DNA of 55,516 nt, filler included, from Sphacelaria rigidula (GCA_964200075.2; 6 parts of 6 records of this genome joined end to end with filler, not necessarily neighbours in it), one strand, 5' to 3'. Positions 1 through 55,516 are shown, counted from the whole stretch's first letter. The notes: a model not told the origin generated them from the sequence alone. A program made the numbers and translations.

Positions 1-130
1 CAATTCGTTTCCGGTGATGAGATATTGCTCTGCCAGGTTAAATCCGTTTCTGGGCTGGCCCAGCTCGTACGGTATGCACGATAACATTGATAATCCGTCG
101 AAGCACGATATTTTGGGGTCAAAACATCAC

Positions 131-265
131 CATGGTTCTCTTGGTGATAGCGTTTTCGATCTCCGGCAGAGTGATCCCCATCCCCAGCTTGGCCGCAACG
201 AACGCCAGGGGGTACCCAGTGGCCTTGGACGCCAGAGCGGATGATCGGCTGAGACGAGCGTTCAC
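131..265 (-). CDS. CPS1: CPS exon
   Basis: cag|GTG...ATG|gtga; [45 protein letters not shown]. Confidence 0.95.
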
Positions 266-3200
266 CTGTGATGGTTGAGAAACAAAAAAACGAAGTATAT
301 CCGAATGATTATTTTCACGTCGACAGTCAACTGATTTCCATCCATCGAATGGTTGTTTGTATGTCTCGGGTTTAAACGTCATAATGTGGAGATGGACGTA
401 CAGTATGCAGCCCAAGGGGGGTACATGTAAACAGACGCGGAGTCGTTTGCATAGGAAAGCTCAAGTACCATCAAAGAGTCACTCTGCGATTGGGAGGATA
501 AGGGAACGGGCGAGGGGGGGCACAGACTTTTATCGCTTGAGGAAACTCGAAAAAAGTACAAGACGAAGGGAAAAGGCGAGCGTACAACTAACGTGTACTA
601 TAGATCCGCCTATGAACACACTTGTTTCGTCAAACCGTACACCCTCCCCCCTCCAACTCCCTCTAGGGTAACATCACTCTGAAAACATACAACTTGAAAA
701 AAAGAAAACAAAATTGAAACGAAGATTCAGTGCCGCTCGAGATGAGCCACTGCCCATGATGAACAGAAAAATATAAGACACGGTACCGAACGGTGACAGA
801 CGAAAGAACGAAGACCGGCTGATACGACCGCTGTCCTCCTTACCCTCTGGCCGAGAGGCATTTCCCTCGAGTTCATGTATGTTGACCATCTCTGTGCATT
901 TGTTCTCGCAGAAGGTTGCACTTACAGAACAAGGTTCCCCGTAGTCTCCGTGGTCAAATGTAGAATAATAAGAGGAAAGTTGGGACAGGCTAACGCAAAG
1001 TATATCGACATATACACCCAGAAATGGAATATTCATGTGCTTCGCCAGGACGTTACACTCATTGCTCACCTCGATAATGCAGTAGTCAAGAGAGTGAGGA
1101 TCAAGCGCGTACTGGATGTTGCACTCTCCCACGATGCCCAGGTGCCGCACCACCTGATTCAAGCGGCCGTCACAAAAAATCAGAACAGAGATTCCCGTCA
1201 CAAGAATCAGACCACGGAGTCCCGTCACAAAAAACAGACCGAAGAGTCTCGTCACAAAAACCAGAACAAAAATCCCGTAACAATAACCTGGAAAGAACGG
1301 CATACATTATCGCAATCTCATTTCTCACAATCTCGTCATCACAACCTCATTCTCATTGTTCTCTTTTATCAAGACTGGGTCTGACCCACGTTCACACCAA
1401 AGGCATATCCCAAGCCCTCGGCGAGGGGGGTAGGTGCAGAAGGAGTTTCTCAGGGTCAAGGTGTGCGTAGACAAAGCTTAAATTTGTGCCTCCGGCACCG
1501 ATCTGAGTACAAGATACGTGCTGCAAACGCTGAAGAGCATATAGGTCTCGCCCAATGCTGGAGGAACCGACGTGGTGGTTCATCATACTCAAACTAACTT
1601 CGTGTATACCTCGGAATTTCGGGATGGGCTCTCGCACGCTCCACTGAGCACAACACGAGCGAATGTACAGTTTCTATTGTCACCATTGCGCTGTTACAGA
1701 AATCAGGCAATTCGTGGGAAAAAAAAACAGAGAAAAAAAAAAGTGGACACACTATACGAACAACAATTAAACAAACATGTTCAAGAAACACCAAATACGG
1801 ACAGATTGAAGGTAAAACAAACACACAAACGCACGCGCGCACACATCCACGACTTACCAGCAACAGATTCACCGACCAGCCACCAAAAACAACGGATGAC
1901 AAAAAACATCTCCTGTACGTTGCTTCATACTTGGATGAAGCCAGGCACACAAAACAAGCATCCACCATACCAAGATTTCAAACCACGGACGACGACAAAA
2001 TTCAGCACTAGAAGAGTTCCCATTCTCAACTACCCGAGCAAAAATACACCACTGGCTGGGGAATGACGGCTTCACACGGAATGTGCTATCCAATTCACAG
2101 GACTAGTTTTCATCTCGGGTACAGGATGTATTACCTTCACGGCCGTTTCACGCAGCATGTGGTACTCCGTGTTGCTGAGCGTCTGGCTAGGTGCCACGAC
2201 GATGGAGTCTCCGGTGTGCACGCCAAGAGGGTCGAAGTTCTGCCAAAGGCAAAACCAAACCAAACAGTCGCAAAAAATACAAACGGGGGGGAGTGAACAT
2301 ATAAACATGAGCAAAAGCTCGCGAATGCCACCCCCTCGTGCGCCGGGGAATATTTTTTCAAAGAAGTTGCATCATCTGGCCACACAGATGAATGACCTCC
2401 GAAAAAAAATGAAGTCGAGAACGACTGATGGAATGATAGTCGCAACTTTACTTCGCCCCACCCTGCGCTCCACTGCGCGAGCGAGGCGTTAACCTCCTGT
2501 CGCACGCCATCATGTTCATTGATTATGGCAAATCTTCTAACGCATCTGTTCCCACGGGACCAGCCCGTGATCTGTCTCATCGAGAGTTCAGCCCATATCT
2601 TTCATCTTTCCCCTGATGCATGCCTTGCAACTTTGGTATCGGAGACTGAATCGGCACTCCCGTATCAAGTCAACTCTCGTAAAAAAACAAACTGCTTTTG
2701 CTATTGAAGCTCGCGTCCCCACGTGTTTCAACGACGAAAATCATACACTTGAACTGATACTCGCAAGTTACCTTGCACCACCGCACAAGCTAGGAATTAG
2801 CCTCTAGTGGCATGCATTTTCTTTCAAGACACATTTTTGTTTTCGCGGGATTAGCTCGTGGTATTCAGGGATCAGTTCGCCCCTCCCCCGTGAGAGATAA
2901 CTGGTGGCCACAGAAGACTGAACACCAAGGGAATAATATATGTAATTTTTTCTATTATGTAAATGCATGGAAACGTCATGAGCACCCAATATTGGAGGCG
3001 CCTTCACCAGGAGTAGGAACAGTGCTCTGTCTCGAAAGGGATGCGTCGTAGATGGTGAAATGACTCAGTCAAGCAACAAATGAGTACGGTTCCGAACCCC
3101 CTTCCCCCCCCCCTCCCCGTTCCTGTAGGTTTTGTACTCAGTAAATGTAAAAGATCAAGATCGTTTCGTACCTCCATATTGCACACGGTGATGCAGTTGT

Positions 3201-6200
3201 TAACCGCGTCTCTGACCACCTCGTACTCCACCTCCTTCCACCCTCGAAGCGACTTCTCCACCAGGATCTGAGAGCTGCCGAACACGAAAAACAAGCATGC
3301 AGCATATGATGAAACACTTGAGCGCCATATTCTCGTCATATGGAACCCACTGATGGGTGGACCAATGTGCACACATGATCGCCCGATACTCTTCTCGTGT
3401 TAGGCAACACCACCACTGGAAATGCATCTACCTTTTCGGTTACACCATGTCACCGTGAAATTTCAGAGCTATCTACTGTGGGGTACCTCTTTTTCCATGT
3501 ACCTAAGATGTTTGCCCGGGTATCACCCGTAACCGACAGTTATGTGGATTTTGCAAGCCTCATACGGGTATCCGACAGGTGTATTACATCTTTACGAAAT
3601 GATTACTCTTGCCCGGGGCACGGGTATACCCGTGTAGACATATCGGTTACGGGTACAAGGGTTTCTATACAACCTCAATATCGTGACCGAAAGGTTCTGT
3701 AAGTTTTGGAACATCTCCATTCCGGTACCCGACGTTTCTGTGACTTCTACAATAAATATCATACCCCACCAAAACATTCCCGTACCGTACGGACCACAAC
3801 CCGTCAGAGATTTTTTTTCGGTTGACAACAATCACGACCGGGAACATGTCAGTCAAATTATCGTTGGAACACACGCGAGTAAAAAATTGGGGATTGCGTA
3901 CATACTGGCAATACGCGACCGCTGTCTTGTCGGTGAGAGGTCTTTACCAAGAAAAGAGATGGAAGCTACTCACGCAAGACGTGGTAAATGCTCGTCAAGA
4001 ATACCCGATATTATGTCAGGCCGAAATTTGAGCTGTAAATACATCCCCAGGATTGCCATGCAGGATGAAGGGGTGAGTGTGGTACGAGAGTAGAGTGAAC
4101 TTGAAGAAGCAGGGTCATGATCCAGGTCAGCCTCGTGGGGGAGAGGATTGGTGGAAGTCATACTCCAGTAGTGGATCTTGTGAGAGAACCTGACAGCAAT
4201 GCCTGCTGAATGTCAGAGCATCGCGTACTTCCACATATTCGTAAAATAAAGGTTGTTCCATCACATGGGATGCGCATCACCAGCTCCCGCGACCTTTTCC
4301 AATGTGGGTGCGATGTCTCCACTCTATTAATCGATGTCAACACCGAGAAATGCAATATCAAACCAATTGGGCTCGGGCCCCTACCGAGCATTCCTAGGAC
4401 CCTACCGCTTCCCATGTTGGCGAGTTGGGTTTAATTTTGCCGCCGTTTTCACCTCATCGACAGAGCTTTGCGCCCCATGTCTCGGAGATGCTCCTCATCA
4501 TCGCAGATTCCTGAACCGAGGCCACCCAGAGCGTACGCGGATCGGATCATGACCGGGAAACCAATCCGCTTTGCTGCCTCCACGGCGGCCTCCACGCCTT
4601 CCACTGCCTCCGACGGGGCCACCTTCTCTCCGATCTCTGTTCAATTGTTTTTTTTAGATATTCGTCATGATTCATTGATGTCATACTCCATCAGGTGTGT
4701 ATATTCATTTATCTTTCGACAACTATTATTGAACACGCTTTTGATTGCGACCGCTGCGTAGCAGTGTGCACGTAATATTTCGTCGGTTTTACAGCGGCGA
4801 AGGCGTCGATCCCGCATGTACAATCACAACATGAACGCAAGAAAATACGGAACTCAAACAAGGTACAACAGCATCCGTCACTGTCCAGACAGTCAAGTGG
4901 CATAATACTTTACAAAACTGACACCAATGACCGAAATCCGGAAGCACGGCTGGAAAATAACTACGGCTGCCGCGTAGGCTACTGACTCACCCGCCAGTTT
5001 CTGGTTGAACACGTCGCGGTCTTCGGTGGCCTTGATAGATTGCACCGGCGTACCCATGACCTTTTGATATCGAAAAGTCGGACACAACAGAAGGCACAGA
5101 GAAAAGTCCCGCCGGAGGCGAAGATCAGCAAGTTTCATGCTGTCACCAGCTATATGAAAAACTGGTAGGATGACGCACTATTCAAACGTTGAGGATACCT
5201 TCTAGACGTGGTTGAAAATCGCAGATCACTTCTGATTGCACCTGTTCAGGAGTTCAGTAACGACCGCAATTTTCCCGGTTTTTCTATCTTTGTTTCTTGA
5301 GTGGACTTTTTTTCTCATCATATGGGGAAAATCACTGAAGAAGAATCGGACTCGACAAAATCGGTAAAATCTGTAGTCTTCAATTAATTTATTGCCTGCC
5401 CTGGGTAACAAACCTATCTGCTCTCATCGTTTTAGGAGAACAACTTCTTCCCCGCCCAAAACACTCTGAGATTTCGTGGGGGGAAAGAACGCACCATTTA
5501 GATTGAAAAGACCTCTTGCTCTGACATTACGCCGCCAAACAGGGAAGACTGTAGTGGGTGTAATAGGGCAAAGAGCGCTTGCCTTCACGTCGTACTTCTC
5601 GAAGATGCCCGCCTCGTAAAGCTGCACGGCGCAGTTGAGGGCTGTCTGTCCTCCCATTGACAGCACGATGCCGTCGGGTTTCTCCCTTCGGATGACCTGC
5701 TCTACAAACTCCGGCGTCACTGGCAAGAAGAACACCTGCCCGCGGGCGGAACCAAATCCAACGCAAGATTAACGTGATGACGGAGGTATCAGCATATACT
5801 ATAGTTGTGGACGGAGGAGGGGACAACCAGCGCCAGACAAGACAAAACAATTTGAAAACAACGTCCGGCTGCGCGGATGCAATGCAATGCAACGCCAAAA
5901 AAAAAATAAACAGGGGAGCGACCATGACATTGGAAAACATGAAGACCGATGAGAGAAGCATGACTCAAGTCTACTGGGACGCCAATAAAATGGACATCGG
6001 AATATTATATCGGGAGAAAAACGGCAGGTCAAGCCAACGTTTCTCGCGACAGTCTTGTTTTTTGGTGCCACTGCTACCAACTCCCGACAGACCCACCACC
6101 ATCAGGATCATGATCCTAGCGACTCCGTCTAGGGACCCCGAGACTATGACTGCATCATCGGCGTACACCATTCTTCACACCACACGTCGCACCCTCCACA

Positions 6201-8722
6201 GCGACGTCTCTTCTGTGAAGATTCCCCGTTGTCACCCTTTGTGGACATCATATCGCGAGTCTGAAACCATGCCCGAGGCTGCCCGGAACCACTGAAAGGT
6301 CACGACAAGCGCTGCTGTGCAAAAGATGTTGGAACAGTAGCGCGGGAATAAACGCAGCCCTGCCTGAGTTCCTCATTGACGTTGATAGCGCACCAGTATC
6401 CCACTGTATCCGAGCCCGACACGATATCGTAAAACATACGAATGACCGTCACCATCCGGGGAGGGACCCCGGAACGGGGAAGTACTTCCCACGAGAGCGT
6501 GCTGTCGAGGGAGCCGTAAGTCTCCTGCACGTCGATGAAGCATATATACTAAGAAGCGTGGCTCGCCAGGACAACCATGACCTCGCATGACCCACCGAAT
6601 CTCCCGGTAGTGATTTTCAGGACATTACCAGCAAGAGCAACGAGGGAGATACACCACAGTCGCCTCATGCGCTCGCCCGTTTATTGCTGTGGAACTTTGT
6701 GGTGGCGTACCGGCACTTCTGTGTCACCTCACCAAACGTCCAAGCAGCAACGATGATGCTGTTGAAGTGGTACAGGATTCCCGAAGGCTACCGGACCGGT
6801 ACAAGCTCCAAGAGTTCCACAGGGGAGCTCACCCGATCCACTTGCTTCGCCGTTGGCCAATAGAGTTCAGTGTCTCTTCTGCTTTATTCCGAGTCTCCGA
6901 GCAACATGGCTTCCGGCGATGGCTTGATGCTCTCGACGTAAGTTGGGTCTAGAAATGGCGCTGTTGTATCCAGCAGTGATGATGAACATTATTCCATTTC
7001 TCACGGATCTGATCTCCGCGCCGTAGCAGTTTTCCTACTTTGGACGTCCGTGCCAGCCTCCCATGTTCAGAATCATCATGTACTCACTACAGTTTCCTCG
7101 CGTACACGTCCAAGTATCTGTCCAACCCACGAGGCGATCTCTCGGCACGACTCGGGTCGCCAACCTTGCTCTCAGCCGTTATATACACTATAGGCCTCTT
7201 GCGAACTCTGCTCAGACCTCAGCATCTTTGGACTACCCCTGTACGCCGCATAACGCGATCGGGTCGGATATGACGTAACATGACGTTCTCGGCGGTTCTC
7301 ATCAGTACGTCGACGAAATTGGTGGCCGTTTCACTGAACGGCGCCTTCGCCGTATCTCCTGCATTTTGGTCCCATGGGCAGAGGGCCGCTGTCCCAGCCT
7401 CGGTCGCCACTTCCAGTCCATCAACTCTGGCGCTCCCTCTCTCATGTCTCAACTCCACCAAAGCGTTTCAAGAGACGGGGTTCCAACTCTGGCGAATACT
7501 CCGCAGCTACGAGGTCGAGCTTGGTTTCCCATGACGGAATCCAGTTCCGCGGCCACAGGGTCCTGAACTCTGGCAAAAACTCTGCAGCTACGAGGTCGAG
7601 CTCGGCTTCCCATTACGGGATACAATTCCGTAGCTTCAGGATATAGCTTCGAGCTCGGATACTGGTAACGTGAACGGTATTACTACCGACACCGTGTACC
7701 AAGTACAGTCATCCTCGACAGGGCGGCGGCGGCGGGCGAAGTGGAGATTGCTACATAATGCAACTGTGCGAAAATAGAATGACAACGTAAAATAAAAATA
7801 TGAACCGAATATGACGACTGCTCAAAAAGTACACATATTGATGGATAATAGCATAATTATGCAATGTATGGAGTCTACGCACCTGGTCCGCTTTGTGGGG
7901 GCTCTTGTTGTCCGTGTTGGTTTGTACGGAGGCGATGTTGGGATTCATCAAGATCACCTCGATGCCCTCTTCCTTCAAAGCTTTAATTGCCTGACCCCAA
8001 ACAAGAATTAAACAAGACAAAAGCGAACAAAAAAAATTGGGTCAAGATCGCAACATCTTTGTCGTGAGAGTTATGGGCGTGACCTCTGCCCAACTACGCC
8101 GTGACTGAGTGAACCCGGCGGCACATCCGGGGTATATGACGTGTCAGCTACGCCAAAACGACACCGGCGAAAAAAAATAACCACTGGCGACTTTTATGAT
8201 CATCACGTGTTCAACCGAGCGGTATTTCTCGTGATAACTTCTGCACGACAAGGCACACTACATGAGAGTTGAAATGACCTGCTTGAGACCAGAGATCGCA
8301 CCTCAGCACAAGCGACAGGAAAAACTTTCAGCGATTAACCAACAACCACGTACTCTCACAGCAGTAGTGCAGCTACTGTAGTACAACCCGGGAAATCCGA
8401 TTGTGCAACTACTTGGTAAAAAAAAGCAACACTCATCAATCAATGCACAGTTCACGAATACGATGCTCCAAACCAAGGAGGGGAAAAAAAAATAATTCGT
8501 TTGTTCAAGACTACGTCACACGTCACACACCTGGGAGCCGCTGTAGTCGAATTCCCCCGCCTGACCGATGCTCAGCCCACCCGAGCCGAGCATGAGGGCC
8601 TTCTTGATCTTGGGCTTTTCGGGAGCGGGCTTCGCTTTCGGGAAGTCGATCGCCGAACGGTGCCCGGTTTTAGCGGCGTTGAGGAAGACGTCGAACAGGA
8701 ATTCTGTGTCCGTGGGTCCGCC
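131..8722 (-). CDS. CPS1: Carbamoyl-phosphate synthetase, fused GATase+synthetase, urea-cycle (CPS1/CPS III) type. Partial gene of 9 exons: 8722-8531, 7990-7883, 5735-5583, 5060-4991, 4636-4453, 3274-3172, 2239-2135, 1153-1070, 265-131
   Basis: Manual splicing gives one open frame of 378 aa with consistent phases: [11 protein letters not shown]...[29 protein letters not shown]...[11 protein letters not shown]...MGGQTALNC...TEDRDVF...[17 protein letters not shown]...[17 protein letters not shown]...[16 protein letters not shown]...GECNIQYAL...[23 protein letters not shown]. The 5' and 3' parts of the gene lie outside this contig. Confidence 0.96.
1070..1153 (-). CDS. CPS1: CPS exon
   Basis: cag|GTG...GAG|gtgag; [28 protein letters not shown]. 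Confidence 0.95.
1168..1290. repeat. ~27-bp minisatellite (4-5 units, CGTCACAAAAANCAGA...) next to a CPS acceptor site
   Basis: cgtcacaa recurs at ~26-28 nt spacing. Confidence 0.8.
2135..2239 (-). CDS. CPS1: CPS exon
   Basis: cag|AAC...AAG|gtaa; [35 protein letters not shown]. Confidence 0.95.
3172..3274 (-). CDS. CPS1: CPS exon
   Basis: cag|C TCT CAG ATC...GAG|gtac; (S)[34 protein letters not shown]. Confidence 0.93.
4453..4636 (-). CDS. CPS1: CPS exon (ATP-grasp, YALGGLGSG loop)
   Basis: cag|AG...AG|gtga; (E)[60 protein letters not shown]. This exon is missing from the supplied ORF track. Confidence 0.93.
4991..5060 (-). CDS. CPS1: CPS exon
   Basis: aag|GTC...G|gtgagt; [23 protein letters not shown]. 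Confidence 0.92.
5583..5735 (-). CDS. CPS1: CPS exon followed by a GC donor
   Basis: cag|GTG...AAG|gcaag; [51 protein letters not shown]. Confidence 0.92.
6050..7440 (-). mobile_element. Decayed non-LTR retrotransposon (RTE-like LINE) reverse transcriptase region inside a CPS intron
   Basis: Frameshifted minus-strand RT motifs in the expected order: [14 protein letters not shown] (~6615-6655), [33 protein letters not shown] (~6355-6370), MVYADD (6154-6171). Confidence 0.85.
7477..7640. repeat. Tandem duplication, ~81-bp unit x2
   Basis: aactctggc...gcagctacgaggtcgagct...ttcccat occurs twice. Confidence 0.75.
7883..7990 (-). CDS. CPS1: CPS exon
   Basis: cag|GCA...CAG|gt; [36 protein letters not shown]. 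Confidence 0.95.
8531..8722 (-). CDS. CPS1: CPS exon: GATase C-terminal end, linker and start of the synthetase domain
   Basis: cag|GGC...CAG|gt; 64 aa [64 protein letters not shown]. Confidence 0.93.
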
Positions 8723-9171
8723 CTGTGAAAAGAAACAATATATATAGTTGTATCGCCAATATGGTCACTGATATGTTTATATCATTGCTGTTTCATGAGT
8801 ATCGCTATAATACCAATGATAATCGTCATTATACCAACATGTTGGCATTCGTTTTGATTATTTTATTCCCGCACATTAGCTCGATTTCTCGAACCCGTGG
8901 TCACAGACGTGGGCTTGTCTTTGCAATACCGCCCCTACCATTCCCATCGGGAATTAAGGGGGAAGGGGGGGGGGGCATCATTCCAATATGGAAAAGGGGT
9001 ATGTCTAATAATGCTGTGCGTGGGCCTGTGCCTCATCCCCACGGGTTGGCTTGACCACGCCCCCCGTGCTCCTCAATGTGCGAAACTTTACACGGTCAGG
9101 ACAAATCATCACGACTCACAATCACCACGTTCATTATTTCTTCGGCCTCATTGCCCAAAAGGGAGAACAAA

Positions 9172-9271
9172 NNNNNNNNNNNNNNNNNNNNNNNNNNNNN
9201 NNNNNNNNNNNNNNNTTAATTAATTAANNNNNNNNNNNNNNNNNNNNNNNNNNNNNNNNNNNNNNNNNNNN
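9172..9271. other. Artificial contig linker N44-TTAATTAATTAA-N44; also at 18442-18541, 27712-27811, 36981-37080, 46249-46348
   Basis: Identical 100-bp spacer with stop codons in all six frames, separating size-sorted ~9.17-kb contigs. Confidence 0.97.
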
Positions 9272-9380
9272 AATATGAGGCGCTTCATGCAGCCTAAACC
9301 CAAACATCAGGCGCTGTATGGCCATTTTTTTCGTGACACTATTGGGTTGGTCTTGGGGGGGGGCTATCGTGGAAAGTGTC
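9272..9380 (+). repeat. Dispersed repeat, second copy at ~10879-10990
   Basis: aatatgaggcgcttcatgca...catcaggcgctg...ggggctatcgt.gaaagtgtc is shared by both copies. Confidence 0.8.
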
Positions 9381-9534
9381 CCCGGCTTCACTCTAAATTC
9401 TGCACACGTCGGACAGCTCATGGGCTATCTAAAATAAGTAATCAAATAGGACTCTCAGATCCCTTATCCAAGAGCACTTTTTTTTCTTGTGTGAGTTTTA
9501 ATCTGGATCTATTTTTGTTTTTTGTTTTTTTTGC

Positions 9535-9646
9535 TAGTCTGTGACCACGGAAGGCGTCCGCATCAGATGCCCAGTACGAATGTACCGCGCAGGTATCGGA
9601 ACGGTTTTGAATGTGAAGACAACAACAACAACAACAACAACAACAA
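9535..9646 (+). mobile_element. Retroposon 3'-end fragment with (CAA)n tail; other copies at ~37371-37485 (+) and ~40597-40730 (-)
   Basis: Shared core ctgtgaccacggaaggcatccgcatcagatg...ggtttt.aatgtg followed by CAA/ACA repeats. Confidence 0.7.
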
Positions 9647-9913
9647 AATACGTGACGACGGGGTCTGAGAAGCCAAAGCGCTATCGTTGCGCTATTCCAC
9701 GTGGTCGGCGTCCAGCGCTTTAGGGAGCAAATGTGGGAAAAAAAAGGGGGGGGGCCAAATGAGCTAGGTCATGATCCGGATCAATATACTAATAAGAAGG
9801 AATATTTAGGTAGCTCATGAGCTGCTGTCCGACGTGTTAAATTATGACACACCTGAGCGAGCCTGTCGTTTCGTCGGGTCGCGCTCCGTTGTATGACGCA
9901 GCTATATCGTTAG

Positions 9914-10089
9914 CATGTGGCAATTTGCGGGTGTCGGGGACAAGATGCACGTGCGCGTGAATGGTCTCGACGACGAGGGTCGGCTGTCTTTGGCCTTCGT
10001 TCAGAGGGAGCAGGACAGGGAGAGGCCCCCCAATAGACGTGAGAGGCGGAGGAGGAGTGCTGACAGCGGAAAGGTGGAAGAGAGCTCGG
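9914..10089 (+). CDS. Candidate orphan exon: C-terminal half of an S1 RNA-binding domain plus a basic tail
   Basis: tag|C...G|gtgag; VGDKMHVRVNGLDDEGRLSLAF fits the S1 pattern VGDxVxVxVxxIDxxGRIxLS. Confidence 0.45.
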
Positions 10090-11043
10090 GTGAGACGGTG
10101 ATTGTGTGTGTGTGTAACAATGTTTTCGTGAGATTGGGAGTGCAGAGGATACTATTGAGGGTGAAAAGCGGTCAACTACTGAATTAATCGTTTCAGTTCC
10201 GAAATTCCCCTCCACGAGGCCCGATATGCTTTCTGTAGTAGCTTGCCACTGAGGCCCTTGATGTCCCTGAGTAGGATATCGACGTGTAGCTGCTGTAAGT
10301 ACACGGCAGTGATAGAGGGGAAGAAAAGCAAACACGGAAACGAAAAAATGGCTAAGTTAAAGCGAATGATCAAAGCCACTCTCGATCCGCGCTCTACTCT
10401 CAATCTCACGAAAACGTTGTTGTTGTTCTTGTCTCTGTTATGTGTGGGAATTTCAAGGCCTTGATTAACGATCAATTATATTCCTCTTCATTTTTTTTTT
10501 CTATCTCTCTTCAATCAGTTTTGTTTTGTCCGTTCCATCTTCTTTTCTCCTTTTTTTTTTACTTTTTGTTAGCGAGTGTTTCCGTTTTCTTCACCTTGGG
10601 CACGTCTATTGGATAGTGACCAATGAGTGGGTCTCCCGGGGATCAGTTAATGTGCGACATATCAATCAAATGCCGACGCCAATGATATTGTTTTGTTGCT
10701 GTTCATTTTGTTGTTATTGTCGTTACATTTGAAACTTTCTACGTAGCTCCCCCCCTCCCCCCCCCCAAAGTGCCTGGTTTGGGGAGACGAAATGTTCACG
10801 TAAATCGAAATCGAAAAAGCCGAGCACAACGAGCAGCTGGGGATTCCCACGCTTGGGTTTGTTCTCGCCAATGTCGCCAATATGAGGCGCTTCATGCAAC
10901 CTGAACCTATACATCAGGCGCTGCATGGCCATTTTTTTCGTGACATTTTTTTACTGTTTCTTTGGGGGGGGGGCTATCGTAGAAAGTGTCACTTCACATT
11001 TCTCTTCAGTGATGTTATTGCTGGTTGCTCATGTTCAGGGATT

Positions 11044-11450
11044 GAGTGATGCTACGGCAGGGGTGCACAAATATTCTCTGAGGTTAGAATTGTTGGGAGC
11101 CCTGTATCTCATCCAAAGCACCACTTACGAAACGTGTGAGAGACAGTACGCCAGGATTACTGTTTCAATGTGCTCGAGATATCCCGAATGAATTTGCAAG
11201 CGGGGATGCCTTGACCCTTTTTCTTGTGCAATCTAGAATCGCTAGCAGCCCCTGAACCAGGCAACATTTCCACACCCTAGACAAAAGAATACACGGTCAG
11301 AAAGTGTACTGCGTACAGTATTGACTATTGCGCCTATTGTAATAGACAAACTATTCCATACTGTACGCAGTACATTTTTTTACGAAATAATCTGTTGTCC
11401 AGGGTGTGAACATTTCGCGCAAAACGTGCACCCCTACCGTAGCATTGCTC
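11044..11450. mobile_element. Non-autonomous TIR element, family C (GAG...CTC ends, 4-bp TSD GATT, Sola-like)
   Basis: TIRs gagtgatgctacggcaggggtgcac / gtgcacccctaccgtagcattgctc; GATT on both flanks; a related truncated copy lies at ~18270-18441. Confidence 0.85.
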
Positions 11451-12353
11451 GATTGTTGCCTTGTTTGCTTGTTATTATTCATGTGCAGCGTTATTTTCAT
11501 TGTGACCGTTTTTCTGTTACAGCCGGTAGTATTCATTTTTACGTCCAGCGTGGTGAGTTTTTTTTGTTGACTTCTATGTTAGTGCTGCCTCCCCGTAGTG
11601 GCTCTAGTGCTGTTGCGGTTCATTTGTTACGTTGCCGTTGTTCACCCAAAATTATGATGGCAATAATCTCCTTGTAGTAACAGCACATAGGCCTAACGAA
11701 CTTCATCACACAACCCCCCCCCCACACATTTTTTAGAATATGTCGACATTTTCCGTGAACACAAACTCAGCCCCCCGTCCAGCGCACTTGGTTGATTTGT
11801 GGTATATTGCATTTCTCTTATGCCAAAAAATAAAAACCCTACCCCAATCCAAACATCGTTTTCCCCCTTTTTTTCACCCTTCACCCCAGCCACCGATGTG
11901 CGAAAAACTCAGACAAAAAAATCAATTCTTGACTCTTTTGAGACTGGGCCTCCAGAACGACCAATGAGGCTGATGAGGAATGACGTGTCTTGCGTCTGCA
12001 CGCAACAGTGGCTTCATGTTGCTGAAAACCCATGTATGTAACCGCAGGGTTTAGGAGGAAGACCGAAAGTTTCATCCAATCTATTTTTTAGGTGCAGGTA
12101 CAAACTGTAATTCGGGGATTGAGCGCACCAGGGAATGTGCAGATGTACCAAGTAGCATGGGTTACCGTGGAGAGCTTTCAACAGGAGGTTACGACCGGCG
12201 GGCCGCCCGCTACTCGTGGCTTTGGATGATATTATTGTCTCCATCACCTTGCCACAAAGCCTTTTGTGATCGGGGTGGGCCGCGATTTCCATACTCTGGA
12301 CAATGGAGACAATAATGGTCAACTGCTTCAGCAATAGGCACGGGGGAAAACCT

Positions 12354-14130
12354 ATCGACATATATTGTCGAACGCAATAGATGGTGAAGCACATCTATTG
12401 ATAAGTATTGCATGGGACAATAGATGTTGCAATGGTCGATCGATAGCCTATGGCAATAACAATATATGAAGATCACTCGCCATCGATGGATATCGTGTAC
12501 CGCAATAGATTCTGGGATGTATATATCGATAGCCATTGCCATAATCAATAGGTTTGGTGAGCCGTCCATCGACAGTCATTGCCGTTATCAATACGTTTAG
12601 TGAGCCATCCATCGATAGTCATTGCCGTCACCATTAGATTAGGTGAGCCATCTATCAATACCTATTACCGTCATCAATAGATTAGGTGAGCCGTCTATCG
12701 GTAACCTCTGCCGCCAACAATGCGTTTTTTGGTATCTATCAATATGGGCATCGTCGTCAACAACCGATCGTGCTCGGGAGCACCTATCGATAGCCAGTGA
12801 CGCCAACGATAGCTTTTGAAAAATAGGTTGCTCACTGCAGTGGTCTCATGACATCAACGGCAATACCCCTTCTCCATGAACACGCAACGACCTGAGGCGA
12901 TAGCTGGCCATAGCTTCTGTGGAATAAGGCGGGTACATACATCGAAATATGTGCATACACAGCGCTAGTGATCGACGCCATTCAGTTGTTTTTGCGGTCT
13001 GCGATAGATATTAGTGGCCGCGATTCAGATTACATTGTGACCAGCGGTAGACATTGGTGGTGGCGATTCAGATTCTATTGTGACCCTCAATAGATATTGG
13101 TGGGCGCAATGGATATCCTATTGTGAGCAACGATATGTATTGGCGGCCGCGTGGCAGATCCTTCTGTGATTATCAGTAGACATTGGTAGCCACAGTTCAA
13201 AGCCTATTGCAACAAACAAAATGGATCGATAGACACGTTGGCCCCTCCATTGTCACGGCAATGGTACATTCTGTCCCTTGTCCCGAATCTATTGTCCCCT
13301 ACAATAGCTATCGATAGACGTTGATGCCAGTCGATCATGACTGACAATCAACAGTGACAGAAAAAATTTCGGGGCTACTGCAGCGCCAATGTTCTATGAC
13401 ATAGTCTATTGTCCAGGGTACAAGCACATCTCACCCACACACAAAAGTACTGTAAGCGCTCATGTCCATCGGAGGGACAACCGTAAGTACTCACACCACA
13501 CCAACAACAAAACTTGTAAACTTTTGTCCATACATATTGCGGAGCCCTACAAAATACAAGCGTTCCGAAGTTGTAAAAACGTGATGTCATATATTCACAA
13601 GTAGTATCATTATATACCCACTGCATGTCGGCCCGCGGCTTCTCTACCGTACCTCGACGGAGTATAATATGCTCTATACGTAGTATGTTGTGATGTAGGT
13701 GTGGCAATAGACGACAGAGAATACCTATCGGTAGGCATTGTATACCAGAGTAGATTCTGGTATGCATCTATCGATATTCATTGCCGCCATGCATATATTT
13801 ATACGTGGTCTATCAATAGCTATTGCTGTCATCAATAGATTTGGTATACAATCTGTCAATAGCCATCGTCATCAATAGATTCGGCACGCGGTCTATCGAT
13901 AGCCATTGCTGTCATCAATAGATTTGGAAAACTATCGATCGATACGTCTGGTCCGTCGCAATAGATTTTGGTGTAGGGCCACAAGAGACTGCTGCCCGGA
14001 CAAAAGTGTGGGCAATTGGTCCATCGATAGACATTGCCGACGACAATAGAAAGATAAACTTGCCGATCGATGGCCATTACGGACGATAATATTGGCATCT
14101 ACTGCGGAAGATTTTATTGCTATCGCAATA
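12354..14130. repeat. Three blocks of diverged 43-bp-period tandem repeats (12354-~12810, 13005-13219, 13727-~14130)
   Basis: Unit starts at 12439, 12482, 12525, 12568, 12611, 12654, 12697 and at 13005, 13048, 13091, 13134, 13177. Confidence 0.85.
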
Positions 14131-15494
14131 GATGCCGTCTCTTGTCCAGGGTGTGGCGATTTCCCTCTTTGCTGCAGGCGGCAAACTCTCTTCGAAGGGC
14201 ATGGGCATTGCGGCGCACATATATTACAGTACAGTACGCCCCTCCGACTGCAGCAGCAGCTGCCGCTGCATACTCCTTTACACGTTCCGAGTAGTTCTCC
14301 GCGACGGAGATCAGCTGCCTATACACAGCTTGTTTGTTCCCGTCGACTACGTACGACCTCACTGCATGCTGTACCGCCTCAGTACAGGGATACGTAGAAC
14401 TCATGCCTCTAGCTCCGTCTCTCGTTCCACAGCGTAGCTAGATTCAGTCGCATTGTGAACATGATCACATATGTAGTACGGTACGCTATTCCCGTATTTC
14501 CCCCGTGCACCCTGTGTTAGTGTAATTTCTACGTTTCACTATAGGATGGTGATCCCAAAATAAACTCGGTGGAGTGGGGGTCGGACCTATATAGAAGGCA
14601 ATTAAATGAAAAAAGATCGGGAAAGCGAGCCCCGACCATCGCGGCTTTATTTTGTTTCGAAGGTTTTTTTGTGGGCCAGGGACGGGGTACACACACTAAC
14701 TTGGCAGTGATATCAGTCCCGGGGACAGCCCCCCCCCGCTGGTCGTTCAGATTTGGTCGATAAATTCCGCCTCGCCGTGATTGGGCAGGTTGCTCCCAGA
14801 CATTATTATTATTATTTTACGAATACATGGTGAACCCCTTGGTACTGAAGATCAGTCCCAAAAGAGTTAAACCACTCAATATTTTTTTTATCAACCCTTC
14901 TTATGTGACCTCACCCACGGAACCGGATTGTACGAAAAAAAACATTTGTCTGGATTCCAACTCTCGACCTTCATAACTGTCTGGAGTCTCCTGTATCACT
15001 TAGATTACGACTATCCAGTGGACCGACGCGCCCGTGACCCTGATCACAAAAGCCATTGTAGAAGCATTCATTTTTCGTCGTCCGAAATCGACAAATAGTG
15101 GCCAGAAGTACTCGCAGGGAACGCCCGAGGAAGGTAGAGAATGACCTATACCTTGCCATCAGGTCAGTTTCAGGGAGGGGATAAGGCAGCTCTGGTGGAT
15201 AAGCCGTAACTTTTCAGCTGTACTGAACATCCTTACGCTTGTTTACTGCCGTGTTGCGATACTTTGCTTTTTTTTTTTTTCACTTCCGTGTGTAGGAAGG
15301 AACCAACACCGCCTGATATCGGTAAGACGTCTGAAATCGGGTCAAAGTAAACGTCTTCTGTGGGCCGCGAGAAGAACGCACTGGTTACCGTGCCCTAGAA
15401 TGACCAAAGACGGTAAAAGGTATACCTTTTCGTTACCGCTGCCCGCGATTAAGCAGCACAAACAACCTGTAGTGAACGCCTGCGTTGTGTGCAA

Positions 15495-16075
15495 GAGCAA
15501 TGCTACGGTAGGGGTACACTTTTTTCTCGAAATTATGTCTAGTTCAGGGGCTCCTAACGATTCTAGATGCACCTAGAACTCTCGATTAGAACCTTCCCGG
15601 AATTTTATTACTTGATTTTTGTGTAAAGACCGACATTCGGATCTTTGGCGGGGCTGACAGCCCCAACTGCCTCTCGCGTGCGCAGGAGGCGTTTTTTGTC
15701 AAAATCGGCGCATGCGGCGCCGTTTTGAGGTCTGCCAACGCGACACTTTGCGTAGGGAACGCTTCACACCTCCCTCGCCCGAGGGTCCTCGGTATGCCTT
15801 GGGTTAGGGTTAGGGTTAGGGTTGGTGTTATTAAAAAAAAAAAAATGTTTCCGAGAAATTTCGTCATCGACCAAGTGGTGAACACACCTCCAAAATCCTC
15901 GCTGCCCCCACACTGTATCCAAACGGCCAAAAAGTACAAAATGTATACCTTTTCCTGACCGCTACCGTTTGAACTAAACCGCAAGGTCTACTCCTGTAGT
16001 CATCACTAACTAACTCGCGACCTCTTGTTTGCCTAAAACCGTTTTTTTTCCTGCTCCCTTACGATTGGGGGTGCG

Positions 16076-16109
<34 letters not shown>

Positions 16110-16470
16110 CATGACCCCCGCCGTATATTTGCAGCGAAAGAAAGTTCACCATCTTCTGGTGGCGATGAGCTCGGCGATGGAGGATTCATGTCGGACTTCG
16201 GCGGCGACGACTTCTCAGACGATGAAATCGTCATTGAATTCGATGATGAAGATTTTGACATGTAGATCGTCCGTAGGTTTGTGTTCGCTGTTTTGGCGGG
16301 AGTTTTTGTTGCTGTGGCTGTGGTGGAGTGGTATCACGGTGGTAGGAATGCACAATTATTTCCCTGAGGCTCTTCGCTTCAAGAGCCCCCTATCCAAGGG
16401 GAAAACATGTGGGCTCATGTGTGCAACCTCAGGCACACCCTTTGACCTGAAAAACGTACCCCTACCGTGG
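15495..16470. mobile_element. Longer family C TIR element, right TIR truncated; contains (GGGTTA)3 and an acidic exon-like segment
   Basis: Left end gagcaatgctacggtaggggtacac; right end gtacccctaccgtgg. Confidence 0.55.
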
Positions 16471-17092
16471 TTTGTTGGAAGTGTGTTACTGTTGTTTTCG
16501 AGGTTATAAAATCGCTCTTTCCCCTCGTCTCTAGAGACGTCAGGTCTCTGTGAGTTGGCGTTGAAGTTCACGACTGGGTTGCTTCACGAATAAAAAATAA
16601 CCGAAAACCAAGTCAAGTTTAGGTGAGGGTCAGTGTGTTAGACGGCAAATGTACGCAAAACAACGCTCGAGCTACGCGGAAAGATCTCAGGGACAGGACA
16701 CCACAACAGCAGGCGTGGGGAGGAGGGGGGGGCTCCTGGCAATGGTGTTATACCGGTGAACAGTGCTGTGTTATTACCCGGAGAAGTGATGTAATGGTGT
16801 TTGTATCTATTTGCGTGAGCTACTGTGGTATAACGCTCTTGGCACGATGAAACATACGTTTACGTTCTTCACTTGTTTTAGAAGGCAGGCGGGGGACTGC
16901 AAGGTAGCGGTCGGAACAGCACCCTTTTGGGGGGAAATAGGGGTGTGGTTTATGAGCGTGGTGTCAACACCGAGCACACACACTCCTCTCTTCCCTCTCT
17001 CTCACACACCCACACACAAGTGATTGCCATTGATCGATACCCCACCTGACGGCGACGCTTCCTCTCCTTCTTCAGCATCTCTTCGCTTAGCC

Positions 17093-17453
17093 TGTGTGTG
17101 TTGCCGTCCCTTTTATTTTGGACGTCGGTCTAATACACTTTTCGGTATATATGGTGGGCGCACCAGCCGCGGTCACACAGGAGGAAGGCCAACACAGGAG
17201 TTATTTTTTTATTTTCATCTGTTGTTAATTCTCCACGTTCCTCCTGCGATGCTTGCCTTTCTTTTTTATCGCGAGAGGAGGTCAGCAGTCCCTCTCCCTC
17301 GTCGACTTTTGAATCGAATTTTTGTGTACCCAAGACATAGTCGCTCTCCACTGTTGAGCGTTGTGTGAGAAAAATCCGAAATCGCTCCGAGATTTGAACC
17401 CACGACCCAGCCGTCAGAAGGTTCCCGGGTTACTAACTGAGTCAACGAGGCGA
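17093..17453 (-). mobile_element. tRNA-headed SINE
   Basis: Minus-strand head has an A-box-like TGACTCAGTTAG and a B-box GGTTCAAATC; body is shared with the other copies; (CA)n tail. Confidence 0.8.
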
Positions 17454-17497
17454 GTGGCAAGTAAAATCAAATGAATATATATATATATATATATATA

Positions 17498-18057
17498 CAG
17501 TAGTGGGCGGTCTAACTATTTTGGGTTTTTTGGGGGGTTTCCTTGCGTACTACTCTTCGATAGAACTCGAAATTGCCTGCGTCGGTAGATTTTGGCACAA
17601 CAAAGTAGATCATCCTTGAAACACAGTGCCCAAGTCAGGGTTAGTTGGTGTTATCGGGCGAAACGAATAAATACCCCCTTCACCAGGAGGGTGTTATTGA
17701 CTGTGAAGCACAGTTTTTCGGCCTAGTGCAATGAGTAGGCAGAATTTCTAAAAAATAAAACTGCACGTTTCTTTACAAATATTACCGGGACGGGCTCGAT
17801 CGACCGAAAATACAGAAGAGTAAGAATCTGGGCTGCTGAAACGTGGCAGGACGCCCGATGACCGGTCAGCCCGTAAGTCACTCAAAATTGAGTACCGATG
17901 ATTTTTTATTATTGAAATATGAAGCGGATGGATACAAAAATCTTCAGATCCTCGACGTGTGATAGGCGGTGGCAAGCGAAAAGAGCCCAAGAAAATCGCC
18001 AACTACGAAAAAAATAACAAAATGCCAGAAAATTAATGGTTAGACCGCCCACTACTG
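17498..18057. mobile_element. Tc1/mariner-type MITE inserted in a (TA)n microsatellite
   Basis: Perfect 19-bp TIR CAGTAGTGGGCGGTCTAAC; TA repeats on both flanks. Confidence 0.85.
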
Positions 18058-18841
18058 TATATATATATATATATGCGAGCAATGCGACGGTAGGGTGGGG
18101 GCGGGGGCGGGGGGGGTATTCGATTCCAGGGGAAAATGACTCATAGGTGTGTCAAACGAACTAACACACTCGCGGTGAGCTTGTATATGGGTAAAAAATG
18201 ACGTCAGGCATTATAGTTGAGTGTTTTTTATCGGTAACAAGCGCGTTCGAACAACCGCTACTGCTTTCAGAATGATGCTACAGTAGGGATGCACAAATGT
18301 ATCCTGAGGTTATAATTGTCAGGAGCCCTTTATCTCGTGCAAAGCACGACCTATGGAAATATGTGAAAGTACGCCAGGATTACTACTCCAACGTGCTGGG
18401 GATATCCCGAATGTATTTGCAAACGGGGAGGCCCTGACCCANNNNNNNNNNNNNNNNNNNNNNNNNNNNNNNNNNNNNNNNNNNNTTAATTAATTAANNN
18501 NNNNNNNNNNNNNNNNNNNNNNNNNNNNNNNNNNNNNNNNNGTACAGGAAGCCTGCGACCACGCTGAATGAAACCGTTTATTTGTCTCCGACCGGTCGGT
18601 GATGATGGAGATAGTAGTACTAGTAGCAGTAGTAGTAGTAGTAGCAGCATCACTATATATATATGGAATTGTAGAGTAAATAAAGAAATCAAACAACGAC
18701 GACGACCACATTGAACAAGTAGATGCCGCGCAGTTGCTGGCCATGCTGTTTGTTCCTTATCCATCCGGGACCCCCTCCTACTGGTGTTGAGGTTGCTACG
18801 AAGGAACACGTACACAGAATTGTGCTCGTCGTAACCCTAAC

Positions 18842-18922
18842 CTCGACGACACGCCGGGCATCGTTCTCGACGACGCACCGGATTAATATCGCCGTGGTAT
18901 ATCGCCTTGGTGCTCCCTTCAA
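18842..18922 (-). CDS. Possible isolated 81-nt exon, unknown product
   Basis: ttttgtag|TTG...GAG|gttagg; LKGAPRRYTTAILIRCVVENDARRVVE; no recognisable motif. Confidence 0.25.
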
Positions 18923-19282
18923 CTACAAAATCATTTCCGAGGAAAAATACTTTTGCACCTCCAGGATACAATTTCACGTGTCGTTCATCCTCAACAAAAA
19001 GCACCATCCTCAACATAGATGATCCGCTGTTTTTATCTGCTGTTCGAAATAAATCATATTTTTTGCCGAAATAGATTGGGCGAGAAAAGGATCGGTTTTG
19101 AACAGCTTGTCCTGCTGTCCGAAATATATTCCTTTTTGCCCGATTCAAATCAGGTGAAGAGGAATGTACCTCGGACAGGAGGACAAGCTATTGGAAATAT
19201 ATATATTTCCAGATTTTGTACCAAAATATTTGGAATTTTCAAAAAACAAAAGTCAGGGTTTTTACCAAAACACTACCACATG

Positions 19283-19436
19283 ACTGTGCAGGGCTTTGCC
19301 GACAAGCCTACATAGGGCTGTAAACCCAACCCTGGGGAAAACCTTATCACAACGCTATGAGGGGTACAGGTTTAGATTTTCATTGTAAGGGTTTTTTACA
19401 AAGACTGTGGAGGACCCTGTACAGACCCTGCACAGT
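19283..19436. mobile_element. Small putative MITE
   Basis: 11-bp inverted ends actgtgcaggg / ccctgcacagt. Confidence 0.45.
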
Positions 19437-19572
19437 GCGCCCCACAGGGTGATATCTGTCCACGGGTGCTTCTCCAGATACTCTGGTCATTTTTCTACGT
19501 GTCGTGGTTCCCACGAACTAGAGGTTTGCCCGTCAGGTGCCTTAAGCGTACCTTAATTGGTACATTTACCTC

Positions 19573-20340
19573 TAGGGAGGGTTCGGTAGCCACCACGTCG
19601 TCATGACCGCATCGACAAACTGATGCTCGGTACTTGACGGTGCCAGATGCCGAGACGACCCACCTGCTCGGTACTGACAGGTACCAGAGGCCGAAACGAC
19701 ATTTCTGCTCCGCAGTCACAGGTACCAGATGCAATGAGTGAGAGGACCGCGTGCTTAGAGGACCGCGCCGTAGTTCAATATACCTCAGGATCGACGTTTT
19801 TCAACGCCAATCAGGCCAGTCTCTGTAGGTACTACGCCCCTGACCGTAACCCTAACCCTAACCCTAACCCTAACCCTAACCCTAACCCTAACTCTAACCA
19901 CAGGGATATTCAAACTCCGATGCGGTCCTCTAGGCACGCGGTCCTCTCGCGCATTACACCAGATACCAAAATGACCCATCTGCTCGGTACTTGCAGGTAC
20001 TGAAATGTAGCTTGCATGCGGTCCACTTTGTCATTCAAGACAGCTTCAAGGTACACACAAGTCAAGACCACGAACCTTGCTTCTACCCTGCGCGGAAACG
20101 AATCGCAGTGCCTTGGTCTTCACTTGCGTGCTGACCTTGAAACTGCCTTGGATGGCAACAAAATAGACTGCATGCAAACCACGCTTCAGTACCTGCAAGT
20201 ACTGAGCCGAAAGGTCTTGTCGGCATGTGGGGATCTCGTAGTACCGAGCAGATGCGTCATGTCGGCATCTAGCACCTTCAAGTGCCGCATCAGTGCGTCT
20301 AAGCGTTCATGACGACGCGGTAGGCGCTGAATTCTCCCTA
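19573..20340. mobile_element. Long-TIR element (family D, ~100-bp imperfect TIRs) hosting a family A MITE
   Basis: tagggag...cgtcgtcatga...ctgatgc...ctgctcggtact is mirrored by agtaccgagcag...gcatcag...tcatgacgacg...ctcccta. Confidence 0.8.
19730..19958 (+). mobile_element. Family A MITE with internal (CCCTAA)7, 5-bp TSD CCAGA
   Basis: ~37-bp TIRs; ccaga on both flanks; telomere-type tract at 19850-19891. Confidence 0.9.
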
Positions 20341-20354
20341 AAATACGCTGTTGT

Positions 20355-20608
20355 GAGTGATGCTACGGTAGGGGTTGCACTTTTTGAGCGAAAATGTTTC
20401 TCGGGGTGTTGGACGGATCATTTTTAGAATCGGTATCATTTTCACTTGAAAAATACTGAAAATGATGCCGATTCACGAAACGATCCCTGCGTGCATTTCC
20501 ATGTCCTGTCCCCGGAGATTTGGGTTGCACAGTAAGCCCCATATATTTGGGGTCCTGCAAAAACGAGACCCAGAAACAAAAAGTGCAACCCCTACCGTGG
20601 CATTGCTC
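20355..20608. mobile_element. Family C TIR element, 4-bp TSD TTGT
   Basis: 31-bp TIRs gagtgatgctacggtaggggttgcacttttt / aaaaagtgcaacccctaccgtggcattgctc. Confidence 0.88.
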
Positions 20609-20615
20609 TTGTCAA

Positions 20616-20832
20616 CACACGCGGCCATTTGGCTACCCCCCAAAATGCCTCCGGAAGGATGCGCGGCCCTCCAGAGGCAAAACAAGCCTCCGGAGGCCTT
20701 CAATCCCTCTGGGGGAAACCAAACACCACCGACCTGGAGGGCTGCGCACCCCTCCGGAGGAATTTGAGGGTAGCAAAATGCCTTCGGAGAGATGCGCGAC
20801 CCTCCAGAGGAAAAAACAAGTATTCGGAGGCG
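20616..20832. mobile_element. Family B element, one end only (CACACGCGGCCATTTGGCTA, internal CCTCCGGAGG repeats), cut off by a family A MITE
   Basis: Matches the reverse complement of the right part of 27116-27452. Confidence 0.8.
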
Positions 20833-21043
20833 TGTGATGCGTGAGAGAACCACGTGCTTAGAGAACCGCGCCGTGGCCCGAAACACCTTACGATCGAAGT
20901 TTCCCAAAACCTATCGTGCCAGTCCCCGCATGGACCACGCCCCTGACCCCAACCCCAACACTAACCCTAACCCCAACCCTAACCATAGGGATGTTCAAAT
21001 TCCGATGCTGTCCTCTAAGCACGCGGTCCTCTCACGCATTACA
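20833..21043 (+). mobile_element. Family A MITE (211 bp), no clear TSD
   Basis: TIRs plus a degenerate CCCTAA tract. Confidence 0.88.
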
Positions 21044-22209
21044 GAGAAGACGTAACTTACAACAGAATCGATGTAACGGCTAAGAAGACTACAGTAGCGC
21101 AACAATTATCAGCGTCAGGCTTCGTGACCACTCCGAGGAGCGTCCCACGACCACCTGTGAACAGGTTCGGTGAGCCTCGACTTGTCGCTAAGCGCACACG
21201 GAGCGAGCTCTGAGAGGAACCCGGAATGTGGAACAGCAGCATGGATCAACAAAGGATCTCTCCTTGAGAACGATGTGGATTGAGTCTACGAAAGAGTCGC
21301 ACTACATATGTGCGCGTCTGACCCTTGAACAGTGCGTCACGACCCCGACAAAGTGGGTACATGGTATTTTGGGAAAGCAGCACAGCACCCGTTGCCGTCT
21401 ACAGTAATAATACAGCCGGAAACAAAGTACAACTGATGATATTTGAGGGACGGCACTCACCTGTGCTCGTCTGGCCCTACAGCAGTCGCTCGCAAGCTGA
21501 GCTAAGTGGGGTCGGTGATTTATATTGGGAGGGCGGCTTTATATCTGGGCGTGTCGAACACAATAGCTTATCTTCGAAAATAGCGTTCGGATTCTTTGGT
21601 GGCAAAATATCCATGCGCTTTACTGCTGAGCAGCCGTAGCTGCACTAAAAATATATAGAATACGTTCGATTCCACTACATCCTGTCCGTACAAAACATTC
21701 AAGCGGCGGCGGGCAAGCCTACTACTTCAGTGGGAGACCACGTTTCAAGCGTCAGGGTTTTCGTGTTTCTCCATCTCCCTTCTTCTTTGCCTTCGTGGCT
21801 TGAGTGTTAAACGGCGTCATTCTGAGTAGAACGGGATTGTCACGGTGGACAACGATAAGGGCATCCAAGGGGCGCTGAAGCTCTTCCCGAGAATTGACGC
21901 CAGAAACGAGGCCAGCTCCAGGGAGTATGGAGGCAAACTTCCCGTTATACTGTAATTTTATGAGAAGGAGGTCGCCGACATCCTGCAGGGCCAACCGAGA
22001 CCGCAAGCCACTCTAGTCGGCGACGATATGCCGTCTGGTGATGCGGTAGCTCATTCAAAATGTGAGCGAATCAAGATTACTTCAGTTTTTGTTTTTCAGC
22101 ACGAACCTCCCCGCGCACAACACCGTAAAACGACACATGGGCGAGACGTACGAGGAAGGGGGAGACAAAGGGGAAGCGGCGTGAGTTGTCCTGGAGGCGA
22201 AATGCGGCA

Positions 22210-22775
22210 CCAACACGAAAGTGGCCGGGAGGGAGTCCTACGATAAAGCGCACTCCATCATGATGCAGTCTAGAGATAATCCAGACGATCCCGTGTATAT
22301 TATCGACGGTGATCGCGATCTGCATAACAACGCCGCGGCCTGGTGTACTGCGTGAGAGGATCGCGTGCTTAAAGGACCGCGCCGAAGTCCAAAACACTCC
22401 AGGATCGACGTTTTTCAAAACCAATCGGGCAAGTTCCTTCAGGGACCACGCCCCTGACCTTAACCACAACTCCAACACCAACCATAACCCTAAGAATAGG
22501 GGTTTGTAAAGTCCGATGCGGTCCTCTTAGCACGCGGTCCTCTCCCGTATTGCACTGGGGCCAAGTTTGCGGCGTTCAGGTGGGAGAGGTAATCGACGTA
22601 CATGGTGCTGACCATATGTCAAATGTCCGCTGAAATAAAGTCGTGTTTCTCGCAACCAGCATTATGAAGCCTTTCGTACTCGGCAGGAATGGCGTGGGGA
22701 GTTATTTCTAGGTACCGTTCGTCAGCCAAGTGGAGGAAGTGCCGCCGGTAGAAGAAGCGGCATTGAACGTTTCTC
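22210..22775 (-). pseudogene. Decayed exon-like reading frame interrupted by a family A MITE
   Basis: Removing 22344-22554 and one TSD restores a continuous frame (...YVDYLSHLNAANLAPGRGVVMQIAITVDNIHG...) with one stop; acceptor ctgtag at 22776. Confidence 0.45.
22344..22554 (+). mobile_element. Family A MITE (211 bp), 4-bp TSD CTGG
   Basis: TIRs; ctgg on both flanks. Confidence 0.88.
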
Positions 22776-23232
22776 CTACAGAGAGCGAGCCGACGGTAGG
22801 TTTATTTAGTGCCAAAACTGGCAATACTAGGGCATCAGCAGCAAGTTGAGTAAGCTTTTACCCAATCGTTTGACATACGTAAACCCAATGACGCAAAATC
22901 GGATTTTGTTTCAAGAGTGATGGTAGCTTGGGTTCGATGGGCTTTCCTATCTCTCATTGCTTTTACTCTCCGAACTCGCTGAACTCTCTTTCAGCTCCCT
23001 GCGTTTTAAAGTCTGTGATTTATTCTGTTTTGGCCAACAGTGCCCATGAACACGATCTGACTTTTGTCTATTACCACAAGACGCGAGTGAGCTTCACAAC
23101 CCCTGCGCATCCTCTGCAACTCTGTCTAGTACGGCAGCACCACGTAACACTAGCCTTCCAGTAGGTTACGAGCCTCGATACGTTATCACATAGGTCAACA
23201 CAAGCGAGGAGACGTCCCATCGAAATCGTCAC

Positions 23233-23443
23233 TGTAATGCGTGAGAGGACCGCGTGCTTAGAGGACCGCATTGGAGTTTGAACACCCCTATGGTTAGGTT
23301 TAGGATTAGATTTTGTGGTGGGGTTAGGGTCAGGGACGTGGTACCTGCAGAGACTGACCCGATTGGTTTTGAAAAACGTCGATCCTGAGGTATTTTGAAC
23401 TACGGCGCGGTCCTCAAAGCACGCGGTCCTCTCACGCATCACA
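23233..23443 (-). mobile_element. Family A MITE (211 bp), 5-bp TSD GTCAC
   Basis: TIRs tgtaatgcgtgagaggaccgcgtgctt; gtcac on both flanks. Confidence 0.9.
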
Positions 23444-23736
23444 GTCACATCAGCGATCGCAAGAAGATCCAGAAATGACATCTTCTCTGAAACGATTCCA
23501 GGTACAAGAAAAATTTGCACCTTGTGGTGAAGATAAATAAGGCGAGACAGTCTCTCGAATGGATGCACTCTACGCACGTCATCATTTCATTGGCATATCT
23601 AGAGAACTCTAACATCATCTCTAGAGGGGAACGGTCCGCCGAAGTTCAGGGCGGAGAGAATCATTTAGATGTAGCGTCGCCACCGTCAGCTGCCGGATCT
23701 ACTTGAAGAACAAGCCGCATCAGAACCCGCTCCCAG

Positions 23737-23771
23737 GGTCCTCTAAGCACGCGGTCCTCTCACGCATTACA
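23737..23771. mobile_element. Solo family A TIR
   Basis: ggtcctctaagcacgcggtcctctcacgcattaca. Confidence 0.8.
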
Positions 23772-24931
23772 GCCGTCCAGTCGTGCGCGCTCAGCATCGG
23801 ATGGGGCAGCGAAGACGGCAGAGGCAGCAGCGGCAGTTGGGGCAGCTTTAGGCACTTGAAAAGCCATGGCGCTTGCTGGAAGCGTAGCGGGTTACTCCCA
23901 TACTGTATCACAAGTGAGGTAATCGCGAACACGCAGAAAGTAGGAAATTGGGGCCACCATAACCCGCAATTATTGTTCAATATTCTGTACTTGACAACAA
24001 CTGGTATACAGCGATGGTAAGTTTCTTTTGCAGTTGAAGTAGAAGGACTCTAAAAACCATATGGCAGAAAAAGCGTGGGATGGTCTTGTTGCTAAGGGCA
24101 AAAACTCTACCAAACGAAGACACCACTGCTTATGCGGCAGCTGGATGGCATCACAACGTCATAGGGCCACGACCTTGACGTGTTCGTGACTCAAGTTTAC
24201 CAAAATCGGGACGAAGTTGTTCCCACTGGAGAAGTATTTTCGAAACGCCTGACGGATATCGTGGTTAGTAACGGATGATGTGCTTCGTGGCGGATACTGT
24301 GACCTGTGACGGATATTGATGCTTGGTGACTTCATCACAAGGACACTGAAAATCGTGCTGCGTACACACACCACGTAGTCGGTAATGTATGTTTTGGGTC
24401 ACGGTTAGCCCTACGGGATAACCGAAGTAAAGAGCCACTATTCAAGCCAACACTGAATCTGAAGACGCACATGATGCTTGGTGCTCTCATCACAACCACG
24501 CTAGATGTGACGCACTTGCACTGCGAAATCCGTAGTACGCGTACGCTGGAGGTAGGTAGGGATATCTCCTCTTCAGTCAACATCCCCACCACGATTGGGC
24601 TTGTTCAGTCAAGTGTGACGACATGCATGCTAGCTCAGGAGGTCGCGCCCTGGCCGAGCGTTTGAATGATGGGCTATTGGTAGTTGTTGCCGCGTGGGGG
24701 TCAAAGTATGAGATCAGATCCTGGAAAATGAACAGTTTGCAACGGTGAAAGGCCTGAGGAGAGTGTGGAATGGACGTCAGGCAGACGGACAGACGGACAG
24801 ACGGACAGACGGGCAGACAGAACCAGCTTGATTTTCCGTAATTCTCCAGTGCACTCCTGAAGGATTGTGCTGGCCCATCACGAGCTTGGAGCGGGGGGTA
24901 TACCAAGCGCCAAAGCGAACAAACGTATCAA

Positions 24932-26429
24932 TGTAATGGGCGAGCGGATCGCGTGCGTTTCGGACCGCATCGGAGTTGAAACACCCCTATGGTCAGGAGT
25001 AGAGTTAGGGTCAGTGTTGGTGTTAGTGTTAGTGTCAGGGGTAGAGTCAGGGGCACGGTCCCTGCAAGGACTGGCCCAAGCGATCTTGAAAATGTCGCAC
25101 ACGCGGCCATTTTGCTACCCTCAAAAATCCGCCCACACTAAAATTGACCCCTCCAGAGGGATCAAACGGCTTCGGGGGGTTTTTTCCCTCTGAAGCGGTA
25201 GATGTTCATGCGGGGGAGTTTCAGTGTTGTTCCTTTCCAGTAATATTGAGGCGGTATTTTTGAATAATAGGCGTCTCAACACAGCACACCAGACGTCTGA
25301 TGATACTGAAAGTTGACGCACGAGTGTACTGAAGCCGCAGGTAGGTGTTGACGCAGTAATTTCGTAGACCCAAGACCTTTTGTGCGCTGCTTCAAAGGAT
25401 GATTATGCATGATGCTGCAGCGATTCCAAAAACAAGAACACTTTCTGATGACAGTTCAGAAGGGTAACGATATGGAATCCACGCGGAGGGAGGAGTAGAT
25501 CTTGCCATCCTTGCTGTTTACACCGGCCCCCTGTTGGTCGAGGCTGGCACCAAGGCGGGAAAAAACCACCAGTTAAGGTTTTCCATATGTTTGAGGCAGA
25601 TGCCCTTAATTTTTATACGCCGTGCCGAGCAAGACGCGGCCGCACGACGCAGCTAAGGAGAAGAGTGCCTCCTGTCAAAGACCACTGTGGACCTGTTCGG
25701 GCAGGGGGCAACGCCTCCCTCACAGTGCCAGACTAAGCGTGGCCATCACCACGACGGTCTGAGAATGACAGGGGCAGTTGATGTAGTTTTCTTTCTATCA
25801 GAATCAATCGGATACTCTTCGGAGGTGTGCTCCCACGTAAAGATATTCACCTTTCCCTGGCAGGTGCGTGATCGCCTTTGTGCAGAACTTTCACTCGGTT
25901 CCAGAATAGGACAGGGTGCGACTTGCATTTTCTTTTATGTTTTTTCACTGATGGATCGCGGGTATTCCAGCCCTGCCGAGGCGTGGCTCGCATCGTACAG
26001 TCCGCACTACGGTACTCGTTGTACTGGCACCAGGAACACACAGTGTCAACTTCGTCGGGTATTACCGTGCGCAAATACATATCGAGAAAGAAGCCGTACC
26101 CTCTTTCGTAGTGATATGCATCCTTCCCCATCCGGCTGCCAAACGCGAGAATGCTGGTCTGTAGCGCCAGGTATTGATGCTGATGTGGAGACGTCTCTTC
26201 CAAGAACGTCTGCTTCTCTAGTCTCACCATATGTTTTTAGTCCTCAGAGTATGACCGTCCAATTAACGCCGCGGATAATGGATTATAATTTCAGTACAAT
26301 GTCTCCATAATATTGAAAAGGAACAACTCTGGTTTTGGGCAGTATAGCCAAATGGCCGCGTTTGCTGTTCCGGGGTGATCTTGAAGTCCGGTGCGGTCCA
26401 AAAAGCACGCGGTCCGCTCACGCATGACA
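24932..26429 (-). mobile_element. Older family A MITE split by a 1.27-kb family B insertion
   Basis: Family A pieces at 24932-25097 and 26365-26429 flank the family B element. Confidence 0.75.
25098..26364. mobile_element. Long family B TIR element with coding-like interior
   Basis: Ends cacacgcggccattttgcta / tagccaaatggccgcgtttg. Confidence 0.75.
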
Positions 26430-26466
26430 CCGAACTGAAAAGCCACGAAGACAAAAACTAAACTGC

Positions 26467-26677
26467 TGTAATGCGTGAGAGGACCGCGTGCTTCGAGGGC
26501 CGCATCGGAATTTGAGCACCTGTATGGTTAGGGTTGGGGTCCGGATTAGTGTTGGGGCTAGGGTCAGGAGCGTGGTCCCTGAAGGGACTGGACCGATTGG
26601 TGGTGAAAAACGTCAATCCTGGGGTGTTTCGACCTACGACGCGGTCCTCGAAGCACGCGGTCCTCTCACGCATTACA
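26467..26677 (-). mobile_element. Family A MITE (211 bp), 4-bp TSD CTGC
   Basis: TIRs; ctgc on both flanks. Confidence 0.9.
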
Positions 26678-27115
26678 CTGCTAAAATCTGCAACGACTAC
26701 TTTCAATTGTCGATATCTTGTTACTATACTGTTCTGTCGCCAGCGCACTCAGGCTCTGCACAGCATCGGGAAACCGAACCCTATCCCCCTCACCCTCCCT
26801 TCCCCTCACCATCGTATGTTTACAGGCTCCTGAAAGCTGGGAACTAACTATTTTTGTGGGAACACGCACAGAACCACGGGATCGAAGATATGCAAAATGG
26901 TATTATCCCTAAAAGGCACTGAGACTCAAGGCCCCAAAAAGAGGTTGCGGGCCGTTTTCCCATGGGCTACAGTATGACGCTTCACATTTGAGGCTAGAAG
27001 TTGTTTTCCCTCCGGCCCAAAAGGCCAAAAAAACTGTTCGTGGTCTTTCAGAAGACGCAGTAGCCCACAGGGGGCTAAATTGATTTATTCCATGCGCACT
27101 TTTCCGGTTGAGTCA

Positions 27116-27452
27116 CACACGCGGCCGTTTGGCTAGCTCCAAGATACCTCCGGGTGGATACACTTTTCGAGCCTCCATCCAGAGGAATTAAACGCCTCCG
27201 GAGGGGTGCGCGGCCCTCCACAGAAGATTTTTTGGTTTCCTCCAGAGGGAATAAACGCCTACGGAGGCTTATTCTTGCCTCTGGAGGGCCGCGCATACCC
27301 CCAAATTCCTCCGGAAGGGTGCGCGGCCCTCCGGGTCGGTAGAATTTGGTTTCCTCCAGAGGGATGGAAAGCCTCCGGAGGCTTGTTTTCACCCTGGAGG
27401 GCCGGGCATCCCTCCGGAGGCATTTTTGGATGTAGCCAAATGGACGCTTGTG
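27116..27452. mobile_element. Family B MITE (337 bp), CAC...GTG ends, many CCTCCGGAGG/CCTCCAGAGG subrepeats
   Basis: TIRs cacacgcggccgtttggcta / tagccaaatggacgcttgtg; possible 2-bp TSD CA. Confidence 0.8.
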
Positions 27453-29112
27453 CATGCCACGATGGGGGAGGAGGGGAGGGGGGGGGCGCGTTTCGTCCAC
27501 CAAGTCCTACTTGGAATCGACGTTTACAGCAGCAACGAACAGCCGATCCTGATTTTTGGGGTTGAAACATAAAATGAGGTTGAAGTCCCATTTCTCTATT
27601 GCAGGGAAGATACGAAAGAGTAACACAGAGCGAAAGTATCTTCCCCCCCCAAACTCCGCGGGAGGGCTTAACCGTCAGACCGCGAGAGTAAGTCACCTGC
27701 TGAATCGGCATNNNNNNNNNNNNNNNNNNNNNNNNNNNNNNNNNNNNNNNNNNNNTTAATTAATTAANNNNNNNNNNNNNNNNNNNNNNNNNNNNNNNNN
27801 NNNNNNNNNNNCCCCCCACACACACACACCTTAGTGCACCGTAGCGAAAGAGAGGCATATAATCAACATGGTGAAACGGCTATTATAAGGCAAGCAACTA
27901 AAAAGTACGCCCTCCCGCCCCCCCCCCCAAGAAAAAATAAATATACGGCACTGCCGATCATTCTGATGGGGTTCTGCGGCTGAAGGATCAATTATAGTTG
28001 GGTCACGCTCGACTGTCTCAGTCACGGTATGTGTGGATAGATAGGAGGTGTTTTTTTATTATCATGTTGGGCAAGTATATGTCGAGTGTAGTGGCGGAAT
28101 CAAGGTGTTTCGGAGTCCTCATTTCTGACGTGTAGTCTCTGTTTTCACTTGATTTTGACGCAGGTACGTATACGATGTAAATTACGGCTCTCGTGAATAT
28201 CCACGTACAGCCTGAGTGTTTCGAGTCTAAGTATTCTCGACCGACGTGTTTCTGTTTCGCTTGAACCCCTGCCCCCTTCGCCCCGGGCCGTCGTAGCTCG
28301 GAAGTTGTCCTTTAGGATGAATCGCGAAGAATCGGGACTGTCGGTCGGTGCGTTTTTCCCGGGGGAAGCTTCTGCATTTCCCATGTATACACAGCCCCAC
28401 AACTATTGTAGGGTACGATTGCGGAGATCGACATGCTATCATGGTGTCCGTCGTCGTTGCAAATTCGCCGCCTGTTATTGGGGATAGTTGCGCCGCGCAT
28501 CATCACCTGTCTTAGTTCCGAGGTGCCCCTTTGCCCAGTGGATACAGAGCTGTATGTACGTTGTTGACGTATTCTCAGCTATGTAGTGATGATAACTGCT
28601 CGAGCTGAAACATTGTGCTATTATGTTATAGTGACAAGGGCAAACTGCAATATACACATCCGTCGAGATAACGGTAGTTCGACAGCGGGGCCTGTCGCCT
28701 GCTACATAGACATCACTTTATCTTTTTTCAGCATCTTTGTGAAAACGTCGAACGTGAGGTCAAGTGAAGTGATCTGCAATTATACTACGAGATGGACGAC
28801 GAGACGGGGAGGAGGGGAGGTTACGCAAACTCACCGTCAATTCGCCAGTGGTCGACATCGTACTCTTCTAGAATAAATGCTGAATACCACGTGTGTCCCC
28901 GTATCGCCCCCAATACACAACGAAACCACCTGTGCCGGAAATCCTCGGGCAAGAGGGACTGCACCTTTTGAGAGTATGCTCTCTTTTCATCTATCCAGGC
29001 GCATTCCTTGATTGTTCATTCCCAGTTGGGTCTCCGTTAAAAAAACGATGAACAACTTTCGACACGTACGTCAAGGATCGGAACGACGCAGGACCTGTGG
29101 TTGATTCACGTA

Positions 29113-29114
<2 letters not shown>

Positions 29115-29162
<48 letters not shown>
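29115..29162. repeat. (CTG)n microsatellite
   Basis: About 16 uninterrupted CTG units. Confidence 0.95.
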
Positions 29163-29164
<2 letters not shown>

Positions 29165-29672
29165 AGTATTAAACAAGCATATACGCTTTGAGAACGCGTG
29201 ATGAGTAACAACATCCAACATGTATTTAGCGTTCATTTACATGAATGCGTACTTTGAAGGTGTACAAGACCATGGGAGTAAGTAAGTGCACTTCTTGTTG
29301 TGGGGAAGCAAAAAAAGTTCGCTGCCCGAGATTGCCTATTTTGAGCGCTGGGCAACATTTTTCGCGTAAATATGGCCAGGGGGAGTAATGTCACCTCGAC
29401 ATGACTTACAACTTGCCCCACAGCGTGGAAGCCTCCGGCATATATATTACTACGTAGTATAAAACTTACTGCCCACGACTAGTTCGAGTTTTGGGTGAAA
29501 CACAGTAAATCACGCAAAAATTGCACATTCTCCCCGAAATATGCCGTCAGGTAAATAGCACTTATTGCTTTCCTCTTTTTAAAAACACTCGCTCCCGTTT
29601 CAGTCCGTTCCCACAATAATAAGTGGAATGAGTAAACGAAAAAATATATCTAGGATATCAAGGTAATGGTAA

Positions 29673-29851
29673 GGCCACCTCTTATCTGAGAGTTTGAAAT
29701 TTTTATTTTGCAACAATTTCAGAGGATTTTTTTTCTTTGTCATCATGGTGAACGGGTACAAAATACACAACTGCTGCAAAGAAGAAAAAACTCCTCTGTT
29801 TCAGAAACTGTTGCAGAATAAAATTTAAAACGCTCCCATAAGAGTTGGGCC
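29673..29851. repeat. Imperfect inverted repeat (hairpin)
   Basis: ggccacctcttat...ttttattttgcaaca...agaggattttttttctttg pairs with caaagaagaaaaaactcctct...tgttgcagaataaaa...ataagagttgggcc. Confidence 0.75.
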
Positions 29852-29881
29852 ACTACTTCCGGGTGAGAAAAAAGTCATGTC

Positions 29882-30289
29882 GAAAACTGCCTTTTCGGCC
29901 CTTCTCCGTCGTTCCATGCCCGAAAAGAGGGCTTTAGGCGGATGTTTGACCCCTTGGGATGACCTGCTCTCTACTCGTTGAAAAGGTTGCAGGACACAAA
30001 TAAATTTCGTTTTCCGGTGGCCGCAGGTTTGTTATTGGCCAAGACTACATTCTCAATGACGAAGAATGGTCAAGCTATTTTTTCCATCATTTTTTTTGTA
30101 TCCATGATGAAAAAAAATGACCCTTTGTTATTGGCAATGCAAGTTTGGCGAAAAACAAAACTGCGGCCACCGGAAAACGATGTCCTGGAACCGTCTCAAC
30201 GAGTAGAGAGCAGGTTATTCCAAGGGATCATCCGCCCAGCCCTCTTCTTGGGCGTATAACGACGGAGAAGGGCCAAGAAGGCAGTTTTC
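29882..30289. repeat. ~408-bp foldback (long imperfect palindrome, centre ~30095)
   Basis: Arms pair throughout, e.g. cccttctccgtcgtt/aacgacggagaaggg, acctgctctctactcgttga/tcaacgagtagagagcaggt, cgttttccggtggccgcag/ctgcggccaccggaaaacg. Confidence 0.9.
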
Positions 30290-32446
30290 AATAATATATA
30301 TTTTTTCACACATGATGAGAAGTTGCCTCTCATAGTAAACCCAGCAAAATGTACACGCACTCACGCAGAAGAAGGGAGTCCGAGGCCGTCCGAGGTACTA
30401 CTGTAGTTCTAGCAGGGGCATCTCGAACTCGAGGTTCTCGACATAATCAACTGAAAATAACTTTCAACATACCCGGAATATCGAGTTTAATCAAGATACC
30501 TCTTCTAACAAGAATGAAATTTACATTGAAATATACCGGGAATCTCGAGTTTCGAGATACCTCAAATGATGCGTTTCAATTTGCCCTGACTCAATTTCCC
30601 TACAGTTTTCAAGTCTTGCGCCACCTGGTTATGTCACCTGTTGAATCGGCATCACTTTTACCTCAAAAATGAGTCCGAGATGCAGGTCGCCAACCTGGTT
30701 ATATCCGATGGTAGCGCCCAAGGGTCCACTAGCAGTCAGTAGAGTTTACCACTCGGTAGTCAACAGATAGTTCTCGGAAATTTCACCTCTCCACTAGAGG
30801 CATCTAGAACTGACTATACACACGAGACAACAAATTGTCATCCGGATCGGGTATACTTTTTTCAAGTGACTGTTGATGCCGATTCAGCAGGTCACCAACC
30901 TTGCGAGTCTGTCACAGGCTCACACTCACTAACTTACAGTCAAAAGTCTAACTAACCCGTTTCGAGCCCCTCACTTTCTCTGCAGAATCTCACCATATAC
31001 TACACTGATATTCCCGCCAGTCTACGGAAGGCCTTTTCCATCACCGAGTGAACATCTATATCTTTGGTATTTGTGCATAGCGCCACTAGGACACAGGTGC
31101 TTGATATGAATTGACAAAACAAAGTTTCAGCCAATAGGCGCAATGTAGCCCATTGCGCATGGTCAAGGGTAAAAGAGTGAAAGAGTGCATGGTTTTTGTT
31201 CTGTTCATGCATAATTTTGCGCGCGTCGATATGTTTCCATATACAACAATCAATTCACAGAATAGTGGCGTGGCATACGCAAGATTCAAATGGACTCCTT
31301 CGGTCAAGGCTTCAACCATTTACACCCGAAACCCGAAAGGGCGGGTCATTTATCGAATCGGCATCATTTTCATCCGGAGGTACCTCTCGACAGAGTTGTT
31401 TGCGTCTTGACTGCGAAGAAGCAGCTTATGGAATTCATGAGCTAGCCCCAACTCACCACCACTTTTACGTATGATTACGTTCGTATACCGTTGATCGTAC
31501 AAAAATCATCTACCTCAAACTCTCCGTGGCCGAAGGGATAGTTTAGCCCTTTGGCCACCAGGATGGATCATATGCTCTTGTTATGATATTTCGTCAGTGA
31601 AAGTGATGCCGATTCACCACATAATGGTCTGGGTCTCAACGGTTAACCCTTTCACCGCGAAGCTTCAGGAAGCTTGATTTCAGAATCATTCATGTCAAAA
31701 TAATGACAATTACTCATCATTCAAAGGGTCGGCCCTTTGATCGCCGGGGTTTGACCTGGTAACCCGCTCCTTGAGAGTCAGCAGGGCGAATCATGAGTTA
31801 AATCGGCATCATTCTCACGTGAAATATCACTTGAAGACACTGGCTCAACCGGGCGTCAGAAGACTGACTACCAGGTGTGCGAGATGTTTTCTACAAGGGC
31901 ATTTATTGACCAAAAAAATCATAATAGTACACGATGTGGTGCATTGGCATACATCCCTGGACTCAAATGGACTACTCCGCGGTCAGGATGATGAGCCTTG
32001 ACGACGGCAGTAGTCGTTTCGGGATGTTTACTGCAGGAGATTCTATACTGGAAAATATAAAATATATCAAGTGAAAAACTTGTTGTTCGCATTGGCATAC
32101 GTGAGATTCAAAATAGTATCTCCGATATCATTTGGCCTCGTCAGATGGTCGATTGTCGATGTTAGATGTTAGATGGATGTTTCGCCTTCCAAACTGCGCA
32201 CACACCGACCAACTGAAGTGGTAACGGAAAACACTTCCAGACCCCTCGAAAAATTTGGTCGTTTCCGACACACGAGGTTAGGTTGAGGGTGTTGGGTGTT
32301 CATCTCTTGCGTCCACGTTTATTATAAACGCTGCCCACACATAACTGAACAAGACGAACTGGGTTGTCCAAACGACGAAGTACTTGAAGACTTCGGCAAG
32401 GTATTTTCAGATAAACAAGAGCATCACTGACCCGGAATTCACGAGA

Positions 32447-32590
32447 ATGGACAACAATGGATCGAGTCAGCCGTGGAGTATCCCGTCGGGCGGCGGCGGC
32501 CCAGGCAGTCAGCCGCCGAGCGGTCGCCAACAACAACAAACTAGGCCGGAGAATCAGTGGGTCTTCAGGAAATGCAATCACTGCAATGAG
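32447..32590 (+). CDS. Possible first exon of a small Zn-ribbon protein
   Basis: MDNNGSSQPWSIPSGGGGPGSQPPSGRQQQQTRPENQWVFRKCNHCNE, then GAG|gtga; read-through gives CNHC-x7-CFFC. Confidence 0.3.
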
Positions 32591-35500
32591 GTGATCGCTC
32601 TTCGCTGTTTCTTTTGTCCGTCTGTTCGACGTCGTGTTTCACTGTCGTCGTCATTATTGGTAACCGCTGTCGCCTCTGTTCACACTCTTGCGGTATTGTA
32701 GACGTGTTTCGTGTGGTTTCAGTCTCTGAGGGTGTCTGTTTTCTATCAAAATGCTATGGCGCTTTAGGCAGGGCAGTACAATTGCAATGCAGTGTCGCAG
32801 TCTGTACGCTACATTGACAGAAACGAGGAACCAAGAGCCTGATCGGTATTTTCTCGTGCTGTGGGGACTGTATATTGCTTTCGTTTGAGTTTGGCGTAGC
32901 TCATCAGTCTCATCGTACACACAATGATAAATGGCTTGAAGGTGAAAGTTGTGGTTATCATGCATGTCAAGGTGCACGGCGGACAGGGCTCAAGCTGTGA
33001 TGTCCCTGTCGCCATGGAGAACGTATGTAGCAGCGGTCGTTCCAGATGCAGCACCGTACGGACTGACTGTCCTGCATATCCAAAACTATGAGTTTGATTC
33101 AGCCGTAAAAAACGGAATATTGCTGTCCACCTGTAAACCTTGAGGAGTGCATCGAAAGACCCCGAACAGGAAGACATGGGGACGATGCCAGTCTTGGATC
33201 GAGACACACGGAGCCCAACACAACTGTAGTTCCCGTGACTGTGCGCCATGAAATCTGCGGCCATCCTGCGCCTATCACGCTGCCTCTCGGAATTGATGTC
33301 GTCACAGTGACTGTACATCTTGATATTTTCTTACAGGGCGGAGTTTGCATGGTGTACGATTCACGCGCGATTTCACGGGTTTCACATGAAAAACCATGAA
33401 ACACGATCATTGAACCATGTTTCGTGTCTGTCCGAAGGTCAAGCAGATGGTACGTAGTGCTGTGGCTGCCAATAATTCTACATGCACGTGAAATCCGTGC
33501 AATCATGAGTACGTCGCGTGTGTTGCACTTGAGTCAAGAGGTTGGACTCGTGATCCTTACTGTGATGTAAAACACCTCGTCTGCTGGGTAGGGGGAGCGT
33601 TGTTGGGCTCTAAGCTGTCTCTTGTTCCTTTTTGCACTACAAGAACAGGGTACATGCATGTGTGTGAAGGCGCACGGAGATCAGTTTGAATGAAGGAGCG
33701 TGGTTTGTCAATGTTAGTATGAGAGTCAGAATTATTACAAAAATTACGAAGTATTTCATGGTCCAAAAAGAAGTGGCGAGGCATCAGACCCACACCCAGA
33801 CAACATCAAGTCATAGACTTCTTTTGAGCCTCTCCCCTACCTCCCTCCCCCTCAACCTCCCTTCTACCCCCCAGCCGTGTCATCAGACGCCGAAGAGACG
33901 GCCTTAATGAACCCCCCCCCCGCTTGCCCACTTAACCGCCTTGAAGCAGGGGGGGTTTTACAGCACGACTGACTATCGTCACCACAGGGCATTTTCAGCA
34001 GGGGGCCTGCGTGACGTCCACTCTTTTGCCCGCTGTTTGTCGGTATGCCTGTTTTTCTTTTTCGCGTGCCGCCCGCCTGGTGAAGCCCCGCCATTCTATC
34101 CCTCCTTTCAAAACGAATACAACCATCAAGGAGAGGCTGCCTCTGCTTCGATCAGTATTCCCCAACGAATTAGGTGGCTGTCTTAGAACGCTGCGTTTTC
34201 TTCCTTAGGGTAGTCATCTCTGCTGTTGCTTTCCCGTGGGTTGTAAATCTATGGAGAAGAGCGCATTATTGCGCTGTATGATGATTGATGCTTGTAAACG
34301 AGCTTCCGCGGAGCGAAATAAAATTGTTTCCCCGCTGCAGCGTTTGCGGCTGTGGAGACCACGGGGATGGTCAAGTTACATTCACAAGATATGGCTAATT
34401 CAAATGCACAGTCTAGGCGATGGGTTTGACAGCTCTCACGCTCTCACGTTTTCCCTGATCTCTGAATATCATGCATGGTCTCCGGGGCTTTAGTGACTGG
34501 CACGAGACATCAAGCACTACATGGAGACTGCTGTAAACCCGCCGTGGTGCATGCAGTGTACGATGCTGAGGGACCGCTTGTTCTGATACTACTGTGTACA
34601 AAAACACTTGTTTTTAGTGGGAGTACCTACTGTTACGTACGAAAAGGGCGGAAATGGCAACAGTCGGCCTGTTTTTCTGACCACCTACAGTTTTTTGTGG
34701 TCGAAAACAGGGTGACGTTTTCGCGGCACTTCGCTGGCAGCCAGCATAATATCGAGCCAGTACTGCATGTGTTGTACGTGCCCCATGTGCGTGTGCATGT
34801 TCAGCGCTTGTAGCCCTACTCGTTGATGTTCGCATGCGCGCATTATTCTACATACTAGGTCACGAGGTTGTCATTTACGATCGCAGAGACACATTTTTTT
34901 TGTCTCTTTTAGGGTTTCGGCCTCTGGGATGTATGTGCGTTTGTCTCTACAACTTTCCCCCGATGCGCTCTACTGTCTGTAGTACGTCAATATTATTTCG
35001 CCAAGGACATCGCAGAACACCAGTTTAGAGTAGTATAACAGACAACAGTTCCACACAAAAGTACTTTACCATGCAATACGATACGCTCACAGTCAGCAAT
35101 GCATAATTGCATATCTAACTTGCATTGAGGGACTATCCCCATCCACTCACCTGTACACCCACCATCTACAAGAACGAAAGCACGACGCTGGGGCCGTTGT
35201 CGTCTCAACTACGAGCTCTGAAAATCTATGCCACTGTGACATGACAGTCCTGTCAAATCTTGTGCTAACGGCAGGTTCAGGACCGCCCGCCCTCATGAGC
35301 CGAACCGACCCACGAGTGTCGCCCTCACGCAGTGTGCTGTGGTGGAGAGTCAAAGCTTGCCTGTTAGACTGGAGTGTAGACGTGGCGAGCGCAATTCTGG
35401 GCGAGGTTTGAGATTCCATGCGGATAGTACTTGCAACACGAGTTAAGCATAATTATTTGCTGATTCTGAGGCTGGTCGCTACGCGGACGTCTGTATTATC

Positions 35501-35887
35501 CGTATGTCCAGAAGCCCACAGCGTAGATCAATTTTTAAAAGGAGATGCGGAAATGGGGTCAGCGGCACGCACTCTTCCGAACTAGTTGACAAGAGTTATT
35601 CGTTACTGCAGTGCAGTCCCATATTTTCAATCGGTAACGGAAACTGTTGCGGTTCTGCTGCCTACGTCTACATCAGACTAATGAAGAATAGTATCATGCT
35701 TGCAACCACTAGGATATGCAGTACAGCATCCACGTTGCCAGTCCAGTAGACAAGGAAATTCACATGCACAAAACCTGAGTTTCTGCCACATGTTGCCGGA
35801 CTCGTTCGTTCATAGTTTCCTGCTAATATCGCTTTGAGGTGCCGCGCTGAACACAACTGCGGAGGGTGAAATTGTCGTGAATACGCT

Positions 35888-36122
35888 ACACACAAAGTTC
35901 GACTTTCAGGGTCGACGAGGGAAAGGGGCCGCTGAACCATTGTTGCAATAAAAAGTGAGGCAAACACCGCAGCCGAAAGGTGGAGTTAGTTCTACAACAA
36001 AATTGGAAAGGAAAAAAAAACTCCGGTGTTGACCTTCCTCCGTTTTGACTCCGGATGATGCGCCTACACCTACAGAAAGATGTAGACGGACGTCCAAAAA
36101 AGATGGGATGACAACCCACACC
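35888..36122 (+). mobile_element. SINE body fragment lacking the head
   Basis: cacaaagttcgact...gtcgacgagggaaagg...gatgggatga as in the 46831 copy. Confidence 0.7.
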
Positions 36123-37080
36123 AAGGGTCATGACAACATAGTACGCGGTGCGTACTTCTACTTACTTTCATCATTCAGCACCCAACATTCTCGGGATTTG
36201 ATACGAAAAATATATAGGGGCATGCGGGCGGCTGGTGCTACGGCGCTGACTGGTCGAGTGGGCGGCACCCGCGAGCGGGCTACTGCCCCTGTCTTTCACA
36301 TTCTTCATGTTGTGATGACTCCTCGAATCCCCGAGATCACTGGGTCAGGTCTCCCCTTTATTTTTAATTCCACAAGAATTTTAGTCTTGGATATTCGGAA
36401 CAGAACCAAGTACACACCCTTTTTTACGTTGTTATAACAACCCCTTGGGCACGCACTTGCACACATACACGCACACACTGAGCGAGTATCATGAGGTATT
36501 CCCGTTTGCTAGTTGTTCTTGTCCATATCTCTCATCTTCAGTAGTGTAATAATGTGCTTTCATCCCGCGTATACTCACAGATTTTGAATCCTCCCCCTCG
36601 TCCCACGCTGTTGCGTTCCCTTCTGTTTCCTTTTCATGGATCGTCCTTCGAAAAACACACGCTCGGCGACGCGCGATTGCCTGACTTATGGCATGTCCTC
36701 TTCTGTGGGCAGAATTTCTTGCCAACAGACGACCCAGACTTCTGCTCAGGGGAGTGTAGAATAAGCTGCTCCGTATTGCGACGTAACGGGATATCTTCTT
36801 GATCACGGGGAAAGGGAGCGAGGGGGTGGGGGCGGGGCTTGGGGACTCGTTCGTGATCACTAAATCTCGACTTCAGAGTGTCTGAAGACGAAGAATTTAC
36901 TTCAAGAAAAGGTGTAGGGGGGGGGGGGGGGGGGGAAAAAAGGAAGGGGGCGGCCCCACGGGGGCATTTTTTGTTTTTTTNNNNNNNNNNNNNNNNNNNN
37001 NNNNNNNNNNNNNNNNNNNNNNNNTTAATTAATTAANNNNNNNNNNNNNNNNNNNNNNNNNNNNNNNNNNNNNNNNNNNN

Positions 37081-37146
37081 GAATCGAACCCCCCAACTCA
37101 ACCATCAGAAGTATACGAGGTTACCAACTGAGCCACCGGGGCGACC
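37081..37146 (-). mobile_element. SINE tRNA-like head at the contig edge
   Basis: Reverse complement gtcgccccggtggctcagttggtaacc...ggttcgattc. Confidence 0.7.
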
Positions 37147-38473
37147 ACGAAACTACGATGGGGAAAACCGGAATATCCATCAGAAAACAACGTACAACGG
37201 CTGCGATGTGCCACCATTAAAAATGTGTCCTCGAAGTTTCAACCGAAACCTCCGCCATCCCGGAAGTTATGAGGTTAGCAGCATTTCTCTCATTTTGTAT
37301 CGCGTCCGTGTGAATTTGCCTGTGCCCCATTGTACTTTTGAATGATTACACCACGTCTACCTTATTTTGGGTAGTTAGCCTGTTACAACGAAAGGCATCC
37401 GCATCAGATGCGTAGTACGGAGTACTGAGCAAATATCGGAACGGTTTTCAATGTGCGACAACACACACAACACAGATAACAACAACACCCCCGCTCGGCG
37501 CCCTACACCTACAGTCTTGGCCATAATCCATTGCCGCAATACAAGATATCTATCATCAATTGACATTTGCGTGAGCTGGCAACCGGTACGGTCAGCCGTG
37601 GCATCTCGAATAGTGGATGGTGATGATGATAATGGACGATGGATTCCTGTCTAAGCACGCCCTGTGTGCGTGGACGAGTAGCTGGCCAGGTATCAGGGTT
37701 GGAGCTATTTTTGCGTATACGGAGAGACTTTCTAGTGCATGCCATTGGGCTGGGCAGGTACAGGATGAGGGCCAACCAAGCCTGTGTGCGTGTATCTTGT
37801 ATCTTGTCCGTAACTCCGAAACGACAACGATCTCTCCAGGTGCTATCCGCTCGGCCATAGATGTATATGTATCTAGCACATAGAACATGACCTTCTGTGT
37901 CGCTCTGACCCAGCATTCGATAAACGGCCGAAATGCGGCACAACTTTCAGTGATAACTCCTAGACGGATGGTATTCATTGGAGTATATTGTGACACCTGT
38001 CAAACAACGCTATGTTTAGCCTTGCGATGAAGGGGTGGTCGTGACTGACAGCGCCGGCGCACATTTTCCGCCATGCAGTAGTACTGCTCGTTTTTTAGAC
38101 TCGAGTGTATATATACCCAACTCGACCGTTCAAAAAAGTGATTCCGCGCGCATCTTTGCTTCGGTCCAGGATCTCAAAAAGTCCGGAGGCTCGGTCTGCG
38201 CTTGCGCAGACCACAGCTTAAGGCGATATGCGGCTGCCCGCAGGGGCTCCTTGGAGGGCGTCGGCCCCGCAGCCCCCCCCCGGAGGAGTTGGTATTTTTC
38301 ACGGCGAAAGAAAAAGGGCATCGAAAAACAAATCGCCTCTGACGAAATAAAGGGCCTCTAAAAACATTGTCGCCTCCGGCGAAAAAGGCCGCACATTTTT
38401 TTCGCCCTCGGCGAAATGACTGCGGCCCGAGATATATTTATGTGGCAAGCCGCATATGAGCCCGTCGGAACAC

Positions 38474-38573
38474 TGCGTGCGGCGAGATATGGATGCGTGC
38501 GGCGAGATATGGATGCGTGCGGCGAGAAATGGATGCGTGCGGCGAGATATGGATGCGTGCGGCGAGATATGGA
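38474..38573. repeat. 20-bp minisatellite x5 (TGCGTGCGGCGAGATATGGA)
   Basis: Five adjacent units with one substitution. Confidence 0.95.
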
Positions 38574-40594
38574 TGGTCCTTGGTCGCCAGCAAACCCCTT
38601 TTGACGAGGGGATGCTCACCTCACTTCTCGTGAGTCCAGATCAACTATTTTCCCGGCCTTTCATAATTCTATGATCCTCTGTGTGTTAGCTTCGTTTCGC
38701 CACATGCAACCAACCACCGACCCAAACGACCCCATTACAGAATACCCCCTCTTGTAGACCACCCACGAAATTTCAAGAGTCGAAAAACCTGAAGGTTGTT
38801 TCATCTGGAGGGTGTACCAACTGAAGTTTAGGTTATCAGGCAGCTCCACTCTGGTTGTTTGCGGAGGCATGTTCTGGGAGCTGCTTCCGTTTGTGAATTG
38901 TCCGTGACAAGCGCGCCGGGGAGAGATGGGTTGGTTGTTCCCTTGGGACCACGTACTCGTCTGGAGGAAGGGGAAGGGTTTGAAGTGTGACCCAAACAAT
39001 GAAAAAATGAAATCGGAAATGAAATCGGGATATCTTCATCATGGACAAGATGACGTACGCGTCCACATTGTGAAACGACAACAGTCAGTAAACGCTGTAA
39101 CGATCAACCTATTTTTTTATGCTCGAGATGATGATAAAAAAAGGGCAACGGTAGAACATGAGAGAGGTATCCAAAAAAGTCGAGGTTTCTGGCATTTTCA
39201 ACAATAAATTTACTGCCTGTTGAATATACCGCGATCCTCGAGTTTGAGATACCTCAACGGATGGCCCTTCACATCGTTATTGAGAAAAAAAAAAGCAAGG
39301 AGGCTTTTTTACATGTTTGGTGCTACAACATTTTTTTCCCCTTCACACATATCCAGAGGTGAAGTTACATTTACGACGAAGTGGTCGATACATATCATGG
39401 TTGAACAAACGTCAGTTGTGTCAAACCCTTAGCATGAGGCTCACAACGCTGACCCAAAATCGCAACCCCGACTGTAAAATAGGTCCGGTCTTTTTCGTCC
39501 TTTGACCGCGAGGTTAGGTTATTTGATTATGCAGTAATTTTTTTATTAAAATGATATTGTCTTTCCCTTGCCCTAAAAAATTGAAAATCGATTCCTTTTT
39601 TTTCCAAAAATGAATATCCCAACCCCAACATCAACCACTCCCAACAAACTATATACTGTAGCAAGAAATTGACTAATACATATTTTTCATTTCAAGAACA
39701 TCAATCGTATTTCATTAATTGATTAATTAATGAATTAAAGATTGTTTGAGGATGGATATTGATGCTGATTCACAACAGATTATCTATGCTTGTCACGGTC
39801 AAAGAGTCATGACCGGGAGAAAAGAGATGACACCTCGCTGTGATTATGAGAACGAAAGATGATAATGGTGAACGTCTCACGCGTTGCACACGATTTCACG
39901 TCCGTTCCCTCCCGCATCTCATCGTGCTGTTTCTCCGTTCTCACGAAATTGAAACAAAAATAAGAATGACAATGCGAAACAGAACATGAAATGGTTGCCA
40001 CACCCGCGAGCTGTTCTCGATTCTCACCATCACCATCACAGTGAGGATTCGTTTTATTTTCTACCGTTTACACGGGGCGGGGCCCAACGCAAGGCCTGCC
40101 GAGAACAAACGCTCACTTAGTATCCACGCGCTAACATTTTTGTGGCAATCAACATTATCTTCCAAGTGCTCAGAGAAAAAAATCGAAACGACTCATATCA
40201 CCTGGAATTACATCGCCGGAAACACTTTGATCCAGATTACCACGCATAGAAGTTTGGTCTTCACCGAAGGGGGCTCGGACGCTGTACTGGTACGAAACAA
40301 GTAGTCTTTCGTTTCGAGAACGAATGTTGCGCCGATTTGTTCCCCCGATATTTCAACAACCCACACCCTGGATAATACATGTTCAATACATTCAAAATAC
40401 CAAAAATATACCGCATTAAGTGCAGGTAAATTGCAAGTATTGTCGATCGATAATAGTCGCCATAGGCCTATACTTGACCCAGTACAGTTTTGGTATATTG
40501 CATCCATTAATCATACACGAGTATTGTTCAGGGTGTGCAAGAATCGGAAAAGTATTGCTGATTCGCTTGGTAGGGAAACTCGCGCAGTAACTCC

Positions 40595-40635
<41 letters not shown>

Positions 40636-40867
40636 TCATTGTCTTCACAATAAAAACCATTTCGATATCTGCGCAGTATTCTGTACTGAGCATCTGATGC
40701 GGATGCCTTCCGTGGTCACAGGCTAACTATGGGTGTAAGTCGGTTTTTTTTTTTCCGGCACATCACAACGTGAAATAATAATTTTACGCGTGATTCTGGT
40801 GATAAATAGATGCATACAGTGTGCAAGAGAAAAATGTTTGGTCCTATCACCGATGCACACAGATGGC

Positions 40868-41678
40868 TATAACACCATTTTTTATGGCAGTCACAAAAAC
40901 GGATCTGTACGCAGATCGGGGGAACTCAAATCGGGAAACGCCCTTTGTGGACCCCAATTTGGCCCAAATGGGGGAATCTCAGATTCGTATGTCACGATTT
41001 AAGAACGATTTTCCCCGAATCTGTAGGAAGTGACGTACGTACATTGACGTACGATAATAGGGCTACAGGCGTTTGATATTTTTGCGACCGCAGCAGCAGA
41101 CAGTCTCGTGACAGCACAGGCCGTTCTTGCCTGCGCCAGCTGCTGGAGCAGCGTCGCACGGGGTTTGACAAGTGGATAAAAAGTGTTGACGCCGTAACCT
41201 GCGGCTATGGTAATATTTTATGCTGCACTGCGCTGCTGAATGCATCATCATAACGAACGGTACTGTACTATCCTACACTCTGCTGTCGCTGTACCTGCAG
41301 GGTGATGAATGGCACTGAACTCGTAAACTCACATTATGCACAGTTCTCGCAAATACCGATTGTACCATCATGTATAACCACACGGTTTTTTAGTGTACAA
41401 TGATTGTGGAGTGTACTACACTACATTATATCCTAGGGTACGACGGCACGACGCTGCTCTTGAAGGATGTTTCACTGCCTGCCTGTTCCTCGACTTCACT
41501 ATGATACCATATCCCTGCAGAAAATGACCCACGGTCTACAGATCAACTTCAAAATATCTGTGAAGCCATAATGTGGTACACACGGATCTGAGTTTCGCGA
41601 ATCTGAGTCCCCCGATTTGGCACAGATCAGGGTCCCGCCAAATTCGGGATTGGTCCCCATAAAAAAAATGGTCTTACA
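40868..41678. mobile_element. Putative old TIR element with inverted subterminal repeats
   Basis: ccattttttatgg vs ccataaaaaaaatgg; ctcagattcg vs cgaatctgag. Confidence 0.45.
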
Positions 41679-43266
41679 CCTGAATCAAATTCACGGTTGC
41701 AAACGTCAGGCAAGTCATGAGCTACATGAAATAACGAACAATAAAATAGTATTTGGTGGGAATTTTATTTCGGGATTATTCGTAATTACTGGTGTCTTAA
41801 TCTTTTATTTTTCAAGGATTGTAAGACCAGAACTTGCTCGTGATGCGGATTTTTTTTTGCAACTTTAGGTTTAATTCATGGTTCTATTATAATTATTCAT
41901 GGCTGGAGACTTGGTCCTATATTATTGTTTAGTAAAAGGGGGCTCACAAATCCCTTATTCGGCTAAGCGGTGAACACTGCTGGGAATCAGAGGAACCAAG
42001 ACGAGACGTTTGCGCTCCTCCGTTCGCCCGGGGTCCAAGCTTTGTAGGTGGGGAGCAAAATATGGGAAGAGGGGGGACCAAATGATTCAATTATCCCTTG
42101 GACAGCGACCCCCCGCAGCTGGACTGAGTTGGACTATGCCACATTTGGGGCTCGAAGCAGCTCTTTTTTCGCTAAACAAAAGCAGTTTTCATGAACATGT
42201 GGATATTTGGCATCTTTATAGAAAATAGTACCGGAGTACCCCCTGCCGAGTTTTGACCCTGCAGTCAATTACGTGCAGATTCAGTATGTATGTGTGCTAG
42301 ATGTCTTCGCTGAATACATGGGCAAGAGACAGTATAAGTGCGCCATTGCTCTAGACTGGACACAATTTACAGCATGCTGCTGATGCCTCTGCATAGTGTT
42401 CAACAACAACAGCACTGCAGATATTGTGAAGCTATGGTGGCAACACATGAGGCAGCAGACAGGCGGCAAAGACCTCGAGTAGAGTACAAAACAACTTCTT
42501 TGTACCCATGTAATCTATGGTTGGATTGCCATAACCAAAATGAAATATGCCAGTAGACAGCGAAGTAGTCCACATGTAGTCCACCTGTAAGGGAACTACG
42601 TGCTCATTTTGACGACCGTGATTGGTCAGAACGGTCATTCCGCGCCTCTCGGGCCTCGTTCCTGGGTTAGAATCTTCCGCGGGAAACTTCCACTGACACA
42701 TGGTTGACTTGGCGAGCTTTTCGGCTGATTTGCGTCCAGACTCTCCCCCCCTCCTCCCCCGTCAAAAACCACCACCCCCCCCGGTCGCTGGAACGCCCCA
42801 AATGTCTCCAGACTGTCAGCCTGTGAAACTGTTCCGGGGCGACGCTTGCTGTCTAAGAATTAAAAAGCTCATGATCCGGATCAGTACACGAATAAGAAGA
42901 GTGAATATTTAGGTACGAGTAGCTCGTGAGCTGTCCGACGTGTGCAGAAGCTTACACGACTGAATTGTGAGTGGGTGACTCAAAGGTGTTCGTCTGGGCC
43001 AAAGCCAGGATGGCTATTATAGAACGACCTTCCTCCCGTCTACACGTAGGTACCAAAAGCTCTGCCCGTTTAATTCCCGATGTAGCACGAGCTATACAAT
43101 ATCACAAAGTAGTTGACGTGAGTTTGTTCAACGTATTTGACGTGTTGCGGGAGTGTTGATCCAATCCGCGAGACCAGAATGCAAGGCGTGTACTGAGGGA
43201 GAGATGGGTTGATCCCTTGAGACCACAGACTCGTCCCGAAGAAGGGGGGGGGGGGTTCGAAGTATG

Positions 43267-43297
<31 letters not shown>

Positions 43298-43608
43298 GTA
43301 TACCCCCCGAAACGATACTCGCAGCAGATGGAGATAAAACAATGCCGCATAGTGCTGGGATATATAAACATATGTAAATAAACGTGACACGTGGCATGTT
43401 GTTTTGTTCATAAAAAGATAACCGCGATGGCGTTGTGAGAGACACCAGGATTCTCTGGACAGCCTCTACGTGGGCAAAGCGTGGCTTGCCCCAGCTGAGT
43501 GACACCGCGAGACTGGTACAGGAATCCAGGCCGTGTTCGCCAACACAGCACTAAATGCCTCTTTAACCATCCCCCAGATTCCGGGGGTCCGAAAGTGCTG
43601 ATCATGTA

Positions 43609-44000
43609 TGTGTGTGTGTGTGTGTTCATGCCGTCCTTCATGGACGCCAGTCCAAGACCTTGCGGTGTACGTGGGCGCATCAGCCGGGGAAACACAGGAG
43701 GAAAGTCAGAACAATATTTCATCATTTGTTGTAGCTCTCCACCTTCATTCTGTAGTGTTTGCCTCAATTTTTATCGCGAGAGCAGAAAAGGCCTAGCAGT
43801 CCCTCCTCCCTCGGCGACCGTGAAACCGTTTTTTTTTGTGTGTACTCACGTCGTACGATATACACAAAGCAATCGCTCTCCACTGTCGGGCATGATATGA
43901 GACAAAAAAAAATCCCAGATCGTGTGACTTCATCGAGATCCGAATCCGCGTCCCAGCCCTCCAGAGGGTTTCGAGGTTACGGACTGAGCCACCGGGGCAA
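43609..44000 (-). mobile_element. tRNA-headed SINE
   Basis: Same body and head (ctgagccaccggggc) as the 17093 and 46831 copies. Confidence 0.8.
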
Positions 44001-44309
44001 TCATACCCTTGTATTTGAGAAACTACATGATGGCGGGTCACAATTATGAGACCACGGCGTCACACACCCTTCACCGTTGTGGGCCAAGCATCAAATACGT
44101 CCGTCAGTATTCTGGAGTGGGTTTTGTCATGCAATGCAACTGGCACGAGCGCACCGCAAACTACATGTGTCCTTGCGATTCTTACGCAACGGTGAGCTAT
44201 CGGAATAATAGCAATGTGTGCAAGCCTTATCTTGCGTGTAGAGATTTTTTTTTCAAGATCATGACAATAATCAAATCAATCAAATGTCCCTCCTACCCGC
44301 CTTACACCA

Positions 44310-44560
44310 CCCCCCCAATTGTTGGAGGTGCCTCTATTAGGGAGTAGGAACGGTGCTCCGTCTCGAGAGGGATGCGTGGTCAATGACCGAATGACTAAGG
44401 CCAGCAACAAATAAGTACCCCCCCCCCCCCCTCCCCCTCCCCCCCATCCACCCACCCGAATACAGGTTGTCTACGAGAGACGTGGGACGAAGCAGGGTCA
44501 CGACCTGATCACAATCTCGTGAGGGAGGGGTCGTTGGTTGGTGAAGTCACAGTAGCGGTT
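44310..44560 (+). repeat. Dispersed repeat shared with CPS introns (~2985-3110 and ~4105-4175) and with ~55455
   Basis: Blocks ggagtaggaac.gtgctc.gtctcga.agggatgcgt and agcagggtca.ga. Confidence 0.7.
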
Positions 44561-46830
44561 GTGCGGGAAATAACGTGTGTGTAGAAATGCCCTCCTTACC
44601 CATCCCCCAAAACACCACAAACATCTCTCAATAATACGAGCTGAACCACCCCCAGTGATTTTTGGCGCTTAAGTTGACCAACTTTTGGACAGCCCGTTTT
44701 TAGGAGTCAGAAGCTAAAATTTTGACATGACATTTATACGATCAGTACACAAAAACGTACTGTATCGAACCTATATAATTATATTTTTCATGAGACAATG
44801 GATACGGAAAATTATTTCCCCCTCCGTCAAACATGGTACCCCCTTAAAAAGTTTTTTCGATGATAATTTTTCTTTTTAATTCTGCACTTTGATCCAGATA
44901 TATTTGCACTCTGAAATGACATAAAAGCGTTTTCCAAAACTCCCTGATGTCTACAAGTCAGGGGGCTGAAATTTCGACAAAAAATATATTTCATCAACAC
45001 GCGGGCGAGACGGTAAGCTTCAAGGAAAACAAAAACAAAAGACAAATTTAGAGCCGGCAAACAAATCTGTCAAAAAGTGATATTCTCATACCTCAACGAA
45101 AAAGGTTCATCGGGGGTAAAGCGATGCTGCCACTAGTACTTCTTACAAACCCACCAGAGTCGCCGGTCTGCCTCGATCCCCACGCCGCCCTTGTTCGAGA
45201 CCGCTTCTCCTTTCGGCAGAAGGCCTACTCCCGATATCGACCCCAAGTATATTATTCAACGGTCATGTCGGTGAATTCGAGGAAGGAGGGCGACAAAAAT
45301 GGAATGGATAAGGGCAGCGCGCGCCGGGGGGGGAGATAAGGGGGAGGAGTTGAGGGATTTCCCCACAGTCACTCAAGTTGAGCGTTTCTGTCGTCAGAAA
45401 GTAGCATTACAGGAAGTATCATAACTTGCGCGGGTTGTGATTATTCGTTTGTGAATTACTTGATTTTAGTGCAATTGAGTCGTACCGTATGAATCAATCC
45501 TTAGGCTTTGTTTTCAGCGTTGCAACCCAGGTACGCGCAGCCCAGGCACATGGAATGGCGCAAAAATTGCGTGGAGAACTTTTTGACCAGCGATCAACTT
45601 TTTGTTCTCTCTTTCGAGCAGTCGGGCCCGAGAAATCGTGATTTGGTCATTCAAACCGGCAATGATTAGTCCGAACCGTGATTACTTGGTACACGTGATC
45701 TCATCCGAAATTTGTTTACAGGTAACCACTGAACAATGGTTGCTCACCAAACAACTCATGATGTTCCTGTGTTCAACACAGTTTAAACAGCGCTCGTTGC
45801 CTGACAAGCAATCTCTTCGTCGCTCCATCTGTACTCTGTAAGGGCGTGTCTTGGCACCTTTTTTTTTTCGATCGAAAAAGTGCGATCGAAGTTTTTTCTG
45901 CCTATCTGATAGGTCCACCGCATTTATGTTCCNNNNNNNNNNAAATACATTTTTTTTCGATCGAAAACATGCAGTCGAAAGGCACGAAGCGGCACTTGAC
46001 TCTTGTCTTACAGACCACCACGCCAAATAACACACCCGTTCACAAGACCATACAAACTCCATACAACTCATTTCAGCTACCACCGCAATCCTCCAGCATA
46101 GAGCACGAGTTGAGCACAGGGATATAGATACACGAAAGTAGTTGGGTAGTGCTTTGTTTATTTTTTGTTGGCGAAAACTTGCACACCTTCTCTCATGGTA
46201 GTGATCAGGGATGGAACTGCGTGCGGTACGGTGGGCAACCGAGTTGCGNNNNNNNNNNNNNNNNNNNNNNNNNNNNNNNNNNNNNNNNNNNNTTAATTAA
46301 TTAANNNNNNNNNNNNNNNNNNNNNNNNNNNNNNNNNNNNNNNNNNNNCAGTGGACCACCCGCCGCCCCCACCGTCCCTCGCCGGCGTGGGGGGGCGGCC
46401 GGAGCGCCGGTCCTCGAGAGGAACGCCTATGAGCGCTGTGTTCTTCTCGTTAGATGAGGTGACACGCGTTTGTCAAAGAAGCCACTCGTGATGTGAACCT
46501 CGCCCGTCATTTTCGGAGCACCCGGCCAAGAAACGCAGCCGCGTCGGGGAAAGTGGCGAGGAATGTGGGCGCGTAAACTTCACCGCGTAAAAGTCATCGC
46601 TTATGGAACGGAAGAAGCCAACGATACCTGACTCCCGTGGCAAACAAAAAGCCTTGATGAAGATCACATCCTACTTCACGATAATGTATAGGTCGGTGGC
46701 TATCGCGCGTTGTGAGTTCTCGGCGGATTTGGCCTGAAAGAGAGAGTAGTTGGTCAGTGCACCCACAGCGAACATCGACACTCTCATCCGGGGGAAAAGG
46801 GAAATATCGCGCAAAATATATAGCAGCCGA

Positions 46831-47185
46831 TCGCCCCGGTGGCTCAGTTGGTAAACTCGAAACCTTCTGGCGGTTAGGTCGTGCGTTCGAATCTTGGTGC
46901 AGTCACACGACCTGGGATTTATCTCACACGGTGCCCAACAGTGGAGACTGGCTATGTCATCGGTACACAAAGTTCGACTCCACCGTCGACGAGGGAAAAG
47001 GACCGCTGAACCTCTCTCGCGATAAAAAAGGCAAGTGCCACAGAAGGAATGTCAAGTGCTAACACAAAATGAGAGAGAGAAAATTCCAGCGTTGGCCTTC
47101 CTCCTGTGTGACCCCGGCCGATGCGCCCACATATACCGAAAGGTGTAGACTGGCGTCCACAATGGATGGGATGGTAACACACACA
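46831..47185 (+). mobile_element. tRNA-headed SINE, full length
   Basis: A box TGGCTCAGTTGG, B box GTTCGAATC, conserved body, (CA)n tail. Confidence 0.85.
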
Positions 47186-47696
47186 ATATATATGTTGATG
47201 TTTCCAATTCGAGAACGTTCGCCGAAGTTGCAAAAATCAGTGAACTGATAATGACTGGCGACGGCTACAGAAAAGAAAAGGCCTATCGAAATAATCAATT
47301 TTGTGGCTTCGATGGATGTCGTGGCATTCAAAGTCAGCGCAAGGTAGGGTTGTCACGAGTAAGGGCACCTATGAGTTTCTTGTAAGTCCCATGACTGAAC
47401 GTTCCGTCATCCAGATCAAATATGTGAAGGGAGTTAAATATGCTGCACAGCATCGTTACATTTGATTTCCGGCAATAGGTTGTGGACAGCAGTGTAAACA
47501 AAGCGGTGGAGTTTGTGAGGTTTTCAAAAACCAGAAGAAAGCTAACGTGAATTGACGCCAGAAATGTGGTGAAGGACTCTCACAGTAAATAGGGGTAATT
47601 CATGGCGTATTCCGAACCAGTTGTTTCCTTACCTTGATTCCAAAATGGCGTACAAGTTGCGGCGGTAGTCAATTACACCTTCGACACTGGTTATAC

Positions 47697-47883
47697 TGTA
47701 ATGCATGGGAGTCGTAGTTCGAAGCACCTCAGGATCGACGGTTTCCAAACCAATCGGGTCATCACCTGCAGGGCTCACGCCCCTAACCCTAACCCCAACA
47801 CTACCCCTACCCCTACCCCTACCCCTAACCACAGGGATGTTCAAATTCCGTCCTCTGAGCACGCGGTCCTCCCACGCACTGCA
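47697..47883 (+). mobile_element. Degenerate family A MITE with left TIR partly deleted
   Basis: cctcaggatcgacg...ccctaaccctaaccccaac...agggatgttcaaattccg...gcacgcggtcctc. Confidence 0.8.
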
Positions 47884-49410
47884 ACAACAATCGCTCATGG
47901 ATGCGTGGGAACGAGTCGAGGTTGTCCCAACGAGGCGGCACACGCTCTACATACGGTCAACATTGCTGTGCAGAAAAACGCATTCAGCGTTGACACGTTG
48001 AGTTAGAGTAAGTGAATCATGACAACCGCTCGGCTCCAGGGGAGGTACTCGCCGCGTTCGTGCGGTGTAGCTGCCGCAAAACCCCGTTCAATTTCTCGAC
48101 GCGATCAGTCATTTTTGCGCGGGAGATGACCTGGATCACCGAACTGTGGAGTCATGGGGTAGGTGCGCTTTCATGTGACGCGCTAGCGAGATATAAAACG
48201 TATGCAGGCGAGGGCGTTCCGCGTCGGTGCGTTTGAAATCATACTTCCTCTGTCCCATAAGTCTGGGAACTTATGGGCATTTGATCGTTTGGGTGCTCAA
48301 ACGTTGACGACCATCCTATAGTTGGGTTCATTAGAAACATAAATTGCAAACGAAGCTCATGCAAAAAAAAAGGGTTAGTTCGCTACACTAACATAGTGTC
48401 CGAATATGCCCATTTGGACCCTTTTCCATCTATTCATACCCCCATCATTGGCCGATTTTGGACGTTTTCAGGTCGAGCACTAGCAATTACATGCTAACAA
48501 AATGTTGGATGGGGCGTGCGTAGGTAAACATCAAGAGCATGTCTAAATTCAATGGTGGTTTCGCGATATTAACATTTTTCTGGCCATTTTTTTGCGACTT
48601 TCGTGATCCCGGGTCTCTCATGTTCTCCGGGGAAAACGAGCGAAAAATGACCATTTTTGGACCGACCTGCCTTTTCCCGGCCGCGCGGCTGCAAGGATCA
48701 AGCACCCACGTCATGGAAAAAATGTTTTTTTCAGCTTGAAAAAAGCCGACGAATGCAATAAAAATATCGAAAATCAGAAATCACACCGTTGAGGGCTTGT
48801 ACAGATTATATTAGAGGACAGAGGAAGTAGGTAAATATAATCTACTGCAGTGATCGCAACGTTTGAGTACACCCGCATTATTATGCCTGAACGAAGACAC
48901 AGTCTTACGGGACAGCTTGAGCCCCATCGCTGTCAAAACACGCAACTATGACAGTATGTACCTGTTGGTCTTTACGTACAAAGTGCTGATACACAAAGCG
49001 GAGATATTGGCTGTTGGATTGATGGTGAATTCGATAGAAGCACATCTGCGCTCCAGAGGAAAGTGCCGTATTAGGCCCACCTTAAGCCACCCCAGACGCC
49101 AATGGCTTGTTTGTCGGCAGTGTTTCGACTTGAACCGACATATTGGTATCCAACGATAGCTCAGACTGCTCTCCAACATCCAGAATAAAAAACAAAGTGA
49201 TATTGAGAGGCGATAGCGGCTCTGCGCTTCATGGTTCCTCCGCGCAGAAAAGTCTCAAAGTACGACTGCTGCTCTATTAAGCACATTTTTGCGTATTATG
49301 CGATTACCTGCGTTCTGGAACGTCTCAGAACCCAATATTTGGTGTGCATATCTTGTGCGTACTTGACGTCACTCTCGAAAAGAAGAGCACACGCATGCCC
49401 ATGTCCGGGG

Positions 49411-49414
<4 letters not shown>

Positions 49415-49459
<45 letters not shown>
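49415..49459. repeat. (AC)n microsatellite
   Basis: About 22 AC units. Confidence 0.95.
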
Positions 49460-49460
<1 letters not shown>

Positions 49461-52400
49461 CCCCGGCGATCAGGACCGTCGATTTCGGGGCATTTCTTTT
49501 CGTGTATTTTCACTTCATGCGTGCCCCGTGCACGGCAGCCGACCCGAAACCAACAGTTTGATGCATTGATTGACTGCTGTGTGGATATGTAAAGGCTCCC
49601 GAAAACAAATCATGGATTTTGGTGCGAGTATTTTCATTTTATGGGGGTTCAAATATGGGCACACGCTCCTGATTTCGCCCGCGTCACACTTGAAAGCAAA
49701 ATAAAAAACTTCTTGTCGAGTCAAAACTGCTGTAGGATGTCGGCGGGTCCATAGGTACGGGTTTATTTTCATAGTAGAAAGACCATTTCAAGTGATTTTA
49801 TTTTAATATTTGTCTGTCCCTCTACGCTGCATAGTACATTTAATAGTACTAACTTGATTTTGGTATAGGTTCTTCACACATGGTTGTGCCGGTCTTCTGA
49901 CGCCCGCAGCCGCGGTGCAGCACCCTGCGGGGGCAGGATGATATCCAAGACGAAGGCAGTCTCACAAACGGCGCTCTGTCTATTGCTTTACTGGGTATTG
50001 TACCCAACGTTCGCTATGAGTGTCGCCATGCCCGCGGTGTGGTTGCGGTGGCCTGGGTTGGTGTCGCAGTCTCCATTATTTGCGCTTAGGTTGCTGCTGC
50101 ATCTGCACGGCCTTGGATACGGCGCACGATTCAAGATGGCTCCATCGTCGTCGTTGCGTGGTGTTTCATGTTGCTCGGATGGAACATAAACCGAGAAAAA
50201 GATTCCACACGCATCAATGCTGCTGGCCCCCTTTTGTAGGCTGTCGTGCTGTTGTTCTGGATGACTCGCGTTGATCGATGCCGTACAGACATGCATGACA
50301 GTCAAGTACGGTCCCAACTGGCTGGCCAGCGCTGGCGGATCTTCTTGCGATACAGGTACAGTCGGTATCGCGACAAAAAGTTGTTGCGGTACAACGCTAG
50401 AGACAACCAAGCACTCTACACACAGGACATCATATACCCAACGCAATAATGTATCTCTCTTGTTTTTACGATTCCGTGTGCTAGATTGTCGCTTCCTTTC
50501 GAAGGTGTACGCTTCGCTTTCTTTGACTTGGTGCCATCTTGGTGTGTATCACAGTATTATCCATGTTGGCTGCACTTTTCCCCCCCCAGCTCTCCTCCTT
50601 CTGCTGTCCTGGGCTATAGCAAGCCAACGGAGGGAATTGAAGTCCAGAATAGGCCCGGACAACAAATAACCGAACAGTGCGATCTTGTTGACCTCTTTGT
50701 GGCAATTACGGTTGGAGTAACGCACGTGTCCAGCGATAATCCCGACGAGAATCATGGAAAACAACGAAAAAATCGATGATTTCAGTTTAATTATTTCATA
50801 GCGACCCGTACCTATGAAGTCGGTGCCTGTAGGACCGACTGCTGTACCCTTTTCACATTCGCTCTTCAGCTGGCGAGTGCTGTACAGCGCTAATACAACC
50901 TTCTCAGCCACCATAGGTGTCATGTGCTTGCTCCCGTGAGTGCTTCGGGCCGCTTGGGCCACGCTCAAGTCTACATGTCGTTTCACCTTTGGCTTCGTCC
51001 TTAGCAGTACGATCGACACCAAACCAACATCAGCCTGCACGGCCGGACTTATTGGTGATTGTGACTGCTGTAGCTCGTGAGTGGCGAGGTGAATCGGCAT
51101 GCTGAAGAGCGCAAACGAAAGCTGGAGATGTAGACTCACCGTTGCGAACGATAAAAAAGAGGAGTTCCATGTAGTGGGCGTCATTTTGTAATCGTTTTTT
51201 CCGGAGTGTGCTCAATATCGCACTGGGCCTAATAGGGAACTTTCCTCTAATGGGTGATGGTTTCCCATGAAGAAAAATAGGTGCTTCATCCTTGACCTGG
51301 GGAGTCAACTTGCGGCGGAGGTGCGTGCTCTGATGTATATAGCAGCTCTGTACTCAAGTTTCGAAGGTTTGCAGCGAATAAGTGAACCATCAAGAATGTC
51401 TGCGATGGGAGTTATTTGACGTTCGTGCGGCGCCGATACGCGCCATGGGTAGAAATGTAGGGGCCAAGATCAGGGATAGCGTGAGGGTTCATGGGGTGTG
51501 TCCGATCTATCCGAGTAGAGAGTTCACGAAGTGCGCTTGCACACATCCGTGTCACTTGTCCATGCTCTGTAACACACAAACGGCCTGCGTACAGGGTATG
51601 AAGTAACCCCTGCCGCGACAAGCCATTTGATATCTTGCACGAGAATATCGAAAAGTGAACCCGATAACGCTGTCCCGCGACGCCACTTGCGGCGGATACA
51701 TCCACATCCCTTCAACCATTGTAGTGATCTACAAGTGGGAGCAGTGCGTGATGACCCCCCGCATTTGACACGCTGTGTTGGTTGTACTGCAACGCTGCTG
51801 TACTTGGGTCTTGGCGAATAAGTTTCACAGACCCATGATAGTCCTCGTGTATTTATATTCCCTGCCTTTCGTTCACGAAGATGATGAATAGGGCTCCGAA
51901 AGGCTGACCCCCAAATCGACAGTAGAGACAACAACTGCCAACAGTCAACACTCACCGGAGTGCCAGGGCTGCCGCGCTGCCGCCGACGCCCCCTCCCCCT
52001 CCCACCGCGTGGCATGCTGCCGTATACCAGTCTATCTGATTCGCCTCTGTCCAGATCTATGTCGTACGACCCTCTGATGGCCCTTGAGCACTGTGAACTT
52101 GTCTCGACGTATTACGAGGGTAGTAGGTGATGTGTTACCTGAGCCACCGCACGCCGCAGCTGGTGTGAAGTGGTCCCGTCCGCGTCCGAATACACCGACT
52201 GGTCACAGGAGCGGTCCGTGGTGGGTGGAGGCGTCGGACTACTCTGTTCTCTTTCTCTTTGCCACCAGCAGTTGAGCTATTGAAGAGGCAGGAAACTAAC
52301 CCTCCCCGGCTGTGCCCAAGGAGACATCCACCAATTGATAGCGGGGCGAGTAACAAAACGTGTCTCGTGTCGTTCTCTGTACGCTTTCGCTCTCGGAAAA

Positions 52401-55400
52401 GTTTTCGAGTATCGCCACTGCTGTACTCTTCGGTCGGCCAGTCTCTTCGTTTCTCGGACGATCGTAACTGCCTTTGTGTGCCCGTCTTCCTTCCGAACCC
52501 CCTTCGCCGTTTTTGTCTTCCCTCTGACGTTACTGTTTGTCTCTTGGAGCTTCGAGCGCACAGTCAGTAGAGCCGATAGCGATGTCACCGGAGTCGCGCG
52601 GTCGCAAGTTTTCAACCATGATTAGATCCGATTTTCTACCGGATCATGACCAAGACAAAGGTACGATATAATTTCTCACAACAGTGTGGGTGACTGAGAA
52701 AAGAAAGGTGCACGCAGTATAAACGCGTGTTTACGCGTACATGTTTCATCAAGAGCTCGCAGCTATAGTAAAACATATCTGCAGTGAATGTCAAGAGAAC
52801 AAATGCCTCCGACTGATCGATTGCGAGAGAGCGCGGTAGACGTATATTATCCCGTCCTGCTGCATGCAGGTCTGAGATGTCACAGGGCGAGCGAAGGGGC
52901 GGTGCAAAAAGAGCTCAATATCTCGACCACGACACGACGGCACAGCCTAGGGTTATGAGATTTCCTTTTGGACAAAGCATTGAACCAGACATAGTGATGC
53001 GATCTCCACTGCGATATCGCGTGCAAGCACACCGCACACCATACTATGATGGGTGGAGGATTCTCCCGAATGGTGTTACGCCGCTAGTCGTATTTGTATT
53101 CGTTGCCCACCTCGCTTGCTGCTGCTCCTGCTGCTGCAGAGAGCGGCAGTCGTATAGCGCATGTTTCGAAGACAGTGCACCGGCAGGCTGATGTTACGCC
53201 CACCATTACTGGGGAACGATCGTGTTATTGCCGCAAGAGACAGCGTGCAGTACGGGTGAGTCATTGGAACGGGTGGTCTTACGTAACACGGTTGCACTCG
53301 AGTTGCACTTGAGTTTGTCCGCTTGGTTTTGAATTGAATCTGGTGACACAAGGACATGTACAAATATACCAAGAACATGAAGCAGAGATGCTGTGGCATA
53401 CACACCGTTGTGAGATTGGCTACGTGCTCGAGGCACGTGATTGACTGTAGCAAGGTGTCTGGGTTCTCACCAGTGTTCCTGTACTAACGTCAGTTGCTCG
53501 GAAGATCTAATGCTGTATCATGCGTCTGGTACTCTACACAGTCAGTACAGAGCGTACTTGGAGCAAGTAGTGAACAGACAAGTTCAAAAAGCCGAAATGC
53601 CCCGAAATCCACCTCTGACCGGTTTCGTGGGATTCGGGACCAGTGACCAGTGCCCAGCACTAACGGCCCGCAATTGATGCTTTTTTTTTGTCCTGTACAT
53701 AAGTGACCATGTACCGTTTCACGAATTTCACTGTCTTTTTCGATCGAAAGCTTGAAAATTTACTTGGACTTAACTCGACAGCAATGAGCGATTTTCACTC
53801 AAATCGATTCCATCGCCCCATTTTTCGATCGAAGAAAAAAGTGCCAAGTCACGCCCTGAAACGCTCCTCCGCACTGCTGGATGGCAGTTTTGAAGTCGGT
53901 GTAGAGGGTAAGACAGGTACCTGGCACTGGTATGTGGGACATCTCATACCCTGCCGGTACAGACCCAATCGGGTATTCTCAAATGTCATACCTACGATAC
54001 TCGTACCTACGTTGCCACGGCATTTCGAGATACCAGTACCTACCGTACGATACCCACTCATATCATGGTATAGGATACCCCGGCAAATACTGGGGGTACC
54101 CTCGGTACGGTACCTTACCTACGGACCCGTGGAACGTTTGACCCTTAGACCGCGGTACGGGTAGTCCATCTGGATCACGCATACTTTTTTCAAGTGAATA
54201 TTGATGCCAGTTCAGCAGGTGGCTCACCCACGCGGTCAAAGGGTTGAGGCCGTCTTTTTCGAGCGTCTCGGTATTCTTGCCTCGCCAAGGGCTCGTGAGA
54301 ATATATCCTCTCTCGAAACGTCCATGCCCGCCGGAAACATTGCAAGACCACCGCGATCACGCGTCCGTTCGAACGGTCGCGAACGCGTGTGTACCCCCGC
54401 ACAAAGCAAAGTACGAATCCGCTAACCGAATCCCTAGCGTTGGCATTGGCCTGAGCAGTCATCTCCCGGGGCGGGTGCGGAGTAACTTGGACACTAAAAT
54501 CAGCATTGAATCTCGTGGACGCCTCGTTACAAGGTATCCTTGACGCTCGTGAGTTCGAAATATTCTATATAAATATATATACTACACTATATTTATATAC
54601 TTCGTACAGTATATTATATTAAGGTGACATAGTGCTTGTGATGGGCGTGTCAGTAGTAGTGTATAACCTTTGCGCCGCGCTACTTTACTGCATTCGCCAT
54701 ACAATGAGTGTGATATCTTGAAGTGCACAAATGATTTCGAAGAAATTCAACAAGACTCTTCGGAAATCACATTCCCAACAACTTAAATCACATTCGAAAG
54801 TGTTATTTTTTTTCGGAGGGGATGGTATCGCCGCGGGCCAATCACTGACGAATGTGATTCCGGAATGTTATATTTTTCCGTCCCCATGAGGCACAGCCTA
54901 AGGCCTCGTGCCGTGGCTCACGGACAGGGATGAAATCTGTGTCCCAAGCCAGTTTAGGCCCACTATTACCGACACTGTATTTTGGAGATTTTCGAGGTTG
55001 TCGGGACTGGCATGTACCTGATGATTCTCGAATGCTTGCGGGCGCCACGGCGTTTTCACAGGGCAGCTCTCCGAAAGGCTGCGTCGCAGTCCAACTTTTT
55101 CACGGTTAGGACGAATCAAGATTTATACGAGTTGACTCCTCACGACATGACAGGAGTCAACCTGTATTCAAGTGTTGGTCCCGCACGCACCTGACGGTGA
55201 ATAACATATGCAGTGTAGTCATCTCACCCGCATATAGATTGGGAGAAAAGTACGACTGATGCAAGGCCCGTGTCATGAGAGGATTCAACGATGTGCCGAC
55301 TCTTCGTCCCCCACGGAGACGTACGCATGACATACATGTAGATGCCATTCACGCCTCATCGTAACTGTGGGTGGCATGTATAATCGATGCATTTCCGCGT

Positions 55401-55516
55401 TTTTCTACAGGGGGTTAACATGTGTCCATGATCTACCCCCTATGACCTGGATATGCTCCGTCTCGAAAGGGACACGGACCCCAGCACCATTCTGATGGCT
55501 GACGGACTAAAACTTA

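Follow-up and report, generated by a model that had tools for sequence, protein, structure and literature searches.

The DNA analysed, hereafter the window, was a stretch of 55,516 nucleotides from Sphacelaria rigidula, made up of six unlinked pieces of ~9.17 kb with linkers (N44-TTAATTAATTAA-N44) between them. Exons at 8728-8531, 7993-7880, 4637-4455 and 3276-3172 showed 100% identity to P0037 (NCBI: Sphacelaria rigidula), which marks the host as a brown alga. The window has 118 ORFs that reach 100 aa; they matched only carbamoyl-phosphate-synthase exons, with no autonomous partner or transposase among them, and ORFs encoding reverse transcriptase (RT), RNase H or integrase were not found in the window either. 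As the Rfam and tRNA scans of the whole window were negative, there was no sign of an element derived from an RNA gene.

Seven copies of a MITE family carrying an internal telomere-type tract were located on one contig and an eighth (47697; copies are named by their first position) on another, this last being unlinked to the other seven since the linkers place it on a different piece (46349-55516). A BLAST search within the window, with copy 23233-23443 as query and a cut-off of E ≤ 1e-3, returned exactly the eight places listed in the original prediction and no others, namely five complete copies (229 bp in one, 211 bp in the other four), a copy with one end partly deleted, a split copy and a solo end (Table 1). 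Lengths and alignment agreed with the claim that four copies measure exactly 211 bp and that copy 19730 is three hexamers longer, its excess over the 211-bp form being 18 bp. Leaving the tract aside, the query copy was the nearest to the family majority (8/169 differences). The split of copy 24932 results from the nesting within it of an unrelated TIR element, in the ORFs of which no Pfam domains were found. Copy 19730 was nested within a larger inverted-repeat element (19573-20340), and on its left side copy 20833 adjoined a member of a second TE family (20616-20832).

Table 1. Copies of the MITE family in the window and the element nested in one of them. The strand is that on which the tract reads TTAGGG.
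Feature	Position	Strand	Remarks
Full copy, 229 bp	19730..19958	-	Purest tract, (CCCTAA)7 inside a ~10-unit array; TSD CCAGA
Full copy, 211 bp	20833..21043	-	Tract degenerate; no recognisable TSD
Full copy, 211 bp	22344..22554	-	Tract strongly degenerate; 4-bp TSD CTGG
Full copy, 211 bp	23233..23443	+	5-bp TSD GTCAC; TIR-stem hairpin z = -10.2
Solo right-hand TIR, 35 bp	23737..23771	+	Remainder of element missing
Split copy, left part, older	24932..~25096	+	Tract exceeds that of the 211-bp form by three hexamers; variant unit TTAGTG repeated
Unrelated TIR element, ~1.27 kb	25097..26365	.	21-nt TIRs, 90% complementary; outside the family
Split copy, right part with right TIR	26366..26429 (BLAST match 26360-26429)	+	
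Full copy, 211 bp	26467..26677	+	Tract degenerate; 4-bp TSD CTGC
Old copy, 187 bp	47697..47883	-	One TIR partly deleted; no TSD; CCCCTA homogenised over four units

Every two-ended copy possessed TIRs of ~37 bp with a doubled GAGGACCGC box, as had been claimed, and TGT...ACA tips, while pairing of the inverted repeat continued weakly past 37 bp, up to about 50 nt. The majority terminus was TGTAA...TTACA (tips TGTAATG...). A 25-nt core of the TIR gave 12 matches at ≤3 mismatches compared to 0 in 100 shuffles, and the TIR hairpin fold was strong (z = -10.2 and -7.2). Target-site duplications (TSDs) were present in four of the six two-ended copies, two of 5 bp (CCAGA and GTCAC) and two of 4 bp (CTGG and CTGC), all reading as previously reported; the CCAGA duplication of copy 19730 was confirmed by a paralogous empty site, since this copy interrupts a 41-bp tandem repeat, other units of which are intact at that site. 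No recognisable TSD was found at copies 20833 and 47697 or at split copy 24932, which may be explained by age (divergence of copies from the majority was 5-23%). The mixture of TSD lengths, together with three copies without a TSD, is unusual for one enzyme. Self-BLAST of positions 19000-28000 revealed no flanking sequence shared between copies. Minority bases were rarer in the TIRs (21/370) than in the interior (83/685; p = 7e-4), making the TIRs twice as conserved, and this fits selection for mobility on propagating lineages. TIRs, TSDs with independent insertions, and small, length-homogeneous, non-coding elements, as expected of MITEs, were found, and the mobile cassette of the original prediction stands as a MITE-type non-autonomous TIR family, with independent insertions that differ in flanks and TSDs and one empty site.

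The hexamer tract occupied the same alignment columns in all seven copies keeping an interior and began about 60 bp from one end of the element, so the description of a pure or degenerate CCCTAA tract in every copy except the solo TIR was borne out. Within the window, 19 CCCTAA dimers were detected at ≤1 mismatch against 0.17 expected, and tract lengths were about 7 or about 10 hexamers, a difference of three units. More than two consecutive perfect hexamers occurred in only one of the seven tracts, the sole pure one being the perfect (CCCTAA)7 of copy 19730 (19850-19891), and a canonical G4 motif was kept in only two of the seven. Outside its perfect 42-bp run, copy 19730 is 9.5% diverged, making simple retention of the run unlikely (P = 0.015), and variant hexamers were homogenised locally, inside single copies. 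Among five copies only, the frequency of minority bases in the tract (24/210) was indistinguishable from that in the rest of the interior (59/475; p = 0.80). That the tracts arose in place, by the fusion of chromosomes or by telomerase-mediated repair of a break, was rejected, as all of them occupy one fixed position within a repeated element that has TIRs and TSDs; fusion or telomerase-mediated repair could still account for how the progenitor came by its tract.

The distribution of the family beyond the window was investigated by an index-free search of a protein database, using a profile built from four translated window copies with the tract included. The profile matched 58 public proteins (spurious ORFs over further copies) at E ≤ 1e-3, including 22 at E ≤ 1e-10, and because it includes the tract, these matches are biased to tract-bearing copies. 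Both sides of the tract were spanned by 45 of them, and 32 of these 45 kept at least three P[N/D] or LT dipeptides, which are translations of CCCTAA; allowing for the bias of the profile, the tract is thus family-wide and no quirk of one locus. The tally of hexamer number that had been called for, made on these 45 matches, gave 26 tracts of 7 hexamers and 41 of whole-hexamer length, and the non-modal lengths were more often even (15) than odd (4; p = 0.0096). An internal repeat varying by whole units, as in microsatellite-bearing MITEs, was found both in the window and in the database copies. Three TIR-spacer subfamilies were distinguished, with matching changes in the left and right TIRs in all 12 matches covering both, and the tract was present in register in all three. 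The copy number seen comprised eight copies in the 55-kb window and the 58 database ORF clusters. The TIR pattern had no matches in a prokaryotic genome collection, an expected result that excludes only contaminating copies there.

Four of the five full copies contained a reading frame without stops. Minority bases among the five copies showed no codon-position bias (31/35/38; p = 0.71), no Pfam family was found for the translated copy, a protein atlas search with it gave no usable match, and word-indexed protein searches with the translated MITE, at near and shorter lengths, gave no matches. Despite the stop-free frames, a coding exon was rejected on the lack of codon-position bias and of any family match.

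Ginger2/TDD elements are defined by TGTNR...CA termini and by TSDs that measure 4 bp in metazoan Ginger2 and 5 bp in TDD-4/5 (Bao et al. 2010, PMC2836005), and the present family resembles them in its TGTAA ends (TGTNR), its 4- or 5-bp TSDs and its TIRs, which are tens of bp long. Ginger2/TDD and Ginger1 also have non-autonomous derivatives, Ginger2_NA MITEs being known in silkworm and Rhodnius (PMC3845634). In contrast, the present TSDs have a GC content of 60-75% (n = 4 only), whereas the described Ginger2 targets are AT-rich (RTATAY/TATA), a preference described for metazoan elements (PMC2836005, PMC3845634), and none of the four is CCGG or CCGT, the duplications of Ginger1 (PMC2836005). 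Mixed TSD lengths within one family are absent from the cited descriptions of Ginger2/TDD in PMC2836005 and PMC3845634. The window showed no partner with the same TIRs that encodes a DDE transposase of the Gypsy-integrase-like kind with an H2C2 zinc finger. The Ginger2/TDD typing of the original prediction fits the TGTNR termini and the 4-5-bp TSDs but not the GC-rich targets, and the family is a plausible but putative member. GingerRoot, with 6-bp TSDs and TA...TA ends (PMC6839031), was rejected on the TGT...ACA ends and 4-5-bp TSDs of the present family.

TTAGGG had been taken as a telomere repeat, and this holds for the brown alga Ectocarpus, a relative (PMC11541908). Ectocarpus also has a subtelomeric satellite of ~98 bp with three TTAGGG motifs per monomer, likened by the authors to Chlamydomonas, in which motifs of this kind are a hypothesised seed for the healing of telomeres (PMC11541908). 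Both this satellite and the present family are brown-algal repeats that embed telomere motifs outside the telomere proper, but the satellite is tandem and confined to subtelomeres whereas the family is a dispersed TIR element. Similar in structure are the (GTCY)n-bearing MITEs of insects (Coates et al. 2011, as cited in PMC6947457) and the microsatellite-associated MITEs of pineapple (PMC8449440), short non-coding TIR elements with TSDs that likewise disperse an internal repeat of variable unit number. The present family differs from them in its unit, a telomere hexamer of host type, in an array interrupted since the family ancestor and in its brown-algal host, and has no known link to them by sequence or superfamily. 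Ciliate telomere-bearing elements (TBE), which are Tc1/mariner DNA transposons with telomere-like repeats (PMC7325037), also include such repeats in a DNA transposon; the tract described here is internal and belongs to a non-coding 211-bp element, which sets the family outside the TBE. In Mycosphaerella, Penelope-like elements carry telomeric repeats at their 3' end that prime on chromosome ends, and are subtelomeric with a fixed orientation (PMC4522978). Copies of the present family share with them telomeric hexamers of the species type but, unlike these retroelements, have no reverse transcriptase and combine an internal tract with TIR ends and TSDs. Two other papers, consulted for transposon-borne telomere repeats (PMC12810828, PMC8557787), had no bearing on the family. 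Literature searches, with subscription journals, Repbase and Dfam outside their scope, found no description of a MITE with an internal telomere tract, in line with the earlier statement that the family was not recognised as a described one.

Overall, the locus is most likely explained by a non-autonomous MITE that carries a telomere-type array as an inherited, hitch-hiking microsatellite and has dispersed it by transposition. A transposase encoded at another site would move the non-coding cassette of ~211 bp in trans, most likely recognising the two GAGGACCGC boxes of each ~37-bp TIR. Judging from the ends and TSDs only, this enzyme would cut the TGT...ACA ends and make a 4-5-bp staggered cut in the target, following a retroviral-integrase-like DDE pattern; its class and the role of the boxes can only be inferred, because no autonomous partner or transposase was seen in the window. 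The array would be inherited cargo, carried by the ancestor that at least three TIR subfamilies have in common and probably imperfect by then, as suggested for example by shared TTAGTG-TTGGGG units. Its origin may lie in captured telomeric or subtelomeric DNA or in telomerase-mediated break repair in the progenitor. After insertion it would behave as an interrupted microsatellite, decaying by point mutation, gaining or losing whole hexamers by slippage and occasionally being re-homogenised, in the (CCCTAA)7 copy to the canonical unit and in others to a variant one ((CCCCTA)4, TTAGTG x3). Interstitial telomere-like sites would thereby be scattered through the genome as a by-product of the spread of the family. 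The seven copies on one 9-kb contig would be separate insertions into a transposon nest, and their clustering, which an even spread over the six pieces would produce with P = 1.5e-4 (seven of eight copies on one), would most likely reflect local hopping or a regional insertion preference.

The presence of seven copies within 7 kb of one 9.17-kb contig, in an assembly of short contigs, would also be expected if local tandem or segmental duplication, or mis-assembly of short reads, had produced the cluster instead of repeated transposition. This is very improbable, as the flanks of the copies show no similarity, the TSDs differ from copy to copy, the orientations are mixed (three minus, then plus), and one copy is interrupted by another TE and one nested in another. 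Collapsed or duplicated reads are excluded because, with the tract left out, the copies are pairwise no more than 78-89% identical, and segmental duplication was rejected on the unrelated flanks, distinct TSDs, mixed orientations and this level of identity. Hardly any credence can be given to solo LTRs or a terminal-repeat retrotransposon in miniature, in which a retrotransposon integrase acting on cDNA would have made the ends and TSDs. The inverted termini of LTRs are only very short, whereas the ~37-bp TIRs are near-perfect and covary left to right across subfamilies. Moreover, no paired direct copies surround an internal region, the nearest same-orientation pairs differing in TSD and having unrelated sequence between them. 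The LTR reading does accommodate the TG...CA ends and 4-6-bp TSDs, which are an LTR signature, TGTNR being common to Ginger and LTR termini (PMC2836005), but it was rejected on the long TIRs, the lack of direct pairs and the absence of RT, RNase H and integrase ORFs from the window.

The tract might also be a functional module, spreading putative G-quadruplex sites or sites bound by telomere-repeat-binding (Myb/TRF-like) proteins, which would act on regulation or chromatin in a telobox-like way, anchor copies at the telomere cluster or seed the healing of telomeres after breaks. Its in-register presence in three TIR subfamilies, its retention in 32 of the 45 spanning matches, the telomere and TTAGGG-bearing satellite of Ectocarpus with the comparison to Chlamydomonas healing (PMC11541908), and the concentration of copies on one contig, explicable by tethering, all speak for such a module, which is nevertheless unlikely: the divergence of the tract matches that of the neighbouring interior, tandem perfect hexamers and G4 motifs are restricted to one and two of the seven copies, respectively, and homogenisation to non-telomeric variant units is as ready as to the canonical one. 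A passenger microsatellite is favoured because the tract diverges like the other interior sequence, is mostly degenerate, seldom retains a G4 motif and has its variants homogenised locally; the observations fit an ordinary passenger, with no sign yet of function. Against it, in-register persistence of the tract across diverged subfamilies could mean retention for a reason. Still, it seems quite unlikely that the array has been kept because it recruits telomere-repeat-binding proteins at each insertion or seeds telomere healing, with the family as a possible source of the TTAGGG-bearing subtelomeric satellites of brown algae. If this were true, tethering of each copy and its surroundings to telomeric chromatin or to the telomere cluster would account for pile-ups such as the seven copies found within 7 kb. 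Function would be of much greater interest, but no observation made here requires it.

As a dispersed passenger array, the tract bears on how telomere-like sequence in brown-algal genomes is read. Interstitial telomeric sites are usually taken as relics of chromosome fusion, which would be the wrong reading for MITE-borne tracts, and copies of the family, over which spurious gene models are also being called, will turn up when brown-algal assemblies are scanned for telomere motifs. The family offers a clean natural series for the decay and re-homogenisation of hexamer arrays, as its dated insertions are many, its TIR subfamilies number three and its arrays range from 4 units to 10 or more. If it is as widespread as the 58 database matches suggest, it would rank among the main sources of telomere-like sequence at interstitial positions for at least one brown-algal genome.

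When the window was searched by BLAST with copy 23233-23443 as query, eight places only were retrieved at E ≤ 1e-3, and these are the same eight elements or remnants listed in the original prediction (table below; copies are named by their start positions). Matches to the 25-nt core of the terminal inverted repeats (TIRs, ~37 bp with a doubled GAGGACCGC box and TGT...ACA ends) numbered 12 in the window at ≤3 mismatches, and 0 in 100 dinucleotide-preserving shuffles. The predicted lengths, exactly 211 bp in four copies and three hexamers more in copy 19730, were borne out by alignment, and single-strand folding of MITE copies gave the expected TIR hairpin (z = -10.2 and -7.2).

Features located in the window (direct repeats were read from the sequence; MITE copies were located by BLAST with copy 23233-23443)
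Feature	Position	Strand	Remarks
Full MITE copy	19730-19958		229 bp, longer than 211 bp by 18 bp; flanked by CCAGA
Full MITE copy	20833-21043		
Full MITE copy	22344-22554		flanked by CTGG
Full MITE copy	23233-23443		BLAST query; flanked by GTCAC
Full MITE copy	26467-26677		flanked by CTGC
MITE copy, one TIR partly deleted	47697-47883		
Lone TIR of MITE family	23737-23771		
Split MITE copy	left part from 24932, right part to 26429		
Unrelated element, second TIR family	25097-26365		1.27 kb, 21-nt inverted ends; interrupts one MITE copy
Other members, second TIR family	20616-20832, 27195-27452		
Foldback-like larger inverted-repeat element	19573-20340		contains pure-tract copy 19730; arms 19573-19725 vs 20340-20189
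Minisatellite, 43-bp unit	12497-12746, 13803-13944		~4.6 and ~3.2 copies
Minisatellite, 20-bp unit	38474-38575		5.1 copies, 97% matches, nearly perfect
(TTAGGG)3	15804-15821		then GGTTGGTGTTATT and an A13 tract; outside any MITE copy
Carbamoyl-phosphate synthase gene	116-8728	minus	short exons, ~0.5-2-kb introns
Linkers	9172-9271, 18442-18541, 27712-27811, 36981-37080, 46249-46348		
Window pieces	1-9171, 9272-18441, 18542-27711, 27812-36980, 37081-46248, 46349-55516		

The target site duplications (TSDs) of 5 bp (CCAGA, GTCAC) and 4 bp (CTGG, CTGC) were found as predicted, and reading the flanks of copies 20833 and 47697 and of the split copy revealed no direct repeats. Copy 19730 has landed in a tandem repeat with 41-bp units (19643, 19684 and 19959), and since intact units possess the uninterrupted site ...GGTA-CCAGA-TGCC..., its boundaries and 5-bp duplication are known exactly. 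When 19000-28000 was compared with itself, no flank similarity between different copies was detected; orientations were mixed, and identity between pairs of copies, the tract excluded, ranged between 78% and 89%, which together rule out a duplicated block as the origin of the copies. Each copy inserted separately and the family is old; the identity of the copies as MITEs is upheld by the TIRs, the TSDs and the unrelated flanks.

N runs recurred about every 9,270 bases in the window, each reading N44-TTAATTAATTAA-N44; the window is six ~9.17-kb contigs and no single contiguous locus, with distances and linkage across the linkers being meaningless. Because of this composite structure, seven MITE copies belong to one contig, 18542-27711, and the eighth (47697) to another; if copies were spread evenly over six pieces of equal size, seven or more of the eight would share a piece with P = 1.5e-4. 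The seven-copy pile-up is real, its likely cause being either hopping over short distances or a preference for insertion in this region, and the contig carrying it is a transposon nest. The ends of the second TIR family read GCACACGCGGCCATTTTGCTA, with palindromic units CCTCCAGAGG / CCTCCGGAGG inside, and two of its members shared 87% identity (20616-20772 vs 27452-27296); no Pfam domain was found in its ORFs. The long inverted arms of the foldback-like element consist partly of the 41-bp tandem repeats. The separate (TTAGGG)3 could be a retroelement tail or a small interstitial telomeric site.

As one reading frame was free of stops in four of the five full copies, a gene was considered and rejected: with 31, 35 and 38 minority bases at the three codon positions, substitutions showed no positional bias (p = 0.71), and the translated copy matched no Pfam family. 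A known RNA was likewise rejected, as scans of the window for Rfam families and tRNAs were empty. Concerning the superfamily, Ginger elements have TGTNR termini by the definition of Bao et al. (2010; PMC2836005), who describe 4-bp CCGG/CCGT duplications for Ginger1 and, for Ginger2, 4-bp duplications in metazoa at an AT-rich RTATAY target, with 5-bp duplications in TDD-4/5; MITEs derived from Ginger2 are also described (PMC3845634). The proposed Ginger2/TDD likeness stood as regards the TGTAA ends and the 4-5-bp duplications, but not as regards the targets, which are GC-rich (n = 4) whereas those described for Ginger2 are AT-rich, nor the integrase-bearing partner, none being seen among window ORFs ≥100 aa. 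GingerRoot, with its 6-bp TSD and TA...TA ends (PMC6839031), did not fit. On these grounds the family is described only as resembling an integrase-type cut-and-paste element in its apparent mode of insertion, with Ginger as a candidate superfamily.

The internal tract, pure or degenerate, occupied the same alignment columns in 7/7 interior-keeping copies, beginning ~60 bp from one end, as predicted for every copy but the solo TIR. In the window, CCCTAA x2 dimers with ≤1 mismatch numbered 19, against 0.17 expected, and (CCCTAA)7 was perfect at 19850-19891. When minority bases were counted per region in the five full copies, the TIRs showed roughly twofold higher conservation than the remaining sequence (21/370 vs 83/685, p = 7e-4), and divergence was alike in the tract and the remaining interior (24/210 vs 59/475, p = 0.80). 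A canonical four-run G-quadruplex motif was kept in only 2/7 copies. The same imperfect units recurred in the same register in six of the seven tracts (e.g. TTAGTG then TTGGGG), so the array was already degenerate in the common source of those six. Variant units have also spread locally: copy 47697 has (CCCCTA)4, and in the split copy, whose tract is longer, TTAGTG occurs repeatedly. Copy 19730 possessed 42 perfect tract bases despite 9.5% divergence from the majority outside the tract, and simple retention of this run has P = 0.015; slippage and homogenisation fit its tract better. Copy 19730 may instead derive from a separate, purer sublineage, with few copies to judge by.

No protein was retrieved by word-indexed searches that used a translated copy as query. 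An index-free profile search, its profile consisting of four translated window copies, retrieved 58 proteins at E ≤ 1e-3 (P0126-P0183; 22 at E ≤ 1e-10), none of which matched a relevant Pfam family; they look like spurious gene calls over further MITE copies. Both tract sides were spanned by 45 of the 58 when aligned to the profile. The tract measured 14 residues, i.e. seven hexamers, in 26 of these 45, and whole-hexamer lengths were found in 41 (non-modal lengths 15 even vs 4 odd, p = 0.0096). CCCTAA translates into P[N/D] or LT dipeptides, and three or more of these were kept in 32/45, in keeping with the original prediction, tract-less copies being disfavoured among the 58 because the profile itself contains the tract. 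Left and right TIR-spacer variants matched in all 12 proteins covering both, defining three subfamilies. The occurrence of the tract in most profile matches, with its length in hexamer steps, argues that it is an old, family-wide feature, so that one refuting condition set with the original prediction, a tract missing from most copies, came out in the prediction's favour. In public protein sets, short predicted proteins that appear to be MITE translations make up at least 58 clusters, one fused to a WSC-domain exon (P0174); these gene models are probably annotation artefacts worth masking.

Among the 118 stop-to-stop ORFs ≥100 aa in the window, Pfam matches were restricted to carbamoyl-phosphate-synthase exons (1-6 kb). 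One such exon was 100% identical to a partial NCBI Sphacelaria rigidula protein (P0037), compared to 88% for Ectocarpus records, and tblastn with P0037 located four of its exons on the window, all 100% identical; judged by this identity, the host is a brown alga (Sphacelariales). The Ectocarpus account (PMC11541908) gives the telomere repeat of that alga as (TTAGGG)n and reports a ~98-bp subtelomeric satellite, each monomer of which contains three TTAGGG motifs.

The full-text literature searched yielded no account of a MITE carrying a telomere tract in its interior (subscription journals and Repbase/Dfam being outside this scope), and within this literature the claim that the family is not a described one holds. 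As portrayed in their sources, the nearest systems are MITEs with hitch-hiking microsatellites (PMC6947457; PMC8449440), ciliate telomere-bearing elements, whose repeats stand at the TIR tips (PMC7325037), and those Penelope-like retroelements with telomeric repeats at their ends (PMC4522978). Overall, the original observation is confirmed and its interpretation partly supported: a putative telomere-related function of the tract is not favoured by the data, and the family is rated as one of the MITEs that bear a microsatellite, the repeat unit here happening to be the telomere hexamer.
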